Part shown: positions 1 through 64,000 of the stretch, in pieces
Numbering within the stretch: position 1 is the first letter of the stretch
Layout of the letters: every line of letters begins with the position of its first letter
NCBI GenBank assembly: GCA_027319565.1
Contig: DAHVNA010000001.1
Location: 114,716 to 178,715, forward strand
Direction: 5' to 3'
Source: Elusimicrobiota bacterium
GTDB lineage: Bacteria; Elusimicrobiota; Elusimicrobia; UBA1565; UBA9628
Length of the DNA stretch: 64,000 bases
Position numbers and translations under genes: made by a program
The notes under the pieces: generated by a model
What the model was told of the DNA's origin: nothing
Databases searched by the model: none
The model's input: the letters and a program-made list of their open reading frames with translations, nothing else

Positions 1-1915
1 CAATATAAGGGTTATAGAGGATGTGGGTAAACCCCAGGGCTAATAATTCTTGGCGCAATTGCCGCCAGTCGGCGATGGAGTTGTAATCGAGAACTCCGGG
101 GTTTAAAGGATCGCCCCAGGCGTATTGGGGGTTGAGATAATAGCCCCTGACATCCCGGAAAAGAAAAATTTTAGAATTTAGCGGCAGATGATTGGCGGCT
201 TGACTCATCAAATACCAAGGCCCGAGACTTTTTTCAAGATAATGCCGGGCGGGCGGCTCTAGAGCGGCATCGAGGTTTAAAAAGGCATACATTTCGTTGT
301 TCAAAGACAATTTCTTCAAGGGCCAGAGGCCAATTAAAAGCGCGGAAAATGCCAGGGTTCGCAAGAACGGTTTTTCTCCGAGGAGTTGGGAACTCCAGGC
401 GCCGATTAAAACCGCCAAGATCGCGGCCGCCGGTAAAAAATAGCGCCAGTCCTGGTAGACATAAAACCAAACCGTGTAGAAGAAAAAGATAAAGAGAAGA
501 ATTTTTTTCTCGATCGCTTCGAGAGACGGGCGCCGGATGAGACGAACGGAGAGCAAAATGAAAAAAGGAATCATCATCCACTGCGGCTGGTGGAGAAAGG
601 TCTTGGGTTTTAAAATAAGGACAAAGGGGACGCTTAAATAATGAACGAAGGTTTTGGAGACTCCTTCGGTCACTGACGCAGATAAGCGCTTCCAGGCCGC
701 CATATCCGGGGCGCTGGCATGAAAAAATTGTCCCAAATAGGGCCAGACCGGGTTTCCAGTTTGAATCCAATTTTTTAAATACCAGGGAAATCCCAAAAGA
801 AAGACTCCGCTTCCGTAGAGAAAAATTTCTTTTGCCTTCTCAAGGACGGAATCGGAATTTTGGATTAAAATCAGAGCGCCTAAAGCTGCGATGGCCCATA
901 GCCCGGTAATTTTCGCGCTGGCGGCAAGGCCGCTTAAGAGCCCGCAGAGAAATAAGAGCCGCTTGCGTTCTCGTGAAAGCGGTTCTCGCGATAAGATGAG
1001 AAAAACAAAAACAGCGGCGGCGATGGTTTGGGCGATGTTGAGGTCTGTTTCCGCGTTTCCTATGACCCGTTGAAATAACGGCTGAACCGATAAAAGAGCG
1101 CAAGAAATTTCCGCCGCTCTATTTCCAAAGAAACGCCGGGCAATCAGCCATGCCGCGGCCAAAAGTCCAAGGCCGTTGATAAAATTAACGATGTGGGCGG
1201 CGCGGGCGCCGATGAAGGCCAAGCACAAGAGATAAATCATTTCGGCTCCAAGGGGATAATGGGCATTGGCTGACCATCTTAAGTTGACCAAGGCCTTGTC
1301 ATGGAGAAAAATTTTGGGAAGAGCCAGATGATAAGCCAAGGAGTCCCAATCGGTGTCCGGGGCTGAGCTAGCGATAAAGCCTCGCAAAAGGGCGGCAAAA
1401 ATGGCGGTCCAGCAAAGAATGGATATCCAATCTCTTTTCTCGTGAGAGGAATCTCTAATTTTTTGGACGGCTTTGGCGAAAAAATTTCTTTCTCGCCAGG
1501 CTCCCCAACAGAGAAATGCAAAGAGGCTCAATAATACCGCGCTTGTGTAAAGAGAAAGAAGACCGAGACTGAAGATGAGTAGAGAAATTAATCCCTCCCC
1601 GATAACCAACGATAGAAATAATTTTTCCGGCGTCTCTAAAACTTCTGAAATCTCAAGCGAATCTAGGATGGCGCGGCCTAAAGATAAAAAGCCAAGGGCG
1701 AGGATGAGGGCGAAAACGACGCTAGCGGTAAAATGAAAAAATCCGTTGAGACTCCTGAGAGTTAAAGCGTTCGGATGCGAAAATAAATAGGACAGGCAAT
1801 AGCGGCTTTGAAATAAAACAAAGGCGAGCGCGAGAAAAAAAGATAAAAATAGGTTAATTTTGGCTTGAGAGCTTATCTGAAATTTTTTCGCGCAATTCAA
1901 GGATCGCTCGAACAT
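1..1915 (-). CDS. GT-C fold membrane glycosyltransferase (family 39 / PMT-ArnT-like), partial. The C-terminus runs off the window start. The gene is in the third minus-strand frame and is missing from the supplied ORF track.
   Basis: I translated the minus strand myself. The frame whose codons end at coordinate ≡1 (mod 3) is open from nt 1915 down to nt 1 with no stop. It begins MFERSLNCAKK and contains about 12 predicted TM helices. Motifs include SAPDTDWDSLAYHLALPKIFL, GSGVFLLGFPWYLKNWIQTGNPVWPY and LPLNSKIFLFRDVRGYYLNPQYAWGDPLNPGV, typical of PMT_2/ArnT-like GT-C enzymes. The ORF-track entries 234..770, 840..1103 and 1279..1521 are in other frames. The start overlaps the 3' end of the upstream MltB gene by about 60 nt. 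Confidence 0.6.
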   Translation of the reverse strand, partial: MFERSLNCAKKFQISSQAKINLFLSFFLALAFVLFQSRYCLSYLFSHPNALTLRSLNGFFHFTASVVFALILALGFLSLGRAILDSLEISEVLETPEKLFLSLVIGEGLISLLIFSLGLLSLYTSAVLLSLFAFLCWGAWRERNFFAKAVQKIRDSSHEKRDWISILCWTAIFAALLRGFIASSAPDTDWDSLAYHLALPKIFLHDKALVNLRWSANAHYPLGAEMIYLLCLAFIGARAAHIVNFINGLGLLAAAWLIARRFFGNRAAEISCALLSVQPLFQRVIGNAETDLNIAQTIAAAVFVFLILSREPLSRERKRLLFLCGLLSGLAASAKITGLWAIAALGALILIQNSDSVLEKAKEIFLYGSGVFLLGFPWYLKNWIQTGNPVWPYLGQFFHASAPDMAAWKRLSASVTEGVSKTFVHYLSVPFVLILKPKTFLHQPQWMMIPFFILLSVRLIRRPSLEAIEKKILLFIFFFYTVWFYVYQDWRYFLPAAAILAVLIGAWSSQLLGEKPFLRTLAFSALLIGLWPLKKLSLNNEMYAFLNLDAALEPPARHYLEKSLGPWYLMSQAANHLPLNSKIFLFRDVRGYYLNPQYAWGDPLNPGVLDYNSIADWRQLRQELLALGFTHILYNPYI

Positions 1916-2762
1916 AGTTGTCGGAAGGGTTGTAGGCGTAAATCGAGTTCCAGATCGGAGATCCCGGGCTGGAATCTCCGGCGGCGTATCCGTGGGCTAT
2001 GAGGTAGTGGGCGACGCTGGCTAAAACGTCGGGCCAACTCTTCCAGTTTTTAACTCCGTCCCCATCGAAATCGACGGCATATGTATTGTAGCTGGACGGC
2101 ATGAATTGAAAATATCCGAAAGCTCCGGCGTAGGAACCCTTGATGGATTGAGGACGAATGTTTCCTTTATAACAAAGCTCCATGTAAGCGGCCAGTTCTT
2201 GCCGAGCCCAATCGGATAAGGCCGGGATCTTGGCCGCGATGGTGTAAAGGGCCGATAGGACCGGAATGCTTCCGGTGACATGTCCCCAGCGCGTTTCAAC
2301 CCCGACCAAGCTGACTAAAATAAGAGGATCGACGGGATAATCGTTTTGGATTTGAGACAAAAGTTCCGCATGTTTTTGATAAAAAGCGGCGCCGTAATCG
2401 ATATTGGCCTTGGTCATGAATCTTTTGCGGTATTCTTTATAGGGCATTTTCTCGGCGGGGCGGTGGAATAAGCCGATAATTGCGGGGATGATCTTCGTCT
2501 TTGGATTAAACAAGGCTCTGTGGACAAAGGAGTTGGGGACATTAGAATCGGAGAGACGATGGATGATATCTCGATAAATGGTTTCTTTGCTGAGGGCTTT
2601 TTTACTCTCGGTCAAAGAGGAGCTTTTTTGCCTGAGGAGAATTTGAATCTGATTGATCTGATTGAAAAATGCGGAATCATCCTGCGGGAGTTCTGCCGCT
2701 TGAGAGAGGAGAACATTTCCGAGGACCAATATCAAGGACAGAGATAATTTTTTCCTATTCAT
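1854..2762 (-). CDS. mltB: Membrane-bound lytic murein transglycosylase B (MltB, family 3 LT) with a signal peptide.
   Basis: N-terminal signal peptide MNRKKLSLSLILVLGNVLLSQAAE. MltB hallmark motifs are LVGVETRWG and YAGAFGYFQFMPSSY, plus the EF-hand-like DFDGDG. Confidence 0.8.
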   Translation of the reverse strand: MNRKKLSLSLILVLGNVLLSQAAELPQDDSAFFNQINQIQILLRQKSSSLTESKKALSKETIYRDIIHRLSDSNVPNSFVHRALFNPKTKIIPAIIGLFHRPAEKMPYKEYRKRFMTKANIDYGAAFYQKHAELLSQIQNDYPVDPLILVSLVGVETRWGHVTGSIPVLSALYTIAAKIPALSDWARQELAAYMELCYKGNIRPQSIKGSYAGAFGYFQFMPSSYNTYAVDFDGDGVKNWKSWPDVLASVAHYLIAHGYAAGDSSPGSPIWNSIYAYNPSDNYVRAILELREKISDKLSSQN

Positions 2763-2823
2763 AATTTAAGTTTAGCATAGAAAGTCTTACATAAGACCAT
2801 GATAAATTCCTATCATTAGAAAC

Positions 2824-5064
2824 ATGGCGCGCTCACGGCCTGTCGCGGAAACTTTGCCGGTTGGTCTTTCATGGCTGGATTTCCTTCAGCATTTTTTTCT
2901 GGTCTTAGCCTTTTTTGTCTCTCCGCTGATTTTTTTTACCAATCTTACTCGCAATCCCTATATCACGCAGATTTGCGCCCTCAATATCTCGATTTCCATC
3001 GTTCTCACTCTTTGGATGTTCCAAAATTACGGAGAGTTGCGAAAGATTAAGACGGTTCTTGATTTTCCGCTGCTCTTTTGGACCCTCATTATTTTCATCA
3101 GTTGGGGATACGCTTTTTTTAGGCACGTCAAATTTTACCGGCCCTCCGTTTTCAATGAAGGCCTTAACCATGAAATTTTTTGGGTGATCAACTGCCTGGG
3201 GGCTTTTTTTATCGGGGTTTCTTCGATCCGAAGTCAAGAGGAGGCCGATGAAGATGTCAACATCTGGGCGTGGGCGGGTTTTTGCGTTGTATGGGGGAGT
3301 TTGTGGTTTTTTTTCCCGTTGATGAGGAGTTCCAACTCGCCAGCCACCGACATCGCGGCCTTGGTCTGGAACGGTTACGGGGCTTTTCTCTGGGTGTTGG
3401 GAGTGGGATGTTGCGTTTACTTAAGCTTTAAAAGAAGAGCCATTGATTATCTCCATCTCGCTTTGGCCGCGGGGTTTTTGGCCTCGGCTTACGGCGTTCT
3501 TCAGTATTTTAATTTTGAGTTTATTTGGCCTCACGCGCTCAATCCTTATGGCGGACGCGCGGTTTCAACTTTTGGAAACCCCAACTTCCTTTCTTCCTAC
3601 AATGTCATCTTGCTTCCTTTTTGCGTGGTTTTATGGGCCCGAGCCAAGGGTGGGGCGCGTTATTGGTATGGCATCTGCGCGCTGACGCTTGAAGCCGGGC
3701 TTTTATGCAGCCTGACCCGCTCTTCTTGGCTTGGGGCTTTTGTGGCCGTGTCTTTCTTATTTTTTTCGAAAGGATTTATTCATATGCTCCGGAAAGAAAT
3801 ACGCCTATTTGGGCTTTTTTTTGGAGTGGGTTTTGCCGTTTTTGTCTTATGGCCGCATAGTCTTCTTTCGGCTGGATATCATCCCAGCGTTTTAGGGCGC
3901 TTGGAAGAAGTCGATACCTTGCTTAAGCCCGGACCGGTGAAGCAGGCCTATAGTCCTTGGCATCAAAGAGTGATGATTTGGACTTGCGCCTGGCTGATGG
4001 CCAAAGACAATCCCTTGACCGGGCAAGGTTTTGGGCTTTTTGAGTTGTTCTATCCGTTTTATCAAGGACCGGTTTTGCGGGCTACGCCTTTTTACTGGGA
4101 TTTAAGGACTCATGCCAACAATGCCCACAATGAGGCGCTGGAGGTTTTATCCCAGACAGGGATATTGGGGCTGGGGTTGTTTATTTGGGTCTGGGTGGTT
4201 TTTTTCCGTTTCGCGCGTGATTTTAGCGGTCAAGAAGAAGATTCCCTTAAAAATTTGTGGGTTTCCGCGGGCGCGGCGAGCGTTTTGGGCATGCTGGCTG
4301 ACAATCTCCTCAACGTGTCTCTTCATTTCGCGGTTCCGGCTTTTCTTTTTTGGTGGGTGGTGGGCTCTAGCGTTGGAAATGGGCGCGTTCACTTTTTGAA
4401 GGCGAGGGCGGAAAAAAATAAAAGAAATATTTGGGTTTTTCTCTCTGTTTTAGGCTTATGCGTGTGGATGATCGGGCGCTGGAGCTGCGTTTGGGAAAGA
4501 GAAGTCCATTATTTTTCCGGTTTTAAATTAGCTAGACAGGGAGATATGCCTGGCGCGATTAATCAGCTTGAGATTTCAAAACATTGGGGGCCGCCCGAGG
4601 TTAACGCGATTTACGAATTAGGCAACGCTTACGCGCGTTCCGGGTTTTTTAGAAGAGCTGAAAAAAACTATCAGGCGGCTCTTGATGCCAATGCGGGATA
4701 TGACGAAATTTTCTTTAACAAGGGGGCTATCGAGGCCAATCATCTCAATGACATCCTCGACGCGATTAATAATTTTCGCGTTTCGTGGTGGATTAACCCA
4801 CTTTTGAAAGACGTTTACAATAGCCTAGGCGCGCTTTATTTGCGAGATCCGCTTAAGTATCTCTCGCCGGCCTTGGATCTTCTCTCATATGGCGTCAAGG
4901 TATTCCCCCAAGACTCCGGGTTCTGGAATAATTTAGGCTATCTTCAAACCCTCAATAAAAATTATCCTGAAGCTGTCAGCGATTATCAAAGAGCTCTTCA
5001 GATTAACCCCAATTTGACCGCCGCGCGAAAGAATCTGGAAATTCTAACCCACTTTCGTCCCTAA
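2824..5064 (+). CDS. O-antigen ligase (Wzy_C)-like polytopic membrane protein with C-terminal TPR repeats. This is a candidate PglL/TfpO-type O-oligosaccharyltransferase.
   Basis: At least 10 TM helices. Wzy_C-like core LCSLTRSSWLGAFVAVSFLFF. C-terminal TPR-like units: IYELGNAYARSGFFRRAEKNYQAALDAN and NNLGYLQTLNKNYPEAVSDYQRALQINPN. Confidence 0.65.
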   Translation: MARSRPVAETLPVGLSWLDFLQHFFLVLAFFVSPLIFFTNLTRNPYITQICALNISISIVLTLWMFQNYGELRKIKTVLDFPLLFWTLIIFISWGYAFFRHVKFYRPSVFNEGLNHEIFWVINCLGAFFIGVSSIRSQEEADEDVNIWAWAGFCVVWGSLWFFFPLMRSSNSPATDIAALVWNGYGAFLWVLGVGCCVYLSFKRRAIDYLHLALAAGFLASAYGVLQYFNFEFIWPHALNPYGGRAVSTFGNPNFLSSYNVILLPFCVVLWARAKGGARYWYGICALTLEAGLLCSLTRSSWLGAFVAVSFLFFSKGFIHMLRKEIRLFGLFFGVGFAVFVLWPHSLLSAGYHPSVLGRLEEVDTLLKPGPVKQAYSPWHQRVMIWTCAWLMAKDNPLTGQGFGLFELFYPFYQGPVLRATPFYWDLRTHANNAHNEALEVLSQTGILGLGLFIWVWVVFFRFARDFSGQEEDSLKNLWVSAGAASVLGMLADNLLNVSLHFAVPAFLFWWVVGSSVGNGRVHFLKARAEKNKRNIWVFLSVLGLCVWMIGRWSCVWEREVHYFSGFKLARQGDMPGAINQLEISKHWGPPEVNAIYELGNAYARSGFFRRAEKNYQAALDANAGYDEIFFNKGAIEANHLNDILDAINNFRVSWWINPLLKDVYNSLGALYLRDPLKYLSPALDLLSYGVKVFPQDSGFWNNLGYLQTLNKNYPEAVSDYQRALQINPNLTAARKNLEILTHFRP

Positions 5065-5151
5065 ACTCTGTAATAATTTAGCAAACACTTCGGCGCAATA
5101 ATTATTAGGATAAGCGAAATCTATTTAAGGGAGAAATATCGGTTAAAGCTC

Positions 5152-6978
5152 ATGTTTAGAAGGAGGCAGAAGTTTTTTTGGAGCTTGATTATTGGCTCAC
5201 TTACCGTCGGTGCATGGGGGGGAATTATTGCTGGCCAAGAGCCGCCGCTGAGCCGCGATATGCAACTGGGAATTTTTTATTTCAAGAAGGGGGAGGATTC
5301 CGAGGCGATGGACCGCTTTATTGAAGTCCTTAATGGCGGAAACCCGACCGAGAGAACCCTTGCCAATAAGTATCTTAACCGTATTACTCGGCGCATGTCG
5401 GGGACAGAATCAAATCCACAAAAACCAGCTCAAAAAACGGAAGAGAAAACATCTTCTTCTTCATCCTCGGCTGTTCCCTCAAGCGCCGTAAAACCGGCTC
5501 CAAGTCCTACTCCATCCCAAGCTCAAGCCGCGCCAGCGTCTGTTGCGGCGCCGCATGAAGCGCCTGTAGCGTCCCCTCAAACACAAAAACAAAGCCCTGC
5601 GGTTGCTGTTTCCCCTACGGCTCAAGCCGCGCCACTGAGTCCTAGCGCCATTCAAGAACAAATCAAGGGGAAAATCCAAGCCTTGGCTGATTCCGGATTG
5701 AGGCGCTTGAAGCGCGTTCATCGTGTCGTTATTCTTCGTAAAAAAGATGAACGGCCGTTGGCGATTGCCTTGCCTTCGGATATTCTATTTGAAAAGCAAA
5801 TAGCGTTTAAAAACCGCGCCAATCAAATTATTTCCGATTTAGCCTCGGTCACTTACGGAGAAGGACAAGCGAAAATATTCATTTTCCCCCAAGGAGCCGC
5901 ATTGGGAGATGTGAAGGTCATGGATATGCGTCGGGCAGTGGCTCTCGCCGATTCCTTGGTGTCTCTGGGAATCGCTCCTAGCCGGGTTCAGGCGGAGCTT
6001 CTCACTGGAAGCTCATACCGCATTCCGAGTTCGCTTCTTTCATTTAAAGGGATTATCTTGGTTTTTGATTATCATTCGACTCTTGATCTTAAGGCGCCGC
6101 CGGACGAGTCCGGACCGCCCTTATCGATGGGGCTTTCTAGTCCGCGGTTCAGGGCTGATCAAGGCCAAGGCGTTTTGATCGAGTTCTCCGTTCAAAAACC
6201 GCATTCGGGGGTGAATTTCTGGAGATTTAAGATTTTGGGACCCGAGAACGCCAAAGCGAAGACAATTGAAGAAGTCGTGGGAAGCGGCCCGGTGTTTCAT
6301 CAGGTCTATTGGGACGGCAGGAAAAATTATTCCGGCTTTCATGAACCCTATGGTTTTTATGAGTGCCTTTTAACGGCGAAAGATGGCTCAGGGCGAACTC
6401 GGGCGATTCACCGTTGGGTTGAACTGGCCGGACCCGCTGGGGCGCAACACGCTTCAAGGAAAATTCCCGCGAAGGCATCCAAGGTAGTCAGCGCATCGAA
6501 GCGTTCTCATCTTAAGCCAGCGGGGAAGTCTTTTCACGGCAAAAAAGTTTCATATGTTCAATTGCGCGCGAGCCGCAGAAAGAAAATGAAGCGGAGTCTG
6601 CATGAAAAGAAAATAAAATCCCGAGCGAAAGGGCCTCGGATTGCAAGCGCGATTGTGTTTAAGACCAGTAGTTATCAATTGTCAAAAGCCATGAAAAGCA
6701 ATATCCTGAAACTTGCGCGTGACATGGCTAAAAATAAGAAAGTCCGATATGATATTATCGGTTATGCCAAGCCTGCGGAAAAAAATGCTAAAAACTTATG
6801 TCGGCAGCGGGCGCAGATAGTCGCCGGATTGCTCATCAACAAATATCGGATTAATTTTAAAAGGCTTAAAATCAGCGGGAAAGTGTCAAATTTAAAAGGT
6901 TCTCGTGTGCTGGTTTTAGCGCGAATAGCCGCAAAAAAGAGGAGAATTCAAAAGCGTGGACGAAAAGTTCATCGATGA
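5152..6978 (+). CDS. Envelope protein with an N-terminal TM/signal anchor, a Pro/Ala/Ser-rich linker, two OmpA-like peptidoglycan-binding domains and one FlgD-Ig-like domain.
   Basis: N-terminal TM/signal FFWSLIIGSLTVGAWGGIIAG, then a P/A/S-rich linker. OmpA-like segments: ANQIISDLASVTYGEGQAKIFIFPQGAALGDVKVMDMRRAVALADSLVSLGIAPSRV and NLCRQRAQIVAGLLINKYRINFKRLKISGKV. FlgD-Ig-like segment: GPVFHQVYWDGRKNYSGFHEPYGFYECLLTAKDGSGR. Confidence 0.5.
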   Translation: MFRRRQKFFWSLIIGSLTVGAWGGIIAGQEPPLSRDMQLGIFYFKKGEDSEAMDRFIEVLNGGNPTERTLANKYLNRITRRMSGTESNPQKPAQKTEEKTSSSSSSAVPSSAVKPAPSPTPSQAQAAPASVAAPHEAPVASPQTQKQSPAVAVSPTAQAAPLSPSAIQEQIKGKIQALADSGLRRLKRVHRVVILRKKDERPLAIALPSDILFEKQIAFKNRANQIISDLASVTYGEGQAKIFIFPQGAALGDVKVMDMRRAVALADSLVSLGIAPSRVQAELLTGSSYRIPSSLLSFKGIILVFDYHSTLDLKAPPDESGPPLSMGLSSPRFRADQGQGVLIEFSVQKPHSGVNFWRFKILGPENAKAKTIEEVVGSGPVFHQVYWDGRKNYSGFHEPYGFYECLLTAKDGSGRTRAIHRWVELAGPAGAQHASRKIPAKASKVVSASKRSHLKPAGKSFHGKKVSYVQLRASRRKKMKRSLHEKKIKSRAKGPRIASAIVFKTSSYQLSKAMKSNILKLARDMAKNKKVRYDIIGYAKPAEKNAKNLCRQRAQIVAGLLINKYRINFKRLKISGKVSNLKGSRVLVLARIAAKKRRIQKRGRKVHR

Positions 6979-8581
6979 ATGGGCCTTTGGGATAAAGGCT
7001 CCCAAGGTTTCTCAAAATCTGGGCATTTACCTAAGCCCAAGCGTGGCCTATATTGCCCAATCCCATCTCAACAAAGGCCGTTTGGTTTTAGATCAGCTTT
7101 TTCGCGTGGCCCTTCCTAAACCTAAAGTCGTGGCTCCGCCTAAGGAAGCTTCTCAAATGCCGGGAGTGGAGTTGTGGGGAGATTTTAACGATATTTTGGA
7201 CGTTTTGCGCCCCTCTATAGGCAAACTGGTCAATGCGCCAAAGGAGGTCGTGGTTTCTCTCTCTCCGGAACTCAGTCTCCTTCGTTATTTTCAGATGCCT
7301 CAAATTGAGCAAAGATTTTGGAAAACGGCAATTCCTTTGGAGGCAAAAAAACATATTCCTTTCGCCTTTCAAGGCCTTACCAGCGATTTTCAGGTTTTTC
7401 CTTCTGCGGTTTCAACCCCGGAGGGAAAAACGATGCAGGGGGTCTTGTTCGCCGTCACGTCTAAATCGACCTGGGAAGGCGTTAGAGATTTAATGAAGGG
7501 GTTGAAATTAGAGATGGTGGCCATGGAGACCAGCGTCAACTCTTATTTGAGATTTCTGCTGTCCATGGATAAAGGGATTGCGGATCCTGCTTGCCTTTGG
7601 GTCCATTTTTCCGATGTGAAGGTTCGCATTGTCGGATTTGCAAAAGGAATTCCGCTTTTGTTTAGAGAAGCTGATTGGTATCCCAATGGTGATCTAAGGA
7701 CGCTAGGACTTCCCAGCCTGGTTGATTTTATCAGCCATAAATTAAATTTGGGGTCCGTGCAAAAGTGCTTAGTTAGCGGCGCAGCCAATGAGTCTATCAT
7801 TGCGGGGCTTTCCCAGGAGATAAATCTGAGAGGGGAACCCAAAAACCCTGGACTTCCATTAGGGCTTAAGGGCGGAGATTTTGAGTCTTATGCCGCCATT
7901 GGCGGTTCTTTCCGTTTTACCGCTCCTTCTCCCGCCAATATCGATTTTTCCGCGGCAATGAAGGTGACTGATGGCGAGAGAAAAGCGGCGATGTTTGTTT
8001 TTGGGGCTTCAGTTGTTGTCGCCGTACTTTTTATCGTTTTAGGCTTGTTCTCAGGTGTCCAAGTTTTCATGCAATCACGGGAACTTTCAGGAATTAAAAG
8101 AGACCCGCATGTCGAGGCCCTCTTTCGCGGAAAATCCCAGGGGGATATACAAAAGATGATCTCTAAAATAGAAAAAGAAACGGCTTTTTTAGGCGGCGCC
8201 AGTAATAAAAAAAATGACCCTTCTGTTTTCCTTGAGGATATCGCTGCTTCCATTCCCGAAAACCTTTGGCTGACCGATATAAAACTGGATAATCCCTTAC
8301 CACGGCCAGGGCGCAACATAGGGCAGGGTATGACACTAAAATTATCTGGATATTCCACGGCCGATTCGCGGATGGGGGAAGAAGAAGACGCCAAAAACTT
8401 TAAAGAAGCTCTTGAGGAATTGCCTGATTTTAAAAGATTTTCCGTTCAGATACAATTGCAGAAAGGGCAAAGCCAAAGCATGTTTGGGGGTCTCAATAAA
8501 GACCCGTATGAAGCGGAGCGGCAGCGCGAGAAAAGAACGGGTTTTGATATTACCATTCAGCCGCGATACGATTTAAATTAA
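6956..8581 (+). CDS. pilM: Type IV pilus assembly PilM (actin-like ATPase fold) fused to a PilN-like TM + periplasmic segment.
   Basis: PilM-like N-terminus GIYLSPSVAYIAQ. A single TM at the C-terminal third (MFVFGASVVVAVLFIVLGLFSGVQVF) is followed by a PilN-like periplasmic region (ENLWLTDIKLDN...MTLKLSGYS). Position immediately upstream of the pilO/pilP/pilQ homologues. Confidence 0.6.
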   Translation: MDEKFIDEWAFGIKAPKVSQNLGIYLSPSVAYIAQSHLNKGRLVLDQLFRVALPKPKVVAPPKEASQMPGVELWGDFNDILDVLRPSIGKLVNAPKEVVVSLSPELSLLRYFQMPQIEQRFWKTAIPLEAKKHIPFAFQGLTSDFQVFPSAVSTPEGKTMQGVLFAVTSKSTWEGVRDLMKGLKLEMVAMETSVNSYLRFLLSMDKGIADPACLWVHFSDVKVRIVGFAKGIPLLFREADWYPNGDLRTLGLPSLVDFISHKLNLGSVQKCLVSGAANESIIAGLSQEINLRGEPKNPGLPLGLKGGDFESYAAIGGSFRFTAPSPANIDFSAAMKVTDGERKAAMFVFGASVVVAVLFIVLGLFSGVQVFMQSRELSGIKRDPHVEALFRGKSQGDIQKMISKIEKETAFLGGASNKKNDPSVFLEDIAASIPENLWLTDIKLDNPLPRPGRNIGQGMTLKLSGYSTADSRMGEEEDAKNFKEALEELPDFKRFSVQIQLQKGQSQSMFGGLNKDPYEAERQREKRTGFDITIQPRYDLN

Positions 8582-8585
8582 TTTT

Positions 8586-9175
8586 ATGGCTATGGATATT
8601 AAGGATATCAATAGAAAAATTCGCCATTTGCAGCGAGATTTTGGCGATACTATTTTTGTTCTCCAAAATAAGGGACTTAAGTATTTCCAACGCGTTTGGT
8701 TGGCGGCGCTTCTCATTTGTTTGTACCCTATAAATTCTTTTATCAATCGATGGATAGTAGAATTTCGTCATTAGAGATGAGAATTAAGACAGCCCGGGCC
8801 ACTAATAAATATGCCAAGACCTATAACGATGCCATGGAAAATCTTCTCGTCGTTGAGCGCCGCCTTCCTCCGGCAAGCAAGGGGACCGGGTGGTTAAGCG
8901 ATATTTCTATTTCTTCTCTCAAAGACGAAAACATTACTCCTGATTCAGTCTCTTCCGTCCATCAAGTTCAAAGCGGAAAACTTATTAAGGAAAGCATCTC
9001 GGTCGATTTTCAAGCGAAATTCCCTGAAATTTTTTCGTGGCTTTATAAGATTGAACACGATCATTATCTGATTCATGTTGACTCTCTGCAGATAAAAAAG
9101 AAAGGGCTCGATGAAAACAAAGTTCATTGCACTCTTTCTACTTTGATTCAGGCTGGATCCGGAGGTAATTCCTAA
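8586..9175 (+). CDS. PilO-like inner-membrane pilus assembly protein, apparently split by a frameshift. A TM-bearing ORF (8586..8774) is followed by a coiled-coil periplasmic ORF (8696..9175).
   Basis: ORF 8586..8774 encodes a short cytoplasmic segment plus a TM (RVWLAALLICLYPINSFI). The overlapping +2 frame continues from about 8750 with MDSRISSLEMRIKTARATNKYAKTYNDAMENLL... for roughly 140 aa. Position between pilMN and pilP. The frames switch near the homopolymeric tcttttatcaatcg around 8738-8752. Confidence 0.35.
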
Positions 9176-9177
9176 AC

Positions 9178-9894
9178 ATGGCTAAAAAGAGTCCTGCGGG
9201 CTGGGTGGTTCTTATGCTTGTTTTAGCCCTTCCGGGACTTGCTTTTTATTTTTGGTGGAATCATTTGGGCGGCAATCATAATGTCACTCAAAAACTCGCG
9301 AAAACACAGCCTTTTTCTCGTGTTTTTAACGCCTCTCCCCCTGGCACTAAGGTCTCAATTCCACGATTTTCTAGCGCTCCGATGGCGCCTGCTTCAAGCC
9401 CTCAAGCCTCGCCGAAATCTCCGGTGGTCGCAAAAACAATGCCCGCAGCTCTTGCCCGACCCGGCGTTTCTACGCCTTCCTCTGTTTCATTGGTCAACGC
9501 AGGAAAGCCGCTTACTACCTCTTCGGTTTCAGCCATGGCTTTAAAACCCGTAGCGCAAAATGGCCAGAAATTAGCGGTTCCAACTTTGAAAAGAGACCCC
9601 ACTCTCTCTCCGACGGACCGACAGGAAATTTATGATTTGCTTCACCCGAAGCCTAAACCCAAGATTGTGCGCCGGAGGATTAAAAAGAAAAAGGGCCCTC
9701 CTATTGAAAGTTTGATTGATTTGTCAGGAATCATTTTTATGTCTCCATCGAATGCCAAGGCGATTATTAATGGAAATCTTATGAAGGTGGGGCAAATGGT
9801 GCATGGGGCTAAGATTATTGAGATCGAAAAACAAAAAGTTATTTTCTCTTATCATGGGCGAAAGGTAATCAAGGTGATGAGCGGTAAACTTTGA
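9178..9894 (+). CDS. PilP/GspC-like pilus assembly protein: TM anchor, Pro/Ser/Ala-rich linker and a C-terminal beta domain.
   Basis: TM anchor VVLMLVLALPGLAFYFWW. Low-complexity P/S/A linker. C-terminal IIFMSPSNAKAIINGNLMKVGQMVHGAKIIEIEKQKVIFSYHGRKVIKVM resembles the PilP/GspC HR domain. Located directly upstream of the secretin. Confidence 0.5.
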   Translation: MAKKSPAGWVVLMLVLALPGLAFYFWWNHLGGNHNVTQKLAKTQPFSRVFNASPPGTKVSIPRFSSAPMAPASSPQASPKSPVVAKTMPAALARPGVSTPSSVSLVNAGKPLTTSSVSAMALKPVAQNGQKLAVPTLKRDPTLSPTDRQEIYDLLHPKPKPKIVRRRIKKKKGPPIESLIDLSGIIFMSPSNAKAIINGNLMKVGQMVHGAKIIEIEKQKVIFSYHGRKVIKVMSGKL

Positions 9895-9904
9895 GGAGAC
9901 TATT

Positions 9905-11893
9905 ATGAAGATTAATGGGTGGGGTTTTAAAGGTCTTGCGTGGGGAAAAAGTTTGTGGCGCGCTCTTTGCCTTTTATCAGCCTTGGAATTGGCCCTTTTG
10001 CCTGGGTTGACGGCCCTAGCCCAATCCGACAGCTCAACTCCCGAGGCCAATCCGCAGTTCCAAAATTCCGTGCAAAGTCCTAAAAGCGATTCCGGCTCTC
10101 CAGTGGGAAGCGTTTCCGCCGTTAAAGCCCATGCCGCGTCGGCTTCTAAAGCCCTCGAGCAGGCAAGTTCCCCTTCTCAAGCGGGCGCGTCTCCGTCAGG
10201 AATTCAAATCGGCGCTTCCAGTTCTCCAACGCCCCCGCGTAAGAAAAGAGCCCCATCCCCTTTGGACACACGCGTTTCGATTCGAGTCAAGGGCGCGCCA
10301 TTGGCGACTTTTTTAGATGCCATTTCCGCTCAGGCCAGGATTAATTTCTTAATCACCGAGGGCCTTGAGTCAGTTAAAATGACCGCCTTTTTGCAAAAGG
10401 TGACGGTTCGAGAAGCCTTGCAGATCCTTCTTGAAATTAAAGGCTTAACCTATCGGCAGATTGGCAAAAGTAATACCTATGTCATTAAAAAACGTTCCAA
10501 AAATGCTCCCAACTTTATCACGCGGATTTATTCTCTTTCCTACATACCCTTGGTCAATATCTCTCAACAAGGAACCCAAGGTCAACAAGGAGGAGCGGCA
10601 GGCGGCGCGGCGGGCGGCATGGCGGCAATGCTCGGCGGAATGGGGGGGCCGTCTGCGGGAGGAAGTTCTGGCGGCGGCGCGCCGGGAGGAGCTGGCGGTT
10701 CTGGCGGAGGGTTGGCGCCAGGTCAGGGTGGGCAGGCTTTAGGAATGGGATCCATGATGGGAGGCGCTGGCGTGGGTGGACAGCAAGGCGGCATGCCGGG
10801 AGCGGGAACCGGGGGCGTGAGCTCTATTGTGACCGTGGTCCAATCGGTTTTAACCAAGGCCGGCCGAGTGGCTGTGGATCCTCGAACCAACTCTTTAATC
10901 GTAACCGATGTGCCGGAGGTCTTTCCCCAGGTGGATCAACTGATTGCCGAACTTGACAAAAAAGTTCCCCAGATCATGATTGAGGCCCAGATTGTGGAAA
11001 TTGATTCCAATCGCGCCAATGATCTCGGTTTTGAGTGGGGCGGGCCAAACGGCGAAATGGGGACTTTTACCGGTGGCCAGCGCGATACGTCTTTTCCAAT
11101 GGTTTTGACCGGAGCCAGCGGCCAGCCGCGCTTTTTTGATCCGGTTCAAAACGTCATGAGCACCTTGGCCCTTGAAGGCGGCGGCATGATGGGGGGCAGT
11201 AGCGGCGGCATGGGCGGCGGCATGGGCACGACCTTGGGCGGAATTGGATCCACTGGCGGAACCTTGGCTATTCCCACGACACAGCCGGGAATCAATCCTC
11301 TGACCGGGCTTCCTATGCTGGGGTCTAGCGTCATGACCAGCGTCTTGAACTTAAGCCAGCTGACGATTACCTTACGCATGCTGGTCTCTCGCTCGGAAGC
11401 GCGCTATTTGGGAAAGCCCAAAATCTTAACCGTCAATAATACTCCGGCGACGATTTCTATCACTGGAAACACCGCAATTTACATGTCGCAGCAGACCACC
11501 GGCGGGACCATGGGAATTACCCAGGCGACCTATTCTCCTGTGACTGCAAATACTGGCCTTACTTTGACCGTGACTCCTCAAGTCAACGGCGATGGATATA
11601 TTACGATGGCGGTCAATCCTCAGTTTACCGATGTGCAACCAGCGGTCATTTCAAGCGCGGCCAATCCTGTTTATGACACTCTGGTTCGACGTGCGCAAAC
11701 CCTAGTGCGCGTCAAAAATGGAGAGACCTTGGTTCTTGGAGGGCTTTTGCATTCAACCGAACAGAAAACCGTGCGCAAGGTTCCGTTTTTGGGATATATT
11801 CCCGTCATCGGATGGCTTTTTACCAGCGTCCAAGCCCAGCGCAAGAACACGGATCTGGTCATCTTTATAACGCCGACCATCATTAACGATTGA
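9905..11893 (+). CDS. pilQ: Secretin (PilQ/GspD family) with long Gly-rich low-complexity inserts.
   Basis: Signal peptide. N0-like ITEGLESVKMTAFLQKVTVREALQILLEIKGLTYRQIG. Secretin_N: RVAVDPRTNSLIVTDVPEVFPQVDQLIAELDKKVPQIMIEAQIVEI. Secretin C domain: LVRVKNGETLVLGGLLHSTEQKTVRKVPFLGYIPVIGWLF...DLVIFITPTII. Gly-rich inserts at about aa 218-300 and 420-455. Confidence 0.85.
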   Translation: MKINGWGFKGLAWGKSLWRALCLLSALELALLPGLTALAQSDSSTPEANPQFQNSVQSPKSDSGSPVGSVSAVKAHAASASKALEQASSPSQAGASPSGIQIGASSSPTPPRKKRAPSPLDTRVSIRVKGAPLATFLDAISAQARINFLITEGLESVKMTAFLQKVTVREALQILLEIKGLTYRQIGKSNTYVIKKRSKNAPNFITRIYSLSYIPLVNISQQGTQGQQGGAAGGAAGGMAAMLGGMGGPSAGGSSGGGAPGGAGGSGGGLAPGQGGQALGMGSMMGGAGVGGQQGGMPGAGTGGVSSIVTVVQSVLTKAGRVAVDPRTNSLIVTDVPEVFPQVDQLIAELDKKVPQIMIEAQIVEIDSNRANDLGFEWGGPNGEMGTFTGGQRDTSFPMVLTGASGQPRFFDPVQNVMSTLALEGGGMMGGSSGGMGGGMGTTLGGIGSTGGTLAIPTTQPGINPLTGLPMLGSSVMTSVLNLSQLTITLRMLVSRSEARYLGKPKILTVNNTPATISITGNTAIYMSQQTTGGTMGITQATYSPVTANTGLTLTVTPQVNGDGYITMAVNPQFTDVQPAVISSAANPVYDTLVRRAQTLVRVKNGETLVLGGLLHSTEQKTVRKVPFLGYIPVIGWLFTSVQAQRKNTDLVIFITPTIIND

Positions 11894-11948
11894 AGGCCTT
11901 GACATATTCCGCAAACCCGTTATACTTCTAAAAGGGGTTAAAATTTAA

Positions 11949-13703
11949 ATGCCTGACAAAGCCTTCTTGGCGGATATGATGGTTTCTTCCGGTTCGCTGA
12001 CGGCGGAACAAAAAGAGAAAGCTCTCAAGGCTTCTCAAGAAGCTAGGTGCAGCTTTGAAGAGGCGGTCATTAAACTTGGTTTCGCTTCCGAAAGCGTGGT
12101 CACTGCGGCTTTGTCAAGGCAATTAGGCATTCCCCTCGCTTCGCGGGAAAATAAGATTTTAATCCCGGAAAAAGGCCAGGGGCTTGAGAAATTGATTCCT
12201 GAAAATTTCGCTCGAGATCATCTGGTCGTTCCCCTATTTCTTGAAGATGGCACCCTGGGCGTTGCGATGGCAGATCCTACCAATGTGATGCTTCAAGATA
12301 ATATTCGGGTCTTGAGTTCCAAAACCATTCATCCCTTTGTGGCGGCAAAAACTCAAATTTTAAAGTCCATTGACGAGCTTTATGGCGGAAATCTTGGAGG
12401 CAGTCTCGTTGATCGTACGCTGGAAGAGGGTAAAAAAAGCGGCGGGGTTAGCGCTGAAGAATCCGACTCTGCGGATGTGCGCGTGGATCTCGACAAGGCT
12501 ATTTCTGGTTCAAAAGACGCCCAGATTATTTCTCTTATCAACGCCATTTTAAAACAGGCCGTCAATGAGAGATGTTCCGATATTCATTTGGAAAGTTTTG
12601 ACAACCGCGCGAGTTTGCGCTTCCGCATCGACGGGATTTTGTATGAGAGAAGCTCTCCTCCCAAAGCGATATTCGCGTCCTTGGTTTCGAGGATCAAAAT
12701 TCTCTCGAAACTTGATATCGCGGAGCGCCGTCTGCCTCAAGATGGAACCTTTTCAATTAAACTTCAAAACCGCAATATCGATCTGCGGGTTTCCATTTGC
12801 CCGACGGTTTACGGAGAAAAGGTCGTCATGCGTATTTTAGATAAGGGCGCGGTTAATCTTGACGTAGATAAAATCGGCTTTGAGCCAAAACAGAAAGCGG
12901 ATTTTTTGGATGCGGCCAAACAGCCCCATGGCCTGATATTTCTCACCGGTCCCACGGGGTCCGGAAAAACCACCACCCTTTATTCCGTCTTAAATACCAT
13001 TAAAACGCCGGAGCTTAATTTTATGACTATTGAGGATCCGGTTGAAATTAAGCTCGACGGTCTCAATCAAGTTCAGGTTCGCTCCGATATCGGGCTTACT
13101 TTTGCCGCGGCCTTGCGTTCTTTTTTACGCCAAGATCCGGATGTGATTTTAGTCGGAGAGGTTCGAGATCAGGAAACCGCCCAGACCTGCTTAAGGGCGG
13201 CCTTAACCGGACACCTGGTTCTTTCGACTCTTCACACTAACGACGCGATGTCAACAGTCGTGCGTTTAATTGATCTGGGAATCGAGCCGTTTTTGCTTTC
13301 CGGAAGTCTTCTTTTGGCGGCGGCTCAGCGCTTGGTTCGCATTCTTTGTCCCCATTGCAAAAAGCCTTATAAACCGGACCCCGCTCAATTGGAGGCTTGC
13401 ATCAAGGAATCCATGTTGCCGCAGGCTCAAATTCCGAATCCGGCCAATATCGTTTTTTACAGAGAGCATGGCTGCGATAAATGTTCTCAAACCGGTTATA
13501 TGGGCCGACGGGCGATCTATGAAATTTACCGTATTATTCCGGAGATGAGAGAAATTATCTACAAATACGGCGGCGATTTGGCCCGGCTTCGAGAGGTGGC
13601 GGTCAAAAGCGGCATGTGGGATTTAAGGGCGAGCGGTTGGAGAAAGGTTTTGTCCGGGTTGACGACTTCTGAAGAGGTGCTCTCGGTGACGATGAAGGAA
13701 TAG
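11949..13703 (+). CDS. pilB: Type IV pilus / T2SS assembly ATPase (PilB/GspE family).
   Basis: T2SSE_N domain (LADMMVSSGSLTAEQKEKALKASQEARCSFEEAVIKLGFASESVV). Walker A GPTGSGKTTT. Asp box LVGEVRD. His box. Tetracysteine CPHCK...CDKC. Confidence 0.85.
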   Translation: MPDKAFLADMMVSSGSLTAEQKEKALKASQEARCSFEEAVIKLGFASESVVTAALSRQLGIPLASRENKILIPEKGQGLEKLIPENFARDHLVVPLFLEDGTLGVAMADPTNVMLQDNIRVLSSKTIHPFVAAKTQILKSIDELYGGNLGGSLVDRTLEEGKKSGGVSAEESDSADVRVDLDKAISGSKDAQIISLINAILKQAVNERCSDIHLESFDNRASLRFRIDGILYERSSPPKAIFASLVSRIKILSKLDIAERRLPQDGTFSIKLQNRNIDLRVSICPTVYGEKVVMRILDKGAVNLDVDKIGFEPKQKADFLDAAKQPHGLIFLTGPTGSGKTTTLYSVLNTIKTPELNFMTIEDPVEIKLDGLNQVQVRSDIGLTFAAALRSFLRQDPDVILVGEVRDQETAQTCLRAALTGHLVLSTLHTNDAMSTVVRLIDLGIEPFLLSGSLLLAAAQRLVRILCPHCKKPYKPDPAQLEACIKESMLPQAQIPNPANIVFYREHGCDKCSQTGYMGRRAIYEIYRIIPEMREIIYKYGGDLARLREVAVKSGMWDLRASGWRKVLSGLTTSEEVLSVTMKE

Positions 13704-13711
13704 GAGGCCTT

Positions 13712-14935
13712 ATGTCTCAATTTTCATATGTCGTTCAAGACGCTAGGGGCGAGGCCATTTCTGGGACCCTTGAAGCGGGAGATGAAAACGAAGCGGTGGC
13801 GGCCCTTCAATCAAAGGGCTATTTTATTTTGTCATTGTCTTCTAAAGACACAAAGACGACCAGCCGACAAGGCGCATCTTCCAAATCGCCCAAGGTCGCC
13901 CAGCAGGATCTTATTTTCTTTTCTGAACAATTGTCGACGCTTTTAACCGGTGGCGTTCCTTTAGTTCGAGCTTTGTCCTTGCTTGGAGAACATACCAACT
14001 CCCCGGGGCTTCACGCGGTGGTGGGAGCGGTGACCCAAGACGTGTCCCGCGGAACGGCGCTTTATAAGGCTCTGGCGAAACATCCCGCCATTTTCGATAC
14101 CTTGTGGGTTTCCCTGGTTCAAGCGGGAGAAATGGGAGGACAACTCCCCAAGGTTTTGCGGCAAATCGCCAATTATTTGACGGCTCAAGCGGAATTAAGA
14201 GGAAAAATCATCACGGCTTTGGCTTATCCCGCGGTTCTGGCTTGTATGTCGGGAGGGGTTCTCGCTTTTTTCGTCATCCATATCGTCCCGGTTTTTGCCG
14301 ATATTTTTAAGCAATTTCACATTAAACTCCCGATGCTCACCCAAATGGTTGTTTCCACTTCGGAACTCATCGTTCATCACTTAGGCCTGATTATTTTTGT
14401 CGTGGTGGGGGGATACATGGCGTGGAAATCGTATACTTCCACCGATGCCGGCAAAATTGCCAAATGGAATCTGATATTTGGAATTCCTTTTTTTGGCGAC
14501 TTCATCAAACACATTATGGTCGAAAGACTCTTGACTACTCTTTCGACTTTAATTGAAAGCGGCGTCAGTATTCTTAATGCGATTGCGGTTTTAGAAGGCG
14601 TTTTTTCATCCAATATTATTTTCCAGACGGCTCTGAGCGCGATTAAGGTGGACGTGGCGGCGGGAAAATCAATATCGGCGGCCTTTAGAAAATCGGGGGT
14701 TTTGCCTTCCTTGGTAACCGAGATGATGTTCATGGGGGAAGAATCGGGCAAGTTGCCGGATATGCTTCAGACCATGTCCGGGTTTTACAGGCTTCAAATT
14801 GATCAGTTTACTCGCAGATTCACCGCCATTATAGACCCGATACTGGTGGTCGGAATCGGCGGACTTGTCGGCGTTATTGTTTTAGCGGTCTTTATGCCAA
14901 TCTTTAAAATGTCGACGATGGGAGGAGGACATTGA
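13712..14935 (+). CDS. pilC: Type IV pilus / T2SS inner-membrane platform protein (PilC/GspF family).
   Basis: Two T2SSF repeats (FSEQLSTLLTGGVPLVRALSLL and LTTLSTLIESGVSILNAIAVL). Three TM segments. Directly follows the ATPase gene. Confidence 0.85.
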   Translation: MSQFSYVVQDARGEAISGTLEAGDENEAVAALQSKGYFILSLSSKDTKTTSRQGASSKSPKVAQQDLIFFSEQLSTLLTGGVPLVRALSLLGEHTNSPGLHAVVGAVTQDVSRGTALYKALAKHPAIFDTLWVSLVQAGEMGGQLPKVLRQIANYLTAQAELRGKIITALAYPAVLACMSGGVLAFFVIHIVPVFADIFKQFHIKLPMLTQMVVSTSELIVHHLGLIIFVVVGGYMAWKSYTSTDAGKIAKWNLIFGIPFFGDFIKHIMVERLLTTLSTLIESGVSILNAIAVLEGVFSSNIIFQTALSAIKVDVAAGKSISAAFRKSGVLPSLVTEMMFMGEESGKLPDMLQTMSGFYRLQIDQFTRRFTAIIDPILVVGIGGLVGVIVLAVFMPIFKMSTMGGGH

Positions 14936-15546
14936 TGAACGGAGAGGAGAAGAAAGTAAAAGAGAGTAACGGAGAGTCACGGAAAGTAGAAGAAAGTTAC
15001 GGAAAGCGACAGAAGCAACGGAAACAGCCTTTTTCCGTTTCTTTCCGTTTCTTTCCGTTTCTTTCCGTTCCGTTTGGTTTTACGCTCATAGAGCTTTTAG
15101 TGGTGATTTTGATTGTCGGAATATTGGCGGCTATTGGATATCCTTCCTACATCCGTTCGATGGAAACCAGCAAGGCCAACGACGCCGTGGGGTATTTGAC
15201 CATGGCTGGGAACGCCGATCGGATGTACGCCGTGGATCATAATGGGATATATGTTGCAGCGGGACAAATTACTGATTCCTGTGATAATGGGGCTACTTGT
15301 CCTCAGAACAATGCCTGCGACTTGGTCTATTGCGGCTATATGCCGGCGGACAATTACAGTGAAAAGCCCTACAGTATTACCATTAATGCTTACGCTCCGC
15401 CTCCATCAGCGCTGGTGACGGTTCAGCGTTGTACAGGTTCTTCTCCTTGTACAAATTCTTCTCCTTACACCGGTTGGGGATATAATATTGATGCCAATGG
15501 AAATGTCACGCCATTTGGTAATCAGACGCCGCCGCCGCCACAATAA
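14935..15546 (+). CDS. Type IV pilin/pseudopilin (probable major subunit) with an exceptionally long charged leader of about 48 aa before the prepilin cleavage site.
   Basis: The ATG overlaps the pilC stop (ttgATGA). Class III signal ...SVPFG|FTLIELLVVILIVGILAAIGYPSY, with Gly at -1 and Glu at +5. The C-terminal domain is Cys-rich with a Ser/Thr/Pro-rich tail (GSSPCTNSSPYTGWGY...TPPPPQ). The leader is encoded by inverted and tandem repeat DNA. Confidence 0.75.
   Translation: MNGEEKKVKESNGESRKVEESYGKRQKQRKQPFSVSFRFFPFLSVPFGFTLIELLVVILIVGILAAIGYPSYIRSMETSKANDAVGYLTMAGNADRMYAVDHNGIYVAAGQITDSCDNGATCPQNNACDLVYCGYMPADNYSEKPYSITINAYAPPPSALVTVQRCTGSSPCTNSSPYTGWGYNIDANGNVTPFGNQTPPPPQ
14966..15075 (+). 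repeat. Inverted repeat with a tandem arm inside the pilin leader-coding region. ACGGAAAG-type units at 14966-15028 face (CTTTCCGTTT)x4 at 15031-15070.
   Basis: Direct reading: gtaacggagag / tcacggaaag / ttacggaaag / caacggaaacag, then cc, then ttttccgttt ctttccgttt ctttccgttt ctttccgttc cgttt. The two arms are reverse complements, so the segment can fold as a long RNA/DNA hairpin. Confidence 0.7.
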
Positions 15547-15561
15547 GAAAGAAGAAAGCAA

Positions 15562-16131
15562 ATGAAAGAAACGGGCGCGACGCTTATTGAGGTTTTAGCC
15601 TCCGTTCTCATAGCGGCGGTGATGACTTCCGCTGTTTTCAGCGTGACCTTGGGGGCCAAGGTACAATCAAAAATTACGGAAGAACACAATGCGGCGTCTG
15701 AGTGCGTGACCCAGCTGACCAATGAACTTCACTCTTTCGTCACCGGTTATTGGGATTACAATACGAATACTTTCAATTCCAATATGACGGAAATCTGCGG
15801 CCCCGCTGATTCGTCTTGTTACCCGGGAACAAGTGGGGGGAATTCCTCTCAATGGACTTGGGCAGATCTGGGAGTAACGGATAACTGCGGGAGCGGCTGT
15901 TACGTTTTAGCTACCGGAACTCACGTCCTTTCAGTTGGGCCCAATGGCTTGACGGCTTTGGGCCAACCCTTTTGTCTTCCTCCCTGGATGTGGCAGCCGC
16001 CTTATAATCCTAGTGGAAATCAGCTCTTGTCCTATACCGTTTCGGCTCCACCGATCGTCTCCGGTCAACAAGTGGGAGGGCCAGGGGTTCAAGTGACGGT
16101 GAATTGGTATAACATCAATGGGTCCCAATGA
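15562..16131 (+). CDS. Minor pilin/pseudopilin (prepilin-type N-terminus).
   Basis: MKETG|ATLIEVLASVLIAAVMTSAVF has the class III signal with Glu at +5. Size and position match the minor-pilin block. Confidence 0.7.
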   Translation: MKETGATLIEVLASVLIAAVMTSAVFSVTLGAKVQSKITEEHNAASECVTQLTNELHSFVTGYWDYNTNTFNSNMTEICGPADSSCYPGTSGGNSSQWTWADLGVTDNCGSGCYVLATGTHVLSVGPNGLTALGQPFCLPPWMWQPPYNPSGNQLLSYTVSAPPIVSGQQVGGPGVQVTVNWYNINGSQ

Positions 16132-16802
16132 ATAAAAATTTTATCGGAGTTTCGATGAGAAATGGCGGATTTACCTTGGTCGAAATGATTGTCGCTCTTC
16201 TTTTAAGCTCTCTTGTCATGGTGGGCTTGATTGATATTACCGCTAGCATCATCGCCCAGCATTTTGAGGGAATTCGTAGAGGAAGAGTAGACAGTGAGAC
16301 CCTTTATTCTCTCGATCAGATGAGGCTGGAGCTTGAAGCCGCGACCTATTACTCTTATCCCAATACGTCAAGCCCGGCTACCATGTCCATTCAGGGCTGC
16401 GGAAATTATTTTTCAGCGACAAGCCCTGGTACGCAAATTTACACGGGGCCCGGCGCAACAATAAGTTCTTTTGCCTATTGCCTTGAGAACAAGTGTACAG
16501 GGAGTAATTCCAATTTGTGCGATCCATCGGGTTATACGGGGCCCTATGATTTAATTCGCTATTATAATCCCAATGGTTGTCCTATTTCGTGCGGAGGAGG
16601 GACGCCTCAGACCTTGGTTTATCAGAATGTCTATTTAGAACCAATATCATTAAATCCTTCGGGCCAGCCTTTTGTCTTGAACCGGCCGCTCGGCGGGGTC
16701 GATGTGCATATGATTATAGGCTATCCTGTTTTGGCGGGAGAAACCCCCACCTATTATCAAATTGATACAACCTATATTCCGGATACGGGGCGCATGCAGT
16801 GA
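16128..16802 (+). CDS. Minor pilin/pseudopilin (PilW/GspJ-like).
   Basis: MRNGG|FTLVEMIVALLLSSLVMVGL prepilin motif. Start overlaps the upstream stop (ATGA). Confidence 0.7.
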   Translation: MNKNFIGVSMRNGGFTLVEMIVALLLSSLVMVGLIDITASIIAQHFEGIRRGRVDSETLYSLDQMRLELEAATYYSYPNTSSPATMSIQGCGNYFSATSPGTQIYTGPGATISSFAYCLENKCTGSNSNLCDPSGYTGPYDLIRYYNPNGCPISCGGGTPQTLVYQNVYLEPISLNPSGQPFVLNRPLGGVDVHMIIGYPVLAGETPTYYQIDTTYIPDTGRMQ

Positions 16803-17233
16803 TTAAAAATTCCAGAGGGCAGATTTTAACCAGCACCTTGGTGACCGCCATGGTGGTAGTCCTCATCGCGGCCGGGCTCATGCATTTAATCTTGATGAGG
16901 TATACCGCCGCTAATAGAGCGACGATGGAGGTTAAATACACCCGCTGCGTTCAACTGGCCGTGGGTCAATTTTTTTCTACCTGGGACAGGCTTAGTTCAA
17001 CTGCGGGGGTCACCGATCCTGTTTGCAGTAGCGCGTCGCCACTGTTTACCTGTGCTGGGTCAAACCATGGACATTGCCATTGTACCTGTACATTTAACAG
17101 TGGATCCTTATCCGGCCTCACGGTGAAGGTGAAACCTGGTACAAATGGTGCAAACCCTCCTTGCACTTTTGAGGCTCAGACTACAACGAATACGTCCTCG
17201 CCCTTTGCCTCGGTTACCCCCGTTTGCCAGTGA
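16799..17233 (+). CDS. GspK/PilX-like pseudopilin lacking Glu+5.
   Basis: N-terminus SRGQILTSTLVTAMVVVLIAAGLMHLILM resembles the GspK-type hydrophobic segment, with no Glu at +5. The product is short (144 aa) and Cys-rich. It is the last gene of the pilin block. Confidence 0.45.
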   Translation: MIKNSRGQILTSTLVTAMVVVLIAAGLMHLILMRYTAANRATMEVKYTRCVQLAVGQFFSTWDRLSSTAGVTDPVCSSASPLFTCAGSNHGHCHCTCTFNSGSLSGLTVKVKPGTNGANPPCTFEAQTTTNTSSPFASVTPVCQ

Positions 17234-18201
17234 AACGCCTAATTGTTACCGCCGACGATTTTGGGGCGAGTTCTTTTGTCAACGAGGCGGTCATCCGCGC
17301 TTTTAAAGAAGGCATTTTGCGCTTTGCAAGCTTGATTGTTGACGCGCCCGCGGCCGAAGAAGCGGCGAAATTGGCTAAAGAAAACCCTGGCCTTGGCGTC
17401 GGGCTTCATTTGGACTTGTGCCATGAATTTGGAAGCGATTCTTGCTTTCCTCGTCATTCCGGCGAAAGCCGGAATCCAGACTTTCGCGCGGAGCTAGACT
17501 CCGGCTTACAAATTGCCGGAGTGACGAATCGAGCGGTTTGGGCCAATTCTCCAGCTCTTTGGGGCTTACGGTATTTTTTTTCTCCATATTGGAGAAAACG
17601 GATCGCTTCAGAAATTTCCCGGCAACTAGAGAAGTTTCTCTCGCTTGGAATTAATCCTACGCATGCGGACGGGCACACTAATATCCATATCCACCCCGTT
17701 ATTTTCCCCGCCCTTTTGCGGGCCTGCCAAAAATACGGAATTTCCAGGATCAGGGTTCCCGCCGGAGAGTACGATTTGGGCCGGCGCTATTTAAAGAAAA
17801 TTCCGTTTCTAAACAAGGTAGAATACGCGGCGTTTGGAGCGCTTGGCCCCTATCTCAAAAAACAAGCCAAGAAAATCGCGCCTCAAATCGAGATACTTCC
17901 CCGCTGTTTTGGACTTTTGCGCTCAGGGCGCATGAGGGAAGACTATGTTCTAAGGCTTTTAGAAAATCTGCCCGAGGGAGACAGCGAAATTTATTTTCAT
18001 CCCTCGCTGGATCCAAAAAGCCGAGTGTTCGGAGATTCTCCGACAAAGACCCATCAGACCATAACGGAATTTGAAACCTTGACTAGTCCGCGGATTTTAG
18101 AAGCTCTGGGGCGTTTGGATATCGCGTTGTTTTCGCCCGGTGGCTTAGATAAATCAAAAAGCCAAACGAAGACCACAAAATCTCCCGAATATGGCGGATA
18201 A
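17224..18201 (+). CDS. hpnK: ChbG/YdjC-family carbohydrate deacetylase, HpnK-like. It carries an in-frame REP-like insertion of about 25 aa.
   Basis: YdjC signature RLIVTADDFGASSFVNEAVIRAFKEGILRFASLIVDAP...GVGLHLDL. It sits next to hpnL, hpnI and hpnJ-like genes. The segment CFPRHSGESRNPDFRAELDSGLQIAGVT is encoded by the palindromic element at 17452-17526. Confidence 0.6.
   Translation: MPVKRLIVTADDFGASSFVNEAVIRAFKEGILRFASLIVDAPAAEEAAKLAKENPGLGVGLHLDLCHEFGSDSCFPRHSGESRNPDFRAELDSGLQIAGVTNRAVWANSPALWGLRYFFSPYWRKRIASEISRQLEKFLSLGINPTHADGHTNIHIHPVIFPALLRACQKYGISRIRVPAGEYDLGRRYLKKIPFLNKVEYAAFGALGPYLKKQAKKIAPQIEILPRCFGLLRSGRMREDYVLRLLENLPEGDSEIYFHPSLDPKSRVFGDSPTKTHQTITEFETLTSPRILEALGRLDIALFSPGGLDKSKSQTKTTKSPEYGG
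17452..17526 (+). repeat. REP/MITE-like double-hairpin palindromic element, copy 1, in frame inside the hpnK CDS.
   Basis: CGTCATTCCGGC-GAAA-GCCGGAATCCAG ...21 nt... ACTCCGGC-TTACAAATT-GCCGGAGTGACG. These are two perfect 8-bp stems, and the element ends are themselves inverted (CGTCA...TGACG). Confidence 0.7.
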
Positions 18202-19087
18202 TGGCAAAACTAAGTCCCTGACCTGCGGTATATCCAAAGGCCTTAAAGATCAAAACCTTTCCGGCTTCTTGAGTTCCGAGCTTGGCCGGCACCATAAAAA
18301 ACACCGCCTCAAAGGCGTTTGAGAGAGCTTCGATGACCAAGGCCGTAAAGGCGTCAATGGGCAGATTCATAAATGAGCAGATGACTGCCACTTCAATCAT
18401 CATTGAGGCGTATCCAACGGTAAAAAACAAGACGGAAAAGCCCATCCGAATGGGATGCGCCGTTAAATAGCGTCTCATGTTCTCCCGAATGGCCGAAATT
18501 CCGGGCCCGCCGATATCGCAAAAAAATTTTCCTTGTTTGTTTTTATAGGCGAGAATAAAGAGAGAAAAGGCGATTAGCCCGGCGACAAACAGGGCTCCTA
18601 AAACGATCCAAAGAATTTCTCCGCCGTCTAAGGCGTTCATTTTTCCTAATATTAAAAATAAAATTCCGACTAAAATAAAGGCCATTTGCCCGAGGCTTTG
18701 AGAGAGTTTGCCGATAAAGACGCTGGTGTTTTTTATTTCGGAAGAAAGTTCGCTTCCCAAAAAAGGCGGGCGGACAAATTCTCCGGCGACGGTAGCCGAT
18801 GGAGTGAGATAATTGACCCCGTCGCCCGCGAGTCTGCCTTGAGCCAAGGACAGAAAGCGAACTTTATTCCCGTCTTGGGGCGCCAAGGTAAAACGCCAGG
18901 CCCAGGCATTGAGGCTTTGTTCAAGAATCGGAATGGGGAGAATGGCGAGAAAACCCCAAAGACCGAACTCGCGGATATGCGCGAGTATTCTAGCGGGGCC
19001 GAGATGATGGATGAGGAAAAAAAGCGTAATCAGCCCGATGATGATGACAAGCCGGTGAAACCAAAGAAGAGCTTTTTTAGAGCTCAT
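18083..19087 (-). CDS. hpnL: Flippase-like / lysylphosphatidylglycerol-synthase-TM-domain membrane protein (HpnL-like).
   Basis: Eight predicted TM helices. It belongs to the UPF0104/LPG_synthase_TM-type family. Genomic context is with hpnI, hpnJ and hpnK. It overlaps the hpnK 3' end convergently by about 118 nt. Confidence 0.5.
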   Translation of the reverse strand: MSSKKALLWFHRLVIIIGLITLFFLIHHLGPARILAHIREFGLWGFLAILPIPILEQSLNAWAWRFTLAPQDGNKVRFLSLAQGRLAGDGVNYLTPSATVAGEFVRPPFLGSELSSEIKNTSVFIGKLSQSLGQMAFILVGILFLILGKMNALDGGEILWIVLGALFVAGLIAFSLFILAYKNKQGKFFCDIGGPGISAIRENMRRYLTAHPIRMGFSVLFFTVGYASMMIEVAVICSFMNLPIDAFTALVIEALSNAFEAVFFMVPAKLGTQEAGKVLIFKAFGYTAGQGLSFAIIRHIREILWSSFGFLIYLSHRAKTTRYPNAPELLKSAD

Positions 19088-20256
19088 CTTTCTGCGGCAA
19101 CTAAAGCGGGCTCGTCAATAGTTTCGGGGAAGGAATAGGCTTCTCCTCTCCAGGAGACGGATTGGTTTTTCCAGCCATATCCCCAGGCGAAAAAAATGAT
19201 GATTTCGTTTAAGGGCAACAGGAAAAAAGAGCGCCAGTTTGACTTCACGCCGGAGGCGTCTAAAATCCGCTGCTGCGCCAAAAATTTGGATAAAACGACG
19301 GCGGCCATCAACATGAGAGCGTTTGAACTAGGGCCAAAGAGAAATAAAGAGAGAATGAGCAGAGAAAACCCATGGAGAAACAAAAGCCCTAGGTATCCAG
19401 AAGCGCGGCAGGTCCGAATCGTGTGGGCCCAGCGAATCTGGTGCTTAAGGTATTTGAGAAACCCTGAATCTTCTGTCACGCATTCGACTAAACAAGAGGC
19501 GGCAGCGATTTGAAGCCCAAGGGCTTTGACCGCTTCGCCTAAAACAAAATCATCGGCTAGGTGGCGGGAGAGATACTCAAATCCGCCGATTTTTTCAAAA
19601 ACCTCTTTGCGAATCAGCATCGCCGCTCCCATCGCAAAACGCATCCCAAAAGAATAAGCCGCCATGGCTTGGGGGAGAAAATAGGCGTTGATGGATAATG
19701 CTTCCATCGAGGGCCAGAACTTGCGGCTTTGAGCCCCCTGGTAAAAGGAGGTGACCAGCCCAATTTGGGGGTTTGAAAGGGGTTCGGTCATGCGCTTTAG
19801 GAAATCTTTTTGGACTCGGACATCGGAGTCGGCCATCATTAAGAGGGGATATTTAATGAAAGCTTGAGCGGAAGAGACGTTATTGATTTTAGGGTTAAGC
19901 CCCTTAAGGGAATTGCCTTGAGAGAAAACAATTTCAATATCTTGTTCCGGAAATTTTTCCTTTATTTTTTGCGCGATCGAAGTGGCGGGGTCATCGGGGT
20001 TTGTAATGGTGAGGATGATTTGAAACAGTGGGTAATCAAGAGAACAAAAGCTTTCTAAATTTTCGGCTAGCCCCGGTTCGTTGCCCTTGAGCGGTTTAAG
20101 AATGGTAACCGGAGGACAAAAATCAGACTGGGATTTCCTTTTTTTTAGAATGGAAGGGGCAAGAAGAGCCGTTAAAAGAGAAAAGGCGATTGAAAAAACG
20201 GCGATTCCGTAGAGAAAGAAGAAAACCACATCAACGGCTGCCGGTTGAGAAATCAT
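19084..20256 (-). CDS. hpnI: Family 2/21 glycosyltransferase (ceramide-glucosyltransferase-like), HpnI-like.
   Basis: N-terminal TM, then VTILKPLKGNEPGLAENLESFCSLDYP. A DxD region (MMADSDVRV) and a C-terminal TM. The family assignment to HpnI rests on recalled motifs. Confidence 0.6.
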   Translation of the reverse strand: MISQPAAVDVVFFFLYGIAVFSIAFSLLTALLAPSILKKRKSQSDFCPPVTILKPLKGNEPGLAENLESFCSLDYPLFQIILTITNPDDPATSIAQKIKEKFPEQDIEIVFSQGNSLKGLNPKINNVSSAQAFIKYPLLMMADSDVRVQKDFLKRMTEPLSNPQIGLVTSFYQGAQSRKFWPSMEALSINAYFLPQAMAAYSFGMRFAMGAAMLIRKEVFEKIGGFEYLSRHLADDFVLGEAVKALGLQIAAASCLVECVTEDSGFLKYLKHQIRWAHTIRTCRASGYLGLLFLHGFSLLILSLFLFGPSSNALMLMAAVVLSKFLAQQRILDASGVKSNWRSFFLLPLNEIIIFFAWGYGWKNQSVSWRGEAYSFPETIDEPALVAAER

Positions 20257-20262
20257 TCCAGA

Positions 20263-21720
20263 CTAGACAGCCGCCATGTCTTTTTTTGGGGCTTCGGCTT
20301 TGGCGGTTTTTCGATTTCGCAGATACTGGAAAAACTCTTTTCCTTCCCGCAGACGGCGTCTGCGCTCGTTGGGATCTTTGAGCATTCCGGCCAGTATTCT
20401 CAAAATGGGTTTCGGGCGGGCATAGAACCGTGAATAAAAGCGCAAGACCGCCTGTTCAATCTCAGAGCTTGAAAGATGCGGATAGTGAAGCGTGCAGGCC
20501 TGGGTGCCGTCCGAGCGGGACAAAGCGCTTTCGTCATACCATTTGTTGGCCATCGCTTGGCGATAAAGTTCGGTGCCGGGATAGGGTGCCGACAAGGAGA
20601 CCTGGATCGTCTTAACGTCGAGTTCGCAGGCGTATTTCATCGTTTCTTCGATAGTGTCCTTGGTCTCGCCGGGAAGGCCCAGAATAAAACAGCCGTGAAT
20701 ATCAATTCCAAGTTTTCGGCAGTTTTTCGTAAATTCCTTGGCGATATCGGTGCGGACGCCTTTTTTGATGTTGTTGAGAATTTGCTGATTGCCGGATTCA
20801 TATCCGACGAGCAAGAGGCGAAGCCCATTTTCCCTGAATATTTTTAAATATTCATAAGGGATGTTCGCGCGTGAATTGCAAGCCCAGGTAATTCCCAGTT
20901 TTTTAAGCCCTTTGGCGATTTCAACGGCGCGAGAGAGATTAGCCGTGAAGGTATCGTCATCAAAGAAAAAATCCTTGACTTGAGGAAACATTTCTTTGGC
21001 CCGGGCCATTTCAGCGATAACGCTTTGAGCGGAACGGACGCGATAAAGATGTCCGCTGACGGTTTGGGGCCACAGGCAAAAGCTGCAACGGGCCGGGCAG
21101 CCGCGGCCGGTGTAGAGAGAAAGATAGGGGTGTCGCAGATAGCCGTTAAAATAGTTTTCGATGGTTAAATCTCTTTTGTAAACATCGATGACGGAGGGAA
21201 GTTCATCCATGTTTTCAATCAGCGGGCGATCGTTGTTGTGAAAGATCGCTCCATTTTTTCGATAACTCATCCCTAAAATATCTTCCCAAGGTTTTCCTTG
21301 TGCGATTTCAAGAATGGTATAGTCAAATTCTTCGCGGGCGACAAAGTCGAGATGCGGAGCGGCTTCCAATGACTCTTGGGGCAAAACCGCGACATGGGCG
21401 CCGACAAATCCCATGAGCATCTGAGGATAAGTGTCTTTGAGGGCTTTGGCCACTTTAATGTCGCTGTCGAAAGAGGGAGTGGAGGTATGAATGACGCAGA
21501 GTTCAAAGCCCTTGGCCCTTTGGATGACTTCGGCTAAACTCAAATCATCGGCGGGAGCGTCGATCAGTTTTGAACTTGGAATCATCGCCGCCGGCTGGGC
21601 CAACCAGGTTGGATACCAAAACGAGCGCACCTCCCGAGTGGTTTGATAGCGGGATCCGGCTCCGCCGTCGAATCCTTCAAAAGAAGGTGGATTTAGAAAA
21701 AGGGTTCTCATTGTATTCAT
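20263..21720 (-). CDS. hpnJ: B12-binding radical SAM protein, HpnJ-like.
   Basis: N-terminal LFLNPPSFEGFDGGAGSRYQTTREVRSFWYPTWLAQPAA (B12-binding-like). Radical SAM cluster motif GCPARCSFC (CX3CX2C). Confidence 0.65.
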   Translation of the reverse strand: MNTMRTLFLNPPSFEGFDGGAGSRYQTTREVRSFWYPTWLAQPAAMIPSSKLIDAPADDLSLAEVIQRAKGFELCVIHTSTPSFDSDIKVAKALKDTYPQMLMGFVGAHVAVLPQESLEAAPHLDFVAREEFDYTILEIAQGKPWEDILGMSYRKNGAIFHNNDRPLIENMDELPSVIDVYKRDLTIENYFNGYLRHPYLSLYTGRGCPARCSFCLWPQTVSGHLYRVRSAQSVIAEMARAKEMFPQVKDFFFDDDTFTANLSRAVEIAKGLKKLGITWACNSRANIPYEYLKIFRENGLRLLLVGYESGNQQILNNIKKGVRTDIAKEFTKNCRKLGIDIHGCFILGLPGETKDTIEETMKYACELDVKTIQVSLSAPYPGTELYRQAMANKWYDESALSRSDGTQACTLHYPHLSSSEIEQAVLRFYSRFYARPKPILRILAGMLKDPNERRRRLREGKEFFQYLRNRKTAKAEAPKKDMAAV

Positions 21721-21738
21721 CGGGATATACCTCTTTAT

Positions 21739-22245
21739 TTAGGCGGCAGACGGAATCAACTTCAGAGCGGCTGTTTCAAGCGAGAAAAGCGTGGCGGTAA
21801 AAAATAGGTCGCCTAGGGCCGAGTTTCTTAAAAAGGGAAGGGCGGCGGTATAGCAAGCCAGAAGCCCTGAACTGTTGTGGGGGTAGAGACTTGAAGTCGC
21901 CCAAACCCCAAAATTAGTCACGACAAAAAATAGAAGAGAGCTCGTTACGCAGGCTAGGGCGATGGTTTGGGCGTTTCGGCGGCTTTTGAGGAAAAGCCCC
22001 AGAGCCGAGACTAAAATGAAGGAAGCGTAGACAAACGGCATGGTTCCGTGAAAGCCCAGAAATAAATCGCTGACAAAAAGCGCCGCCAGGGGGACGGTCA
22101 AAGCCAAGGCGGGGGATAAATAAGCTCCGCCCAGAAGCGCGATGGCGGTTAAAGGGGTGACATTGGCCGGATGGGGCAAAAGCCGTGCCACGGCCCCCAT
22201 TAAAATGATGCTGGCCGTAACTGTGATTGTTTTCTTGTTATTCAT
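21739..22245 (-). CDS. Small polytopic membrane protein, function unknown.
   Basis: About 5 TM helices and no recognisable motif. Co-directional with and directly downstream of the hpnJ-like gene. Confidence 0.35.
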   Translation of the reverse strand: MNNKKTITVTASIILMGAVARLLPHPANVTPLTAIALLGGAYLSPALALTVPLAALFVSDLFLGFHGTMPFVYASFILVSALGLFLKSRRNAQTIALACVTSSLLFFVVTNFGVWATSSLYPHNSSGLLACYTAALPFLRNSALGDLFFTATLFSLETAALKLIPSAA

Positions 22246-22269
22246 ATCTTTTCTATTATACCAAATTAA

Positions 22270-22980
22270 TTAACTCCGCATTAAAAGAAGGCTGCCCTCA
22301 AAAAGAAGTATTGAAAACGCGGCGAGCGCGATTTGTGAAACCGGATCGGGGGTGACGAGAACGGGCGCGATAAAGCAAAGGAGATAAATCTGCCGCCAAT
22401 ATCCCCGCAAAACCGATTTTTTAAGAAGCCCCGCCCGGTTGAGCCCGTAGAGAATCAAGGGAAATTGAAAAAGAAGTCCGCAGCCGAGCATGAGATGAAC
22501 GACAAAGCGCAGGTAATGCTCGAGCCCGATCAAGGGTTTAATTTGAGGCGTTCGATAGGATAAAAGAAATTTGAGCGCGGCGGGAACGGCGATGAAAAAA
22601 GCGAGACAAGCTCCGACTAAAAAAAGAAGATAAGAGATGGGAATCATCGTCAGAATTCTTTTTTTCCAAGACTCCGAGAGGGCCGGAGCCGCGAAAAGAT
22701 AGGCTTGGCCTAAAATAAAAGGCAAGGTCAGTATTAGCCCGGCAAAAGCGGAGACCTCAAGCCGGGTGAAGAAGGCTTCGGTCGGGTTCATAAAGACAAG
22801 ATATCCGACCGGCCTTGCCAAAAATGAGAGAAGGGGGCCTGAAAAATAAAATCCGATGGCGACCCCAACGGAAAGAATGGCGACTGAAATAGTGACTCTT
22901 TTTCTCAGTTCATCAAGATGCGACAAAAAAGGCATTGTCGCCTCTGTTTTGACGGGAGCTTCAAGAACCTCTGCGCTCAT
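22270..22980 (-). CDS. tatC: Twin-arginine translocase subunit TatC.
   Basis: FLSHLDELRKRVTISVAILSVGVAIGF..NPTEAFFTRLEVSAFAGLILTLPFILGQAYLF. Six TM helices. Confidence 0.85.
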   Translation of the reverse strand: MSAEVLEAPVKTEATMPFLSHLDELRKRVTISVAILSVGVAIGFYFSGPLLSFLARPVGYLVFMNPTEAFFTRLEVSAFAGLILTLPFILGQAYLFAAPALSESWKKRILTMIPISYLLFLVGACLAFFIAVPAALKFLLSYRTPQIKPLIGLEHYLRFVVHLMLGCGLLFQFPLILYGLNRAGLLKKSVLRGYWRQIYLLCFIAPVLVTPDPVSQIALAAFSILLFEGSLLLMRS

Positions 22981-23366
22981 GGGGCCGGGAATAGGGTCTC
23001 TTCTTTTCCTTCAAACCAAGGCAATCGAATGACCTTGATTCCGAGATTTTTAATGAGGGCTTCGGTCTCCTCGTCTGGAATTTTCTGATCATAACCCAAG
23101 GCTAGAATGTCCGGCTTTTCCTTTAAAAGCGATTGGGAAAAGCTGTTTTCTTCTCCGACTCGGGCCGAATCGGCGATTTTAAGATCTTTGATCCATTGAA
23201 GGCGAATGGCGGACGGGACGGCATTCGCCTTTTTGTTGTGGGTGTCGCTGGACAAAATAACAATCAACTCATCTCCAAGATTTCGCGCTTCCTTAAGCAT
23301 CTTAAGATGAGCTTTGTGGACGCGGTTAAAGCATCCAGCGGTGAATACTTTGCGCTTGGAGCTCAA
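22977..23366 (-). CDS. Small cytidylyltransferase-like nucleotidyltransferase (TagD/RibL-like, about 129 aa).
   Basis: HxxH-type motif FTAGCFNRVHKAHLKML. Size and secondary pattern resemble glycerol-3-phosphate cytidylyltransferase or FMN adenylyltransferase. The gene sits between tatA and tatC. Confidence 0.5.
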   Translation of the reverse strand: MSSKRKVFTAGCFNRVHKAHLKMLKEARNLGDELIVILSSDTHNKKANAVPSAIRLQWIKDLKIADSARVGEENSFSQSLLKEKPDILALGYDQKIPDEETEALIKNLGIKVIRLPWFEGKEETLFPAP

Positions 23367-23369
23367 TGT

Positions 23370-23564
23370 CTAAGGTTTTGGGAGAGCGTCCTGGGTTTTG
23401 GCCGCTTCGATTTTTTTGTCTTCTTCCAGGCCTTCCTTGAGGCCTTGCTTGAACATGTTGACCGCGCGTCCGCATTGCTTGGCGAATTCCGGTATTTTAT
23501 TGGGGCCAAACAAAATGAGCCCGACAATTAGAATAACTAGAATTTCTCCGAAAGAAAGATCCAT
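23370..23564 (-). CDS. tatA: Twin-arginine translocase subunit TatA/E.
   Basis: MDLSFGEILVILIVGLILFGPNKIPEFAKQCGRAVNMFKQGLKE. The ORF-track start 16 codons upstream was rejected as an extension. Confidence 0.8.
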   Translation of the reverse strand: MDLSFGEILVILIVGLILFGPNKIPEFAKQCGRAVNMFKQGLKEGLEEDKKIEAAKTQDALPKP

Positions 23565-23620
23565 AATTCCTCCATCAAGAAGGGGACATCTCCCACTTCT
23601 TTTATATATCATATCACGAA

Positions 23621-24316
23621 ATGAAGCGGGCGAACCGTTATTGGGGTGTCGGGGTGGCGGTTTTTTTTCTTTCTGCCTGTTCCAACAAGAAAATGGCGGG
23701 CGGAAATGGGCGCGCTTATTATCAGGCTTTGAATTGCCAGGTCTGTCACCGCATTGGAAATGAAGGGGGAGCTCAAAAAGGGCCGGATCTCTCTTTTGTC
23801 GGGTTTCGGAAAAGCGCCGACTGGCTTAATCTCTGGCTTAAAAATCCCCAGGCTTGGAAACCGCAAACCCCCATGCCGAATTTCCATCTATCCTCTTCGG
23901 CGCGCAAGGCCCTGGTGGAATATTTGTCAAGCCTTAAAGGCCAGGTTTTTGATGGACATCGGCCATGGAATACTCCGGAGATTCGCCGCGATCCTATTTT
24001 GCGCGGGCATATAATTTATATTCGGGTTGGTTGCGTAACCTGTCATGGAATTGGCGGCGTTGGCGGTTATCCCGACAACAATGTCGTGGGGGGGCTGATT
24101 CCACCGCTCAATTCCGTTTCGCAGTCGTTTACCAAAGAGGAATTGATTCGGAAAATAAAATTGGGCGCGACGCCCCAGAAAGCCAACCCCGAAGGTCCTA
24201 CGCCGCTTCTTCAGATGCCAGCTTGGGGGCAGGTTTTAAGCGATGGGGAAATTTCCGCGGTCGCCGATTATCTTCTTTCGCTTAAATCCAAACAATCGGC
24301 GGCGGGAAATTGGTAG
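23621..24316 (+). CDS. Diheme c-type cytochrome, probable lipoprotein.
   Basis: Lipobox-like FFLSAC. Two CxxCH haem-binding motifs (CQVCH, CVTCH). The tail NPEGPTPLLQMPAWGQVLSDGEISAVADYL resembles cbb3 subunit-III / cytochrome c. Confidence 0.75.
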   Translation: MKRANRYWGVGVAVFFLSACSNKKMAGGNGRAYYQALNCQVCHRIGNEGGAQKGPDLSFVGFRKSADWLNLWLKNPQAWKPQTPMPNFHLSSSARKALVEYLSSLKGQVFDGHRPWNTPEIRRDPILRGHIIYIRVGCVTCHGIGGVGGYPDNNVVGGLIPPLNSVSQSFTKEELIRKIKLGATPQKANPEGPTPLLQMPAWGQVLSDGEISAVADYLLSLKSKQSAAGNW

Positions 24317-24329
24317 GATGAAAAGATAG

Positions 24330-24953
24330 ATGGCAATTTCAAGCTTGCGCGGGCGCGTGATTGATTCCAGAAACGATCGGGTGGTGTTTGAGGTTTCCGG
24401 CGTGGGCTATGAGGTTTTTGTTTCCCGCGGGGCTATCGAAAGAATGATTCAAGAAGGCAATGGCGAGATTTTGATTCAAATCGTGTCTGTATCCGCAATG
24501 TATGGAGGCGGAGAAACCTTCTACGGCTTTTTGACGGCGGAAGAAAAAGAGGTGTTTTTGCTTTTTAAAGACAATATCCCCGGAACCGGGGCGAAAAAAG
24601 CCATGGAGTATGTGGAAAAAGCCGCGAAGTCTTTTCCTGATTTTCGGCGCGCCGTCCTCGAGAAAGACTCAAAAGTCTTGGGAGCGATTTTCGGCTTTAC
24701 CTCTAAAACCGCGGACAAATTAATCGCCGGGCTTAAAGACAAGATCGGGGATATATCGCTAGGCGGAGTCGAAAAAATACGGCGCGCGCCCTTGGCGGCG
24801 GATACTTCTCTGTCTCAGGTTTTGAACGCTTTGTCGAGCTTGGGATATAAAAATTCGGAAGCGCGAGCGGCTTTAGAGGCCGTCATTGGCGAAAACGGAG
24901 AGGCGAATTTGAGCGCGGAGGAAATCGTGCGCCGAGCGCTTAAGAAACTCTAA
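24330..24953 (+). CDS. ruvA: Holliday junction branch-migration complex subunit RuvA.
   Basis: [32 protein letters not shown]-fold start. HhH region. C-terminal domain III. Immediately followed by ruvB. Confidence 0.85.
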
Positions 24954-25984
24954 TGGGCGAGATTTCAGAGTCGGTTCTAATGCCGGATCCTGCGGCGGGA
25001 GAAGAGATTTTTGACCGAGCCCTTCGCCCCAAGACTCTAGATGAATTTATCGGCCAAGAAAAACTCAAGGCCAACTTAAGGGTCTTTATCGAGGCCGCGC
25101 GCAAACGCAAGGAGCCCTTGGACCATTGCCTCTTTTATTCTCCTCCGGGGCTCGGGAAAACGACCTTGTCCTATATCCTGGCGCGGGAAATGGGCGTTAA
25201 TTTGAGAACTTCCTCGGGGCCTATTTTAGAGCGCGCCGGAGATTTGGCCGCTCTTTTGACTGATTTAAGCGAGGGCGATATTTTCTTCATCGATGAAATT
25301 CACCGTTTAAACGCGGTGGTTGAAGAAGCTCTTTATCCAGTGATGGAAGATTTCACTTTTTTTGTTTCGACAGGTAAGGGCCCTTCCGCTTCAGTTTTAA
25401 AATTAGCGGTTCCGCGCTTTACCTTGGTGGGGGCGACGACCCGGGCCGGGCTTTTAACCGGGCCGCTGAGAGACCGCTTTGGCATCGTCGGCAATCTCGG
25501 CTTTTATGACAATGCGGAGCTTGAAAAAATCGTTCTTCGTAGCGCCGGAATTTTAAAAATTCGCATATCCAATGACGGAGCTTCGGAGATTGCTCGCCGC
25601 TGCCGCCAAACCCCCAGAATCGCCAACCGCCTTTTGCGTCGCGTGCGCGATTTCGCGGATGTCAAAGGCCAAGGCCTTATTGATGGCCCCATCGCTCGTT
25701 ATGGCTTGGATGCTCTTGAAGTTGATGCGGAGGGCTTGGACGCCGGCGACCGCCGGCTTTTGTCCGCGTTGATCGAGAAATTTTCCGGCGGACCCGTCGG
25801 CCTTGAAAATCTGGCGATCGCGGTGGGAGAAGAGTTGGACACCTTGACCGATGTCATCGAGCCTTTCTTGATTCAGTCCGGATTTATGTCCCGCACCCCG
25901 CGGGGAAGAGTCGCTTCCCAAAAAGCGTATCGGCATTTAAATTTTCCCGTTCCTCCCGTGCAACAAGATGCCGGGCTCTTCTAG
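24953..25984 (+). CDS. ruvB: Holliday junction branch-migration ATPase RuvB.
   Basis: Walker [11 protein letters not shown]. Walker [10 protein letters not shown]-terminal RuvB winged helix. Confidence 0.9.
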
Positions 25985-27113
25985 TCTTTCCAAGGCCGCT
26001 TTTTTCGCTTTAACCTTGATTTCTCTTGTCTCTCTAAACGCCTGGTCTCATGAGCGTTCGATTCGGGTGGGGATCGTTCCGCAGGCGGATTCATTTGTCT
26101 TTGTGGTTCAGGGCCATTACCAGGCGCTTGATTTTTTGGGACGTTCCAAAAATCTCGTGGATGGAAAGACCTACACCGTTAAACCATCCGCGAAACTTTT
26201 ATCGTTAGGCCGCTGGACCTTGCCGGCCAAGGCTTGGCTTAAGAGCCAAGATCCCCATGCGGCTCTCTGGATCGGAGGACGGCGCTATCCCGGAAATTTT
26301 TTGGTGCTTCTAAATTCCAATAAGACGGTTACGGGAATTGAAATTATCGGCATTGAGACTTACTTGCTTGGAGTGGTCGGCCATGAGATGGACGCGTCTT
26401 GGCCGCTAGAGGCTTTAAAGGCCCAGGCGGTGGTGGCTAGAACCTTTGCCTATTTTCAGCTTGAGAAATACCATTCCCAGGGTTATGACTTGGGAGATGA
26501 CGCGGGTTCTCAGGTCTACGGCGGGGTCAATCAAACGCCGAAAAACGTCGTTCTAGCGGTTGAGAAAACCAAGGGAGAAGTTTTAGGCTATCGGGGAAAA
26601 CTCTTGAGCGTCTATTATCACTCTTGTTGCGGCGGCCATACCGCGGATGCGGGATGGGTGTGGGGATTTAAGAATACGCCGCGGCCTCTAAGGGGGGTGC
26701 GCGACCCTTATTGCAAATTTTCCCCCGATTACCGTTGGAAGGTTTTTTTTAGATCGGATGAAATCAAGGCCGCGCTCGAGAGCCGCCGACTTTTGGGGGG
26801 AGCGCTTAAGTTTTTTAGAATCGGAACCGAGAAATATGATTACGCTAAAAGTTTCAAAGCTCAAATTGGAGATACCCCTTTGAGCGTGGATGCCAACCGA
26901 TTTCGTTTGGCCTTGGGGCCTTCCAGCCTCAAAAGCGTGCGGATTTTTAGGATTAAAAGAGAATCGGGCGGCGTTGAGTTTTCCGGCGCGGGCTCGGGAC
27001 ACGGGGTGGGCCTTTGCCAATGGGGCGCGCGCGGCCAAGCCATGCGCGGCAGAAGCTATGAGAAGATCCTGAAATTTTATTTTCCCGGTTCGGTTCTTTC
27101 TGTCGTCGAGTAA
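25968..27113 (+). CDS. SpoIID/LytB-family peptidoglycan-remodelling protein.
   Basis: Signal peptide. SpoIID motifs: [35 protein letters not shown] and [20 protein letters not shown]. Confidence 0.8.
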
Positions 27114-27224
27114 AAATGATTTTTTAGGTTTTTATGATCACTGCCTCTTGAATCTTCGTTTCAGTTCTGTTAATCTGTTGGAGGTGTCGGTTGGTTAAAG
27201 GGTTTAAGAAACGGGAGAACGGTC

Positions 27225-27662
27225 ATGAACTATCATCTAAAACGGATTAATCCATATTGGCATAATCATCCCATGATTCCCACCGGGGTCGTGGTGGGAG
27301 TTATCTGCGCGGCCATGGGCTTTGCCGCTCAACGCCCGGCTATAGAAATCGTAGGAGTGTCGATCGCGGGATTATCTCTCTTTGTCGCGGTCAAGCCCGT
27401 CTTTTCCCTCTTGTTTTCTTTGATTGGGCTTTTTGGAGGAGTCAGCACGTTTTTGATCGCCCCCGGGCTTAACGCCGACAGCTTGACGCCACCGCTTAAG
27501 TTTATTTCCATTCTTCTATTCACCGCGTTTTATGCGGCGCTCATGGACGCGATGCTTTTGGTCGTGGCGGTGATTTATAATTTCCTGGTCGGCCCTGGGG
27601 GCCTTTCCGGGCTTCATCTTGAATTATCCGAGGCGGAGGCGGAAGAAGAGGTCGAGGGATGA
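27225..27662 (+). CDS. Small membrane protein (4 TM) with an acidic C-terminal tail. First gene of the signalling operon.
   Basis: Hydrophobic segments. Its stop overlaps the start of the OmpR-like gene (ATGA). Confidence 0.35.
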   Translation: MNYHLKRINPYWHNHPMIPTGVVVGVICAAMGFAAQRPAIEIVGVSIAGLSLFVAVKPVFSLLFSLIGLFGGVSTFLIAPGLNADSLTPPLKFISILLFTAFYAALMDAMLLVVAVIYNFLVGPGGLSGLHLELSEAEAEEEVEG

Positions 27663-28483
27663 AAATCAACGCCATTTACGCCTCGCGCGAACCCAATCGC
27701 GCAGCAGTTTTAATTGAAGCGTTATCGGCCAATCAGTTCGCTGTGTCTGTGGCGCAAAAATCCAAAGAGGTTTTGGATCAACTCTCTAAGCAGAACGCTA
27801 GTCTTCTTTTAATGGGAGAAAAACTACTTGATGCTGACGGAGTTTCATTCGTTAAAAACCTAAGGGCCAAAGGGGCTTATAAGCAAATGCCGGTGGTGGC
27901 GGTCGTCGAACATGGAGAAACCCAGGCGGTTGCCCCGCGGCGGAGCGCATATGCGGCCTTTGGGAAAAAGCCCGTTGACGCCATTCGCGTCAAATTTTCC
28001 GGCGAGGGAACTTCAAATGGAGTGGCCGCTTCCGCGTCTTCCCAGGCGAGCATTCGCCTCGCGTTTTTTAACGCGGGAGCGGATGAGTGTCTTTCTCTGA
28101 ATTGGGATGCGGCGGAATGTGTTGCCCGCATCAAAGCTCTTTTGAGGCGCACCCAAACGGTTCCTTCCGAAGAAATCATCAAGATGGGGCTTATCGAACT
28201 TAATTTGACAAGTTACACCCTTCATATTGGCGGCAAAAAAGTTAATTTAACTTCTAAGGAACTCGATTTGCTTTATGTTTTCCTAAGTTCGTCAAATCGC
28301 GTTTTAAGCCGTCCGTATTTAATTGAGCGCGTCTGGGGATATAACTATTTCGGGTCTCCGCGGACGGTGGATGTTCATGTGAGGCGTTTGCGGGAAAAAT
28401 TAGGCCCGGCGGCAAAGTACGTGACGACCATCCCTTGCGTGGGATATAAATTGATTCCCCCAAGTTCTGAAATGCGGAGGTAG
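27659..28483 (+). CDS. OmpR/PhoB-family winged-helix regulator with a degenerate (pseudo-)receiver domain.
   Basis: C-terminal trans_reg_C: LTSKELDLLYVFLSSSNRVLSRPYLIERVWGYNYFGSPRTVDVHVRRLREKLG...IPCVGYKL. The N-terminal receiver-like fold has no phospho-acceptor Asp in the expected place (SLLLMGEKLLDADG) and carries a roughly 60-aa insert before the DNA-binding domain. Confidence 0.65.
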   Translation: MKINAIYASREPNRAAVLIEALSANQFAVSVAQKSKEVLDQLSKQNASLLLMGEKLLDADGVSFVKNLRAKGAYKQMPVVAVVEHGETQAVAPRRSAYAAFGKKPVDAIRVKFSGEGTSNGVAASASSQASIRLAFFNAGADECLSLNWDAAECVARIKALLRRTQTVPSEEIIKMGLIELNLTSYTLHIGGKKVNLTSKELDLLYVFLSSSNRVLSRPYLIERVWGYNYFGSPRTVDVHVRRLREKLGPAAKYVTTIPCVGYKLIPPSSEMRR

Positions 28484-28488
28484 CGAAC

Positions 28489-28875
28489 ATGACAAAACAA
28501 AGCCATTCCAAGCTTCTGGTGATCGACGACGACGCCCATCTGCGCGAGAGTTTGGCCGAGGTTTTGGAACTGGACGGATTTGAATGCTTTCAGGCGGGAA
28601 CGGCCAAGGCCGGGCTTGAGAGCGCGGCGAAAATCAATCCCGAGATTGTCATCATGGATATTCAATTGCCGGATTCCTCTGGTTTTCAGATATGCCAGGA
28701 ACTGCGCAAGCGCTCGAAAACGACGATATTGATTATGATGACGGGGCGTTTTTTGTCTTTAGACGAGAAAAAACAGGGTTTTGCCTTGGGCGCGGATGAT
28801 TATTTGACCAAACCTTTCGATATCGTTGAGCTTTCTGCGCGAATCCGGCAAATGCTGACCCGCCGGAAGGGTTAA
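28489..28875 (+). CDS. Single-domain CheY-like response regulator receiver.
   Basis: LLVIDDDAHLRESLAEVLELDGFEC...IVIMDIQLPDSSGFQICQEL...DYLTKPFD, with the canonical DD, D and K residues. Confidence 0.8.
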   Translation: MTKQSHSKLLVIDDDAHLRESLAEVLELDGFECFQAGTAKAGLESAAKINPEIVIMDIQLPDSSGFQICQELRKRSKTTILIMMTGRFLSLDEKKQGFALGADDYLTKPFDIVELSARIRQMLTRRKG

Positions 28876-28886
28876 TCTTAGGCCTC

Positions 28887-30767
28887 ATGCCATCATCGGC
28901 TCAAAGAGGCAAACTCGCCTATAAAATTCTTCTCTGGTTTTTGGTCATTTCTCTAATTCCGATGGGAGTCGCCGGGCTCTATTTGATTAATATTTCCCAG
29001 GCTTCTCTTCATCAGCAAATTTTGGGGACGGAAAAATCCTTGGCCGAGAGTTTTGCCGAAACGGTCTATAAATATATCGCGACCTATCGGGATATTCTGG
29101 AAGAATCCGCGGCTTTGCCGCAATTTGTTTCGGGAAATAAAGAAGAGGAAGAGTCTTATCTCAAGCGCCTGATGAGCCTTCATGTCGCTATTTTAGAGCT
29201 CTCGGTTTTGGATTCTTCCGGCCATGAAACGATTCGGGAAGGGCGATTCCTCGGGCCCAACCCGCAGTTGCGCGATATGGAATCGGAGGGTTTTTTCGAT
29301 ACGGCTTTGGCGCGGGGGGAATTTATCGGCGGCCTTAAACGCTTTCAAGGCATTTATCCGACGGTGACAATCGCGGTTTCTATCGGATCGCCGAAATCGG
29401 GGCACACTCCCTTGGGAGTCTTGGCGGCTAAAATCAGCCTCAATGGACTTTCTTCAATGTTGTCCATGGAGTTTCCGCCTTCCAGCCAAACCTCGGCCGC
29501 CGTGGCCGCCCCGGACGGATTTCTGATCGCCCACTCCGATCCGGAAAAAGTTTATAAGCCGGACGCGCGTTTAAACAGCGAGATATTAAAAATTTTAACC
29601 ACCCAGGTCGCTGATTCCGGCGGGGGAGAAATAACCCTTTCCGATGGGAAAAACTTTTTAAGCGCTTATGCCGATGTCAATGGTTTGGACTGGATCGTCT
29701 ATGTTCAAGAGTCTATTCAAGCCGCCTATCATACGGCGGCGCGAATGCGCTCGCAGATTTTGCGGCTGTTGGTCTGGGTGATTATCGCGATTATCGTTTT
29801 ATCCTTGGCGGTTTCAAGGCATATCACGCAGCCATTAAGGGCTCTTAAGGACGCGGCTCGAAAAGTCGGCATGGGGCAATTTGAGGATTTCCCGGAAGTC
29901 CTTACCACTAACGATGAGATTGGAGATCTGGCCCAAGCGTTTTTGTCGATGAGCGAGTCGTTAAAAGAAAAAACCGGGGAACTGGTCGACACTAAACAAG
30001 AGCTTGAACGCTTGAACCGGACCCTTGAAAAGCGGGTCGAAGCGCGCACAAGAGAACTTAAAGCGGCGCAGGAAGAATTGATCAAAAAAGAGCGCTTAGC
30101 CGCGATCGGACAGATGGCTTCGGTGGTCGGCCATGAGATACGCAACCCGTTAGCCGTCATCAATAACTCGATTTACTTTATTAAAACGAAATTGGCGTCT
30201 GTCTTGGCGCAGGACCCGAAAGTCTCAAAGCACGTCAAAATCATAGAATCCGAGATTCAACAGGCCAATGGGATTATCAACGAGATATTGACCTATTCAC
30301 GGCAGCGCGAGCTTCAGCCCGAGACGGTTCGGCTCAATGATTGGCTGGAAGAGCTTCTTTCGGTGTATCCATTTCCTTCTCATATTACGGTTCAAAAAAT
30401 TTTCGTTCCCTCCAATCCGCCGGTTGAAATCGACTTGACCGAGATGCAGCAAGCTTTAAGAAATTTAATTGGGAACGCCATTGAGGTGATGCCGGAAAAA
30501 GGGATTTTAGGCGTTAAGACGTTTTTGTCTCAAGCCAACATGGCGGCTATCGAGATTTCTGACACCGGGCCCGGCATTCCCCCGGAGACGCTTGAAAAAA
30601 TATTCGCGCCATTTTTTACTACCAAGGCCCGCGGAACGGGCCTGGGGCTGGCGGTCGTAAAAAAAGTCATCGATCGCCACGGGGGAAAAGTGGAAGTGGC
30701 TAGCGTCGTGGGGCGCGGGACTATTTTTCGTCTCCATATTCCGATTTCCCAGAAGGTGGAAGCATGA
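28887..30767 (+). CDS. Sensor histidine kinase with a periplasmic (Cache-like) sensor domain, HAMP, HisKA and HATPase_c.
   Basis: Two TM segments flank a roughly 270-aa periplasmic domain. HAMP follows TM2. H-box ASVVGHEIRNPL. N, G1 and G2 boxes (GNAIEVM, DTGPGIP, GTGLGLAVV). Confidence 0.85.
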   Translation: MPSSAQRGKLAYKILLWFLVISLIPMGVAGLYLINISQASLHQQILGTEKSLAESFAETVYKYIATYRDILEESAALPQFVSGNKEEEESYLKRLMSLHVAILELSVLDSSGHETIREGRFLGPNPQLRDMESEGFFDTALARGEFIGGLKRFQGIYPTVTIAVSIGSPKSGHTPLGVLAAKISLNGLSSMLSMEFPPSSQTSAAVAAPDGFLIAHSDPEKVYKPDARLNSEILKILTTQVADSGGGEITLSDGKNFLSAYADVNGLDWIVYVQESIQAAYHTAARMRSQILRLLVWVIIAIIVLSLAVSRHITQPLRALKDAARKVGMGQFEDFPEVLTTNDEIGDLAQAFLSMSESLKEKTGELVDTKQELERLNRTLEKRVEARTRELKAAQEELIKKERLAAIGQMASVVGHEIRNPLAVINNSIYFIKTKLASVLAQDPKVSKHVKIIESEIQQANGIINEILTYSRQRELQPETVRLNDWLEELLSVYPFPSHITVQKIFVPSNPPVEIDLTEMQQALRNLIGNAIEVMPEKGILGVKTFLSQANMAAIEISDTGPGIPPETLEKIFAPFFTTKARGTGLGLAVVKKVIDRHGGKVEVASVVGRGTIFRLHIPISQKVEA

Positions 30768-31912
30768 CAGAACCGAAGGCGCGTATTCTCATTGTCGATG
30801 ACGATCCCCATATCCGCGAATCTCTGTTGGATGTTCTGGAAGACGCCGGTTACGAGGTTTTTACGGCCTCCAGGGAGAAAGAGGCCTTGGACAAGGTTCA
30901 CTCGCATAGTTTTGACGTGATCTTGATGGATTATAATCTTCCGGATTCAACCGGAATCCAGGTGATCAAGAAAATCAAAAAAATTAGGCCGATTGATTCC
31001 CAAAGCCAGATATTGATGCTTACCGCGGATAAAAGCCAAGAGACGGCGGTCATGGCCATTCAGGAATCCGTGGCGGATTTTCTCGTCAAGCCGGTTGATG
31101 TCGATCGCCTTAAACGAGTCATTTCAAATTCCCTGGAAAAGCTTCGCTTGATTCGGGAAAACGAGAGAATAACGCTTCAGCTTAAGAAAAGCAACGAGGA
31201 ACTCGAGCATTTGGACCGGATGAAATCTAAATTTCTCTCAATGTCTTCGCATGATTTATCCAATGCCTTAATGGCTCTTCAGGCCAGTTTTGAACTTCTT
31301 TCTCAAACGATGAACCCCTCGGAAGAGCAGACAAAAAGAATGCTCGCTATTTCTTCCAGCATCAGCCAATTAACTCGCCTGACCGCCGATTTAGTCGACT
31401 GGGCGTCCATTGAAAGTGGAAAATTCAGAATTGAGCGGGAAATCTGCTCTCCAGAAACTCTGCTACGGGAAATCTTGCTGGGTTCTCAAGCTCGCGCGCA
31501 GGCGCGGGGAATTAAGTTTACGGAAAAAATAGAAAAATCCTTGCCCGATATTTATGCCGACAAGAGGCGTATTTCCCAGGTTCTTAATAACCTGCTTGAA
31601 AATGCCATTCGCTACACTTCCAAAGGCGGAGAAATTCTGGTCTATGCGATGAAACTCGCCAACGGCAATGCGGAAACCGCGATTCAATTTGGAGTTAAAG
31701 ACTCCGGAGATGGGATACCGCCAAGCGAACTCGGTAAAATCTTCCAAAGTTTTTATCAAGGCTCCGATTCCTCTAAAAGCGGACGCCTGGGGCTGGGATT
31801 GGCGACTTCTAAAGAAATTGTCGAGGCTCACGGCGGAAGGATCTGGGTTGAAAGCGAAGGAGTCGGGCGCGGCGCGACTTTCTTTTTTACGGTTCCCACC
31901 TCGAAAAAATGA
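30764..31912 (+). CDS. Hybrid response regulator-histidine kinase (REC + HisKA + HATPase_c), cytoplasmic.
   Basis: RILIVDDDPHIRESLLDVLEDAGYEV...VILMDYNLPDSTG. H-box SMSSHDLSNAL. HATPase boxes NLLENAIRYT, DSGDGIP and GRLGLGLATSKEIVEAHGGRIWVESEGVGRGATFFF. Confidence 0.85.
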   Translation: MTEPKARILIVDDDPHIRESLLDVLEDAGYEVFTASREKEALDKVHSHSFDVILMDYNLPDSTGIQVIKKIKKIRPIDSQSQILMLTADKSQETAVMAIQESVADFLVKPVDVDRLKRVISNSLEKLRLIRENERITLQLKKSNEELEHLDRMKSKFLSMSSHDLSNALMALQASFELLSQTMNPSEEQTKRMLAISSSISQLTRLTADLVDWASIESGKFRIEREICSPETLLREILLGSQARAQARGIKFTEKIEKSLPDIYADKRRISQVLNNLLENAIRYTSKGGEILVYAMKLANGNAETAIQFGVKDSGDGIPPSELGKIFQSFYQGSDSSKSGRLGLGLATSKEIVEAHGGRIWVESEGVGRGATFFFTVPTSKK

Positions 31913-33975
31913 CGACTTTTCGCCGATGGGGGCGGCTTTTCTTGCCTCTCGCTTTTATTTCCTGCGCGACAGTCAAAGTTCCCATGTCGGTAACGTTTCC
32001 GCCGGCCATCGATTTGTCTCCTTACCATCGCTTCGCTTTTGGCGACATGAACGGCAATCTCGGCCATCGTTTTCAAGACGCTTTGGAAAGTTATTTGTCG
32101 CGCTCCAAAAATTTTAATTTCATAAATAGAGACCGGCTTAATGTGTTGACTGCGGAATATGACCTGACTCAGGCGCAAAATTCAGCGGATGCTCAAATGA
32201 ACGCTATTGCGATGAAGGTTCATGGCGCGGCGTTTATTTCGGGAACCATTAATCAAAATTATTACCAGTTCATTCAAGAGTCGCCGGATACCTGTCAATG
32301 GAATAACCGCGCTCATCCCTGCCCGTTAAAAACACGGGTCGGGCGGATTCGCATCGGCGGGCATTTGGATGTGACAAGTGCCGTAAGTGGAAAATTGATT
32401 CACTCCCAAGCGATATCAAAAGTTTGTCAGGCTCAGAGCCAGGCCAAAAACGCTTCTCCGCCTCCCATCGATCGCTCGCAGTTGACGCAAAATTGCGTTA
32501 ATTCCGCGGCGCGGGATTTGGCGATGCTTTTTTTGCCCTCAAGGAAAATGTTTTATCCAAGTTTCATAAAAGTGGGGGATATCCCGGCGGTGGCCCGGGG
32601 AATTGGAGATGTGGAGGCCGGAGACATAGCCCAAGCGGCCAAGGATTTTAACGCGGCCCTTAAAGATCCCAAGGTCGGCTCTAGGGATTTTGATAAAAAG
32701 TCTTTGTCTGAAATCTATTGGGATCTCGCGTTGGCCCAAGAATATTCCTGGCAGTTTGGGCCGGCCTTGGATTCCCTCAAGAAATCATATGCGCTTAACC
32801 CGGTTTTAAAAACGCAAAAAGAAGAATCCCAGCTTCTTAATTTTGAATCCGCGCGAAGACGGCTTTTAGGCGTTACTCCCCTGATGCTGGCGGTCGAAGG
32901 TGGGGCTTTTCATCAAGTTCAAACTCTTCTTCAAAAAGGCGCGGACCCTAATTTGCAGGATGCCTCGGGAAATACGGCCTTAATGCGCGCCGTTCAGAAA
33001 CAGAACTTGGCGATGGTCCAAATTCTTCTTCGCCATGGGGCTTGGCCCACGATTAGAAATAATCAAGGACTGAGCGCTTTGGATATGTCTAAAAATCCAA
33101 AAATTTCCGATCTGTTGAGAGAAGATTTTTCAAAACCTTCGGTTTCCCATCCAGAAAAGCCCGCGCGGCCTTCAAAAATCGTAATTCATTCCGATGTGGA
33201 TAAAATTCCTTACCATCTTCCGGAAGACCCGTTTAAAATCGCACTGGTCGTCGGCATTGAACACTATGAAAACAATCTCCCATCGGCTGATTTTGCCGAC
33301 CACGACGCCGAAGTCATGCGCGAGCATTTAATGGCTTTGGGCTATGCTCCGCGCCATATCCATTGGCTCAAAGATGAAGAAGCGACTCGCGCGGCCTTGG
33401 TCAAAAATTTTGAGGGCTGGCTGCCTCAAGTCGTTTCCTCATCTTCTACCGTTTTCTTTTATTACTCCGGTCACGGGGCCGCCGATCCGCAGACGCATAA
33501 AACTTATTTGGTTCCAGCGGATGGAGATCCCAATTATCTTCAAGAAACGGCTTATCCTCTTTCCCGTCTTTACTCGACTCTTGGAAAATTATCCGCAAAA
33601 CGGGTGATTGTCGTTTTAGACTCTTGCTTTTCAGGCCGCGGCGCGAGGTCTTTGTCTCCCACGGGAATGCGGCCTTTGGTGACCGTCTCTCCATCCGCGC
33701 CTATTTCAAAAGGGAGGGTTGTTGCCATGACCGCTGCTTCCGGGACCCAGATCGCGGAAGTTCTTAATTCCGAGGGCCATGGCTTGTTTACTTATTATTT
33801 TTTGAAGGGCCTTAATGGCGCGGCCACAACGCCAGTGAAAGTCATTACCTTGCAATCTCTCTATCATTATTTAAGGCCCGAGGTCGAAGACGCCGCAGGC
33901 CTTAAAAACCGGACTCAGACGCCGGAGTTTTTGCCGCAAAGACTTCTGAATGCGGCGCCGATTGTCTTGCGATAA
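31909..33975 (+). CDS. Lipoprotein with a CsgG/LpoB-like N-terminal domain, ankyrin repeats and a C-terminal caspase-like (peptidase C14) domain.
   Basis: Lipoprotein-type signal (RLFLPLAFISCAT). CsgG-like segment HRFAFGDMNGNLGHRFQDALESYLSRSKNFNFINRDRLNVLTAEYDL. Ankyrin units TPLMLAVEGGAFHQVQTLLQKGADPNLQDASGNTALMRAVQKQNLAMVQILLRHGA. Caspase His/Cys dyad in FFYYSGHGAADP and VIVVLDSCFSGRGA. Confidence 0.7.
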   Translation: MTTFRRWGRLFLPLAFISCATVKVPMSVTFPPAIDLSPYHRFAFGDMNGNLGHRFQDALESYLSRSKNFNFINRDRLNVLTAEYDLTQAQNSADAQMNAIAMKVHGAAFISGTINQNYYQFIQESPDTCQWNNRAHPCPLKTRVGRIRIGGHLDVTSAVSGKLIHSQAISKVCQAQSQAKNASPPPIDRSQLTQNCVNSAARDLAMLFLPSRKMFYPSFIKVGDIPAVARGIGDVEAGDIAQAAKDFNAALKDPKVGSRDFDKKSLSEIYWDLALAQEYSWQFGPALDSLKKSYALNPVLKTQKEESQLLNFESARRRLLGVTPLMLAVEGGAFHQVQTLLQKGADPNLQDASGNTALMRAVQKQNLAMVQILLRHGAWPTIRNNQGLSALDMSKNPKISDLLREDFSKPSVSHPEKPARPSKIVIHSDVDKIPYHLPEDPFKIALVVGIEHYENNLPSADFADHDAEVMREHLMALGYAPRHIHWLKDEEATRAALVKNFEGWLPQVVSSSSTVFFYYSGHGAADPQTHKTYLVPADGDPNYLQETAYPLSRLYSTLGKLSAKRVIVVLDSCFSGRGARSLSPTGMRPLVTVSPSAPISKGRVVAMTAASGTQIAEVLNSEGHGLFTYYFLKGLNGAATTPVKVITLQSLYHYLRPEVEDAAGLKNRTQTPEFLPQRLLNAAPIVLR

Positions 33976-34069
33976 ATTTTTCAATGGATGAGCGATTCCA
34001 TGCAAACTCATCTGGCATTGGATAATTCTAGCACGTGTGGGGGATTTTGGAAAGTGCTAAAATTCCACA

Positions 34070-35122
34070 GTGGGATACTTAAAAGGACTCGCGAAACGGG
34101 CGGAAGAAAGCGGTAAGGCGTATTTAAGGTCTCAATTTTTTAGGTTTTTACCGGTTTTGCCTCCGCCCAAGACTCCGGTCGACGTAAAAGCTGTTTCCCG
34201 CATTTTAGCCGTTCGTTCCGACGCGCGCTTAGGAAATATACTTCTTTTAACTCCGGCTCTGCGCTTAATTAAAGAGGCTTTTCCATCCGCACAAACGGAT
34301 ATCTTGATGCCGCAAGCTTATGCCGCGGCCTTAAAATTTAACCCTTGCGTCTCCCGGGTTTTAAGTCCCAAAGAATGGCCGCTTCTGCGCTTTTTCGGTT
34401 ATGATCTCGCTTTTGATTTTTCCTCCTACCATGCTTTTTCTCTCTCGGGTGCGTTGTGGAGCGCTTGGTCCGGTGCGCGCTGGAGGTTGGGATATCAACG
34501 TGGGGAATCGGATAGATTCATTAATATGCCTGTTCTCTGCCCTCGGGAAAAATTTCATGAGACCGTTAATTTAGCGCGCCTGGTGCGCGAGGCGGCGGGA
34601 AGGCCTTTAAGGCCCGATTCGGATTTAAGGCTTGAGTGGCATTGGGGTCCCGGTGAAAAAGAAGAGGGAGAAAAATTCTGGCGAAATCAGGGGTTGGATC
34701 AAGAATCCGTGGCTCTGTTCATCGGAGCTCGGGATCAGAAGCGACTCCCGCTGGCCTGGTTTTTAGAAATAGCCTCTCTTTTGCGCGCCCAGGGGAGAAA
34801 AACCGCTCTTCTCGCGGGTCCTGCGGAAAGACGTTTGATTGAGAATGTGTCCTTGCCCGTAGAGACGGTTTTACTGCCGGAGATGCCTTTAAGAAAATTT
34901 GCCGCCGCTTTATCCAATGCGAGAGCGGTTTTAACGGCCGACACGGGGCCGATGCATCTTTGCGTTTCTCTTAATATTCCGACGGTCGAACTCTTTAGCC
35001 ACAGCGAGCCTTGGAGGTTTGGCTATTCTCATTGGCCTTCCCATCGGGTGATAGAGACCCCAGGCCGATGGGCGGAAGTGGGAGAGGTCTGGCCGGTTTT
35101 ATCAGGGCTTCTTAACCGTTGA
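34070..35122 (+). CDS. Family 9 glycosyltransferase (ADP-heptose:LPS heptosyltransferase-like).
   Basis: ILAVRSDARLGNILLLTPALRLIKEAFPSAQTDILMPQAYAAALKFNPCV is a GT9 N-domain. C-terminal TADTGPMHLCVSLNIPTVELF is a GT9 nucleotide-sugar-binding motif. Confidence 0.7.
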   Translation: MGYLKGLAKRAEESGKAYLRSQFFRFLPVLPPPKTPVDVKAVSRILAVRSDARLGNILLLTPALRLIKEAFPSAQTDILMPQAYAAALKFNPCVSRVLSPKEWPLLRFFGYDLAFDFSSYHAFSLSGALWSAWSGARWRLGYQRGESDRFINMPVLCPREKFHETVNLARLVREAAGRPLRPDSDLRLEWHWGPGEKEEGEKFWRNQGLDQESVALFIGARDQKRLPLAWFLEIASLLRAQGRKTALLAGPAERRLIENVSLPVETVLLPEMPLRKFAAALSNARAVLTADTGPMHLCVSLNIPTVELFSHSEPWRFGYSHWPSHRVIETPGRWAEVGEVWPVLSGLLNR

Positions 35123-36073
35123 GGCTTGAGCTTTCGGAATAATCTTGCGGAGCGGACCTGAAATCATCGCGGGCTTGGTTTTTACCGGGCTCAATTGCGG
35201 TTTCAGGCGGATTTTAGGCTTGGGCTTCTGCGGGAGAAGATTGTCGATTTCATATGCTGAAACGAGAACCACGATGTTTCGGTCCAGGGATTTCGCGTAG
35301 TAATAAAGAGGTTTTCCCGATTTAACGGGTTGCGGAGTTCCAATAATCCATTCAATATTTTCCTTCCCGTCTTGCGCTTTGAAAGTAAAAAGTGGCTTTT
35401 TAAAGGGGTTTTTCTTTGGCAAATCTTGATCGACAAATTCTGTCGCGCGCAGGCCAAAGACGCTCGGCCAGGTCGGGCTTGAGGGATAGAGAGTGTAGCT
35501 TTTTCCGCGTCTGGGTGCGACCTCGATTGACTTTGGAATTCCGTAGGATCTCGGGAAAAAAGCGCGTTCTCTAAAATTATCTGGGTCCTGGGTGAGTCTC
35601 GAGGCATTGAGGCCGGAAGTGATATAAATTTCCGGGCGATTGGTGTACCTGAAATAAGCGGAATTCCAGCCGAAGGCCTGCCGTCCAAAATAGCCGTCTA
35701 AAATGGGTTTGGGGCTAATAGCCGCGTAAGCGATGAGGTGCGCGGCCGATGTAGAAATTCCGTAATCCGCATAGGAGGATGGGTTTTTAGTCGCGACATC
35801 TTCAAGAATAATTTGCGGGAGAGCTTCCACGATTTGAGATACAGAGTCTGGATCCGCCAAATCCGCCACCGGCTTTTGAACCTTCCAAGCGCCTTTGTCT
35901 TTGACCAGTTCGACTGATTTTCCTTGATAAGAAATATCTAGTTTCTCAATCTGATTGGCTTTGACTCCTTCGAGGATGGGGGCGCGCGTGATGCGGGCGT
36001 TGTCAATGGCGATCCAAACTAAGGCGCCGAAAGTCGCGAGGAAAAGAGCGGAAAGAATTAAAATTTTTTTCAT
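35102..36073 (-). CDS. DUF4340-like secreted protein. Last gene of the GldG-type ABC transporter operon.
   Basis: Signal peptide. Position directly downstream of the GldG-like auxiliary component matches the usual arrangement with these transporters. The family call is from recalled context, not a strong motif. Confidence 0.45.
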   Translation of the reverse strand: MKKILILSALFLATFGALVWIAIDNARITRAPILEGVKANQIEKLDISYQGKSVELVKDKGAWKVQKPVADLADPDSVSQIVEALPQIILEDVATKNPSSYADYGISTSAAHLIAYAAISPKPILDGYFGRQAFGWNSAYFRYTNRPEIYITSGLNASRLTQDPDNFRERAFFPRSYGIPKSIEVAPRRGKSYTLYPSSPTWPSVFGLRATEFVDQDLPKKNPFKKPLFTFKAQDGKENIEWIIGTPQPVKSGKPLYYYAKSLDRNIVVLVSAYEIDNLLPQKPKPKIRLKPQLSPVKTKPAMISGPLRKIIPKAQASTVKKP

Positions 36074-36078
36074 GGCTT

Positions 36079-37695
36079 TTAAGAGGAGATGGGAGTCGGT
36101 TCTTGTTGATGCGCTTCTTCTGCGGGAGCGGTGTCTGCGCCGTAGAGCGAAATCATTTTGCGCCTTCTCTTCATTTGTCTGCGATAACTAAACGCGCCGT
36201 AGACTAAAAGCATACAGGGTAGGAAAAGAATCATTCCATATTTGACCAGTAGACGCATTTTGTCGGACAAGGGCCTGAGAGGCCGATAGGTCATGCCTTT
36301 CCCGCGAATGGAGAGTAAATCGCTGTCCTCACAAGACCACTCAAGAAGATTTTCCAAAAAGACCGCGCTTGTCTGGCGATTGGCGAAATGAGAATCTAAC
36401 ACGTAAGCGGTCGCAATCACAATGGCCCGCGCGGATTTATGCGGAGTCAAAGATGGGGTTCCCGCAGGAGCGGGAAATTGCCCGGAAACTAACCCCGCCA
36501 GCGAGAAAGGCCCGCGCCGGTCTTTCGCCAAATTGGCGGAACTTTGCGTGATGCCGATGTTGTAGGAATTTTTAAGCCAGCTGTTGGGACTTGAGTCCAC
36601 TAAAGATTCGTATTTGAGTCCATTGACTGCGGCGGTTGAAGCGAAAATGGGGTGCACAAAGGGCAAGGTAACGCCTTGAAGATGCTCGACGGCGGGGTTG
36701 GAAGAATCAAAATGGGTGGCGACCGGTATGTAAGGATATTGCTGAATTCTCATCGCGACAAATTGGCCGATATTTTGTTGAAATTCGACATTTTCCGATT
36801 GGGCGTCGACGACAAAGCCATTGGGAATATTGAGCCCCCAGTCTTTTAGAAGCGGTCCTAAACCCAGACTCATCGGCGCGCTATAAAAGGCTTGGAAATT
36901 AACCGAGCGCCGATTAAAGAGAATTCCCAAGGGCTTTCCTTCAAACAGCCAATTTCTCAGGGCTTCAATGTCTTGGTTTTTAAACTTTTGAGTGGGACCT
37001 AAAATCCACAGAGCCGAGACATCGGAGGGGATTGCGGAGCTAAGATCGACGGTCTTTAAATTGAGGTCTTCCCGAAGCGGAGCAAAGAGGTTAGATGCCG
37101 AGGGGTCTCCCGGGTTTTTTTCGCCATGCCCAACGACAAAGCCTACGGTCGGAAGGACCGGATCGGCGAGTTTTTTGATGCGGCTGGTGATTTGATACTC
37201 CAAATCGGAGGTGTCTTGTAAAAAGGGAATAACCTGACTGCGCCCTTTATAAAGGAGAGCGATTCCCATATAGGCGGTTTTGACCTCGAATTTATCTTTG
37301 GCCATCACGTTCACCTGGACCGGGGAAATGCCCAGCGCCTGAGCGTCGTCTTTTCTTTTTTGAGATTCGTTGGGATCCAAAAATTCAACCGTAATATGCC
37401 CGTGGGCCGCAGATTTATATTCGCCTAAGAGATCGCGGAGATAATTTTCATTGAGCCCGTAGGGCGGGGGAAGATTCGGAGTGAAATAGACCTTGACGAT
37501 CAGGTTGTCGGTTAATTTTGAGAGGATATGTTTAGTTCCCTTGGATATGGAGAAGATGTGTCCGGAGGAAAAATCCATTCGGGAATAAACGTAATAGGAA
37601 ATTCCGTTGACGGCGGCCAATGTCCCAATCAAAAGCAAAGTGCCTAAGCCGGAAAACAGAAGTTGCCGGAATTTGGTCTTGGGTTCTTGAGACAT
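36079..37695 (-). CDS. GldG-like ABC-transporter auxiliary component (ABC_transp_aux domain), bitopic at both ends.
   Basis: N-terminal TM, large periplasmic domain and C-terminal TM (ILFLPCMLLVYGAFSY), the GldG architecture. Start overlaps the permease stop. Confidence 0.65.
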   Translation of the reverse strand: MSQEPKTKFRQLLFSGLGTLLLIGTLAAVNGISYYVYSRMDFSSGHIFSISKGTKHILSKLTDNLIVKVYFTPNLPPPYGLNENYLRDLLGEYKSAAHGHITVEFLDPNESQKRKDDAQALGISPVQVNVMAKDKFEVKTAYMGIALLYKGRSQVIPFLQDTSDLEYQITSRIKKLADPVLPTVGFVVGHGEKNPGDPSASNLFAPLREDLNLKTVDLSSAIPSDVSALWILGPTQKFKNQDIEALRNWLFEGKPLGILFNRRSVNFQAFYSAPMSLGLGPLLKDWGLNIPNGFVVDAQSENVEFQQNIGQFVAMRIQQYPYIPVATHFDSSNPAVEHLQGVTLPFVHPIFASTAAVNGLKYESLVDSSPNSWLKNSYNIGITQSSANLAKDRRGPFSLAGLVSGQFPAPAGTPSLTPHKSARAIVIATAYVLDSHFANRQTSAVFLENLLEWSCEDSDLLSIRGKGMTYRPLRPLSDKMRLLVKYGMILFLPCMLLVYGAFSYRRQMKRRRKMISLYGADTAPAEEAHQQEPTPISS

Positions 37696-38447
37696 TAGCT
37701 AATTCTCCTGTGACTGAGCTTTTGCGCGGTCAGATAGAGAAAGATGAAGATAAACGACGCGAAATAGAGAATATCCCGGGTATCCAAGACGCCTTTTCCC
37801 ATCGTCTGCATGTGGGAATCCAACCCGATGAAATCAAGGATGCTCGAAAGTCCGGTGGGAAGAAAAATGGCGAATTTTCCGATCACGACAAAGCTAAATC
37901 CGATTAAGAAAGCGGTGATGAAAGACACGATCTGGTTTTTGCTAAAAGAAGAGGTGTAGAGCCCCGCCGCTCCAATTAAGAGACCTTCAAAAGTCAACGC
38001 GCAAAGAGTTCCGATGGATTCTCCCCAATCCAGATGGGCCGGAGGGGCCACCAAAAACGCGAGACCAACCGCGAAAAACAAAAGCGCGGCAATGACGAGG
38101 GTATAAAGAGAAGCAAAGCCGAGATACTTTCCCAGGACGATATCCCAATCTTCTAACGGGAAAGTGGCCAGCGTTTCAAAAGTTCCGGATTTTAATTCTT
38201 CCGAGAGAAGGCCCATGGTCAAGGCCGGGACAAAGAAAGAGAGGATGATGGGCTCAAAGTCGATGAGGGTTTTAATGGTCGCCTGCCCGACCAGGAAAAG
38301 AGGCGCCATAAACAAATACCCAGTTAGAAGATAAAAAACAAACAAAGCGACATAGGTCGACGGCGATTCCAAAGCGACGCGAAGGCCCTTGTGCGCCAGG
38401 GCTTTGACGGCGTGAACTTGAAACAGCGGTTCTTCTTGCGTTTTCAT
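37695..38447 (-). CDS. ABC-2 family permease (GldF-like).
   Basis: Six TM helices with the ABC-2 pattern. Lies between the ATPase and the GldG-like gene. Confidence 0.65.
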   Translation of the reverse strand: MKTQEEPLFQVHAVKALAHKGLRVALESPSTYVALFVFYLLTGYLFMAPLFLVGQATIKTLIDFEPIILSFFVPALTMGLLSEELKSGTFETLATFPLEDWDIVLGKYLGFASLYTLVIAALLFFAVGLAFLVAPPAHLDWGESIGTLCALTFEGLLIGAAGLYTSSFSKNQIVSFITAFLIGFSFVVIGKFAIFLPTGLSSILDFIGLDSHMQTMGKGVLDTRDILYFASFIFIFLYLTAQKLSHRRIS

Positions 38448-38452
38448 TTTGA

Positions 38453-39385
38453 TTAGTTTTGAGTGAGGTTCCTGAAAATCTCTTCCAGATCTTGCCTGTC
38501 TTTTCTTAATTCCAAAATCGGCCAGCGTTTTTCAGCGGCCAGGTTGAAGAGATCTTCCCGAACGTCGGTCTTGGCCGAGGCGTCAAAATAAAACCCCGGT
38601 TCCTTGGGGTTGTGGATGGCCTCTTCTGCCGATGACACGCCGGGCAGTTTTCTTAAAGCGGATAAAATTTCGGAGGCCGGCCCTTTGAGAGAAACAAAAA
38701 AACGGATTTGAGAGTTTTTTCCGCCGGAGCTGATTTCTTCTGAGCTTCCCTCCGCGACCAAGCGTCCGTTGTTGATGATGATGAGCCTATCGCAGAGGAC
38801 TTTCGCCTCCGAGAGAATATGGGTTGAAAAAAGAACGGTCTTTTCCCGTCCAAGTTCGCGGATGAGATCTCGTACTTCATGAACCTGATTGGGGTCCAGG
38901 CCCGAGGTCGGTTCATCCAGGATGAGAACTTCCGGGTCATGGAGAATCGCTTGCGCCAGGCCCACGCGCTGGCGAAAACCTTTAGAGAGTTCGCCGATTT
39001 TCCGCCCCAAGGCGGATCTGAGCCCGCAGGCTTTGACGGCATAGGCAATGCGCTCGCGCTTTTTTTCGCCGGAGATTCCTCTTAGATGTGCGGCTAATTC
39101 TAAACTCTCCGCGACTTCCAAGTCTTCATAGAGAGGATTATTCTCTGGCAAATAGCCCAAATGGCGGCGCGCTTCCATGGGGTTTTCTGAAACATCAAGA
39201 TCGAGAATCTTCGCGTGCCCATCGTCTGCCGGGAAAAAAGAAGTCAAAAGCCTCATCGTGGTCGTCTTTCCCGCGCCGTTGGGACCGAGAAATCCGACAA
39301 TACGGCCTTGCTCGACTTTGAAGCTTAAATCGTCGACAGCAGTTCTTTCTCCAAATTTTTTCTTTAAACGAATCGCTTCAATCAT
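38453..39385 (-). CDS. ABC transporter ATP-binding protein (GldA-like).
   Basis: Walker A GPNGAGKTTT. Signature LSKGFRQRVGLA. Walker B LILDEPTSGLD. H-loop. Confidence 0.9.
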   Translation of the reverse strand: MIEAIRLKKKFGERTAVDDLSFKVEQGRIVGFLGPNGAGKTTTMRLLTSFFPADDGHAKILDLDVSENPMEARRHLGYLPENNPLYEDLEVAESLELAAHLRGISGEKKRERIAYAVKACGLRSALGRKIGELSKGFRQRVGLAQAILHDPEVLILDEPTSGLDPNQVHEVRDLIRELGREKTVLFSTHILSEAKVLCDRLIIINNGRLVAEGSSEEISSGGKNSQIRFFVSLKGPASEILSALRKLPGVSSAEEAIHNPKEPGFYFDASAKTDVREDLFNLAAEKRWPILELRKDRQDLEEIFRNLTQN

Positions 39386-39449
39386 GACTTCTATATTAAA
39401 GAAAAATTTTAGGGGAATTTGTCAATATTTCGCTTTTTTCCCGTAACCC

Positions 39450-39478
39450 TTGACAATGTCAGGGGGCGGGGCTAGACT
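39450..39478 (+). promoter_or_regulatory. Sigma70-like promoter candidate for the TPR gene and the Tol-like locus.
   Basis: TTGACA (39450-39455), a 17-nt spacer, then TAGACT (39473-39478). An SD-like GAAAGGAGG lies at 39522-39531. Confidence 0.4.
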
Positions 39479-39520
39479 ATTTGAAGGAAGCGCCAAAAAT
39501 TCAGAAATTATTTTTCGCGC

Positions 39521-42500
39521 TTGAAAGGAGGGGCTTTGGGCTTGCTTTGGTCGTTATTTTTGTGGGGGAATCAGCTTTGTTTTCCCCAGGCTGCGGCAAT
39601 CCCGCCGGAGATGACTCTCAACACCCAAGCTCAACAGCTTTATCTCTCCGCGGGAAATTTTTTTCAAACCCAAGATTACGCCCATGCCGCCGATCAATAC
39701 CAAGAATTCTTAAAACGCGATCGCGATCAACCCGATCGTCTTGAGGCCCAGATGATGCTGGCGGAAAGCCTTTACCGGCAAGGCATTGCGCAATTGTCTT
39801 TGTCTCCTAAGCGCGCGGCAAAGATTTTTAAGCAGGCGAAAAAGGCTTATAAGAAAGTGTCTCGGGACTCTCCAAGCGGGGACTATCTGGCGGAGAGCGC
39901 GCGGTTTCGAATCGGGGAAATGGCCTTTAACCTTGGCCAATATGACGAGGCCGTTTCGGATATGGAAAGTTTGGTTTCCGATTACCCTCTAGGCACGTTG
40001 AGAGGCGAAGCCCGGTTGCTTGAGGCCGAGGCCTTGATGTCTCAAAAACAGTTCTCAAAGGCGGAGAACTTGCTGGATGAGGCTTTAAAAGAACAACCCT
40101 CTTATGCCGATAATCCGAGACTCAAATTAGTGCGCGGGATCGCTCTTTTTGAAACGGGAAATCCTGCCGCTGCTCTGGCGTCTCTGAGCGGGCTTCAATC
40201 TCCGCTCGCGCTTTTATATTCCGCTCGAGCCAACATGAATCTGGAAAAGCCTTTAATCGCGGTTGAGAACCTTAAGACCCTGATCGCGGATTATCCTGAA
40301 GACCCGGAAGTTGAAATGAGCCGTTATCTGGTGGGGGAGGCTTTTTTCGAGGCCAGAGACTACACCTCGGCAGCCCAGGTCTTTAACCAGTTTCTGATGG
40401 ATTATCCGCGTAGCTCTTTGCGCGGGGCGGCGACTTATAAAATGGGCTTATGCAGTTATAACCTTAAAGATTATATGGCGGCGCGCGGAGACTTTGAGTC
40501 GGTTGAACAAATGAGTCCGCCTGGAGAATTCGCCGAGCCGAGCCTCTACATGATGGGCGAATCTTTTCTAAAGGAAGGAAACTATACCAAAGCCGGTTTT
40601 GATTATTCCGATTTATCCTCCGCTTATTCCAATCGCTTGGCCGGAACCGCTCAATTTAAGCTGGCTTGGACCCAATATAAGCGGCAGGAATATCCGGAGG
40701 CCCATGTCACGCTCAATTCGTTCATTGTCCGCTATTCATCGCATCCATTAGTTCCAGCGGCGGCGTATCTCAATGGAAATACTTTAGGAAGCGAGGGTAA
40801 ATATCGCCAGGCGGCTCACGCCTATCAACAATCCTTAGACTTGGCGGCTTCCAATCTCTATCCCTATCGGAGTTTAATTTTAAACCCGGCCTTGGCCATG
40901 CTTAGCCGCTCCTATTTGGAAGCCGGAGAATACGGCCATTTGATCTCCGGTTATCAATACGTCCTTAAGGAAAATGCCCCCACCCAGGATCCTTGGCGCG
41001 CGGCCGCTCTCCTTTATATAGCGGAGGGATATTACCGGCAGGGGCTTTATGATCAGTCTCTTTCGATTTACAAGGAAATCATCCATTCCTATCCTGCGAC
41101 TCCGGAATCCATTGTCGCAAAGGATGGAATCAGTTGGTGTCTTTTTAAACAAGGGCATTTTTCTCAATCTTATCAGAAGCGCGTTGAACTGGAGGCCTTG
41201 AAGAACGCGCCGGCGATTGCCCCGTCTAAGACCGTTGTCGTCAATGAAAATCCGGGCGCCGATTTGTTTTTAAACAACCAGTATGCCGAGGCGGTCACTC
41301 TTTTTAATCAGAAAAAATATGCCGACGCCTTGGACGCCTTTGAGCGGTTTGAAAAAGATTACGCCCAGGACCCGCGCGCGGCCGATGCCGCTTTGGAAGA
41401 GGGTTGGTGCTATTACCGCCTCAATTATTACGGTGACGCCGTTAAAACCTGGGAAAGGGTGGAAGCGAGTTATTCGTCTTCTGAAGCCGCCAAATCCGCG
41501 GCCTGGGCCACGGCCGACACTTATTTTAGAGCCGCTCAATACGACAAAGCCGTGGCGGCCTATCAACATATACTCCAAACCTATCCGGATGACGCCGCTT
41601 CTTCATATGCCCGGCTTCGCATCGCCCAAAGTTATTACAACGCGAAAAATATTCCCCAGGCCATCTCTGCGTTTGAGGATGTTTTGAATAATTCTCCTGG
41701 AGACAAGGAGGGTCAACAGGTTCTGGATTATTTAACGCAGATGCTTTATCAGCCCGAATCTAAAGACGCGGCCTTAAAGGCTCTTCAATCTTTGGCGAGC
41801 TCCCAATCTTCGAACTCTTTTGGAGCGAGAGCGGAACTGGGTTTGGGGCTTTATTTTTTCGAGACGGGAGATTATACCAGCGCGGTTCAAAACTTAGAGG
41901 AAGCGATCCCCAACCTTTCGCGGGACAAAGATATTCGCGACGCCCAGTATGATTTGGCCCAATCTTATTACGCCTTAAAGCGCTATGAGGATGCGGAAAG
42001 GGCTTATCAGCGCTTTACGGAAAACTATCCTGACGATTCGCGTCTGAGAGCGGCTTTGTTTCGCATGGGAACCTCGGCGTTCAATTTAAAGGATTTCGAA
42101 AGAGCGGCCGCGGCTTTCCATCAGTTGGCGGCGCAGTATCCAAAGTCTCATTACGCCGCCTTGGCCCTCTACAACTCTTCCTTGGCCTATCGAAAATTGG
42201 GCGATTGGGAATCGGCGGCCTTGGCCTTGAAAAATTATATCGCTCTTTATCCGCAGCAGGCTCAAAAATCAAGCGCGCCATCGGAACTGGCTTCCGTTTA
42301 CGAGGAACAACGAGACTATGGAAAAGCGATTAAGCAGCTGGAGTCCGAAAAGAGCTCTCTTAAAAGCGATGACCCTGTTTTCCTAGAGACCAGTCTTGAG
42401 ATCGCCAAGGATTACGCGGCGATGGGAGATGATGCCGATTCTCTGAAAGAATACCAAGCCATCGAGGCTAGCCCGCTTAAGAGTAATCCCTACCGTTTAA

Positions 42501-42727
42501 ACGCCTTGGCCGATTTGGGCCGCTTCTATGAAGATAAAAAAGAGTGGAGCCTTGCGGCAAAGACCTATGAGGAGTTGTCTTTGAGCACCAACGATCCCAG
42601 TTGGCGCGATCCCGCCAAAGCTCGCGCAGAAGCGGATCGCGAAAAAGTTTCCAAGACCGTTTCGGCTGATTCCAATCAGAATCAAGTTCAGAATTCTTCC
42701 GCGCCGGCGGGAGGAGGGGCGCAATGA
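39521..42727 (+). CDS. Very large TPR-repeat protein (CpoB/YbgF-like repeats), probably periplasmic.
   Basis: N-terminal hydrophobic signal-like segment. TPR-like repeats across 1068 aa (e.g. QAQMMLAESLYRQGI, AAYLNGNTLGSEGKYRQAAHAYQQSL, AQYDLAQSYYALKRYEDAERAYQRF). The start may lie at in-frame TTGs at 39536 or 39542, since the SD falls inside the annotated start. Confidence 0.75.
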   Translation: MKGGALGLLWSLFLWGNQLCFPQAAAIPPEMTLNTQAQQLYLSAGNFFQTQDYAHAADQYQEFLKRDRDQPDRLEAQMMLAESLYRQGIAQLSLSPKRAAKIFKQAKKAYKKVSRDSPSGDYLAESARFRIGEMAFNLGQYDEAVSDMESLVSDYPLGTLRGEARLLEAEALMSQKQFSKAENLLDEALKEQPSYADNPRLKLVRGIALFETGNPAAALASLSGLQSPLALLYSARANMNLEKPLIAVENLKTLIADYPEDPEVEMSRYLVGEAFFEARDYTSAAQVFNQFLMDYPRSSLRGAATYKMGLCSYNLKDYMAARGDFESVEQMSPPGEFAEPSLYMMGESFLKEGNYTKAGFDYSDLSSAYSNRLAGTAQFKLAWTQYKRQEYPEAHVTLNSFIVRYSSHPLVPAAAYLNGNTLGSEGKYRQAAHAYQQSLDLAASNLYPYRSLILNPALAMLSRSYLEAGEYGHLISGYQYVLKENAPTQDPWRAAALLYIAEGYYRQGLYDQSLSIYKEIIHSYPATPESIVAKDGISWCLFKQGHFSQSYQKRVELEALKNAPAIAPSKTVVVNENPGADLFLNNQYAEAVTLFNQKKYADALDAFERFEKDYAQDPRAADAALEEGWCYYRLNYYGDAVKTWERVEASYSSSEAAKSAAWATADTYFRAAQYDKAVAAYQHILQTYPDDAASSYARLRIAQSYYNAKNIPQAISAFEDVLNNSPGDKEGQQVLDYLTQMLYQPESKDAALKALQSLASSQSSNSFGARAELGLGLYFFETGDYTSAVQNLEEAIPNLSRDKDIRDAQYDLAQSYYALKRYEDAERAYQRFTENYPDDSRLRAALFRMGTSAFNLKDFERAAAAFHQLAAQYPKSHYAALALYNSSLAYRKLGDWESAALALKNYIALYPQQAQKSSAPSELASVYEEQRDYGKAIKQLESEKSSLKSDDPVFLETSLEIAKDYAAMGDDADSLKEYQAIEASPLKSNPYRLNALADLGRFYEDKKEWSLAAKTYEELSLSTNDPSWRDPAKARAEADREKVSKTVSADSNQNQVQNSSAPAGGGAQ

Positions 42728-42781
42728 TGAATGGACGGAATTTTATTTCTAGTGGAGTGGTTCATAAATCCATTTACAATC

Positions 42782-42855
42782 CGTCACCCCGGCAGGTCTT
42801 AAGCCGGGGTCCAGCCTCTTTGTGGGTTTGGATTCCGGCAACAGCCGGAATGACG
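42782..42855 (-). repeat. REP/MITE-like double-hairpin element, copy 2, in inverse orientation to copy 1. It lies in the 5' leader / N-terminal extension of the FlgD-Ig gene.
   Basis: The reverse complement reads CGTCATTCCGGC-TGTT-GCCGGAATCCAAACCCACAAAGAGGCTGG-ACCCCGGC-TTAAGACCT-GCCGGGGTGACG, the same architecture as copy 1 at 17452-17526. Confidence 0.7.
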
Positions 42856-45800
42856 AAAATGCAAAATGTAAGCAAGAATTGGAGACTCTACGCTAGGGGA
42901 AAATGGCTTGCCATTTTCTTCTTCTTGATCGCCTTTTTATGGCCAAGGAATCTTCATGCCAAATCATCTCCATTAGAGCCCCCCAGCCTGATTTTTTCGC
43001 CCGCTGGAAACGGATCTCGAAAAACTCTTTCTTTTGTCGTTAATCTGCCGGAGACCGCCGAAGTCTCTAGCTGGCGTTTTGAGATTCGAGAGAAGGGAAA
43101 CAAAGACCTTCCCGGCGCCCTTGTCAAAGCATTTTCCGGTGATGGACGCCCGCCTCAAAAGATTGTCTGGGATGGAAAAGACACCCAAAACCGGGTGGTC
43201 GAGGATGGAACTTATTATTATTCGTTGAGCCTTCAGACCCCGGCTGGAAATCAAGCCGCGATTCGCCTTTCTCCGGTGATTGTCGACCGCGTTCCTCCCA
43301 CTATTTCGGCCAAGGTCCATCCCAGAATTTTTTCTCCCAACGGTCTTAAGCCGGAGACCGTTTTTACTTTGAAAGCTTCCGATCAGTACGGAATTTATGA
43401 ATGGCTGCTTGAAATTAAAGGTTCCGATGGGGTGCCGGTCAAGTCTTGGATGGGAAAAGGGCGTCCGCCCGCGGCCGTGCGTTGGGATGGGAGAGGAGAT
43501 TTTAATGAAGACGTGCCGAACGGGACCTATACCTTTCAGCTCACGGTTGAGAACCTGGCTTCAAATCGCGCGGTCACGCCGCCCCAGACGGTGACGGTTA
43601 AAAGGCAAGGCGTGGTTTCAACCGTGGGAGTGACTCCGGACGTTTTTTCCCCGCATAAAGAGAAACCGATCGCGAGTTTTGATATTACCGGCGGCGATCC
43701 TTCCTCGGTTGAGCGTTGGGAGCTCAAAATTATCAACCAAGCCGGCAGGCCCGTCTTTTCTTTCAAAGGCAATGGGGCTCCACCCGCGCGTCTTGACTGG
43801 AATGGGGATATTTCTAAGGATAAGACCGCGCCTGACGGGGCTTATCAAGTTATCTTATATGAGACCGACAATGCCGGGAACACCGCCGCTTCCGCTCCGG
43901 AACCCCTCTATGTCGATACAAAGCCGCCTCTTTTGGAAGCGCGCCTGGAGCCGGATTTGTTGAGTCCGGGAAAACAGCGCGAAAATTCCCAAGGGATTTT
44001 TAAATTGCGCGCTGAGAGCCGATATCCGTTTAAATGGGCCCTTAAAATTTATACCGATGTCGGAGAACCGGTCAGAACTTGGAGCGGGAAAATGGGGTCA
44101 AGAGTCCCGAACCAAATTTTGTGGCACGGCAATAACGACTCCGGGCAGATTGTCACCGACGGGACCTATTCTTATTCCCTTTGGGCTTCTGATATCGCCG
44201 GAAATGAAGGGGAAACTCCGCGGCAAAAATTCGTGGTGAACACGACTCCCCCGGCTCTGTCTGTTTCAGCGGATCATGCCCTTTTTTCTCCCAATGGCGA
44301 CCCCACTCTGAGCCACGTCGTTTTTAGTTTGAGCGCCCAGGATGCCAGTCCCTTCGCGAGCTGGGCTCTTTTGATTAACGATTCAAGCGGCAATCTTGTT
44401 CGCGAATTCACCGGATCTCCGCTCAATATTCCGGAGAGCGTCTCATGGAACGGGAAAAGCAAAGACCGCGAACCGCTTCCGGACGGGACCTACTCCTATG
44501 CGCTCGAGGCGAAAGATATCGCGGGAAATTCCGCCAAGACTAGTCCCCAAAATATCGTTATTGGAGCGACCAAGCCCATTCCTCGGGTGTCTTCTTCTCT
44601 GGACGCTATCTCGCCCAATGCCGATGGATTTAAAGACACGACCGATTTCCATTTGAGCGTCAAATCCTTCAATCCGGTTGAAAAATGGTTTCTTAGGATT
44701 TTTGATGAAGACAAGGTCGCGCGCCGGACCTTTGAAGGGCAGGGAGACGTTCCCGGAACCATCCAATGGGGCGGCGAGGGAGACGATCAAAAAACGCTTC
44801 CGGACGGGAGATATTCTTATCAGCTGGAAGTGGTCGACGCCGCCGGAAACACCAGCAAGACCCGCCTTAAATCTATTTTGATCAACACAACGCCGCCCAC
44901 AATTAAAATTACCGCCGACCCTGCTCTTTTTTCGCCGAAACCGACGGCGCCTCATTTTAGCTCTTCGACCATGTTTGTCCTAGGCTATCAAGATGTCAGC
45001 CCGGTCATGAGATGGAAAGTGATCATTCAGGACCCGATGAAAAATAATGTTCGCGTTTTTTCCGGAAATTCTTCTTTTCCGCGGTCAATTTCCTGGTATG
45101 GGCGTTCCAGCTCCAGAAAGATTTTACCGGACGGGCCCTACACCTATACTCTTTTCGCGGAAGATGATGTTGGCAATAAGTCGACCACCTCCGAGCAGAT
45201 TTTGCGCTTGGACGGCTCTTCTCCCCAGGTGAGTTTGAGAGCGGACCCCACGCTTTTTTCGCCCGGGACGGGCTCTCAGAAAAACGAGACGACTCTATTG
45301 TTGGGATATAAGGCCAAGGCCGACATCTCTAAATGGAAATTGTCCATTGACTTAAAAAAGGGAGAAGTCGCGCGCGTTTTCTCGGGCCTTGGGCGTCCGC
45401 CGCAAAATATCCCATGGGACGGGAAAAACGCCTACGGGCGCATTCTTCCCGATGGGACTTACGACGCGTTTTTGAAAGTCATTGACGAAGTCGGCAACGA
45501 GGGGCTTAGCCCCGCCGCTAAAATCACGATCGACACCTCAAAACCAGTCGCCACTGTCGTCGCCCAAACCGAGCAGTTGGAAGACCTAAGCGTTCCTCTG
45601 ACCGTTACGAAAGACGCGGACAAGGATATCGTTATTTCCTTGGCCAGCGAGGTCCTTTTTGATAGCGGCAAGTCGACTTTAAAAGATGCGGCCGACAATA
45701 CCCTTTTAAGAGCCGCCTATCTTATTAAGCGTTATCCCCATCGCGCCGTTTTAATTAATGGGTATACCGACAATGTGCCAATCCATGACGCGTCGTTTAA

Positions 45801-46023
45801 AAACAACCAACAGCTTTCAAAAGCGCGGGCCGAGGCCGTAATGAAGTTCTTGGCCTTTAAGGCGAATATTCCCGCCTCTCGGATGAAAGCCCAGGGCTTT
45901 GGGGATAAAAATCCTATCGCCTCTAACGACGATCCCGAGGGCCGGCAAAAGAACCGCCGCGTGGAAATTGTTTTGACCAGCAATACCCATCGATCTCATG
46001 CGACTAAGGAGGAGAATCAATGA
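42850..46023 (+). CDS. Giant envelope protein with a signal peptide, about 8 tandem FlgD-Ig-like domains and a C-terminal OmpA_C peptidoglycan-binding domain (Pal-like anchor).
   Basis: Likely start MTKMQNVSKNWRLYARGKWLAIFFFLIAFLWPRNLHA (signal peptide). The ORF-track start at 42724 reads through the REP element. Repeats carry FSPNG..., W(D/N)G(K/R)..., PDGTY.Y and DxAGN motifs (e.g. IVWDGKDTQNRVVEDGTYYYSL; ILWHGNNDSGQIVTDGTYSYSLWASDIAGN). OmpA_C: LFDSGKSTLKDAADNTLLRAAYLIKRYPHRAVLINGYTDNVP...SKARAEAVMKFL...RRVEIVL. Confidence 0.75.
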   Translation: MTKMQNVSKNWRLYARGKWLAIFFFLIAFLWPRNLHAKSSPLEPPSLIFSPAGNGSRKTLSFVVNLPETAEVSSWRFEIREKGNKDLPGALVKAFSGDGRPPQKIVWDGKDTQNRVVEDGTYYYSLSLQTPAGNQAAIRLSPVIVDRVPPTISAKVHPRIFSPNGLKPETVFTLKASDQYGIYEWLLEIKGSDGVPVKSWMGKGRPPAAVRWDGRGDFNEDVPNGTYTFQLTVENLASNRAVTPPQTVTVKRQGVVSTVGVTPDVFSPHKEKPIASFDITGGDPSSVERWELKIINQAGRPVFSFKGNGAPPARLDWNGDISKDKTAPDGAYQVILYETDNAGNTAASAPEPLYVDTKPPLLEARLEPDLLSPGKQRENSQGIFKLRAESRYPFKWALKIYTDVGEPVRTWSGKMGSRVPNQILWHGNNDSGQIVTDGTYSYSLWASDIAGNEGETPRQKFVVNTTPPALSVSADHALFSPNGDPTLSHVVFSLSAQDASPFASWALLINDSSGNLVREFTGSPLNIPESVSWNGKSKDREPLPDGTYSYALEAKDIAGNSAKTSPQNIVIGATKPIPRVSSSLDAISPNADGFKDTTDFHLSVKSFNPVEKWFLRIFDEDKVARRTFEGQGDVPGTIQWGGEGDDQKTLPDGRYSYQLEVVDAAGNTSKTRLKSILINTTPPTIKITADPALFSPKPTAPHFSSSTMFVLGYQDVSPVMRWKVIIQDPMKNNVRVFSGNSSFPRSISWYGRSSSRKILPDGPYTYTLFAEDDVGNKSTTSEQILRLDGSSPQVSLRADPTLFSPGTGSQKNETTLLLGYKAKADISKWKLSIDLKKGEVARVFSGLGRPPQNIPWDGKNAYGRILPDGTYDAFLKVIDEVGNEGLSPAAKITIDTSKPVATVVAQTEQLEDLSVPLTVTKDADKDIVISLASEVLFDSGKSTLKDAADNTLLRAAYLIKRYPHRAVLINGYTDNVPIHDASFKNNQQLSKARAEAVMKFLAFKANIPASRMKAQGFGDKNPIASNDDPEGRQKNRRVEIVLTSNTHRSHATKEENQ

Positions 46024-46634
46024 TTCATATTAATTTTTTGGAAATTCTAAAAACGAGTTTTACCCTGGTCATATTGCTTTTTTGCTCCTTGGTGACCATG
46101 ACTTTCGCCATTGAGAGATGGTGGTATTACCGCTCGGTCAGAATCGACGTCGAAAAATTCATGACGGCAATCAAAGAATTTTTGGAGGCCCACAAACACG
46201 CGGAAGCCCTCAATCTCGCGTCGAATTCTCCGGGGCCTGTCGCGGCAATAGTCCGCATCGCCCTTTTAAATCGCAGTCGCCCTAAAAGCGAGGCCGCCGC
46301 CCTTTTAAGCGCCGCGCAGATTGATGAAAGGGGAAAACTGGAGCGTTATCTCGGCATTTTGGGAACCATGGGAAATACCGCGCCGTTTATTGGCCTCTTT
46401 GGAACCGTGGTGGGAATTATTAAGGCTTTTCATGATTTGGCTCTTTCCGGATCGGGAGGGCCTTCGGTCGTCGCTGCGGGAATCGCGGAAGCGCTGGTGG
46501 CGACGGCCAGCGGGCTTGCGGTCGCTATTCCATCGGCGATGCTCTATAACTATTTTGTCAAAAAGGTCAAGGATATCGCTTCTGACATGGAAGCTTCCTC
46601 GATTCGGATTCTAGTTTATTTGGGGCTTAGCTGA
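46020..46634 (+). CDS. MotA/TolQ/ExbB-family proton channel.
   Basis: Three TM segments. LGILGTMGNTAPFIGLFGTVVGIIKAF and GIAEALVATASGLAVAIPSAMLYNYF. Start overlaps the upstream stop. Confidence 0.85.
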   Translation: MIHINFLEILKTSFTLVILLFCSLVTMTFAIERWWYYRSVRIDVEKFMTAIKEFLEAHKHAEALNLASNSPGPVAAIVRIALLNRSRPKSEAAALLSAAQIDERGKLERYLGILGTMGNTAPFIGLFGTVVGIIKAFHDLALSGSGGPSVVAAGIAEALVATASGLAVAIPSAMLYNYFVKKVKDIASDMEASSIRILVYLGLS

Positions 46635-47050
46635 TGCAGACCGGTTCTTCAAACAACTCGATTATCACCGACATCAATGTAACTCCCTTGGTCGACGTCT
46701 GCTTGGTTTTAGTGATTATTTTCATGGTGGTAGCGCCGCTGGCGATGCAGGCTTCCATTGAAGTCGCTTCTACCCGGGTCGGAGCGCCCAAAGCTCGGGC
46801 GGCTTTGACCAAGAATGTCGACGTGGTTTTGGACGCGCGGGGAACGGTCACGATTAATGGAACTCCGGTGGCTTGGGAGAATCTGCCCCAGGCGTTGAGA
46901 AAGGCGATTTCCCGTAGCCAGGATCGCTTGGTCGGGCTTAAGGCTTCTCCCAAGGCGCCTTTAGGCAAGGTGGTTGAGATTTTAGATGATTCCAAACAGA
47001 ACGGCGCTAAAAAAGTAGCCTTGATCAATCCCAAAGAAGGAGGAAGTTGA
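46634..47050 (+). CDS. ExbD/TolR-family protein, paralogue 1.
   Basis: ITDINVTPLVDVCLVLVIIFMVVAPL is the ExbD/TolR TM. Periplasmic domain. Start overlaps the ExbB stop. Confidence 0.85.
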   Translation: MQTGSSNNSIITDINVTPLVDVCLVLVIIFMVVAPLAMQASIEVASTRVGAPKARAALTKNVDVVLDARGTVTINGTPVAWENLPQALRKAISRSQDRLVGLKASPKAPLGKVVEILDDSKQNGAKKVALINPKEGGS

Positions 47051-47469
47051 TGGCGATAGGGCAAGGAAAGTCGGGCGAGCCGATTACCTCGATTAACATC
47101 ACGCCCTTAGTGGATGTCAGCCTTGTTTTGGTCATTATTTTTATGGTCGCCGCGCCGCTTTTAACACAGCCGATTTTGCCGGTTCAGCTTCCTAAAGCCG
47201 TGACGGATGAGGGAAAGGAAAGAGAAAATATCACGATTACGATTACCAAGGACGGCCAATGGGCGCTCAATGCCGATCCGACGACTCCTGAAACTCTTCC
47301 CTCGGTTTTGCCCTCGCTTTTGGCGAAAAATAAAGATAAATACGTGATCATCCGGGCGGATGCCGATTCTCCCTATTCCTACACTTTGGAAGCGCTTAAA
47401 ATCGCGAAAGCGGCCGGGGCCAAGGATTATGCGGTGGCGACAGTCGAGAAAAAGAGAGTATCTCCGTGA
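47047..47469 (+). CDS. ExbD/TolR-family protein, paralogue 2.
   Basis: ITSINITPLVDVSLVLVIIFMVAAPL. Second adjacent ExbD paralogue. Start overlaps the upstream stop. Confidence 0.85.
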   Translation: MMAIGQGKSGEPITSINITPLVDVSLVLVIIFMVAAPLLTQPILPVQLPKAVTDEGKERENITITITKDGQWALNADPTTPETLPSVLPSLLAKNKDKYVIIRADADSPYSYTLEALKIAKAAGAKDYAVATVEKKRVSP

Positions 47470-48587
47470 GTAAGGATGCGACTAGGCTTGAGACTTCGGC
47501 GGGTTTAGCCGCCGCTATTCATGCTTCCCTTTTCGGGCTCTATCTTTTGCTCAAAGCAACCGCGCCTACCGAAGAGATGGTGAAGCTAACCCGGGTTGAT
47601 TTTATCGATGAAATTCCCCAAGCCGCGCCTACTACTTCTGCCAATCCCGGTCGGCTTGAACGCGCGCCCAAAAGCTTCAAGGATTTTCTTCATATGGCCC
47701 TTCCCTCGTTTCACGCTCCAAGCCCGCCCCAAGCCAAGTTGGAAGAAATGCAAACCAGCCCCGCTTTAAACTCGCCCAAAGAGACTTTGCCTTCTCCCCG
47801 TATCACGCTTAAAACCAGCGCTAATTCCGTTCATATGAATTTTCGCTTTGCGCCCGCTCATTTAAAATCGGCGGATTCGCATTTGTCGGATATCTCTTCC
47901 CCGCAAGCAGTTCCACAAGAAACGCCCCAAGACATGCCAAATTCAAAGCCGATTGCGTTAGAGGCGGTTGGAAAGGTCAAGGTTTCAGGGCAAATTCATT
48001 TTAATCAAGCGGCGCATTTTAAGAGTTCGGATCAAATACGAGATTTGCCTCAGGAAAATTTGGCGGCCTCGGGACCCGCGGCGCTGGAAGATTCTCAGCC
48101 CGGGGCGATTCAATTAAATTCCAGCTATCACGCGGCAAGCAGATCCGCCTTGCCTTCCGGCGGAGACTTGCCCATCGGCTATGATAAAGGAATTTCCTTG
48201 AAAGAGGGGGCGGTTCATCCCGCGGGAGCGAATTTGCCGCAAGCTTCTCTTGCGCCTGCCGCGACAAAACCGGGCAAGCTTAAAAGCGTCAATCATAAAG
48301 GCATGGAGATTAGCGGTCCCTTGGCGGACCGGAAGATTTTAAAAGCGGCGGCGCCGCGCTATCCCAATTGGGCGAAAAGCCAAGGAGTGGAAGCCGATGT
48401 CATCGTCCGTTTTTATGTTTCGCCCGAGGGGCGGGTTTTAGACCGAATGATTATCGAAAGGACCTCGGGATACCAAAGGCTTGATGAACTGTGCAAAAAA
48501 ACTCTCAAGAAAATGCTTTTTGCCCCGCTTGAAAAAGGCGATCAGGTCGAATGGGGGTATATCACCTTTCATTTCAAATTAAAATGA
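47466..48587 (+). CDS. TonB/TolA-like energy-transducing protein: N-terminal TM, long linker and TonB_C domain.
   Basis: TM LAAAIHASLFGLYLLL. C-terminal VEADVIVRFYVSPEGRVLDRMIIERTSGYQRLDELCKKTLKKMLFAPLEKGDQVEWGYITFHFKL matches TonB_C. Confidence 0.7.
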   Translation: MSKDATRLETSAGLAAAIHASLFGLYLLLKATAPTEEMVKLTRVDFIDEIPQAAPTTSANPGRLERAPKSFKDFLHMALPSFHAPSPPQAKLEEMQTSPALNSPKETLPSPRITLKTSANSVHMNFRFAPAHLKSADSHLSDISSPQAVPQETPQDMPNSKPIALEAVGKVKVSGQIHFNQAAHFKSSDQIRDLPQENLAASGPAALEDSQPGAIQLNSSYHAASRSALPSGGDLPIGYDKGISLKEGAVHPAGANLPQASLAPAATKPGKLKSVNHKGMEISGPLADRKILKAAAPRYPNWAKSQGVEADVIVRFYVSPEGRVLDRMIIERTSGYQRLDELCKKTLKKMLFAPLEKGDQVEWGYITFHFKLK

Positions 48588-48596
48588 GATAAAGCC

Positions 48597-49196
48597 ATGG
48601 CTCAAGAAAGCTCGCAATTGACCTTAAACCGCCGAAGGCGCTATTTTATCGATACGGAAATTCAATTGCCGCTGACCCTGGGTCTTATTTTTATCGCGAC
48701 GGTTGAGGGAGTTTTCGTGGGATGGGGGCTCAGCCGGATTATTCATCTTGCCTTTGATTGGCAGAATGCTCGCCAGATTTTAGAATTCTTCGCTTTTCTT
48801 GTCATGACTTTCTTGCCGATGGTCCTCATTAATTTTTGGCTGAGCGCATGGTTTACCCATCGGATGATTGGGCCGCTCTCAAGGGCGCGCAAAGCGCTGT
48901 CTTCCGTTGTAGAGGGAAATTTGGAATGCGAGATTATTCCCAGGGAAGGCGACTTTCTCCGCCATTATCTGGAAGACGTCAACTCGGCCGTGCGGACCTT
49001 AAAACGCCTCATTTACCGAGATCATCAATACGTTCAGGAAACAGTCGAACTCTTAAACCAGTGCCGCGATAAAATCGAGAGTAGCGGCCTTCCCAGCGAG
49101 GCGAAAAACGATCTTCAAAAACTCATTTCCCAAGCCAAAAGCCGCCTGAGTATTGTCAATGTCCATTTCGTGCGTCACCGAGGGGATAAGACATGA
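48597..49196 (+). CDS. Membrane protein with two TM segments and a HAMP-like domain. No output domain.
   Basis: TM1 LTLGLIFIATVEGVFVGWGL. TM2 FAFLVMTFLPMVLINFWLSAWF. The HAMP-like helix pair follows: HRMIGPLSRARKALSSVVEGNLE. Confidence 0.45.
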   Translation: MAQESSQLTLNRRRRYFIDTEIQLPLTLGLIFIATVEGVFVGWGLSRIIHLAFDWQNARQILEFFAFLVMTFLPMVLINFWLSAWFTHRMIGPLSRARKALSSVVEGNLECEIIPREGDFLRHYLEDVNSAVRTLKRLIYRDHQYVQETVELLNQCRDKIESSGLPSEAKNDLQKLISQAKSRLSIVNVHFVRHRGDKT

Positions 49197-49573
49197 AAAA
49201 AACAGATGAAGCGGTCTTGATCGTAGATGATGACGATGGCATGCGGGAGTTGGCCGAAGTGATGTGTAAGCAGATGAAGCTTAAAACTTTCTCCGCTTCG
49301 GACACCGTCGCCGCCCGGCGCTATCTTGAAGAAAATATCCCGCGCTTGATTCTTCTCGACATCATGATGCCGGACGGAAACGGCATCGAGTTTTGTCAGT
49401 GGATGCGTTCGCAAGAGGAGTTTAAAAATGTTTCAATTATCGTAACAAGCGCTTTAAAAGAAGAAGAAACGATTCAAGACGCTTTTAAAGTCGGCGCCAA
49501 TGACTTTTTGTCAAAGCCCTTCGAGGTGGTGATTTTTATGGAGAAACTGGGACGTTGGATTAAAGATAAATGA
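49193..49573 (+). CDS. Single-domain CheY-like response regulator receiver.
   Basis: VLIVDDDDGMRELAEV...LILLDIMMPDGNGIEFCQWMR...DFLSKPF. Confidence 0.8.
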   Translation: MKKTDEAVLIVDDDDGMRELAEVMCKQMKLKTFSASDTVAARRYLEENIPRLILLDIMMPDGNGIEFCQWMRSQEEFKNVSIIVTSALKEEETIQDAFKVGANDFLSKPFEVVIFMEKLGRWIKDK

Positions 49574-50544
49574 GAGCGGCTATTTTAGCTTGTTTGTTTT
49601 TTGGAGGCGTTCTCTTTGCCGCGGCGGATTCTCAAAACGGCGGGAATGCCGCGAGCGGGCAAGGAGTGTTGCCGGAGGTCCTCATCGAAGCCGAGCATAA
49701 CAAGCCTTTGCCGTTGTCCAAACCACCCTTGAGTTTTGATGTCAAGGAAGACCAGCCAATCGAAAAGATTCTCAAACAAACGGACCGTTCTTTGATGAAT
49801 CGTCTTCCTTCTCAAATACTAAAATCAAACGTCTTTAAGCCAGAGATTTCAGTCAGCTCTCGGGTTATTATTCCGTCCCAGATTTGGATTGTCCGGCCTT
49901 GGGCGGGAGATTTCGCGCATGTTTTTCACCCGCAAAATATCCTATCAAGCATTCACGCCTTTGAAGATAATCGAAACGAGCGCAAGAAGGCAGTTTGGGA
50001 AATGGACGTGGTCGATGGAGAGGGAAAATCAATCCAGCATTTTTCCGGTTCCGGAGTCGTGCCCAAGCGGATACCCTTTGACGGGAAAGACAAGGATGGA
50101 AAATGGATCGAAGTCGGAGAGACCTACATGGGAGTTCTCAAAAACACCGATTCTCAAGGCAGGATTCATACCGCCTACGGCCGTCCTTTTAAAATAGCGG
50201 GGCTCAGCCTCAAGAATTCTTCCTCTTTTTCTATCGACTTGGACGCGGGAGTTCTTTTTTCCACCTCTTCTGCCGTTCTTGAGTTTTCTCCCTTCGGGCG
50301 GGAACTGATTGTAGAAGCCGCCCAGTTGCTGCAAAGATATTATCCCGGCTTTTCGGTTGCGGCATCTCTTTCGAGCAAACGCTTAAATTCCCAAGAACTT
50401 AAAAAAGCCGTTTCCCTGTGCGCCGAGGAAATCGCAAATAGACTCATTATTTCCTCGTCTAATATCCGAAAGAGTTGGAACCGTCAAGATGCGGGAGGAG
50501 AGGGAGTTCTCGCCATTTCAGTCCAATCCCAGGCTCGGCCGTAA
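49570..50544 (+). CDS. Secreted hypothetical protein with one FlgD-Ig-like domain.
   Basis: Signal peptide MRAAILACLFFGGVLFAAA. VWEMDVVDGEGKSIQHFSGSGVVPKRIPFDGKDKDGKWIEVGETYMGVLKNTDSQGR matches the W..G...P..i.fDGkd..G..v..G.Y pattern. Confidence 0.4.
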   Translation: MRAAILACLFFGGVLFAAADSQNGGNAASGQGVLPEVLIEAEHNKPLPLSKPPLSFDVKEDQPIEKILKQTDRSLMNRLPSQILKSNVFKPEISVSSRVIIPSQIWIVRPWAGDFAHVFHPQNILSSIHAFEDNRNERKKAVWEMDVVDGEGKSIQHFSGSGVVPKRIPFDGKDKDGKWIEVGETYMGVLKNTDSQGRIHTAYGRPFKIAGLSLKNSSSFSIDLDAGVLFSTSSAVLEFSPFGRELIVEAAQLLQRYYPGFSVAASLSSKRLNSQELKKAVSLCAEEIANRLIISSSNIRKSWNRQDAGGEGVLAISVQSQARP

Positions 50545-50551
50545 GAATCGT

Positions 50552-51184
50552 TTATCTCACTGTGCCGTTTTTTTTGGCTCGCCAAAATTCAAAAAGGCCT
50601 GGAAGCAAGGAAATAAAGATGACGACCAGAATGACCAAATGGATGCGTCGGCCGATGTTGGGGATTAGCCCTGCCAAGGAATAGCCTCCGCCGGCCATGG
50701 CGAGAATCCAAAGAAGGCCGCCGACGATATTGTAAGCGACGAAACGAGAGTAAGGCATTTCAGCCACTCCGGCGACCGCGGGGGCGAAAGTTCTGACAAT
50801 GGGAATAAAACGGGCCAAAACGATGGTTTTCGCTCCATATTGTTCATAAAAATCGTGCGCCCGCCGCAAGTGTTTTTTCTTAAAAAAAAGAGAATCCTCT
50901 TTTTGAAAAAGGCTGTGTCCGGCCTTAAGCCCGATTCCGTATCCGATTTGATCTCCTAAGATGGCGGCGATAGAAGCGGCGATTAAAAGCCAAGAAATAG
51001 AGAGTTCTCCCGTTTTCGCGAAAATTCCGGCCGTGACCAAAAGAGAGTCTCCGGGCAAAAAGAAACCGAAAAAAAGGCCGGTTTCGGCAAACAGGATGAG
51101 AGAAATCAGCGAAATTCCGCCCCAACTGATTAAGGCTTTGACATCATAAATTTCGCGAACGATATGGATAAGCGAGTGGATCAT
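50552..51184 (-). CDS. DedA/TVP38-family membrane protein.
   Basis: DedA core GLFFGFFLPGDSLLVTAGIFAKTGELS and GIGLKAGHSLFQK..LRRAHDFYEQYGAKTIVLARFIPIVRTFAP. Confidence 0.75.
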   Translation of the reverse strand: MIHSLIHIVREIYDVKALISWGGISLISLILFAETGLFFGFFLPGDSLLVTAGIFAKTGELSISWLLIAASIAAILGDQIGYGIGLKAGHSLFQKEDSLFFKKKHLRRAHDFYEQYGAKTIVLARFIPIVRTFAPAVAGVAEMPYSRFVAYNIVGGLLWILAMAGGGYSLAGLIPNIGRRIHLVILVVIFISLLPGLFEFWRAKKNGTVR

Positions 51185-51185
51185 T

Positions 51186-52436
51186 TTAGATGAGAAGTCC
51201 TGCGATGGCCGCGCTTAAAAAGCAGGTTAAAGAACCCGCGATCCAAGCATAAACTCCAAGGCGCGCCAGGTCTTTTCTGCGCTTGGGAGCCAAGACTCCG
51301 ATTCCTCCGATTTGAATTCCGATAGAGAGAAGATTTGAAAAACCGCACAGAGCGTAGGCGGCGATGATTTGAGAGCGCATATCCAAGGCTTGGCGAACAG
51401 ACAAGATTTTGGACATATCGGTGTAGGCTACAAATTCATTGAGAATCGTCTTTTCCCCCATTAAAAACCCCACGGTTTTACAATCTTTCCAGGGAACTCC
51501 CAATATCCACGCAATCGGAGACAAGGCTCGGCCCAAGATGAATTCAAGCCCGATGTCGGGGCGCCCGAAATAGCCGAAGATAATGTGAAGCCCGGCATTA
51601 ATCATCGCCAGCATCGCCATGAAGGCAATTAGCATGGCCGCAACGTTGAGCGCGAGTTTGAGCCCGGTCTCGGCTCCGCTTGCCGCCGCTTCCAAGACAT
51701 TGGAGTCGGTGTTAGAGTTGAGTTTTGGAATAAAACCGCTGGTTTCCGGGGTTTGGGTCTCAGGAATGATCAGTTTTGAGATGACCAATGAGCCAATGGC
51801 GGATAAGACGCTTGCCGCTAAAAGATGGCCGGCGATATCGGGAATGTAGGCTTTTAAAAGCCCGACATAGGCGATCATGACTCCGCCTGAAATCGTCGCC
51901 ATTCCAGCCACCATCACGCAGAATAACTCGGATTCCGTCATGTTTTCTAGATAGGGTTTGACTAAAAGCGGGGCCTCTGTTTGTCCCATAAAGACGTTGG
52001 CGGCGGCGTTGAGGGTTTCCGCGCCCGAGGTTTTTAAAGCGCGTTTCATGAGATGGGCCATGAGCGAAATTACCCATTGCATAATTCCCAGATAATAAAA
52101 AACGGACATCAGCGAAGAAAGAAAAATAACGCTGGGCAAGACTTGGAAGGCGAAGAAAAATCCGATAGAACCGGATTGCCCCGGCGGAATCGACAGCGCG
52201 TTAAAGACAAATTTTCCGCCTTCTTCTTGAAAGGCCAAGAGGCTGGTGACCAAATCGTTGACCTTGGCAAAAACCCAGTGTCCGCTTGCGGTCTTTAAAA
52301 TGAGGAGTGCGAAAATAAATTGAAGGAAAACCCCCCAGCCGACCACGGCCCAATTAATTTTTTTCCCGCGGCCGCCAAGCAGGCGCGCAAACAACAGCAT
52401 TGCGATAATGCCAAAGAAGCTCATCAGCCTAGGCAT
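51186..52436 (-). CDS. nupC: Concentrative nucleoside transporter (NupC/CNT family).
   Basis: Nucleos_tra2 motifs: NVFMGQTEAPLLVKPYL, GFIPKLNSNTDSNVLEAAASGAETGLKLALNVAAMLIAFMAMLA and GVPWKDCKTVGFLMGEKTILNEFVAY. Confidence 0.8.
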   Translation of the reverse strand: MPRLMSFFGIIAMLLFARLLGGRGKKINWAVVGWGVFLQFIFALLILKTASGHWVFAKVNDLVTSLLAFQEEGGKFVFNALSIPPGQSGSIGFFFAFQVLPSVIFLSSLMSVFYYLGIMQWVISLMAHLMKRALKTSGAETLNAAANVFMGQTEAPLLVKPYLENMTESELFCVMVAGMATISGGVMIAYVGLLKAYIPDIAGHLLAASVLSAIGSLVISKLIIPETQTPETSGFIPKLNSNTDSNVLEAAASGAETGLKLALNVAAMLIAFMAMLAMINAGLHIIFGYFGRPDIGLEFILGRALSPIAWILGVPWKDCKTVGFLMGEKTILNEFVAYTDMSKILSVRQALDMRSQIIAAYALCGFSNLLSIGIQIGGIGVLAPKRRKDLARLGVYAWIAGSLTCFLSAAIAGLLI

Positions 52437-54024
52437 GGCTAAAGACCTCGGCTTTAGAATGTTTTGAAAAAGAGAGAGCGAAGAATGTTATGGATAAGAG
52501 CGCATATGCCGCGGAAAACTGATAGGGAATTTGATTGGCCGGATAGGCCAAGGTCCAAGGCCCATACATCGAGCCGTCCGGGGATGCGGAATGAACAATT
52601 CCAAAAAATGAAAAGACAGACAATAGCATGAGATAAAATGAAGAACGCTTGAGCTTCCCATCAATTAATTCCGCCATGAATGCGCCCCAGAGCATCGCGG
52701 TCAAGATAAATCCGTTTCCAAGGGCCGTAATGACAAGAACTTCGGGCAAGCCTTTTCCGACGGCATTGAGAAGAGTCTGAAATTTTTCCGGGCTAATCCA
52801 ATCGGGGTTTGAAATTTTAATTTGTAAAAGCCGCGCTACGGTGGGAAAATAAGAGAAGGCGACGGCCGGGGCATGCCGGGCGGGGCAGGAGAGAAACGCC
52901 TGGCAGATGATGTCTAAGGCCACGAAAATGAGAATAGGAGCGATGACGGCCCGAGGAATTAATTCGACGATAGCCCCTAAATATCCAAAGATTCCTCCGA
53001 GTCCTATGAAGAGCCCGGTGAGGAGTGTGTATCCATAGCGGCTTCCCATATGCTTATAGGCGGGTTGACCGATATAAGGCGTTGACTGCGCGACCCCGCC
53101 GAAAATTCCGGCAATCAAGGTCGCGACGGCCTCGGTTAGAAGAATATCCCGGGTGTTAAAATTGTCGCCCGCGACTTTTGCGCTTTCAGTGACATTGATT
53201 CCCCCGACGACGGTCAAAATTCCAAAGGGAAGGGCGATTGGCAGATATCGGAGGGAAGGAATAAAACCATGGACAAATCCCAGTGTCGGGAGCGGAAACC
53301 CAAAATGAAAGGTGATGCTGGGGGGAGAATAATGGCCTCCCACAAGCCCATGCGGAGCCAAGAGATAATAAAGAAAAGTTCCCAGTCCTATCGCGGTTAA
53401 AACTCCGGGAAAATTCCACGGGAGTTTTCTGTGGGCGACCAAGGAATAAAGAATCAACCCCAAGGATAAAACCCCGACTAAGGGCATTCCAAAGACCTCG
53501 GCCAAAGGGACAAATCCAATTAAGGCAAGGCCGATTCCGGCTAAGGATCCCAAAAGTCCGGCCTGGGGCACCGCTTTTCTGACCCAATCGCCGAAAAACG
53601 AAAGAATGAGCTTTAAAACTCCAATGGAAATCATGGTCGCCATTCCGATTTCCCAGGCTTGAATGGCCGCCGCCTGCGGGGAAAGCCCCTGGTTTTTAAG
53701 CGCGATAAAAGACGGGCCGAGAACCGTCAGGGCGATTCCGATAGTCGAGGGAGTGTCCAAGCCCAAGGGCATGGCGGTGACGGATTCCTTTCCAGTTTTT
53801 TTAGCCAGGCGAAAGGCCATCCAGGTATAGACGAGATCGCCAAAAAGAACGCCCAAAGCCGTTCCCGGAAACATTCTTCCGTAGACGATGTTTTCCGGGA
53901 AATGAAATCCAAAAATCAGGATTCCGGCTAGGAAAGAAAGGACGGTCAGATTGTCGAAAGCAAGGCCGAAAAAACCGTTCAAATCGCCAAGCCCGATTAA
54001 ATTGCCAACGGCGTTTCTTTCCAT
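52429..54024 (-). CDS. NCS2-family nucleobase permease (AzgA-like).
   Basis: About 12 TM helices. N-terminal NLTVLSFLAGILIFGFHFPENIVYGRMFPGTALGVLFGDLVYTWMAF and MPLGLDTPSTIGIALTVLG resemble the AzgA family. Adjacent to nupC. Confidence 0.5.
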   Translation of the reverse strand: MERNAVGNLIGLGDLNGFFGLAFDNLTVLSFLAGILIFGFHFPENIVYGRMFPGTALGVLFGDLVYTWMAFRLAKKTGKESVTAMPLGLDTPSTIGIALTVLGPSFIALKNQGLSPQAAAIQAWEIGMATMISIGVLKLILSFFGDWVRKAVPQAGLLGSLAGIGLALIGFVPLAEVFGMPLVGVLSLGLILYSLVAHRKLPWNFPGVLTAIGLGTFLYYLLAPHGLVGGHYSPPSITFHFGFPLPTLGFVHGFIPSLRYLPIALPFGILTVVGGINVTESAKVAGDNFNTRDILLTEAVATLIAGIFGGVAQSTPYIGQPAYKHMGSRYGYTLLTGLFIGLGGIFGYLGAIVELIPRAVIAPILIFVALDIICQAFLSCPARHAPAVAFSYFPTVARLLQIKISNPDWISPEKFQTLLNAVGKGLPEVLVITALGNGFILTAMLWGAFMAELIDGKLKRSSFYLMLLSVFSFFGIVHSASPDGSMYGPWTLAYPANQIPYQFSAAYALLSITFFALSFSKHSKAEVFSHA

Positions 54025-54118
54025 TGGTAAATTCTACCTGATTTTGAGGGCGGTAACCGAGTTGCTGGCTTGAAAATGTGTTTCCCGTTCTCGGTCTAGG
54101 CCTTTTGTTGGCGCGAGT

Positions 54119-54136
54119 CTGGGCCTTTAGGCCCAG
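54119..54136. promoter_or_regulatory. Perfect 7-4-7 palindrome (CTGGGCC-TTTA-GGCCCAG) in a divergent intergenic region. Candidate operator.
   Basis: Read directly. Revcomp(CTGGGCC) = GGCCCAG. It lies between the start of the AzgA-like gene (minus strand, 54024) and the kinase-like gene (plus strand, 54168). A related half-site, TAGGCC, sits at about 54097. Confidence 0.4.
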
Positions 54137-54167
54137 GGAAAAAATGGGCGTTTAGCTTATACTAATA

Positions 54168-55232
54168 ATGATGAAGGAAAAACTCTTCAAATTCCGAAAA
54201 TTCCGATGGGGAATTGGGTTTCTCGCGTTATGGATGGGGTTTCCCGTTTGGGCTCTTGAGTCTTCCGCGCGCTTTGAAGAGCCGGTTCCAATTAATTTAC
54301 ATTCTTTTTCCAATGCCGTCCAACCCAATGATGTTTTGCCCGATCTGGGAAATTCTCCGAAAGAGATTTCTTTCCCAAGCGAAATTTTTCATAGAAAAGA
54401 GCGCCTTTTAAGTCCTCAGGTTCCTTTAGCTAGACCCCATGATCTAGCAGACAACGATCCTGCTCGGGGCTTTGTGCCATTTGAGAGAGTTGTCGAAAAT
54501 TCCCCAAAATCCGTATTTCAGACGAAAACCGCTTCTCGCCTCAATCAGGAGTCGTTTAAAAGTCCTGTTAGCGGCGGGGTTCTTTTTGACGGCGCTCAAG
54601 AAAAAGAGGGGCCGTGGAAATACGATTTGGAGGGAGCGTTGTGGTTTTCCGGTCAACAGGCGCAACTGATAGGTTCCGGTTCTTATGGGCGCGTTTTTGC
54701 GCATCCCGCTAATCAAGACTGGGTCGTTAAAGTGATTCACGGCAGCAGGATTTACGGGGCGACCGCGTTTTATGAACATCCGGAATTTTCCAATCTTGAG
54801 AAATTGTCTCAAGCCCATCTTTCTCCGCGCCCGATAGATACGGGTCTCATAAATGGCATTCCCTATATTATTTCAGAGCGGGTGCATGGCGCGACCTTAG
54901 GAGACATCATTGGCGAGAAAAAATTTGGCATTAGGGAGTTAAAATTATTGCGGCAGATGTTTAACTCTCTTTTAAAGAGCCGGTTTTCCATCGTCGATCT
55001 AACCCCCAGCAATGTCATGTTGGGGCATACGGCGTCTAATCCAGAACCCCAAGCCTATATTATTGACGCGGGGCTTTTAACTTCGATTAGCGTTTTTGCT
55101 AATCCTTTTATTGATATCCAAGATTTGGTGAAAGATTGCAACGATTTGCTACGCCGATCAGGGAGCGTTCGAAAAATCGAGTTTGCGCGCCGGGAGATTG
55201 GTCATAAAGCCGCGCTTTTTTTCTCGCGTTAA
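54168..55232 (+). CDS. Signal-peptide-bearing protein with a C-terminal protein-kinase-like (PKL) fold.
   Basis: Signal/TM FRWGIGFLALWMGFPVWALESS. Kinase-like elements: Gly loop LIGSGSYGRVF, beta3 Lys WVVKVIH, hinge ISERVHGATLGD, catalytic-loop-like IVDLTPSNVML and DFG-like YIIDAGL. Confidence 0.4.
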   Translation: MMKEKLFKFRKFRWGIGFLALWMGFPVWALESSARFEEPVPINLHSFSNAVQPNDVLPDLGNSPKEISFPSEIFHRKERLLSPQVPLARPHDLADNDPARGFVPFERVVENSPKSVFQTKTASRLNQESFKSPVSGGVLFDGAQEKEGPWKYDLEGALWFSGQQAQLIGSGSYGRVFAHPANQDWVVKVIHGSRIYGATAFYEHPEFSNLEKLSQAHLSPRPIDTGLINGIPYIISERVHGATLGDIIGEKKFGIRELKLLRQMFNSLLKSRFSIVDLTPSNVMLGHTASNPEPQAYIIDAGLLTSISVFANPFIDIQDLVKDCNDLLRRSGSVRKIEFARREIGHKAALFFSR

Positions 55233-55236
55233 TTTA

Positions 55237-57450
55237 ATGAAGATATCTGCTCAAATTCTGTGGAGCCTTTTTCTTTTGATTTCTGCTCCCTTTTCTTATG
55301 CCGCTTCCGGCTGGGTTGAGGCGGATCCTGCGGGAGGCTTTTCAAAATATAACCCGGCGACCGTCGACCGGATTGAGTTTGGGAATCAATTTCAGAATCA
55401 GGGAATGGATCAATGGTGCGATCGATTCCCTCTCATCGTGCCCCTCAGTCAAGACTTTGTCAACGGTTTGGGGCCGGGAAGTTTGTTGGTCGGGGGAACT
55501 TTTTCGGGAACTAGACAATTTCTCCGCTATCCCGATGGCAGTCTTGCTCTCAACGATCAATTGGAAATTAAATTTCAAAGCGGATATGCGATGACCGCCG
55601 TCAAGAGCGCGGCAGGCATTTCTCAGAGGGCTTTAGGGGTTTACGCGGGGGTTTCCGTCGATGGGCAGTCGATTGTCACCCGTCCGCTTCACACCGCTGA
55701 CTCTTGCAGCCAGGTCAAACGCCTTCTCAACGTGCTTGACTTTAAAACCGTTCTCCCGCTCAATGCCAAGAGAATTTCAAAAATGGAAGTGGGGGAATTG
55801 TGGGAAATTCCGCTGGTCTATCAGATTTCTTTTGAGCCTTTGGACGCGGCCCAGGTCCTGGAAACTCCGGGGTCTTTTACGCCTTTTTCCGCTTATTTCG
55901 CGATAGGCTTGTCTAAAACCGCGGACCCCACCGTGACTCTTTTTAGAAAATCTTCGCACGATTTGCGCCTCAAAATCCATTTCGATCAATTTAAGACCGT
56001 CAGCGCTTCCGGCGGAGCGGTCGTAGGGCCGATTCCAGCCACCGATATTGGAACTCCGGGAATTGAGTCGCTTTTATCGAACATGCTTCCGAATCTTATC
56101 TCGAATCCCGCGCTTAAACTTTTAACGCGAGAGGTGGATGATTATCTCGCGGCCCAGATTGCGGTTTTAGTCTCTCAAGAGCGCGGCGGGCAAATTTTAC
56201 TCGAATACCGCTTGGATCCCGCCAATCAAAAACAGATGGAAGAACTCGCCAAGCTTTTGAAAGGCGATTTGAGCGTTCTTTCAGCGATGAAAAATCTGTT
56301 GGTCGACTGGAGGGGACGAGAAAACAAAGATATCGAAAAAACCCTCAACGCTTTAAGGCAAAGGCATTTGGAACATTTGCGCGTTTCCGAATCCTTGTCC
56401 GGTTTTGATCATTATCGACAGAGTCTTAAAACGCTCAATTTTTCGGTTCCGTTTCTTTTTAATTACAGCGGCTCGGTCGCGCGGAACACCGATCATTATG
56501 TGATCGCAGCGCCCCGAGGTCTTGAGTTCTATTCCTATAAGTCTCAAAAACAATCGAATTGGGGATTTTTAAAGCCCCCGATTGTGGGCTCTTCGTTGAG
56601 GCATAATCAGAGTCAAAGCGTGCAATCCCTTGTTTTTCTCAATGCGCGCCACGCTTCTAAAAATAAGGATGAGCAATTAATAGTTTATAACCGGGAAACC
56701 GGCATTTTGCGCTTGGGAGATATCCAGCAGGAGTTGTCTCGAATTGATTCTTTGATTGCCTCTATCGGGTCTCTTCAAAATTTTCCGCCTGAGGCGGAAA
56801 TTCCCAAAAAACTCAAGGATCTTGTTTCCGGTTCCGAACATAAAGGCTATGCGGAGTTAAGCGTGATTTTGACTCCAAAAGCGATTCATCAAATTATTTC
56901 TTCTTCCTCGGAATCTGTTCTCCGTGCCTTTGAGCTTTCGCTTTCCGGCGGCAACCGCGCGGTCTTTGACTATGCCCTCAAATATTCAAGATTATCGGCC
57001 GATGGCAGCCTGCATTTTAAGCGTTCTTTTGTCCGACACTTGGACGAACTGAATTTGCCGGATCCAACCCGAAAAAGGCCGGAAATGGTTTTATCCAAGG
57101 CCGGGGTTTTATTTCACGAAGTCGAGCTTCTAATTTCTGATTTAAAGAGAGCGAAAAACATTCCTTCTCCGGAACAGCAATCAAAAGAGATTCTTAAGAT
57201 ATTGGACGGCAGTTCCCATTGGTTTGAGTCTTACTCTGGATATGGCCGGGTGGTTGAAGTTCTGTTGCGTCTTGCGCCGCGAGACGGGGTGGCCGCCGAT
57301 TTGTTTTTCCATGTAGACAAAAAGAAAACCGATTCCTCAAACCCGAGCAAGCGCTATTTATTTAGCCCAGATATTCTCAGCCAGGCTTCTCTGCGCGCGA
57401 TTAGCGCCGTTGAGCGTTCCTTTATGCCGCCGACTTCGCTCAACGATTGA
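55237..57450 (+). CDS. Large secreted hypothetical protein (738 aa).
   Basis: Signal peptide MKISAQILWSLFLLISAPFSYA|AS at an in-frame ATG with good context. The ORF-track start at 55183 overlaps the upstream gene. No recognisable domain. Confidence 0.4.
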   Translation: MKISAQILWSLFLLISAPFSYAASGWVEADPAGGFSKYNPATVDRIEFGNQFQNQGMDQWCDRFPLIVPLSQDFVNGLGPGSLLVGGTFSGTRQFLRYPDGSLALNDQLEIKFQSGYAMTAVKSAAGISQRALGVYAGVSVDGQSIVTRPLHTADSCSQVKRLLNVLDFKTVLPLNAKRISKMEVGELWEIPLVYQISFEPLDAAQVLETPGSFTPFSAYFAIGLSKTADPTVTLFRKSSHDLRLKIHFDQFKTVSASGGAVVGPIPATDIGTPGIESLLSNMLPNLISNPALKLLTREVDDYLAAQIAVLVSQERGGQILLEYRLDPANQKQMEELAKLLKGDLSVLSAMKNLLVDWRGRENKDIEKTLNALRQRHLEHLRVSESLSGFDHYRQSLKTLNFSVPFLFNYSGSVARNTDHYVIAAPRGLEFYSYKSQKQSNWGFLKPPIVGSSLRHNQSQSVQSLVFLNARHASKNKDEQLIVYNRETGILRLGDIQQELSRIDSLIASIGSLQNFPPEAEIPKKLKDLVSGSEHKGYAELSVILTPKAIHQIISSSSESVLRAFELSLSGGNRAVFDYALKYSRLSADGSLHFKRSFVRHLDELNLPDPTRKRPEMVLSKAGVLFHEVELLISDLKRAKNIPSPEQQSKEILKILDGSSHWFESYSGYGRVVEVLLRLAPRDGVAADLFFHVDKKKTDSSNPSKRYLFSPDILSQASLRAISAVERSFMPPTSLND

Positions 57451-58185
57451 TTAGAACCCGACGCCAATGTTAAGCTCGTAGCCGGAAATGCCATGGAATA
57501 TCATGTAGGCTCCTCTGAGATCCACAAAGGGGAAAGGGGTGATGTCGATGCCGGCCGCCAAACGCGAACCCGTGGCTGTTGCCGCGAGCCCATCAAGGCC
57601 AGCGATTTGGGCCGTGTTGATTGTCGCTCTAGTGTCGTCAAAGCCCGCGCCGATAAAGGGCTGAACGATCGGCAGTCTCCAGATCGCGCTGAGGTCTCCT
57701 GATAAATGAGTCATCGAAAAGGCGCTGTCGTTGATCATGTCTCCCATCGCGGAAACCTCGACCGTCGGTAAAAAGAAAAGGAGGCGGGATGGAGTGAAGA
57801 GTCCATAGCGAAGGCCTCCACCTAAAACCGTCGCGCCATCGTAGCTAAATCCATGAGCTACGACGTCTAAATGAAAGGGAAGCCCTAATGTTCCCTGAAC
57901 CATTGGCAAGCCGAACGCCCCGGCGCCGCTGTTTTTTAGGACGATGTCATTTGAATTGGGGGCGGTTTGCGCTACTCCAACAAGTCCCAGGGAAAAACCG
58001 GGGAAACCATCCGGCGCTGTCGGGTCAAATTCCGCGCCTCCAAGAACTCCTCCGATATCGAGCGCAAAAGGCTTGAGCGCCTGGGAATTGATGAGTGACG
58101 AAAATTGATTAAAGGGTCCCGCCCAGGACCATAGCGGCAAAGATAACGGCATTAACGCCAACAAAAACAGAAATATTTTTTTCAT
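57451..58185 (-). CDS. Probable outer-membrane beta-barrel protein.
   Basis: Signal peptide MKKIFLFLLALMPLSLPLWSWA. Alternating hydrophobic beta-strand pattern. Gly-rich. C-terminal ...LNIGVGF ends in an aromatic residue. Confidence 0.4.
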   Translation of the reverse strand: MKKIFLFLLALMPLSLPLWSWAGPFNQFSSLINSQALKPFALDIGGVLGGAEFDPTAPDGFPGFSLGLVGVAQTAPNSNDIVLKNSGAGAFGLPMVQGTLGLPFHLDVVAHGFSYDGATVLGGGLRYGLFTPSRLLFFLPTVEVSAMGDMINDSAFSMTHLSGDLSAIWRLPIVQPFIGAGFDDTRATINTAQIAGLDGLAATATGSRLAAGIDITPFPFVDLRGAYMIFHGISGYELNIGVGF

Positions 58186-58218
58186 GAAGAAAGGATATCA
58201 AAATTTTAGGAGAAATCT

Positions 58219-59421
58219 TTAATGAGATTTGAAAATGTCGGCTAAGGTCGTTAGTATGACGATATTTTTTGCCCCGGAATAGGACAGGCCGTTGATGAGG
58301 CGCATGGCATGTCTCCAGGATTTTTTGCAAGTATTGAGCTCGTTTGAATATTTGAGAATTTCATTGCGGATTTCTTGCCGCATCGTCTTTGACCAATAAC
58401 GCTTGGCCCTAGAATAGTTATCCTTGGCCTTTTGATATTTTTCCATGGACAATAAAAATTGCTTATGGCCGGAGTCGAGCAAATCCAGAACTTTTTCTTT
58501 GAGCGTTGGGGTGGGCAAGATTTCCAGTTTTTGCTTAGCTTTTTCCATTTCCACTTCCAGACGAGCTTTGAGAATCAGCGGTTCAGGAACGCTTCTTAGT
58601 TTTTTGGATAGACCGATAGCCTGGGTCGTCCACAGCCACCATTTGGTGATATCGAACTGATGCCAGTAAATTCCATTTCTCCAATCCGCCGGAAATTTGT
58701 GATGAAAATTGTGATAACCCTCGCCGAATGTCAAAGGGGCTAAAAGCCAGTTGTCGCGAGCCGAGTTACTCATTGAATAGGGCTTTCCGCCCCAAACATG
58801 GGCGGCGGAATTAATCAGGAAGGTCATATGATGAACCACGACCATTCTAAAAAGGCCGCCCCATAAAAACCCGCCGAGAGGGTGTCCCAAGATTAGGCCC
58901 AGCATTGTCGGCAGTCCAAAAGAGACCGCGACGACTAAAAAAGGGTACCAGCGGTCTTGCCAGAGAACAAGAGGATCTTTCGTTAAGTCCGGGGCGTTTT
59001 TCTTTCTCTGTTCCGCGAAGGGATCGGTGTAAAAAATCCACCCCATATGGGCGTAGAAAAAACCTTTTCCGATATTGTAGGGATCTTTTTCGCTGTCGAC
59101 ATACCGGTGGTGATCGCGGTGATCCGAGGCCCAGCTAAGAACTGAATTTTGGGCCGCCGCCGCGCCAAAAATGAGATAGAAAAGCTGGAGGGGTTTGCCG
59201 CATTCATAGCTTCGATGGGAATAGTAGCGGTGGTATCCGGCGGTGATAGAAAGACCGGTGGCCAAATACATAAGCGCGAACACGAAGAGATTGGCCCATG
59301 GAAATCCGTAATGGATTAAATACCATATCGCTCCCAAGAGAGCGGCGGTTGGAGTGGATGTCAGCCAAAAGAGATTGAGGTAGTTGATTTCTCTTTTTGG
59401 CTGTTGTGGTTGGGTCTCCAC
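58219..59421 (-). CDS. Acyl-CoA/acyl-lipid fatty-acid desaturase (Delta9-like) with a C-terminal extension of about 110 aa.
   Basis: Three His boxes: HRYYSHRSY, HRDHHRYVD and HNFHHKFP. Four TM helices. Coiled-coil-like tail from residue 290. Confidence 0.8.
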   Translation of the reverse strand: METQPQQPKREINYLNLFWLTSTPTAALLGAIWYLIHYGFPWANLFVFALMYLATGLSITAGYHRYYSHRSYECGKPLQLFYLIFGAAAAQNSVLSWASDHRDHHRYVDSEKDPYNIGKGFFYAHMGWIFYTDPFAEQRKKNAPDLTKDPLVLWQDRWYPFLVVAVSFGLPTMLGLILGHPLGGFLWGGLFRMVVVHHMTFLINSAAHVWGGKPYSMSNSARDNWLLAPLTFGEGYHNFHHKFPADWRNGIYWHQFDITKWWLWTTQAIGLSKKLRSVPEPLILKARLEVEMEKAKQKLEILPTPTLKEKVLDLLDSGHKQFLLSMEKYQKAKDNYSRAKRYWSKTMRQEIRNEILKYSNELNTCKKSWRHAMRLINGLSYSGAKNIVILTTLADIFKSH

Positions 59422-59428
59422 AAAGGGC

Positions 59429-60742
59429 CTAGTAGCGGTAATTCTCGGTCTTGTAAGGTCCTTTGGGGTTAATTCCTAGATATTCCGCCTGTTTTTGATT
59501 GAGTTGCGTCAGATGAGCTCCGAGCTTATCTAAATGGATTCGCGCCACTCTCTCATCGAGCAGTTTGGGCAGGGTATAGACCTTGTTTTCGTATTTCTTA
59601 TTCTCGCGATTGGACCATAATTCGATCTGGGCGAGAACTTGGTTGGAAAACGAGATGCTCATCACAAAGGAGGGGTGCCCCGAGGCGCATCCAAGGTTCA
59701 CTAAGCGTCCTTCGGCCAGGACGATCAAAACTTTTCCATCCGGCCAGGTGAATTGATCGACCTGCGGCTTGACCGTCGTTCTTTTGAGTTTTTTGTCGTT
59801 CATTAAAGAAGCGACATCAATTTCAAGGTCGAAGTGCCCGATATTGCAGACGATCGCGTGGGATTTCATCGCGTCCATATGCTTTTTAGTGATGACATCG
59901 CAGCAACCGGTGGCGGTCACGAAAATATCTCCGATGGGAGCGGCTTCATCCATCGTGATGACGGAAAAGCCTTCCATGGAGGCTTGGAGAGCGGTAATAG
60001 GATCGATTTCGGTCACTAGAACTCGGGCCCCCATTCCTTTAAACGATTGCGCGCAGCCTTTGCCGACATCTCCATATCCGCAGACGACCGCGATTTTCCC
60101 CGCGATCATGACATCGGTGGCGCGTTTAATGCCGTCCAAAAGCGATTCTCTGCAGCCGTAGAGATTGTCGAATTTAGACTTGGTGCAGGAATCATTGACG
60201 TTAATGGCCGGAACCTTGAGTTTTCCTTGGGCCTCCCGTTGATACAGGCGATGAACCCCGGTCGTGGTCTCTTCCGACAAGCCGGCGATATCTTTTAAGA
60301 GATGGGGATACTTGTCGTGAATAATGTTTGTCAGGTCGCCGCCGTCATCGAGCAGAAGATTGGGGCCGAGTCCGCCTTCAAATTGGAGAGTTTGCTCAAT
60401 GCACCAATCATATTCCTCAAGAGTTTCTCCCTTCCAGGCAAAAACGGGAATTCCCGCTTGGGCAATCGCCGCGGCGGCATGATCTTGAGTCGAGAAAATA
60501 TTGCAAGAACTCCAGCGGACTTCCGCCCCCAATTGAATCAGGGTTTCAATTAAGACAGCCGTTTCAATGGTCATATGGAGGCATCCGGCGATTCGTGCCC
60601 CTTTGAGCGGTTTTTTGCCGCGATATTCCGCCCTTAAAGACATCAGCCCTGGCATTTCCGCTTCGGCTAAAGCGATTTCCTTTCTTCCCCAATCGGCAAG
60701 AGTGATATCTTTGACTTTGTAATCCATGGCGGCGGTCGGCAT
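59429..60742 (-). CDS. ahcY: Adenosylhomocysteinase (S-adenosyl-L-homocysteine hydrolase).
   Basis: [35 protein letters not shown]-terminus. NAD-binding [27 protein letters not shown]. Start placed at the ATG preceded by AAGGAG (6-nt spacing) instead of the ORF-track start 30 codons upstream. Confidence 0.9.
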
Positions 60743-60840
60743 AAATTTCTCCTTCCCAAGGCGAGACTTGGGCATTTTTTTACTAGCACTAACCACTTTA
60801 TTGTAGCAAAACTCGCTATTGATGAGATACAATAAATGTC

Positions 60841-61434
60841 ATGAATAAAATCAACAGCCGTATTGCCGAGGAATTGACGGAAAGCGGGCGGGTCATCTCT
60901 CAGTCCGCTCAAATGGCCCCTTTGCTTGAGAAAGTAGCCGAAGAATTGGTGTCTTGTTATCGTCGCGGCAACAAGATATTGACTTTTGGAAATGGCGGAT
61001 CGGCTTGCGATGCCCAAAATTTCGCCGACGAACTCGTTGGCCGTTTCGAGCGCAATCGCCCACCCCTTCCGGCATTGGCTTTGACCACTAACACTTCGGA
61101 TCTCACCTCAATATCCAACGATTTCGGTTATGAGGTTGTCTTTGCAAGGCAACTTGAGGCCCATGCCAAGCCCGGAGATATCGCGGTGGCGATATCGACC
61201 TCGGGAAACTCCAAAAATGTCCTTTTGGCCGCAGAAGCGGCAAAAAAATTAGGGCTTTTAGTCATCGGTCTTTCTGGAGAAAGCGGGGGGAAACTCAAAA
61301 ATATCGCTGACTTCTGCGTTTGCGTCCCGTCTAAGACCGTCGCGCGCATCCAAGAGGCGCATATCGCCATCATTCAAATCTGGTGCGGGATTATTGAGGA
61401 CTCTCTTTTCCCGAATGCGCCAAAAGCCCATTGA
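60841..61434 (+). CDS. gmhA: Phosphoheptose isomerase (SIS domain).
   Basis: ILTFGNGGSACDAQNFADELVGRF...DIAVAISTSGNSKNVLLAAEAAKKLGLLVIGLSGESGG. Confidence 0.8.
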   Translation: MNKINSRIAEELTESGRVISQSAQMAPLLEKVAEELVSCYRRGNKILTFGNGGSACDAQNFADELVGRFERNRPPLPALALTTNTSDLTSISNDFGYEVVFARQLEAHAKPGDIAVAISTSGNSKNVLLAAEAAKKLGLLVIGLSGESGGKLKNIADFCVCVPSKTVARIQEAHIAIIQIWCGIIEDSLFPNAPKAH

Positions 61435-61913
61435 GACCGGCGATGGGAGAGATCGTTTCTTTAAAGACAGCCGCGCTGATCCGCCAAAGCCTGAAAAAAA
61501 AACATAAGACGGTTGTTTTTACCAATGGAGTCTTCGATATTTTGCACGCCGGTCATGTTCAGGTTCTGGAGCGGGCTAAAAAAATGGGAGATGTTTTAAT
61601 TCTAGGCCTTAACCGCGATGAGTCGGTTCGCCTATTGGGAAAAGGCCCGGGCCGCCCGCTCAACCGCTTTAAAGACCGTGCCCGAGTTTTAGCGGCATTG
61701 TCGGCTGTTGACTACGTCGTTGGGTTTAAGGAAAAAACCCCTGAGAAGACGATTCGGGTTTTAAGGCCCGATATCCTGGTTAAGGGCGCCGACTATTCAA
61801 AAAACCAAATCGCGGGCGCCGCCTTTGCCGGGAAAGTCGTCCGTATCGCGCTTAAAAAAGGCTATTCAACGACAGCCCTGGTCAAAAAAATTCAGGGGTT
61901 ATCCGCCGCCTGA
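61431..61913 (+). CDS. Standalone D-beta-D-heptose-1-phosphate adenylyltransferase (RfaE/HldE domain II, cytidylyltransferase fold).
   Basis: VVFTNGVFDILHAGHVQVLERAKKMGDVLILGLNRDESV...DYVVGF. HxGH motif. About 160 aa with no fused kinase domain. Confidence 0.75.
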   Translation: MRPAMGEIVSLKTAALIRQSLKKKHKTVVFTNGVFDILHAGHVQVLERAKKMGDVLILGLNRDESVRLLGKGPGRPLNRFKDRARVLAALSAVDYVVGFKEKTPEKTIRVLRPDILVKGADYSKNQIAGAAFAGKVVRIALKKGYSTTALVKKIQGLSAA

Positions 61914-62443
61914 GTTTTCGCCGGTTTCTTTTTTTGGCGCGTTTTTGACTGGGGCGATTTAATTTTTTCCTTGCCCTTATTATTGGCGTTTAATTTTTCA
62001 AGCTCCGCGATTTTCTCTTGCGCTTTTTTAACGTCTTTGAGTAGCGGGCTTGAAGGGTGGGATTTTTCAAACGCGCTTAGATCCGCTTGGGCTTGTTTGA
62101 GCTTTCCGGAGACGACTTCCTTAACGGCGGCGGCGAATTCCTTTCGTTCTTTGAGAGTTTGTTCTCTTTGGGAAACATTAGATTTCTCCCAAGTTGGTTG
62201 ATTGAGTTTGGAGAGGTCTTGTTTGCTTCCGCGCACAGCCGCGACCGCGACTAAGTCGTTTCTATTTTCGTAGCTTTGTCCTACCGATGAGGCGGAGAGG
62301 CTTTGTTCCAGTTGAGTAAACCAATTCATCAGTAGTGTCGTGGTCGATTGCGCTTTTTGAGGCGGTGGCGCCTGTCCTTCGTCAGCCTTCGATGAACCGA
62401 CGGCGAAGACGCTCAACGCGAGCGCAAGGATTATTTTTTTCAT
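61892..62443 (-). CDS. Secreted Lys-rich coiled-coil hypothetical protein.
   Basis: Signal peptide MKKIILALALSVFAVGSSKA. Low-complexity K/E/Q-rich. Overlaps the upstream gene convergently by 22 nt. Confidence 0.35.
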   Translation of the reverse strand: MKKIILALALSVFAVGSSKADEGQAPPPQKAQSTTTLLMNWFTQLEQSLSASSVGQSYENRNDLVAVAAVRGSKQDLSKLNQPTWEKSNVSQREQTLKERKEFAAAVKEVVSGKLKQAQADLSAFEKSHPSSPLLKDVKKAQEKIAELEKLNANNKGKEKIKSPQSKTRQKKKPAKTQAADNP

Positions 62444-64000
62444 GGGTTTCCCTCCTGAAAATTCTTGACCAGGATCTCAACCGAAGGGCCGTAGGAGGGG
62501 TCAAGCTCCTGTATCTGTTTTGCGGATTCGGAAACTTTCCGCGCGTTTTTAAGATGGATTTCGGTTTTAAGGAAGTTCATCCAGATATCGGGATTGCCGG
62601 GGTCGTTGAGCGCGGCTTTCTTATACCAACTCTCGGCCTTATGGTATTGGCGCTTTAAAAAGTCGATGTTTCCAAGATCGTTATAGGCGGCCGGGCTTGT
62701 GGAGCTAATGGCCAAGGCCGATTTAAAACTTTTCTTGGCGGCACTGATATTTCCATCTTCATACTCCCAAACCCCCAAGGCCAGGCGCGGATCGATGAGA
62801 GAGGGGTTTTCGGCGATTTTTTCTTCAAGCCTTTTCCGAATTGATCGGTAGGCCGCATGAAAGAGATTTTCGGAATTTTCTTTGACGAATTTATCGACCG
62901 CTTCCATATTCGGTATCTCCACCTTCCAGTCAGTGGGCGGCATGGTCACGGGCTCATATGTTTCCCAGGCTTTTCGCACATCGATGATATGAACGTCGCC
63001 TTTCTTTGACTCGGTTTTATAAGAATAGGCGGCGTTTCTTACGGCGTCGATAAAAGATTTTCCTATCAATGTCGACTCGACAGGGACCCAATAGGTTCCC
63101 TCATAACTAATCAAGCTGTCCTTAGGAAAAGCGGCATCGGTCCAAGAGGAGGCGCGGGTATCAAACATAAAGGCCATATGCCCTGGATAGTCGATAATGG
63201 CGGCGTGAACATTGTCCGCGTCAAGCATGGAGATGAATAGAGTCGTTAAATCGTCGCATTGTCCGCTTTTTCGCCGAAGAGTTTCCCGTGGAAATTGCGC
63301 ATAGTCAATCGGGAAATTGGGGTTGGTTGAAATTTTCTCAAAGGAGTTCGTCGGGTTTTCCGCGTATTGCATGCCGTAAACCCCTAAGGCTTCCCACAAA
63401 CGCATGGCGGCCAAAACATTGGAATTGAGGGCTGAGGCATCGGGAAAATTTTCCTGATGATTGAGAATCTCTCTCTCAAAATCAAATACGGGCGTATCGT
63501 TGGGAGTGATGAAATTGGCGATTCGGCGCGGGTCTTGCCAGGTAATGGCATTGCGGGAATAGACGGTCAGCGGCTGGGCAAGAGAGATCGTTTTCTTTTT
63601 GTTTTTTTCGAAATAGGTCAGCGTCAATTTCGCCTGAATGGGAGTTTCCTCCGTGACATCGAGGATGGTATTGTTTAAAGTCGCGATCAGAGGGACGACA
63701 ATCGAGGACATGGAGTCCAATTTTTTAATGCGTATGTCGTATCCAAAGTCCATGTAATTTTTGATCTGGAAGGTCAGCTTGAGGTCGTTAAACGGCACAT
63801 CGGAATTGTTCGTGATGGTGGCCGAGCCGATGGGATTTTTTAAATACCACTTATAGTTGGCCGGGAATATTCCGGACAATGTTATAGAGGAGATGGAGAT
63901 TTTCGGGCGGTTGGCGCTTTCCCCATCAATGGCCTTGATCGCCCGGCTTTGCGTGCCAATATCTCCGGTTTTCGCCTCGGTGGCCAATCGGTAGTAATAG
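62440..64000 (-). CDS. Transglutaminase-like domain protein with C-terminal TPR repeats. The N-terminus probably continues beyond the window end.
   Basis: Cys/His/Asp core SGQCDDLTTLFISMLDADNVHAAIIDYPGHMAFMFD. TPR-like C-terminus AYNDLGNIDFLKRQYHKAESWYKKAALNDPGNPD. The reading frame stays open to nt 64000 upstream of the TTG assigned by the ORF track. Confidence 0.5.
   Translation of the reverse strand, partial: YYYRLATEAKTGDIGTQSRAIKAIDGESANRPKISISSITLSGIFPANYKWYLKNPIGSATITNNSDVPFNDLKLTFQIKNYMDFGYDIRIKKLDSMSSIVVPLIATLNNTILDVTEETPIQAKLTLTYFEKNKKKTISLAQPLTVYSRNAITWQDPRRIANFITPNDTPVFDFEREILNHQENFPDASALNSNVLAAMRLWEALGVYGMQYAENPTNSFEKISTNPNFPIDYAQFPRETLRRKSGQCDDLTTLFISMLDADNVHAAIIDYPGHMAFMFDTRASSWTDAAFPKDSLISYEGTYWVPVESTLIGKSFIDAVRNAAYSYKTESKKGDVHIIDVRKAWETYEPVTMPPTDWKVEIPNMEAVDKFVKENSENLFHAAYRSIRKRLEEKIAENPSLIDPRLALGVWEYEDGNISAAKKSFKSALAISSTSPAAYNDLGNIDFLKRQYHKAESWYKKAALNDPGNPDIWMNFLKTEIHLKNARKVSESAKQIQELDPSYGPSVEILVKNFQEGNP

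Follow-up and report, generated by a model that had tools for sequence, protein, structure and literature searches.

A WaaL-fold enzyme with a TPR domain, encoded at the conserved head of a type IV filament operon in Elusimicrobia, is most likely a protein O-oligosaccharyltransferase

A Wzy_C domain is common to all four known families of protein O-oligosaccharyltransferases (O-OTases), whose genes usually lie close to those of pilins (PMC3643930, PMC9829042). TfpO and TfpM target a C-terminal Ser or Thr of the pilin, and in TfpM the conserved His is required (PMC9829042). In E. coli WaaL, R215, R288 and H338 are important for function, and these residues are conserved in PglL (PMC3643930). 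A C-terminal TPR motif was found in the S-layer O-OTase WsfB and in PglL, and the architecture of Wzy_C plus C-terminal TPR is associated with protein, not lipid, acceptors (PMC2943079). TfpW is a pilin membrane glycosyltransferase that likewise features a periplasmic TPR domain (bioRxiv 10.1101/2020.04.19.049825).

In the window, i.e., the whole 64-kb stretch of Elusimicrobiota DNA analyzed here, a Wzy_C-TPR gene opens a plus-strand series in the order Wzy_C-TPR, OmpA-like, PilM/N, PilO-like, PilP-like, secretin, ATPase, platform, major pilin and three minor pilins (Table 1). We favor, with a probability of roughly 0.55, a reading in which two unrelated units lie back to back: a Wzy_C-TPR enzyme that glycosylates a protein of the filament machine, and a separate unit of MltB-like, GT-C and 729-aa genes. 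Wzy_C-TPR would most likely be a protein O-OTase dedicated to the type IV filament machine.

Table 1. Positions of the features in the window, with the basis of each assignment
Feature	Position	Strand	Basis or remark
GT-C glycosyltransferase gene	1..1915	-	Open at window edge, 638 of 677 codons inside; Pfam PMT_2
MltB-like (family 3, SLT_2) lytic transglycosylase, signal peptide	1854..2762	-	Pfam SLT_2 202 bits
Intergenic region, AT-rich, divergent, 61 nt	2763..2823	.	Read directly; between MltB unit and pilus-type operon
Wzy_C-TPR gene, 746 aa, WaaL-fold membrane enzyme with C-terminal TPR	2824..5064	+	
WaaL-fold polytopic membrane domain, about aa 1-520	2824..4383	+	
Arg299 codon, motif TRSSW	3718..3720	+	Counterpart of E. 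coli WaaL R215, PglL R224; motif comparison
Arg382 codon, motif QRVMIW	3967..3969	+	Counterpart of E. coli WaaL R288, PglL R298; motif comparison
Invariant motif R428-T-H-A-N-N-x-H435-N-E...G446..G449	4105..4170	+	His435 counterpart of essential E. coli WaaL H338, PglL H349
Extra transmembrane helix, aa 538-556, after Lys/Arg-rich loop	4435..4491	+	Hydropathy, charge counts
C-terminal TPR domain, aa 557-746, predicted periplasmic	4492..5061	+	
OmpA-like peptidoglycan-binding protein, long Ser/Ala/Pro-rich linker	5152..6978	+	Pfam OmpA; synteny
PilM-PilN fusion (GspL-like) assembly protein	6956..8581	+	Weak Pfam PilM_2, PilN matches
PilO/GspM-like gene	8586..9175	+	Weak T2SSM_b match
PilP/GspC-position protein, 238 aa	9178..9894	+	Weak T2SSB match; conserved position
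Secretin	9905..11893	+	Pfam Secretin 144 bits
Assembly ATPase, MshEN N-terminal domain	11949..13703	+	Pfam T2SSE 446 bits and MshEN
Platform protein (PilC/GspF)	13712..14935	+	Pfam T2SSF
Major (pseudo)pilin; mature part from 15079 (FTLIELL...)	14935..15546	+	N_methyl motif; weak GspG, PilA matches
Three minor pilin genes	15562-16131, 16128-16802, 16799-17233 (15562..17233)	+	N_methyl motif or hydrophobic N-terminus; order conserved

A preliminary description of this DNA had called the first protein Wzy_C/O-antigen-ligase-like with TPR repeats, and Pfam agreed, with 58 bits for Wzy_C and matches to several TPR models. R299, R382 and H435 showed no variation in sets of 50 and 28 homologues, and hhalign placed the sequence AHNEALE on LHNEIIE of E. 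coli WaaL. With this residue set on a periplasmic loop of the polytopic domain, the protein is a putatively active enzyme of the WaaL/PglL superfamily. Fold and catalytic residues do not discriminate between a protein O-OTase and an LPS ligase, and the PglL_A motif, by which PglL is told apart from WaaL, is absent from the Wzy_C-TPR family, which counts against a protein O-OTase. Loop 514–537 contains six Lys and Arg residues by charge count, and the AF2 model shows a helix at 533–571. By prediction, the extra helix leads the C-terminus to the periplasmic side and would thereby set the TPR domain beside the catalytic loop; this topology is based on hydropathy, on the positive-inside rule and on the topology of WaaL. 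Most homologues have a TPR domain longer by about 100 aa.

Synteny was assessed in 46 species-level loci of Elusimicrobia anchored on the PilM-PilN fusion, 39 of them informative for adjacency of Wzy_C-TPR and the OmpA-like gene. In 38 of these 39, the OmpA-like gene came immediately after Wzy_C-TPR, with PilM/N, secretin, ATPase, platform and pilin genes further downstream, so that the co-occurrence with pilus clusters proposed earlier as a check was indeed found in related loci. Locus L048 has the operon without Wzy_C-TPR. Upstream of Wzy_C-TPR the surroundings varied, and the commonest neighbor family was present in 11 of 29 loci. Because identities across linked loci amount to only 45–52% for Wzy_C-TPR and 30–35% for PilM/N, the linkage has survived deep divergence, and its retention while upstream neighbors change points to selection for co-expression. 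Across Elusimicrobia, Wzy_C-TPR is conserved at the head of this type IV filament operon.

This linkage also argues against a reading of Wzy_C-TPR as WaaL, a ligase of LPS O-antigen or of another glycolipid, for which the position in the operon would be mere synteny with no link to pilin. To our knowledge, characterized WaaL enzymes have no TPR domain. By contrast, TPR motifs are reported for the protein O-OTases WsfB and PglL (PMC2943079) and for the pilin glycosyltransferase TfpW (bioRxiv 10.1101/2020.04.19.049825). According to the preliminary description, conservation next to LPS O-antigen (wzx/wzz) genes instead of pilus genes in relatives would have refuted its proposal; LPS or O-antigen genes, however, flanked Wzy_C-TPR in none of the loci that were read for gene content. 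Within the 64-kb window there are no wzx, wzz or initiating-transferase genes. We thus consider a WaaL function unlikely, and return to a protein O-OTase as the preferred assignment.

On the other side of the intergenic gap, the GT-C gene is real, and its product as modeled has an ArnT-like fold. The unlisted minus-strand frame of at least 638 codons described earlier was recovered as a single stop-free frame of 638 codons from nt 1915 down to 1, for which a stop frequency of 3/64 gives a chance expectation of (61/64)^638, or about 5e-14. It is missing from the ORF list because it runs past the window end. Completed upstream in DAHZHS010000003.1 and five further public assemblies (n = 6), the gene encodes 677 aa without an in-frame stop. 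The proposed PMT/ArnT-like character holds as well, with 37.5 bits for Pfam PMT_2 (cut-off 26.1 bits). In addition, an AF2 model (pLDDT 93.5) built for an orthologue with 91% identity had ArnT as its top PDB match (5f15, E 1.7e-7, TM 0.56), followed by AglB, ALG12, AftA and Pmt4. Residues D191, H196, K335 and R491 were unchanged across 40 homologues, and the motif APDTDWDSLAYH holds an invariant Asp. Only about 100 homologues were found; NCBIfam gave no match, and no arn operon lies near the gene. Presumably, the enzyme uses a polyprenyl-phosphate-linked sugar as donor and attaches the sugar to an acceptor in the periplasm.

GT-C is transcribed within a minus-strand unit that starts with the MltB-like gene and continues with GT-C and a 729-aa secreted protein. 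The strand switch had been placed between GT-C and MltB; as MltB is on the minus strand too, the switch falls into the 61-nt gap before Wzy_C-TPR. For this gap, consensus promoter and terminator scans were uninformative: they counted 11 promoter-like sites compared with 6.7 ± 2.3 in shuffled sequence, a nominal excess, and terminator-like sites at chance level. The MltB-like gene adjoins GT-C on its transcriptionally upstream side, with reading frames overlapping by 62 nt, and its 179.6 bits for NCBIfam MltB stay under the equivalog cut-off of 281.4 bits.

The preliminary description had joined GT-C, MltB and Wzy_C-TPR in one pilus-serving envelope-glycan module. In a module of this kind, GT-C might, for example, act like TfpW. 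The three genes lie side by side in the window, as they do in three to four close relatives, and TfpW is a GT-C enzyme able to glycosylate pilins (bioRxiv 10.1101/2020.04.19.049825). In the census, however, only the nearest relatives had MltB (4 of 46 loci) or GT-C (3 of 46) beside the operon, and in all more distant loci neither gene occurred within 5 kb upstream of Wzy_C-TPR. The close relative L013 has MltB and the 729-aa gene without GT-C, and GT-C homologues at 39–44% identity are surrounded by housekeeping genes unrelated to the pilus locus. Moreover, the unit is separate and on the opposite strand, and the C-terminal domain of the GT-C model is alpha/beta, not TPR. The census largely refutes a common module, which is very improbable. 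GT-C and MltB are recent, unrelated neighbors of the operon, lineage-specific genes that abut it in one genus-level clade and remain outside it.

The filament machine belongs to the T4P/T2SS class and could equally well be T2SS-like. The secretin scored 216 bits for PilQ and 200 bits for GspD, neither reaching cut-off, and the ATPase 594 bits for PilB versus 557 bits for GspE, whereas the platform protein preferred GspF (326 bits) over PilC (286 bits). In the window, the PilO/GspM-like gene is frameshifted by a 1-nt deletion near 8717, as seen by alignment; in locus L001 it is intact with 196 aa. The linker of the OmpA-like protein consists of 73% Ser, Ala, Pro and Thr over 60 aa. In homologues of the OmpA-like protein, the Ala/Pro richness of the linker may be due in part to high GC content.

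A TPR protein in such an operon could also be a structural assembly factor, resembling the PilF/PilW/Tgl pilotins or a scaffold of the secretin or alignment complex, with Wzy_C as mere anchor. In its favor, there are weak TPR matches to PilW and Tgl in NCBIfam, some homologues are labeled "PilF" or "TadD" by JGI, and a separate pilotin gene was not seen in the operon. We regard such a role as highly unlikely. The Wzy_C family includes polymerases, too. Hence, Wzy_C-TPR might polymerize a polysaccharide or deliver one that the filament machine then exports, as in the cyanobacterial hormogonium polysaccharide (Hps) system, and one minor pilin indeed matches the Hps pseudopilin HpsC. That match is weak, however (E 0.0013), the operon contains no glycosyltransferase, flippase or Wzz genes, and the best structural match of Wzy_C-TPR is a ligase, not a polymerase. 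We therefore give an Hps-like function hardly any weight.

As a protein O-OTase, Wzy_C-TPR probably adds sugars to pilin or a neighboring envelope protein; acceptor, donor and activity are inferred. The enzyme may pick up a glycan pre-assembled on undecaprenyl pyrophosphate, its TPR domain would dock a protein of the filament machine, and the glycan would then be transferred en bloc to Ser or Thr. The leading candidate acceptor is the Pro/Ala/Ser/Thr tail at the C-terminus of the major pilin, and the linker of the adjacent OmpA-like protein may be considered as second candidate. In the window, the major pilin ends in ...NVTPFGNQTPPPPQ. A short tail of this composition was present in 24 of 24 pilin sequences (that of the window and 23 homologues, taken from 22 related loci), all with ends resembling G-x-P-(A/P)-(P/S)-(S/T)-(Q/Y). 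The tail described earlier as Ser/Thr/Pro-rich is thus conserved, but its enrichment is weak, with 37% Ser, Thr and Pro in the last 30 residues versus 24% across the whole mature pilin. Counting against pilin as acceptor, the tail in the window has a single Thr, six residues before the end, and we know of no report of T2SS pseudopilin glycosylation.

Wzy_C-TPR would thus be a further member of an already known kind of enzyme. Compared with WaaL of Cupriavidus metallidurans (7TPG/7TPJ) and E. coli, it has about 120 extra membrane residues and adds one C-terminal transmembrane helix and a TPR domain of about 190 aa. Identity to WaaL is 16%, and the family sequence profile fails to reach WaaL in the PDB. 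Its gene belongs to a type IV filament operon and not, as for WaaL, to an LPS locus. With TfpO/PilO, TfpM, PglS and PglL it shares the Wzy_C domain with essential His and the linkage to type IV pilin genes, and the conserved tail of the pilins recalls the C-terminal acceptor of TfpO and TfpM. Differences are the missing PglL_A motif, the much larger TPR domain and the Elusimicrobia host. Furthermore, tfpO, tfpM and pglS adjoin the pilin gene, whereas Wzy_C-TPR is located about 10 kb upstream, first in the operon, which speaks against a pilin OTase.

By description, the Paenibacillus alvei S-layer O-OTase WsfB has the same combination of Wzy_C and C-terminal TPR, albeit in a Gram-positive S-layer glycosylation locus and not in a diderm filament operon. 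GT-C of the window passes the PMT_2 cut-off and is structurally closest to ArnT, in line with ArnT (GT83) and PMT (GT39), but is only 12–14% identical to solved GT-C enzymes of this kind and distinct in its alpha/beta C-terminal domain. TfpW, the pilin D-arabinofuranosyltransferase of Pseudomonas aeruginosa group IV strains, has a GT-C catalytic domain modeled on ArnT, like the GT-C of the window; the latter, however, has no TPR and is not conserved beside pilus genes. The design logic of TfpW instead resembles that of Wzy_C-TPR, with its WaaL fold: TfpW is pilin-dedicated, encoded with pilus genes, and carries a large periplasmic C-terminal TPR domain on a polytopic membrane glycosyltransferase.

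The Wzy_C-TPR gene, which encodes an O-antigen-ligase-like protein with a TPR tail, opens a plus-strand operon for a type IV filament machine. It is followed across short gaps by genes for an OmpA-like peptidoglycan-binding protein and a PilM-PilN fusion (GspL-like). The operon continues with PilO/GspM-like and PilP/GspC-position genes, a secretin, an assembly ATPase with an MshEN domain and a platform protein, and ends with a major prepilin-type protein and three minor pilins. The assembly ATPase scored 594 bits against PilB and 557 bits against GspE, the secretin 216 bits against PilQ and 200 bits against GspD, and the platform protein 326 bits against GspF and 286 bits against PilC, all below the respective cut-offs. 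The fusion of PilM with PilN resembles GspL, and no PilT-family match was found among the window ORFs scanned. Family models hence fit a type IVa pilus and a type II secretion system alike, and we use the term type IV filament machine for either subtype.

Two genes of this operon showed peculiarities in the window. Compared with DAHZHS010000003.1 (L001), a 119-kb contig of the Elusimicrobia metagenome-assembled genome GCA_027406935.1 that carries the same locus, the PilO/GspM-like gene is one base short near position ~8717 and therefore split, leaving a 159-aa ORF (8696-9175) where L001 encodes 196 aa. The remainder of the 12.7-kb overlap is identical, and the missing base reflects a fault of the assembly or else a genuine frameshift. 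If translated from the ATG at 14935, the major prepilin carries about 48 residues, rich in Lys/Glu, ahead of its G|FTLIELL cleavage motif, which is unusually long for a leader.

A protein search with Wzy_C-TPR yielded 644 homologues, most of them around 850 aa in length with 45-52% identity, and all those with an organism name were from Elusimicrobia. The window protein has 746 aa and roughly three C-terminal TPR repeats fewer than most homologues; a few others are of similar length, for example P0107, a homologue of 760 aa. Three distant homologues on long contigs each head the same co-directional operon, with entirely different genes upstream each time. For a broader census, four PilM/N proteins were aligned, one genome per GTDB species was scanned, and the loci were scored with the window's proteins. 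This gave 46 loci, and again all with a taxon in the record title were Elusimicrobia. The test of co-occurrence with pilus clusters that the preliminary description had proposed for the Wzy_C-TPR gene was positive: among the 39 loci whose upstream sequence sufficed, it immediately precedes the OmpA-like gene in 38. The lone exception, locus L048, has the OmpA-like gene without it, and no long plus-strand ORF occurs in the 8 kb upstream of that gene (L048:1-10000). From there to the minor pilins, the genes keep their order across the census loci.

On the other flank, the commonest neighbour family was a Liv-type ABC transporter, present in just 11 of 29 loci. MltB occurred in four and GT-C, the PMT_2/ArnT-like glycosyltransferase gene, in three census loci, all from the nearest relatives, whose PilM/N proteins are 75-90% identical. 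Homologues of GT-C with 44% and 39% identity lie in housekeeping surroundings, adjoined by a MiaB-like radical SAM gene; neither pilus nor MltB genes are close by. From this pattern it follows that Wzy_C-TPR is part of the filament operon and that the GT-C/MltB unit is a recent neighbour. The census thus contradicts the single envelope-glycan module of GT-C, MltB and Wzy_C-TPR proposed at the outset. The locus map is corrected accordingly, and an annotation of the GT-C and MltB-like genes as pilus-associated should be avoided.

Features of the locus and its surroundings (window coordinates unless a related public locus is named)
Feature	Position	Strand	Remarks
GT-C glycosyltransferase	1..1915	-	cut by window edge
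MltB-like protein	1854..2762	-	transcriptionally upstream of GT-C
AT-rich gap	2763-2823		61 nt
Wzy_C-TPR	2824..5064	+	746 aa
PilO/GspM-like protein	8586-9175	+	split in window
Major prepilin	14932-15546	+	
HpnK-like YdjC-family deacetylase	17224-18201	+	overlaps end of last minor pilin gene
hpnL-like, hpnI (GT21), hpnJ (B12 radical SAM)	18083-21720	-	convergent, next after HpnK-like gene
Ankyrin-repeat/caspase protein	31909-33975	+	688 aa
GT9 heptosyltransferase	34070-35122	+	
Envelope-spanning cluster	39521-48587	+	TPR/YfiO-like protein to TonB_C
729-aa secreted protein	L001:12914-15103		just past window start, after GT-C; Gln/Ser/Pro-rich N-terminal region
Tandem major-pilin genes	L037:17888-19029		related locus; conserved C-terminal tail on both

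The MltB-like protein matched Pfam SLT_2 with 202 bits. Against the TIGR02282 MltB model it reached 179.6 bits, below the cut-off of 281.4, with profile positions 24-201 of 290 aligned; judged by these profiles, it would be MltB-like and not an equivalog. Its annotated frame shares 62 nt with that of GT-C. The strand switch announced in the preliminary description exists, but MltB is encoded on the minus strand, so that the sole switch falls between MltB and Wzy_C-TPR, in the AT-rich gap. A consensus scan of positions 1-7200 gave 11 promoter-like sites against 6.7 ± 2.3 in shuffled sequence, a nominal excess only, and terminator-like sites in the same stretch were at chance level. Beyond the window edge, L001 continues from GT-C to the 729-aa secreted protein, for which Pfam gave no match, and then to electron-transfer flavoprotein genes. 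In L013, one of the nearest relatives, the 729-aa gene directly follows MltB with no GT-C in between. Hence, the conserved pair in this clade is MltB and the 729-aa protein.

The GT-C gene itself is real. Its stop-free frame of 638 codons, from nt 1915 down to nt 1, has a random likelihood of about 5e-14 by our own arithmetic at a stop-codon frequency of 3/64, and was missing from the ORF listing because it runs off the window. An exact-sequence look-up with the MltB-like protein placed this locus on nine public contigs, and among the matches listed, GT-C was annotated as an intact 677-aa protein in six of six places. The gene is thus completed just beyond the window edge; a search for in-frame stops in these six copies from independent assemblies found none. 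Translation, intact gene calls and a Pfam PMT_2 match (37.5 bits, cut-off 26.1) agree with the uninterrupted frame originally described. As full-length GT-C extends outside the window, a 91%-identical orthologue was modelled (pLDDT 93.5); its top Foldseek match in the PDB was ArnT (5f15, E 1.7e-7, TM 0.56), followed by AglB, ALG12, AftA and Pmt4. Among 40 homologues, D191 (motif APDTDWDSLAYH), H196, K335 and R491 do not vary, and D191 is a candidate for the acidic residue that GT-C enzymes conserve in an early extracytoplasmic loop. The Asp motif spans residues 186-196 and is preceded by about five predicted helices (residues ~1-185), suggesting an N-terminal membrane extension relative to ArnT-type enzymes. 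The family is small, with about 100 matches, and many members contain Pfam DUF8201. We consider the family call sound, and nothing ties GT-C to the filament.

Wzy_C-TPR matched Pfam Wzy_C with 58 bits (cut-off 31.7) as well as several TPR models, and the Wzy_C match was present in 28 of 28 family members tested. Its AlphaFold2 model, built with 50 homologues (pLDDT 87, pTM 0.89), shows the WaaL-type polytopic fold, WaaL being the sole membrane protein among the 50 Foldseek matches listed. The WaaL likeness rests on this fold comparison, because sequence-profile searches of the PDB found only TPR proteins with the whole family and no WaaL with the membrane domain alone. Alignment with E. coli K-12 WaaL by hhalign paired AHNEALE with LHNEIIE and placed His435 on WaaL His338, at a probability of 11.7% that is low because the template was a single sequence. 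Local motifs agree: WaaL TQTRATLL corresponds to SLTRSSWL (R215/R299) and WaaL GARLAMY to HQRVMIW (R288/R382). R215, R288 and H338 were reported to be important for WaaL function and are conserved in PglL (PMC3643930), and a conserved His is required in TfpM (PMC9829042). In the alignments of 50 and of 28 sequences, R299, R382 and H435 never vary, and the same holds for more than 100 further residues of the membrane domain. This conservation argues for Wzy_C-TPR being an active enzyme and not a membrane anchor. A purely structural, pilotin-like role is unlikely as well, given the invariant catalytic set. A Lys/Arg-rich loop at residues 514-537 (six K+R) is followed by one further hydrophobic helix (538-556), and three helices separate this loop from the catalytic loop (345-437). 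We infer that the TPR domain is periplasmic and lies beside the active site.

Neither fold nor catalytic residues on their own distinguish a protein O-oligosaccharyltransferase (O-OTase) from a lipid A-core ligase. We nevertheless favour a protein as the probable acceptor, because the operon linkage outlasted deep divergence that altered the opposite flank, LPS genes are absent from the immediate neighbourhood, and the TPR architecture fits WsfB, PglL and TfpW. That Wzy_C-TPR might instead be an LPS O-antigen ligase would be compatible with the heptosyltransferase encoded in the genome. However, filament genes flank it in 38 of 39 loci and neither wzx/wzz genes, a neighbourhood that the preliminary description had considered, nor core genes are adjacent, which renders this reading rather unlikely. 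Within the 64-kb window, wzx, wzz and initiating-transferase genes were not found. A role in polysaccharide secretion, to which a weak pseudopilin match could point, is likewise a weak alternative to protein glycosylation.

For such a protein acceptor, the major pilin is our leading candidate and the OmpA-like protein the second. All 24 pilin sequences examined carry a short Pro/Ala/Ser/Thr tail behind a conserved SPY..WGY..D.NG core, and by our own reading the penultimate residue is Ser or Thr in about half of them. The window pilin tail (...NVTPFGNQTPPPPQ) contains one Thr only, six residues from the end. Directly after Wzy_C-TPR comes the gene for the OmpA-like protein, which has a Ser/Ala/Pro-rich low-complexity linker with 73% S/A/P/T over 60 aa, the kind of region that PglL-type enzymes modify; linkers in high-GC relatives are similar and richer in Ala/Pro. 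We may further speculate that the filament machine includes the O-OTase as an integral subunit with which it co-evolves. The periplasmic TPR domain would then dock onto the OmpA-like protein or the alignment complex, and (pseudo)pilins would be glycosylated on entering assembly, with an obligatory coupling of both processes across these Elusimicrobia lineages. This far-reaching version seems improbable to us.

Downstream of the pilins, an HpnK-like deacetylase gene is found in 19 of 20 related loci and looks translationally coupled to the pilin genes. We considered this deacetylase for a pilin-glycan pathway and rejected that as the main reading, since convergent hpnL-like and hpnI genes come next where sequence suffices and it thus fits a hopanoid cluster. 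Across Elusimicrobia, synteny hence links the hopanoid-modification cluster to the filament operon. Elsewhere, the window contains housekeeping, two-component, hopanoid, ABC-transporter and TonB/ExbB genes and a single GT9 heptosyltransferase gene, about 29 kb from Wzy_C-TPR, with which the organism can build LPS inner core. Directly behind the two-component signalling block, a protein with ankyrin repeats and a caspase (Peptidase_C14) domain is encoded. Further downstream, genes for a 1068-aa TPR/YfiO-like protein and a 1099-aa protein with Ig-like, FlgD_ig, CHU_C and OmpA domains, ending with ExbB and TonB_C genes, form a large envelope-spanning cluster.

For a largely uncultivated phylum, these results predict O-glycosylation of surface filaments, or of the protein that anchors them, by an enzyme whose gene is part of the operon of the machine. 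If confirmed, this would add a fifth lineage of pilin-linked O-OTases, and a TPR-bearing one, which could help to explain the choice of protein acceptors and would be relevant to glycoconjugate-vaccine engineering. In the literature on Elusimicrobia O-antigen ligases and on O-antigen ligases with TPR in type IV pilus operons, we found no published description of this arrangement.

Pilin-linked Wzy_C enzymes as such are well known, and there are known O-OTases with TPR as well. A C-terminal TPR motif was described for the S-layer O-OTase WsfB and for PglL; WsaB is without it, but a TPR protein is encoded next to WsaB (PMC2943079). The pilin glycosyltransferase TfpW is a polytopic membrane enzyme with a large periplasmic TPR domain (bioRxiv 10.1101/2020.04.19.049825), and in one survey 21 of 31 PglL homologues adjoined pilin genes (PMC3643930). 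Wzy_C-TPR differs from WaaL sensu stricto in not being located in or beside LPS core/O-antigen loci. It also differs from PglL, as the PglL_A motif (PF15864), the criterion separating PglL from WaaL, was not detected in the window protein at E <= 0.01 or in 28 family members at E <= 1. TfpO and TfpM use C-terminal Ser/Thr sites of pilins (PMC9829042), which the Pro/Ala/Ser/Thr tail of the Elusimicrobia pilins recalls. Unlike TfpO, TfpM and PglS, however, Wzy_C-TPR is not encoded adjacent to the pilin gene; the two share an operon, in which Wzy_C-TPR lies upstream at a distance of eight genes and about 10 kb. New in Wzy_C-TPR are hence its lineage, its first place in the assembly operon instead of beside the pilin, and the breadth of its conservation.

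Follow-up and report, generated by a model that had tools for sequence, protein, structure and literature searches.

Does the operon that we analyze here assemble a type IV pilus, or is it a type II secretion system (T2SS)? It lies in a 64-kb window (the whole stretch of DNA analyzed, 64,000 nucleotides) from an Elusimicrobiota MAG, i.e., from an uncultured bacterium. An earlier note on this DNA had described it as a cluster with mixed features of type IVa pili (T4aP) and T2SS.

Parts and conservation of the operon

All ORFs of the cluster are present at their coordinates on the plus strand, and the gene cluster is real. We list them with their neighbors and the matches that identify them.

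2824..5064, plus strand: Wzy_C (O-antigen-ligase-like) membrane protein with a C-terminal TPR domain (Pfam Wzy_C 58 bits, and TPRs)
5152..6978, plus strand: 608-aa envelope protein with an OmpA domain (OmpA 32.4 bits, residues 503-579, cutoff 27.2)
6956..8581, plus strand: PilM-PilN fusion, 541 aa (PilM_2 19.8 and PilN 22.1, both sub-threshold; profile search; fold)
8586..9175, plus strand: PilO/GspM-like bitopic protein, frameshifted in the window (family profile)
9178..9894, plus strand: TM-anchored HR-type protein, 238 aa, equivalent of PilP/GspC/GspB (sub-threshold T2SSB and GspC; family profile)
9905..11893, plus strand: outer-membrane secretin of PilQ/HofQ-type architecture (Secretin 144.5, Secretin_N 44.7, STN 24.8 bits)
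11949..13703, plus strand: PilB-type assembly ATPase (T2SSE 445.6, MshEN 60 bits)
13712..14935, plus strand: inner-membrane platform protein PilC/GspF with two T2SSF domains (T2SSF 184.9 bits in 2 stretches)
14932/14935..15546, plus strand: major pilin (G↓FTLIE, Glu5)
15562..16131, plus strand: minor pilin (G↓ATLIE, Glu5 present; N_methyl 14.9 bits, weak)
16128..16802, plus strand: minor pilin (G↓FTLVE, Glu5 present; N_methyl 27.5 bits)
16799..17233, plus strand: small minor pilin, 144 aa, without Glu5 (G↓QILTS)
17224..18201, plus strand: YdjC/HpnK-like deacetylase (YdjC 186 bits; HpnK 200.4, cutoff 232.6)
18083-21720, minus strand: hpnL-like, hpnI and hpnJ genes (HpnI 309.1, cutoff 310; HpnJ 771.6, cutoff 577.6)

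Each part of the machine could be given an identity and an architecture. The core matches, i.e., T2SSE, T2SSF, Secretin and N_methyl (25.7 and 27.5 bits), lie above their Pfam cutoffs, while the TIGR equivalog cutoffs of the Gsp and T4aP models were all missed by the cluster's proteins. The generic type IV filament model of Denise et al. 2019 reportedly consists of an ATPase, a platform protein and a pilin with a class III signal peptide, with a secretin added in diderms; all four are encoded here. By comparing gene order in related genomes, we found the operon again in about 60 Elusimicrobiota genomes or loci, and its core is also present in Omnitrophota and Planctomycetota. We conclude that the locus is a complete single-operon type IV pilus-like assembly machine in which PilM and PilN, normally two scaffold proteins, are joined in a single chain. 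The machine as such is well known; this is a variant of it that runs through the lineage, and not a new kind of system.

Two features of this sequence might point to a decaying or non-functional cluster. Firstly, pilO, previously described as split, is frameshifted by a single 1-nt deletion near 8717. Three independent assemblies, otherwise identical over 18,580 nt, carry an intact ORF of 196 aa; the split is an assembly-specific indel. Secondly, the major pilin has an unusually long leader of 47-48 aa, in this species only, because an in-frame palindromic insertion of about 125 nt (14941-15072) has added a hairpin; both the frame and Gly-1 are kept. All other genes of the cluster are intact with their catalytic motifs preserved, and the operon is conserved across the phylum, which makes decay highly improbable.

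The flanks had been described as glycan-handling and hopanoid-tailoring genes, which holds for both sides. Upstream lie an MltB-like transglycosylase gene and the Wzy_C/TPR gene. The latter is the first of the co-directional genes, a syntenic accessory that adjoins the cluster on its upstream side in almost every Elusimicrobiota locus, in both gene arrangements. Its product has weak PilW/Tgl TPR matches and is a candidate ligase for pilin or glycan, or may act as a TPR protein of pilotin type. Downstream, the YdjC/HpnK-like gene shares 10 nt with the last pilin gene and is found in synteny with the cluster throughout the phylum. Probably it is part of the neighboring convergent set for hopanoid tailoring (HpnL-like, HpnI, HpnJ) and not of the machine.

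The OmpA-protein gene is always found immediately upstream of the fusion gene in Elusimicrobiota, and here the two overlap by 23 nt. From its N-terminus, the protein has a signal/TM segment, a linker of low complexity, a FlgD-Ig-like module of weak similarity and, at the C-terminus, a peptidoglycan-binding OmpA domain. The earlier label of an OmpA/FlgD-Ig protein stands for the OmpA part and is weak for the FlgD-Ig part. For the latter there was no Pfam match even at E<=5, and the likeness comes from one BLASTP alignment (E 0.002) of residues 335-420 to FlgD-Ig repeats of another protein in the window. We propose this protein as a putative peptidoglycan anchor of the machine.

The PilM-PilN fusion and its partners

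Fold and profile search confirmed that PilM and PilN form a single polypeptide. After a cytoplasmic actin-like PilM domain (residues ~20-330) come a TM helix (342-374) and a coiled coil, and then a periplasmic PilN domain of ferredoxin-like fold (~435-536). The corresponding Pfam models do match, but below threshold. The fusion had been called notable; it is, however, not rare, with 3361 cluster representatives across several phyla, which NCBI names "PilM".

Had the fusion been a canonical GspL, T2SSL or GspL_C domains would be expected; a Pfam search of the protein gave no match to either, and its fold is nearer to PilM. GspL itself, however, is portrayed in the literature as PilM joined to PilN (PMC10191384, PMC4471445), which makes the fusion the cluster's most T2SS-like trait and no argument for a T4a pilus. 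The covalent link between the two domains would replace the peptide interaction of PilM with PilN, as in GspL.

Domains homologous to PilM, PilN, PilO and PilP were found, as the earlier assignment of PilMNOP-type proteins implied. The family profile of the PilO-like protein matched M. xanthus PilO (E 1e-5), while all single-sequence matches were sub-threshold, i.e., T2SSM_b 18.2-18.8 (cutoff 21.7), T2SSM 16.2 and PilO 13.6. The HR-type protein has a TM segment at 5-28 without Cys or lipobox, a conserved RDPxLSP motif and a short C-terminal HR-type β domain; a domain search found no PDZ domain in it. It scored 22.8 bits with T2SSB (cutoff 28.4) and 17.3 bits with GspC (cutoff 101.6), and its family profile hit PilP (E 0.02), GspB (E 0.057) and GspC (E 0.13). 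Presumably, it is the link to the secretin. Type IVa machines have separate PilM, PilN, PilO and PilP proteins with PilP as a lipoprotein, whereas here M and N are fused and the P-like protein is TM-anchored.

These scaffold proteins raise the alternative of a divergent T2SS, in which the fusion is GspL, the PilO-like protein GspM and the HR protein GspC/GspB, and a short endopilus pushes folded proteins through the secretin. Besides the published description of GspL, the weak matches to T2SSM_b (18.8), T2SSB, GspC and GspG (40.5) and the single locus with no pilT nearby agree with it.

Motor, secretin and pilins

In the ATPase, an MshEN domain at the N-terminus precedes the T2SSE core, in which Walker A/B, the Asp and His boxes and a zinc motif (CxxC...CxxC) are present. 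It missed the cutoffs of both PilB TIGR02538 (593.8, cutoff 675.65) and GspE TIGR02533 (557, cutoff 630.25). By its core, the protein is as close to PilB as to GspE; its N-terminus, however, could be aligned with PilB alone, and full-length alignments were obtained only with PilB structures. The same MshEN and T2SSE architecture is found in A. baumannii PilB and E. coli HofB, whereas the control, E. coli GspE, has N1E and lacks MshEN, the reverse of the cluster ATPase. In a small neighbor-joining tree without an MSH reference ATPase and with poorly resolved deep branching, the cluster-type ATPases grouped together with a bootstrap of 86, apart from both the GspE and the PilB clade; the GspE references, with a bootstrap of 99, formed a clade without the cluster ATPase. 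The missed TIGR02533 cutoff, the lack of N1E and this position rule out a canonical GspE. The platform protein scored 326.4 with GspF (cutoff 424) and 286.5 with Thermus PilC, i.e., higher with the T2SS model. Also on the side of a T2SS, the best plasmid match of the ATPase is a non-canonical, T2SS-like Comamonas cluster, likewise with an MshEN ATPase, a PilN-domain GspL and a T2SSM_b protein.

The secretin contains STN/N0, one Secretin_N and the secretin core, with two Gly-rich inserts; a domain search found neither an AMIN domain nor an S-domain. Its scores stayed below the cutoffs of PilQ TIGR02515 (215.6, cutoff 284.35), GspD TIGR02517 (199.8, cutoff 351.35) and MshL (148, cutoff 250.2), and against the PDB it reached about 100 bits to GspD and PilQ alike. 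E. coli GspD, used as control, has gspD_N0 and three Secretin_N domains, whereas the cluster secretin resembles HofQ with STN and one Secretin_N. We hence rejected a canonical GspD because of the missed TIGR02517 cutoff, the absence of gspD_N0 and the single Secretin_N.

The mature major pilin has 155 aa with 6 Cys, and its structural model is closest to T4a pilins. We count it as a T4a-type major pilin, a type defined by a short leader, Phe+1, Glu5 and an α-β fold. Orthologues of the minor pilin at 15562..16131 carry G↓(F/Y/S)TL(I/V)E, and the following minor pilin has weak ComGF/PpdB-type matches. The last pilin had been described as GspK-like at its N-terminus and lacking Glu+5. Glu5 is indeed missing, also from 14/14 orthologues inspected, but the likeness to GspK goes no further, as the family search matched neither GspK nor any other family. 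We presume that it is the cap or the first subunit of a tip complex; cap pilins without E5 occur in type IV filaments generally (PMC10191384). A set of five T2SS pseudopilins G-K with a large GspK is ruled out by the four pilin genes, the GspG score below cutoff (88.85) and the 144-aa last pilin without a GspK match.

We searched the entire 64-kb window and ±10 kb around some 80 related loci and found neither a second, PilT-like ATPase nor a prepilin peptidase. As T4aP genes usually lie dispersed over the genome, the absence of pilT and pilD from one window says little. Of the mixed T4aP/T2SS features described earlier, those on the T2SS side are weak; the E5-less cap and the lack of pilT/pilD nearby are uninformative or shared with MSHA.

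The view of the earlier note that this is a type IV filament assembly with parts that do not fit a canonical T2SS holds for the GspE, GspD and GspL counterparts. ATPase and secretin do not fall firmly within GspE and GspD, as they would in an ordinary T2SS, no gspL is identifiable, and the models of GspC and GspM type match below their cutoffs. A divergent T2SS is confronted with the same observations. All Gsp equivalog cutoffs are missed, the scaffold is PilM-like in fold, N1E and gspD_N0 are absent, the secretin has one Secretin_N where GspD has three, the ATPase is excluded from the GspE clade, and the pilin resembles T4a pilins more closely in fold. There are only three minor pilins, a large GspK and a GspC with PDZ or coiled coil are missing, and no candidate substrates came to light. 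We consider this alternative unlikely.

The order of MSHA genes is mshIJKL..EG..pilins, and the order PilMN-PilO-PilP-secretin-ATPase-PilC-pilins runs parallel to it. The operon might hence encode an MSHA-type pilus, i.e., a non-retractile, c-di-GMP-controlled, adhesive pilus from one locus in the order I-J-K-L-E-G-pilins. Such pili descend from T4aP, lost PilT on the way and are nearly always encoded at a single locus (PMC10191384, PMC6668835). The MshEN domain fits as well, and ATPase orthologues in Omnitrophota and Planctomycetota keep the canonical tandem RLGxxLVxxG motifs. In this species, however, these motifs are degenerate (FLA.. and SFE..), and the c-di-GMP motif model reached 21.4 (cutoff 38). 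Moreover, the MshL cutoff is missed, and neither an MshM (AAA) nor an MshN (stand-alone TPR) gene was found at the locus. We regard an MSHA-type pilus as quite unlikely.

Proposed machine and comparison with known systems

On sequence grounds, we moderately favor a pilus-assembling machine of the T4aP/MSHA kind, i.e., a type IV filament system encoded in a single operon. The prepilins, i.e., one major, two Glu5-bearing minors and the Glu5-less cap, would be processed by a prepilin peptidase whose gene lies elsewhere in the genome. A PilB-type hexameric ATPase, acting via the PilC platform, would lift pilins from the inner membrane and polymerize them from a minor-pilin tip complex. The fusion, PilO and the TM-anchored HR-domain protein may form an alignment ring that couples the cytoplasmic motor to the PilQ/HofQ-type secretin, through which the filament, presumably extracellular, would exit. 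The OmpA-domain protein, encoded by the operon's first gene, probably anchors the machine to peptidoglycan, a task that falls to AMIN domains in other PilQ secretins.

The MshEN-T2SSE ATPase, the HofQ-like secretin, the T4a-like major pilin, the absence of any Gsp score above cutoff and the conservation of the operon support a pilus. Against it weigh the lack of PilT and prepilin peptidase in the window and around the related loci, and the T2SS/MSHA-like traits of a single locus, a fused M-N protein and a non-lipoprotein HR protein. Likewise, the ATPase and secretin cores are equidistant from GspE/GspD and PilB/PilQ references, the ATPase has a separate clade and a T2SS-like best plasmid match, and pilO is frameshifted in this sequence.

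It is conceivable, if doubtful, that the PilM-PilN-fusion systems of Elusimicrobiota, Omnitrophota and Planctomycetota are a deeply branching clade of their own among type IV filament machines. Shared by these systems are one operon, a PilB-type ATPase, a PilQ-type secretin and a GspL-like fused scaffold whose sequence and fold can still be recognized as PilM and PilN. If so, an intermediate between T4aP and T2SS or MSHA could have been preserved in this clade, or else the GspL architecture may have been invented a second time, independently. Either option would offer a handle on how a secretion machine arose from a pilus.

Among known systems, the PVC-type Amuc_1098-1102 pilus-like cluster of Akkermansia likewise combines a long (~600-aa) PilM-like protein with a secretin, but scores here with the NCBIfam models are weak (Amuc_1101_fam 17.6 bits, cutoff 650; Amuc_1098_fam 76.5 bits, cutoff 750). 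With the T2SS (GspC-M; E. coli K-12, Vibrio Eps) the operon shares the one locus without a retraction ATPase, a bitopic HR-domain protein and a scaffold of GspL topology (cytoplasmic actin-like domain, TM helix, periplasmic ferredoxin-like domain); it differs in gene order, in its pseudopilin and secretin domain sets, in lacking T2SSL/GspL_C, N1E and PDZ, and in its ATPase clade. Like the MSHA locus of Vibrio and Shewanella, it is a single locus with scaffold genes followed by secretin, ATPase, platform and pilins, with an MshEN ATPase and without PilT; unlike MSHA, it lacks MshM/MshN, an MshL-grade secretin and an intact c-di-GMP motif, and its pilin is unlike MshA. From the type IVa pilus machine (M. 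xanthus, PDB 3JC8) it is set apart by the PilM-PilN polypeptide, the TM-anchored HR protein, the secretin without AMIN, the OmpA-domain and Wzy_C/TPR proteins built into one operon, the single locus without pilT/pilD nearby, the missed equivalog cutoffs and an ATPase outside the reference PilB clade. It shares with this machine the MshEN-T2SSE ATPase, the PilC platform, the PilM fold with PilN/O/P-like partners, the PilQ/HofQ-type secretin architecture, the T4a-like major pilin (F+1, E5) and the E5-less cap pilin, and in sequence searches of the PDB, ATPase, PilM, PilN, PilO and PilP each had their best match in a chain of the M. xanthus machine.

Operon layout and flanking genes

The earlier note had assigned the following genes to a pilus/T2SS-like assembly cluster (5152–17233, plus strand), and ORF listing with translation confirmed every one of them:

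5152–6978, plus strand, OmpA-C domain protein (OmpA 32.4 bits)
6956–8581, plus strand, 541-aa protein (PilM_2 19.8 and PilN 22.1 bits, each sub-threshold)
8586–9175, plus strand, PilO/GspM-like protein (T2SSM_b 18.8 bits)
9178–9894, plus strand, 238-aa protein (weak GspB/GspC-HR matches)
9905–11893, plus strand, secretin (Secretin 144.5 bits)
11949–13703, plus strand, T2SSE ATPase with MshEN domain (T2SSE 445.6 bits)
13712–14935, plus strand, two-domain T2SSF platform (T2SSF 184.9 bits)
14932–17233, plus strand, four prepilin-like genes (N_methyl 25.7 and 27.5 bits in two of the four)

The genes are co-directional and either overlap or are separated by at most 87 nt. The co-directional run begins with a Wzy_C (O-antigen-ligase-like)/TPR gene (2824–5064) and ends with a YdjC/HpnK deacetylase gene (17224–18201) that shares 10 nt with the last pilin gene. 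The best sigma-70-like match of the region, TTGACA-16-TATACT (11/12, a consensus match only), lies at 11899–11926 in the 55-nt gap between secretin and ATPase genes, and hence fits a separable ATPase-PilC module, which is relocated in about 12 related genomes.

The Wzy_C/TPR and HpnK genes bracket the operon throughout the Elusimicrobiota loci (L004–L068), including those with internal rearrangements. Despite this strong synteny, the Wzy_C/TPR protein is a putative machine part; it could transfer O-linked glycans to pilin or have a pilotin-like function. HpnK, also strongly syntenic, was not counted as a machine part, as it fits the adjacent hopanoid genes. For the OmpA protein we propose a role as peptidoglycan anchor because its gene has a fixed position and overlaps translationally with that of the 541-aa protein, and because the secretin lacks AMIN domains.

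A convergent hopanoid side-chain cluster is located at 18083–21720 on the minus strand. HpnJ passes its equivalog cutoff (771.6 vs 577.6), HpnI is at the cutoff (309.1 vs 310), and the cluster further encodes an HpnL-like membrane protein. With HpnK included, these genes suggest a predicted bacteriohopanetetrol-glucosamine/cyclitol ether synthesis in an Elusimicrobiota genome. A second envelope cluster (39521–48587) encodes a 1068-aa TPR protein, MotA/ExbB, a TonB_C protein and a 1099-aa protein in which a C-terminal OmpA domain is combined with numerous FlgD-Ig/Big repeats. Its FlgD-Ig repeats weakly resemble residues 335–420 of the pilus-operon OmpA protein. Moreover, the gene at 31909–33975, which lies downstream of two genes for histidine kinases, encodes a 688-aa protein with ankyrin repeats, a caspase (Peptidase_C14) domain and, at the N-terminus, a weak CsgG-like region.

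PilM-PilN fusion, PilO-like protein and connector

The 541-aa protein was modeled with AlphaFold from a 12-sequence family alignment (A1; pLDDT 72). The model contains an actin-like domain (residues ~20–330), a hydrophobic helix (342–374) followed by a coiled coil, and an α/β domain (residues ~435–536). It compared better with PilM structures than with FtsA or GspL.

Structural comparison values for the 541-aa protein model
PilM, Thermus: 20.7
PilM, Myxococcus: 20.3
PilM, Pseudomonas: 20.3
FtsA: 18.0
GspL-cyto: 14.0 and 12.1

The family profile matched Myxococcus xanthus PilM (E 1.3e-10) and PilN (E 0.004), and in the same search gave no match to GspL. In distant fused homologues from Omnitrophota and Planctomycetota, PilM_2 and PilN both exceed the Pfam gathering thresholds on a single chain. 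From the model, the profile matches and these homologues we conclude that the protein is a genuine PilM-PilN fusion, as claimed before, and that its domains are of PilM/PilN type, not of GspL type. Single sequences of GspL, a Comamonas GspL-like protein and HofM gave nothing significant against profile A1 with hhalign, a test without power given that even the PilM homologue HofM was missed.

The fusion is common. When one genome was scanned for each GTDB species, 220 relatives were found, and a search of 1.84 billion proteins gave 3361 representative clusters (E≤1e-3). Of the top 150 clusters, nearly all are 500–590 aa long and match end to end. NCBI names the fused homologues "pilus assembly protein PilM". 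A tblastn search of the plasmid collection with fused PilMN yielded no match. Ahead of the PilM domain, residues 1–17 (6956–7010) carry a conserved motif, ..LI[DE]xxAFG.., with nearly invariant A10, F11 and G12, in a segment modeled at low confidence. In unfused systems, PilM is bound by the N-terminal peptide of PilN.

The following PilO-like gene is frameshifted by one missing G near 8717, and had been described as split. The exact 541-aa protein also occurs in MAG assemblies GCA_027406935.1 and GCA_021819565.1 (NCBI) and in one ENA assembly, and all three carry an intact 196-aa PilO-like ORF. Because the 1-nt deletion is the sole difference over 18,580 aligned bases, the split is an assembly- or strain-specific indel and not a system feature, and its cause is probably an error of sequencing or assembly. 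A 26-sequence family profile matched M. xanthus PilO (E 1e-5) and gave no match to GspM; in single-sequence Pfam searches T2SSM_b, T2SSM and PilO each scored below threshold.

The 238-aa protein is an HR-family connector. An N-terminal transmembrane segment without lipobox anchors it, a PilP-like RDPxLSP motif is conserved, and the C-terminus forms a short β domain. The profile of this protein gave marginal matches to PilP (0.02), GspB (0.057) and GspC-HR (0.13). It is anchored like GspC/GspB, unlike the lipoprotein PilP.

Motor, secretin and pilins

In the model scan, motor, platform and secretin reached none of the equivalog cutoffs.

Equivalog model scores (bits) and cutoffs
PilB: 593.8, cutoff 675.65
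GspE: 557, cutoff 630.25
GspF: 326.4, cutoff 424
PilQ: 215.6, cutoff 284.35
GspD: 199.8, cutoff 351.35
MshL: 148, cutoff 250.2

The ATPase core scored similarly against PilB (415 and 398 bits) and GspE (394 bits) structures, while its N-terminus was aligned by PilB structures only. Domain architecture was discriminating in controls (E. coli GspE, HofB, GspD and HofQ; A. baumannii PilB). The window ATPase has MshEN, as do A. baumannii PilB and E. coli HofB, whereas E. coli GspE has N1E without MshEN. Likewise, the secretin and its Omnitrophota counterpart share STN and one Secretin_N domain with HofQ, in contrast to gspD_N0 and three Secretin_N domains in E. coli GspD.

We calculated a neighbour-joining tree (382 core columns, 200 bootstraps) with references from annotated E. 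coli, Acinetobacter, Comamonas, Deinococcus, Acetoanaerobium and Manganitrophus records and PDB alignments. ATPases linked to fused PilMN from Elusimicrobiota, Omnitrophota and Planctomycetota formed one clade (bootstrap 86). GspE (bootstrap 99) and PilB from Proteobacteria/Myxococcus (bootstrap 97) each formed a clade that excluded these ATPases; on this point the earlier view of a cluster other than an ordinary T2SS stands. Because deeper nodes have bootstraps of 8–48 and sampling is thin, with no MshE reference, the tree shows "not inside canonical GspE" without precise placement.

At the ATPase N-terminus (11949–12150) the tandem MshEN motifs are degenerate in this species (FLADMMVSSG..., SFEEAVIKLG...), although Omnitrophota/Planctomycetota orthologues (L070–L083) carry canonical tandem c-di-GMP-binding motifs (RLGxxLVxxG...Q). 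This suggests that c-di-GMP control may have been lost in this lineage, and we make no claim of such control for the machine. The secretin contains two long Gly-rich low-complexity inserts (10550–10800 and 11160–11310; residues ~215–300 and ~420–470), one between N0 and Secretin_N and one before the secretin core, with local GC up to 54%.

Two minor pilins retain Glu5. The last pilin (144 aa) had been called GspK-like for its missing Glu5; this trait holds in the window and in 14 of 14 orthologues checked, but no other resemblance to GspK was found. Since type IV filament tip complexes in general are capped by a subunit without Glu5 (PMC10191384), the trait is not T2SS-specific. Conservation of the major pilin as a sign of a periplasmic pseudopilus was also considered, but being close to that of PilMN (0.22 vs 0.20 of self-score) it permits no inference.

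The major prepilin leader (14935–15078) is 47–48 aa long in this species vs 3–8 aa in sister species (MNVRSG|FTLIE, MKG|FTLIE). Its insert of ~125 nt (about 14941–15072) is an in-frame imperfect palindrome, in which AACGGAAAG-type units face 3.5 tandem CTTTCCGTTT units, with a folding energy of -52.5 kcal/mol (z -3.2). The motif has no other occurrence within the window. The insert may have arisen from a hairpin or MITE-like element, or may serve as a regulatory structure.

Conservation and placement among known systems

Related loci are overwhelmingly labelled Elusimicrobia/Elusimicrobiota. Window proteins were mapped by phmmer onto the ORFs of 83 loci. Most Elusimicrobiota loci show the order Wzy_C/TPR - OmpA - PilMN - PilO - HR protein - secretin - ATPase - PilC - pilins - HpnK; in ~12 loci the ATPase-PilC(-pilin) module lies between Wzy_C/TPR and OmpA. 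Omnitrophota/Planctomycetota loci read PilMN - (gap) - HR protein - secretin - ATPase - PilC - pilins, and OmpA and Wzy_C/TPR genes are absent. Neither a second, PilT-like ATPase nor a GspO/PilD homologue was found within reach in the 83 loci or in the window, where scans bore out the reported lack of pilT/pilD. Pairwise phmmer searches with E. coli and Comamonas GspL/M/C/K/A/B and HofM/N/O/P against all ORFs of the 83 loci gave no match, which is uninformative at this divergence.

The machine is of a well-known kind and not a new kind of system; public annotation already labels its parts as pilus proteins. Its architecture is a coherent lineage-wide variant. The searchable literature on Elusimicrobia pili, natural PilMN fusions and MshI yielded general reviews and the survey of Denise et al. 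only; neither this operon nor a natural PilM-PilN fusion in a pilus-type system was found described there, an absence that is weak evidence. This is a natural and widespread lineage in poorly studied phyla, where the fusion has taken place, its halves are still PilM/PilN-like, and motor and secretin are still pilus-type. In combination, these properties make it a useful comparative case for the effect of a covalent M-N link and for the diversification of pilus machines. For Elusimicrobiota, a single highly conserved filament operon is documented, with lineage-specific OmpA-domain and Wzy_C/TPR partners.

Within the T4aP/T2SS/MSHA group, the weight of evidence, drawn from sequence and modeling, would place the machine on the side of the pili because of the PilM fold, the PilN/PilO/PilP similarities, the MshEN-type motor, the HofQ/PilQ-type secretin and the T4a-like pilin. 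The organisation is MSHA/T2SS-like in that a single locus encodes all parts, the scaffold is fused, the connector is bitopic and PilT is absent from the vicinity. We therefore favour, with some reserve, a T4aP/MSHA-like pilus machine. A divergent T2SS would account for the organisation and, given the pilus-type parts, appears rather unlikely; a true member of the MSHA family, to which the same organisation would also point, we regard as less likely still. Denise et al. 2019 (PMC6668835) mention Elusimicrobia for Tad systems only; by their scheme the cluster would count as T4aP-like or "generic". A locus on Comamonas odontotermitis plasmid NZ_CP083452.1 comprises T2SS-annotated gspE-F-G-H-I-J-K, a 438-aa 'PilN domain-containing protein', a T2SSM_b GspM and then gspD. 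Its ATPase, which among plasmid sequences matches that of the window best, has MshEN, not N1E, and the locus shows that Proteobacteria contain T2SS-like loci with PilN-type GspL proteins.

Follow-up and report, generated by a model that had tools for sequence, protein, structure and literature searches.

Leader peptides of type IV pilins vary in length, with 6-26 residues in published cases and about 15-30 in type IVb pilins, and they are cut off at the cytoplasmic side (PMC4471445, PMC10191384). Long leaders have been described for the type IVb pilins TcpA, CofA and LngA, for Flp1, and for the T4aP major pilins of Streptococcus sanguinis (PMC4471445, PMC10191384). These leaders have 15-30 residues, are hydrophilic or neutral and non-repetitive, and are found family-wide. 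Repeats in leader codons are known from Neisseria opa, in which CTCTT pentamers lie in the leader-peptide coding region and cause phase variation by slipped-strand mispairing (PMC3960869). Protein-coding palindromic elements are represented by the RPEs of Rickettsia and the QMITEs of Coxiella, as cited in PMC5896051. T2SS/T4aP-like clusters (gspD-E-F-G-H-I-J order) carry genes for a secretin, an ATPase and a platform protein and, after these, a major and several minor (pseudo)pilins.

In this study, we analyzed the leader of a prepilin encoded in a 64-kb stretch of Elusimicrobiota DNA, which is called the window below. The type IV filament machinery (secretin, T2SSE, T2SSF and a second N_methyl protein) formed one co-directional cluster with the prepilin gene. 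This gene encodes the first pilin of the operon, which is probably the major one. Gene order and translational coupling are common to this cluster and the T2SS/T4aP-like clusters. Unlike the clusters listed, the Elusimicrobiota cluster has no prepilin peptidase gene, and a scan of 50 ORFs in the window gave no match to Peptidase_A24. The rest of the pilin operon was intact according to the ORF list and Pfam. The features are collected in Table 1.

Table 1. Positions of the pilin operon genes and of the elements of the prepilin leader in the window; a slash marks a predicted cleavage site.
Feature	Position	Strand	Basis
Secretin (GspD/PilQ-like), type IV filament/T2SS-like operon	9905..11893	+	Pfam Secretin 3e-42, Secretin_N 1.5e-11
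Assembly ATPase (GspE/PilB-like)	11949..13703	+	Pfam T2SSE 1.4e-133, MshEN 2.2e-16
Platform protein (GspF/PilC-like)	13712..14935	+	Pfam T2SSF 6.3e-55
Shine-Dalgarno-like GGAGGA, 5 nt 5' of the pilin ATG	14923..14929	+	Sequence; kept in orthologues
Prepilin gene, 203 aa from ATG	14935..15546	+	ORF list; Pfam N_methyl; orthologues
Leader-peptide coding segment, 48 codons (MNGEEKKVKESNGESRKVEESYGKRQKQRKQPFSVSFRFFPFLSVPFG)	14935..15078	+	Open in one frame only
Purine-rich arm, 82% purine, ~9 degenerate 10-nt units (NACGGARAGT alternating with AGAAGAAAGT)	14938..15027	+	Codes charged leader part
Apex hairpin of the inverted repeat (AACGGAAACAGCCTTTTTCCGTT)	15017..15039	+	Inverted repeat I8, 87% complementary; terminator-like scan
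Pyrimidine-rich arm, 89% pyrimidine, codes hydrophobic PFSVSFRFFPFLSVPF	15030..15075	+	
Perfect tandem array (TTTCCGTTTC) x3.8	15032..15069	+	Tandem Repeats Finder
Gly-1 codon and N-terminal hydrophobic helix (FTLIELLVVILIVGILAAIGY, Glu+5), predicted prepilin-peptidase cleavage site	15076..15141	+	Sequence; Pfam N_methyl
Probable source of the repeat unit: RBS, ATG and first 10 nt of minor pilin 1 (AGAAGAAAGCAAATGAAAGAAACGG)	15550..15574	+	25-mer matching
Minor pilin 1, leader MKETG/ATLIEV	15562..16131	+	Bears leader expansions in sister species
Minor pilin 2, leader MNKNFIGVSMRNGG/FTLVEM	16128..16802	+	Pfam N_methyl 2e-6
Minor pilin 3-like gene (VIKNSRG/QILTSTLV)	16799..17233	+	ORF and motif; position conserved in all related loci

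The prepilin ORF runs from 14932 (TTG) or 14935 (ATG) to 15546. The TGA stop codon of pilC (14933-14935) shares one base with the pilin ATG (14935-14937), and this overlap and the GGAGGA motif bear out the translational coupling to pilC stated in the original prediction. The same prediction had described a class III cleavage site preceded by a leader of about 48 residues, and the ORF, the motif and a Pfam N_methyl match (residues 49-70, E=8e-6) all agree with it. Counted from the ATG and including Gly-1, the leader has 48 residues, and the cleavage motif is G/FTLIELL, with the Gly-1 codon at 15076-15078 directly before FTLIELLVVILIVGILAAIGY. The protein shows the class III pattern, in which a Gly (or Ala) end precedes about 20 hydrophobic residues and Glu+5 is usual, and it falls outside the short hydrophilic or neutral leaders of this class (6-26 aa, in T4b up to about 30). 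Residues 1-31 of the leader are charged (10 K/R, 6 D/E) and residues 32-47 are hydrophobic, with a mean Kyte-Doolittle hydropathy of +1.08. The two halves reflect the two arms of the DNA, as the purine arm gives a Lys/Arg/Glu-rich peptide and the pyrimidine arm a Phe/Ser/Leu/Pro-rich one.

We found no in-frame ATG, GTG, TTG or near-cognate codon between 14938 and 15076. Since there is no nearer in-frame start, all 48 leader codons must be translated from the coupled ATG at 14935. A non-canonical start after the hairpin, which had been suggested for checking, thus has no in-frame candidate in the sequence; the TTG at 15074 belongs to another frame, which closes after five codons. The other two forward frames across the leader were closed. 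Translational bypass of the T4 gene 60 type was rejected, as no take-off codon is followed by a stop and matching take-off and landing codons are missing. An antisense ORF over the leader was also rejected, as all three reverse frames contain stops.

The leader codons were described as a self-complementary repeat block with a tandem arm, and each of these sequence claims held in Tandem Repeats Finder and in the inverted-repeat search. Tandem Repeats Finder reported 15032-15069 with a period of 10, 3.8 copies and 100% matches, while the register given earlier, (CTTTCCGTTT)x4, has one mismatch at either outer end. The left arm (14938-15024) forms a degenerate array with periods of 10/20 nt. Over 34-38 nt, complementarity between the two arms reaches 73-76%. 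Their best ungapped Watson-Crick match was 32/47, compared to 25.7 +/- 1.5 (maximum 31) in 500 arm-wise shuffles. The repeat was confined to the leader locus in the 64-kb window, with three overlapping matches against 0.04 expected.

This layout resembles each of the described systems in part. As in the long-leader pilins, the class III leader is well above the 5-7 residues of T4a pilins and T2SS pseudopilins, ends in Gly and precedes a helix with Glu5. Unlike those leaders, it has 48 residues, is one-third hydrophobic, is encoded by repeats and is missing from close orthologues. It shares with Neisseria opa a pyrimidine-rich tandem in the signal or leader codons of a surface-structure gene, with a unit that is not a multiple of 3, that encodes hydrophobic residues and whose change in number shifts the frame. 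Unlike opa, the pilin block combines about four copies of a 10-nt unit with a purine-rich array that is inverted and degenerate, it lies in a class III prepilin leader rather than a Sec signal peptide, and no copy-number polymorphism was seen in 12 contigs. Like the RPEs and QMITEs, it is self-complementary DNA inserted in frame and stop-free at a permissive site of its host protein. However, RPEs and MITEs are dispersed and multi-copy, whereas the pilin block is single-copy in the window, is built from the start region of a neighboring gene and lies in a segment predicted to be removed from the mature protein.

We compared the locus with seven orthologous major-pilin loci, and the repeat block was missing from all of them. 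Their leaders have 3-6 residues (MKG, MRARG, MNxRSG) behind a Shine-Dalgarno motif and a coupled ATG at equivalent places. The two closest relatives (L021 and L022) are 88-90% identical in pilB and pilC at the nucleotide level, and the blastn alignments to both break at 14941 and restart at 15076. The orthologues are 76-83% identical to the prepilin across the mature part, and five of them share an identical stretch of 25 residues that starts at Gly-1. The mature pilin is still constrained, with a dN/dS to relatives of 0.05-0.16 and a dN that is not an outlier. Among 121 pilin matches, leaders of more than 24 residues occurred only in this prepilin, its SNP variant and one other. Both comparisons agree with the original prediction that the leader is unusually long, as long leaders are not normal in the lineage. 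The alignments indicate that the 48-residue major-pilin leader is most readily read as a lineage-specific, in-frame expansion from about 6 residues. P0009, considered as a second long leader (55 residues), is comparable in part only; its locus has internal in-frame ATGs with a Shine-Dalgarno motif, and its real leader has perhaps 18-32 residues.

The source of the repeat unit was found within the operon. Minor pilin 1 opens with ATG-AAAGAAACGG, and its first 10 nt, reverse-complemented, give the tandem unit CCGTTTCTTT. The 25-mer at the ribosome-binding site and start of minor pilin 1 (15550-15574) matched 14948-14972 in the left arm at 21/25 positions, and two sites in the tandem arm matched its reverse complement at 19/25. 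Across the whole window, this 25-mer reached 18/25 or more in the leader block and at one chance site only. In sister species, the leader of minor pilin 1 itself carries in-situ expansions of the 10-nt unit, giving leaders of 18, 28, 34 and 34 residues and arrays of about 2.7, 4.7 and 5.7 units; the ancestral leader of this gene is MKETG. These leaders have the same charged-then-hydrophobic layout as that in the window, which has been kept across speciation events. The block in the window aligned to that of L021 with a score of 40, compared to 19.6 +/- 3.2 (maximum 31) for shuffles. These results show that the block repeats, in direct and inverted form, a unit of the neighboring minor-pilin start, and that expansions of this kind recur in pilin leaders of the sister species. 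The original prediction missed both. As to the direction and mechanism of transfer between the major pilin and minor pilin 1, a two-gene exchange and independent expansion both stand.

We consider it fairly probable that the block is a lineage-specific expansion of leader codons, produced by slippage and template switch and tolerated since the leader is discarded. It comprises about nine direct copies of a 10-nt unit (AAAGAAACGG / CCGTTTCTTT), which are degenerate, and about 4.5 inverted ones, which are near-perfect; the unit has its native place around the ribosome-binding site and start of minor pilin 1. We infer an origin by replication slippage combined with an intra-operon template switch or gene conversion, which may have been helped because the signal-peptide codons of the two pilin genes are homologous. 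The leader would then stay cytoplasmic and the prepilin peptidase would cut after Gly48. Extra leader residues would be tolerated as long as the frame is open, because the leader is cytoplasmic and cut off, and the expansion would be neutral. The RNA hairpin and the frame-shifting potential would be by-products of the repeat architecture. Some observations speak against a tolerated expansion. The last 16 residues of the leader are hydrophobic while reviews describe leaders as hydrophilic or neutral, and processing could be impaired. The Peptidase_A24 gene is missing from the window. A selected function such as dosage control or switching could just as well account for the four perfect tandem copies and for the recurrence in several lineages.

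A phase-variable contingency tract, in which slipped-strand mispairing in the 10-nt tandem toggles the major pilin, had been proposed and is in our judgment unlikely. Gain or loss of a unit would switch the major pilin off or on because 10 is not a multiple of 3. The geometry fits this proposal: the tandem is perfect with 3.8 copies, it lies in the leader-coding region as in Opa (PMC3960869), and simulated changes of +/-1 or +/-2 units truncated the product at 48-105 residues, with +/-3 units keeping the frame. The copy number of the homologous array also varies among the sister species, and of the two SNPs that separate assembly ERZ27237422 from the window in 14.5 kb, one falls inside the tandem array. 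However, the unit is long and present in just about four copies. The exact 203-aa prepilin was found on 11 contigs, five of which were read at the DNA level (GCA_027406935.1, GCA_021796015.1, and Logan ERR3200794, ERR3200804 and SRR13170412) and were 100% identical to the window over 1.1-6.6 kb; ERZ27237422 was the sixth assembly. Block length was equal in 12 of 12 contigs from at least six samples or assemblies, which is weak evidence both ways, as the contigs available for this species represent in essence a single clone and minority variants are hidden in consensus assemblies. The protein collection held no truncated or frameshifted version of the pilin, including any 100%-identical truncated one. 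Leader length was also constant among the cluster members of the sister-species proteins. The short P0135 was rejected as a frameshift (phase-off) variant, as its DNA matches the full-length locus exactly and it differs in a mis-called start alone.

Folding confirmed that an mRNA hairpin can form between the coupled start and the mature pilin sequence. The minimum free energy was -52.8 kcal/mol for 14920-15100 and -48.6 kcal/mol for the repeat block alone, and the hairpin reaches from the second codon to the cleavage-site codon. Such a structure might act in cis by throttling translation, by attenuating or terminating transcription between pilC and the pilin, or by protecting the downstream pilin mRNA once it has been processed, and would thereby set dosage. 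The apex was picked up by a terminator-like scan, with a U-rich stretch after the 3' arm. The major pilin of L016 and minor pilin 1 of L020 have unrelated hairpins in the corresponding position, and the stability of each exceeds that of shuffles by about 2 SD. We nevertheless regard this regulatory role, which was part of the original prediction, as distinctly unlikely. The z score was -2.07 against dinucleotide shuffles (7/200 equally stable) and -2.0 against arm-wise shuffles (-39.7 +/- 4.4, 15/500 equally stable), and the stability is mostly a composition effect of a purine tract placed before a pyrimidine tract. Relatives without the block cover a range that includes the mean unpaired probabilities of this locus (Shine-Dalgarno motif, 0.50; ATG, 0.38), and the hairpin is predicted not to sequester the ribosome-binding site or start codon. 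The seven orthologous loci do without the block, and the homologous blocks of L021 and L022 show no gain in folding stability over shuffles (z -0.35 and -0.2). Rfam gave no match at gathering thresholds in the whole window, and the available copies represent one clone, which precludes a covariation analysis. A terminator 5' of the most abundant subunit would also make little sense. Regulation and phase variation are possibilities, and nothing shows that the block regulates anything.

It is also conceivable that slippage-prone 10-nt repeats in the pilin leader codons of this clade are a selected device that expands, contracts and jumps between major- and minor-pilin leaders, reversibly switching or tuning single subunits of the same filament machine, with the discarded leader carrying switch and hairpin safely. 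We give this proposal a slim chance. Its target would be the major pilin in this species and minor pilin 1 in the sister species.

We find it very improbable that the block is a damaging lesion, in which the 16 hydrophobic residues before Gly-1 misplace the cleavage site in the membrane and processing is poor or absent, leaving a nascent pseudogene or a dominant-negative subunit. The rule of hydrophilic or neutral leaders is broken by residues 32-47, and 48 residues exceed the published 6-26 and 15-30. However, the frame is still open though two of three frames are closed, the remaining operon is intact and the mature part has no excess of dN. The sister species likewise retain leaders of 18-34 residues with a like layout.

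A mobile palindromic element (MITE/REP/RPE-like) inserted in frame or an assembly artefact is scarcely credible, for although Rickettsia and Coxiella carry palindromic elements in frame, as cited in PMC5896051, and ydjC in the same window carries a REP-like in-frame insertion, the block sequence occurs at a single locus in the 64-kb window, its units match the start region of the neighboring gene, terminal inverted repeats and a target-site duplication are not visible in the sequence, JGI metagenome contigs scanned with the 22-nt apex gave just two unrelated coding matches (encoding GMETAFFRF), and the artefact that the original prediction had allowed for is ruled out by the identical sequence in at least six independent samples or assemblies. 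Viral contigs scanned for two tandem units gave just two unrelated simple-repeat matches.

If the partly hydrophobic leader of 48 residues is processed, the substrate tolerance of prepilin peptidase would extend well beyond the 6-30 residues described. The class III leader would in that case be an evolutionary "free zone" that absorbs repeats and palindromes in an operon without intergenic space. The hairpin-bearing insertions in the leaders of L016 and L020, which belong to other lineages and are unrelated to the block, and the palindromic insertion in ydjC suggest that tolerant coding sites, as in the compact pilin operon, absorb such sequences. The recurrent expansions from one 10-nt seed would be a clean natural example of coding repeats born from the translation-initiation region of a neighbor. 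If the tract instead slips measurably, an uncultured environmental phylum would possess a phase-variable pilin switch. Gene callers are misled by such leaders, which could also misguide pilin predictors that assume short leaders. One JGI gene call began 39 codons late, with a spurious antisense ORF across the leader.

The window carries a co-directional cluster resembling type IV filament or T2SS systems (Table), and no prepilin peptidase gene was found in the window. The ATG of the prepilin shares one base with the TGA of pilC, the platform protein gene, and GGAGGA lies 5 nt upstream. Counted from this ATG, the leader comprises 48 residues and ends at a predicted canonical class III cleavage site (Gly codon 15076-78, followed by FTLIELLVVILIVGILAAIGY). 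The leader DNA, hereafter the block, consists of a left arm (14938-15027; 82% purine, 10/20-nt periodicity) and a right arm (15030-15075; 89% pyrimidine) that contains a perfect (TTTCCGTTTC)x3.8 tandem at 15032-15069. Complementarity between the arms was 73-76%, and their best ungapped Watson-Crick match was 32/47 compared with 25.7 +/- 1.5 in arm-wise shuffles. The long leader, two arms, tandem and complementarity had been described correctly in every detail by the original prediction. It had also proposed checking for a non-canonical start after the hairpin; there was no in-frame start or near-cognate codon nearer the cleavage site than the coupled ATG. Since the other two reading frames through the leader were also closed, a functional pilin needs the whole leader to be translated.

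Table. Cluster genes of the window and minor-pilin-1 leaders of the window and related loci (window positions unless a locus is named)
Feature	Position	Leader or remark	Leader length
PilM/N-like gene	6956-8581		
T2SSM/B-like genes	8696-9894		
Secretin	9905-11893		
ATPase	11949-13703		
Platform protein	13712-14935		
Prepilin	14935-15546		
Three minor-pilin-like genes	15562-17233		
ydjC	17224-18201		
Minor-pilin-1 leader, window/L019/L023		MKETG, encoded ATG-AAAGAAACGG-G; ancestral state	5 residues
Minor-pilin-1 leader, L022	L022 4492-4545	MKETERNRKRLSITLNRG	18 residues
Minor-pilin-1 leader, L035	L035 1501-1584	MKGTERNRKRRKAKESGGKRLSVTPSKG	28 residues
Minor-pilin-1 leader, L021/L037	L021 4496-4600; L037 555-656	M(E/K)(E/G)TER(N/K)RKRRKETENKSFALRLSPFLSVTSN(A/V)G	34 residues

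We compared the leader with those of related genomes, annotated as Elusimicrobia/Elusimicrobiota MAGs. Long leaders were not the norm; orthologues with 76-83% identity over the mature pilin instead had MKG, MRARG, MSARSG, MNARSG or MNVRSG, with the SD and the coupled ATG unchanged in place. In blastn against the two closest relatives, L021 and L022 (pilB/pilC nucleotide identity 88-90%), the alignment ended at 14941 (ATGAACG) and restarted exactly at 15076, so that 134 nt stand in place of 8 nt (net +126 nt, 42 codons). The median called leader among 121 pilin hits was 14 residues, and only the window protein, its SNP variant and one other pilin (P0009) exceeded 24. Reviews give prepilin leaders of 6-26 residues, or ~15-30 in type IVb, as hydrophilic or neutral (PMC4471445, PMC10191384); the present leader is longer. 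Judged by these sequences, a 48-residue leader is abnormal for the lineage.

The exact 203-aa prepilin product was present on 11 contigs. Five loci were read, from two NCBI MAGs (GCA_027406935.1, GCA_021796015.1) and three Logan assemblies from different sequencing runs (ERR3200794, ERR3200804, SRR13170412), and showed 100% identity to the window along their entire length (1.1-6.6 kb). Identical DNA in separate MAGs and assemblies excludes an assembly artefact as the source of the block. Two SNPs in 14.5 kb distinguished one more ENA assembly (ERZ27237422) from the window. Of the two, C>A at 15056 (L032 4037; Pro>Gln) falls within the perfect tandem array and may mark a mutational hotspot or stem from a sequencing error in the repeat. 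All copies of the block in this species represent essentially one clone.

All fetched loci were searched for two tandem units, and a match was found in L021, just 3' of its major pilin. In each of the four sister lineages with an expanded minor-pilin-1 leader, the leader DNA comprised 2.7-5.7 AAAGAAACGG-type units in tandem and then a pyrimidine-rich stretch. Reverse-complementing AAAGAAACGG gives exactly the tandem unit of the window, CCGTTTCTTT. The 25-mer at 15550-15574 (RBS, ATG and first 10 nt of minor pilin 1) matched the left arm at 14948-14972 in 21/25 positions, and its reverse complement matched the tandem arm twice in 19/25. On both window strands, matches of at least 18/25 were confined to the block, the source itself and one chance site. 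Across the hairpin apex, the window and L021 blocks aligned with a local score of 40, compared with 19.6 +/- 3.2 (maximum 31) for half-wise shuffles. These matches indicate that the block is of local origin, assembled from copies, direct as well as inverted, of the region where translation of the neighbouring gene begins, and that it belongs to a small leader-expansion family in the clade. It may have come from a minor-pilin leader that had already expanded, or have arisen separately from that region as a common seed. Short tandems of the GGAAAGAAAC / TTTCCGTTTC unit also occur in apparently non-coding stretches of two unrelated IMG/VR viral contigs (L034 3502-3569, L033 5564-5583), probably as independent simple repeats.

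We consider it probable that slippage and template switching expanded a disposable prepilin leader. Predicted removal of the leader would make the expansion tolerable, with the hairpin and frameshift-prone tandem as by-products. In-frame palindromes, like simple-sequence repeats in the coding DNA of leader peptides, are known phenomena; the present case stands out by its unusually clear origin and unusually long leader.

The original prediction also proposed slipped-strand phase variation. In silico, a change of 1-2 tandem units shifted the frame and truncated the product, a change of three retained it, and the tandem's position mirrors that of the opa CTCTT repeats. However, all 12 contigs (essentially one clone) had the same length, no truncated 100%-identical pilin was found in a collection of 5.8 billion protein clusters, and leader length was constant in sister-species clusters, making a phase-variable switch unlikely. 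A single short sister-cluster entry was rejected as a length variant, its DNA being identical to the full-length locus and its start mis-called. At L038 929-1429, the JGI gene caller began minor pilin 1 39 codons late on DNA identical to the full-length locus, and a spurious 70-aa antisense ORF was called across the repeat-encoded leader (766-978, minus strand). Such leaders are a hazard for annotation.

A regulatory RNA structure is somewhat more doubtful still. The proposed hairpin does fold in prediction (MFE -52.8 kcal/mol for 14920-15100, -48.6 for the block alone), but its advantage over dinucleotide shuffles (z -2.07) or within-arm shuffles (-39.7 +/- 4.4 for the block) was no more than about 2 SD; pairing is good whenever a pyrimidine tract follows a purine tract, in any base order. 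Against a regulatory role, the predicted unpaired probability of SD and ATG was similar to that of relatives without the block, the homologous L021 and L022 blocks folded no better than shuffles, and the window had no Rfam match.

A damaging lesion is improbable: dN/dS of the mature part to relatives was 0.05-0.16 with ordinary dN, the frame is open, and the sister clade kept expanded charged-then-hydrophobic leaders across speciation. A mobile element or artefact is hardly credible; the block has no other occurrence within the 64-kb window.

Other self-complementary insertions were observed. L020 (~4495-4600) has a terminator-like hairpin, AAAAAGGGGACTGTCCCTTTTTTT, immediately after the major pilin stop, and its 19-residue minor-pilin-1 leader (MNELGGRRKKGLSLFFCEG|STLIE) encloses a second copy; 4480-4620, with both copies, folded at -48.3 kcal/mol (z -2.1). 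In L016, a more distant relative (~50-54% pilin identity), two tandem major-pilin paralogues (3001-3630, 3654-4247) have long hairpin-rich N-terminal extensions (CCTTCTCCCCTTGGAGGAGAAGG, CCCTCTCCCCTCAAGGGAGAGGG) from the same coupled ATG. The insertion is unrelated to the block, and given internal ATGs the real leader may be shorter. In the twin contig L015, a scaffold gap of 100 N falls precisely on the extension site (2901-3000). In the window, ydjC has a ~40-residue in-frame insertion (17422-17545; HEFGSDSCFPRHSGESRNPDFRAELDSGLQIAGVTNRAVWA) that is absent in six orthologues. Its DNA forms REP/MITE-like hairpins (CATTCCGGCGAAAGCCGGAATCCAG at 17455-17479, then TCCGGCTTACAAATTGCCGGA) and has no second copy in the window. 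Within this tightly packed operon, permissive coding segments seem to be the only places where self-complementary sequences survive, and the cleaved leader is the most permissive of them.

Minor pilin 2 (16128-16802) has another lengthened leader in this genome, 14 residues (MNKNFIGVSMRNGG) compared with 6 (MKARSG-type) in five relatives, with no obvious repeat. Two long low-complexity stretches rich in Gly, Ala, Ser and Met (10560-10790 and 11146-11380) separate the N-terminal and Secretin domains of the secretin; a (GGCGGCGGCATG)x4.2 tandem at 11177-11227 forms part of them. Directly 3' of two histidine-kinase genes, 31909-33975 encodes a 688-aa protein with ankyrin repeats and a caspase-like Peptidase_C14 domain.
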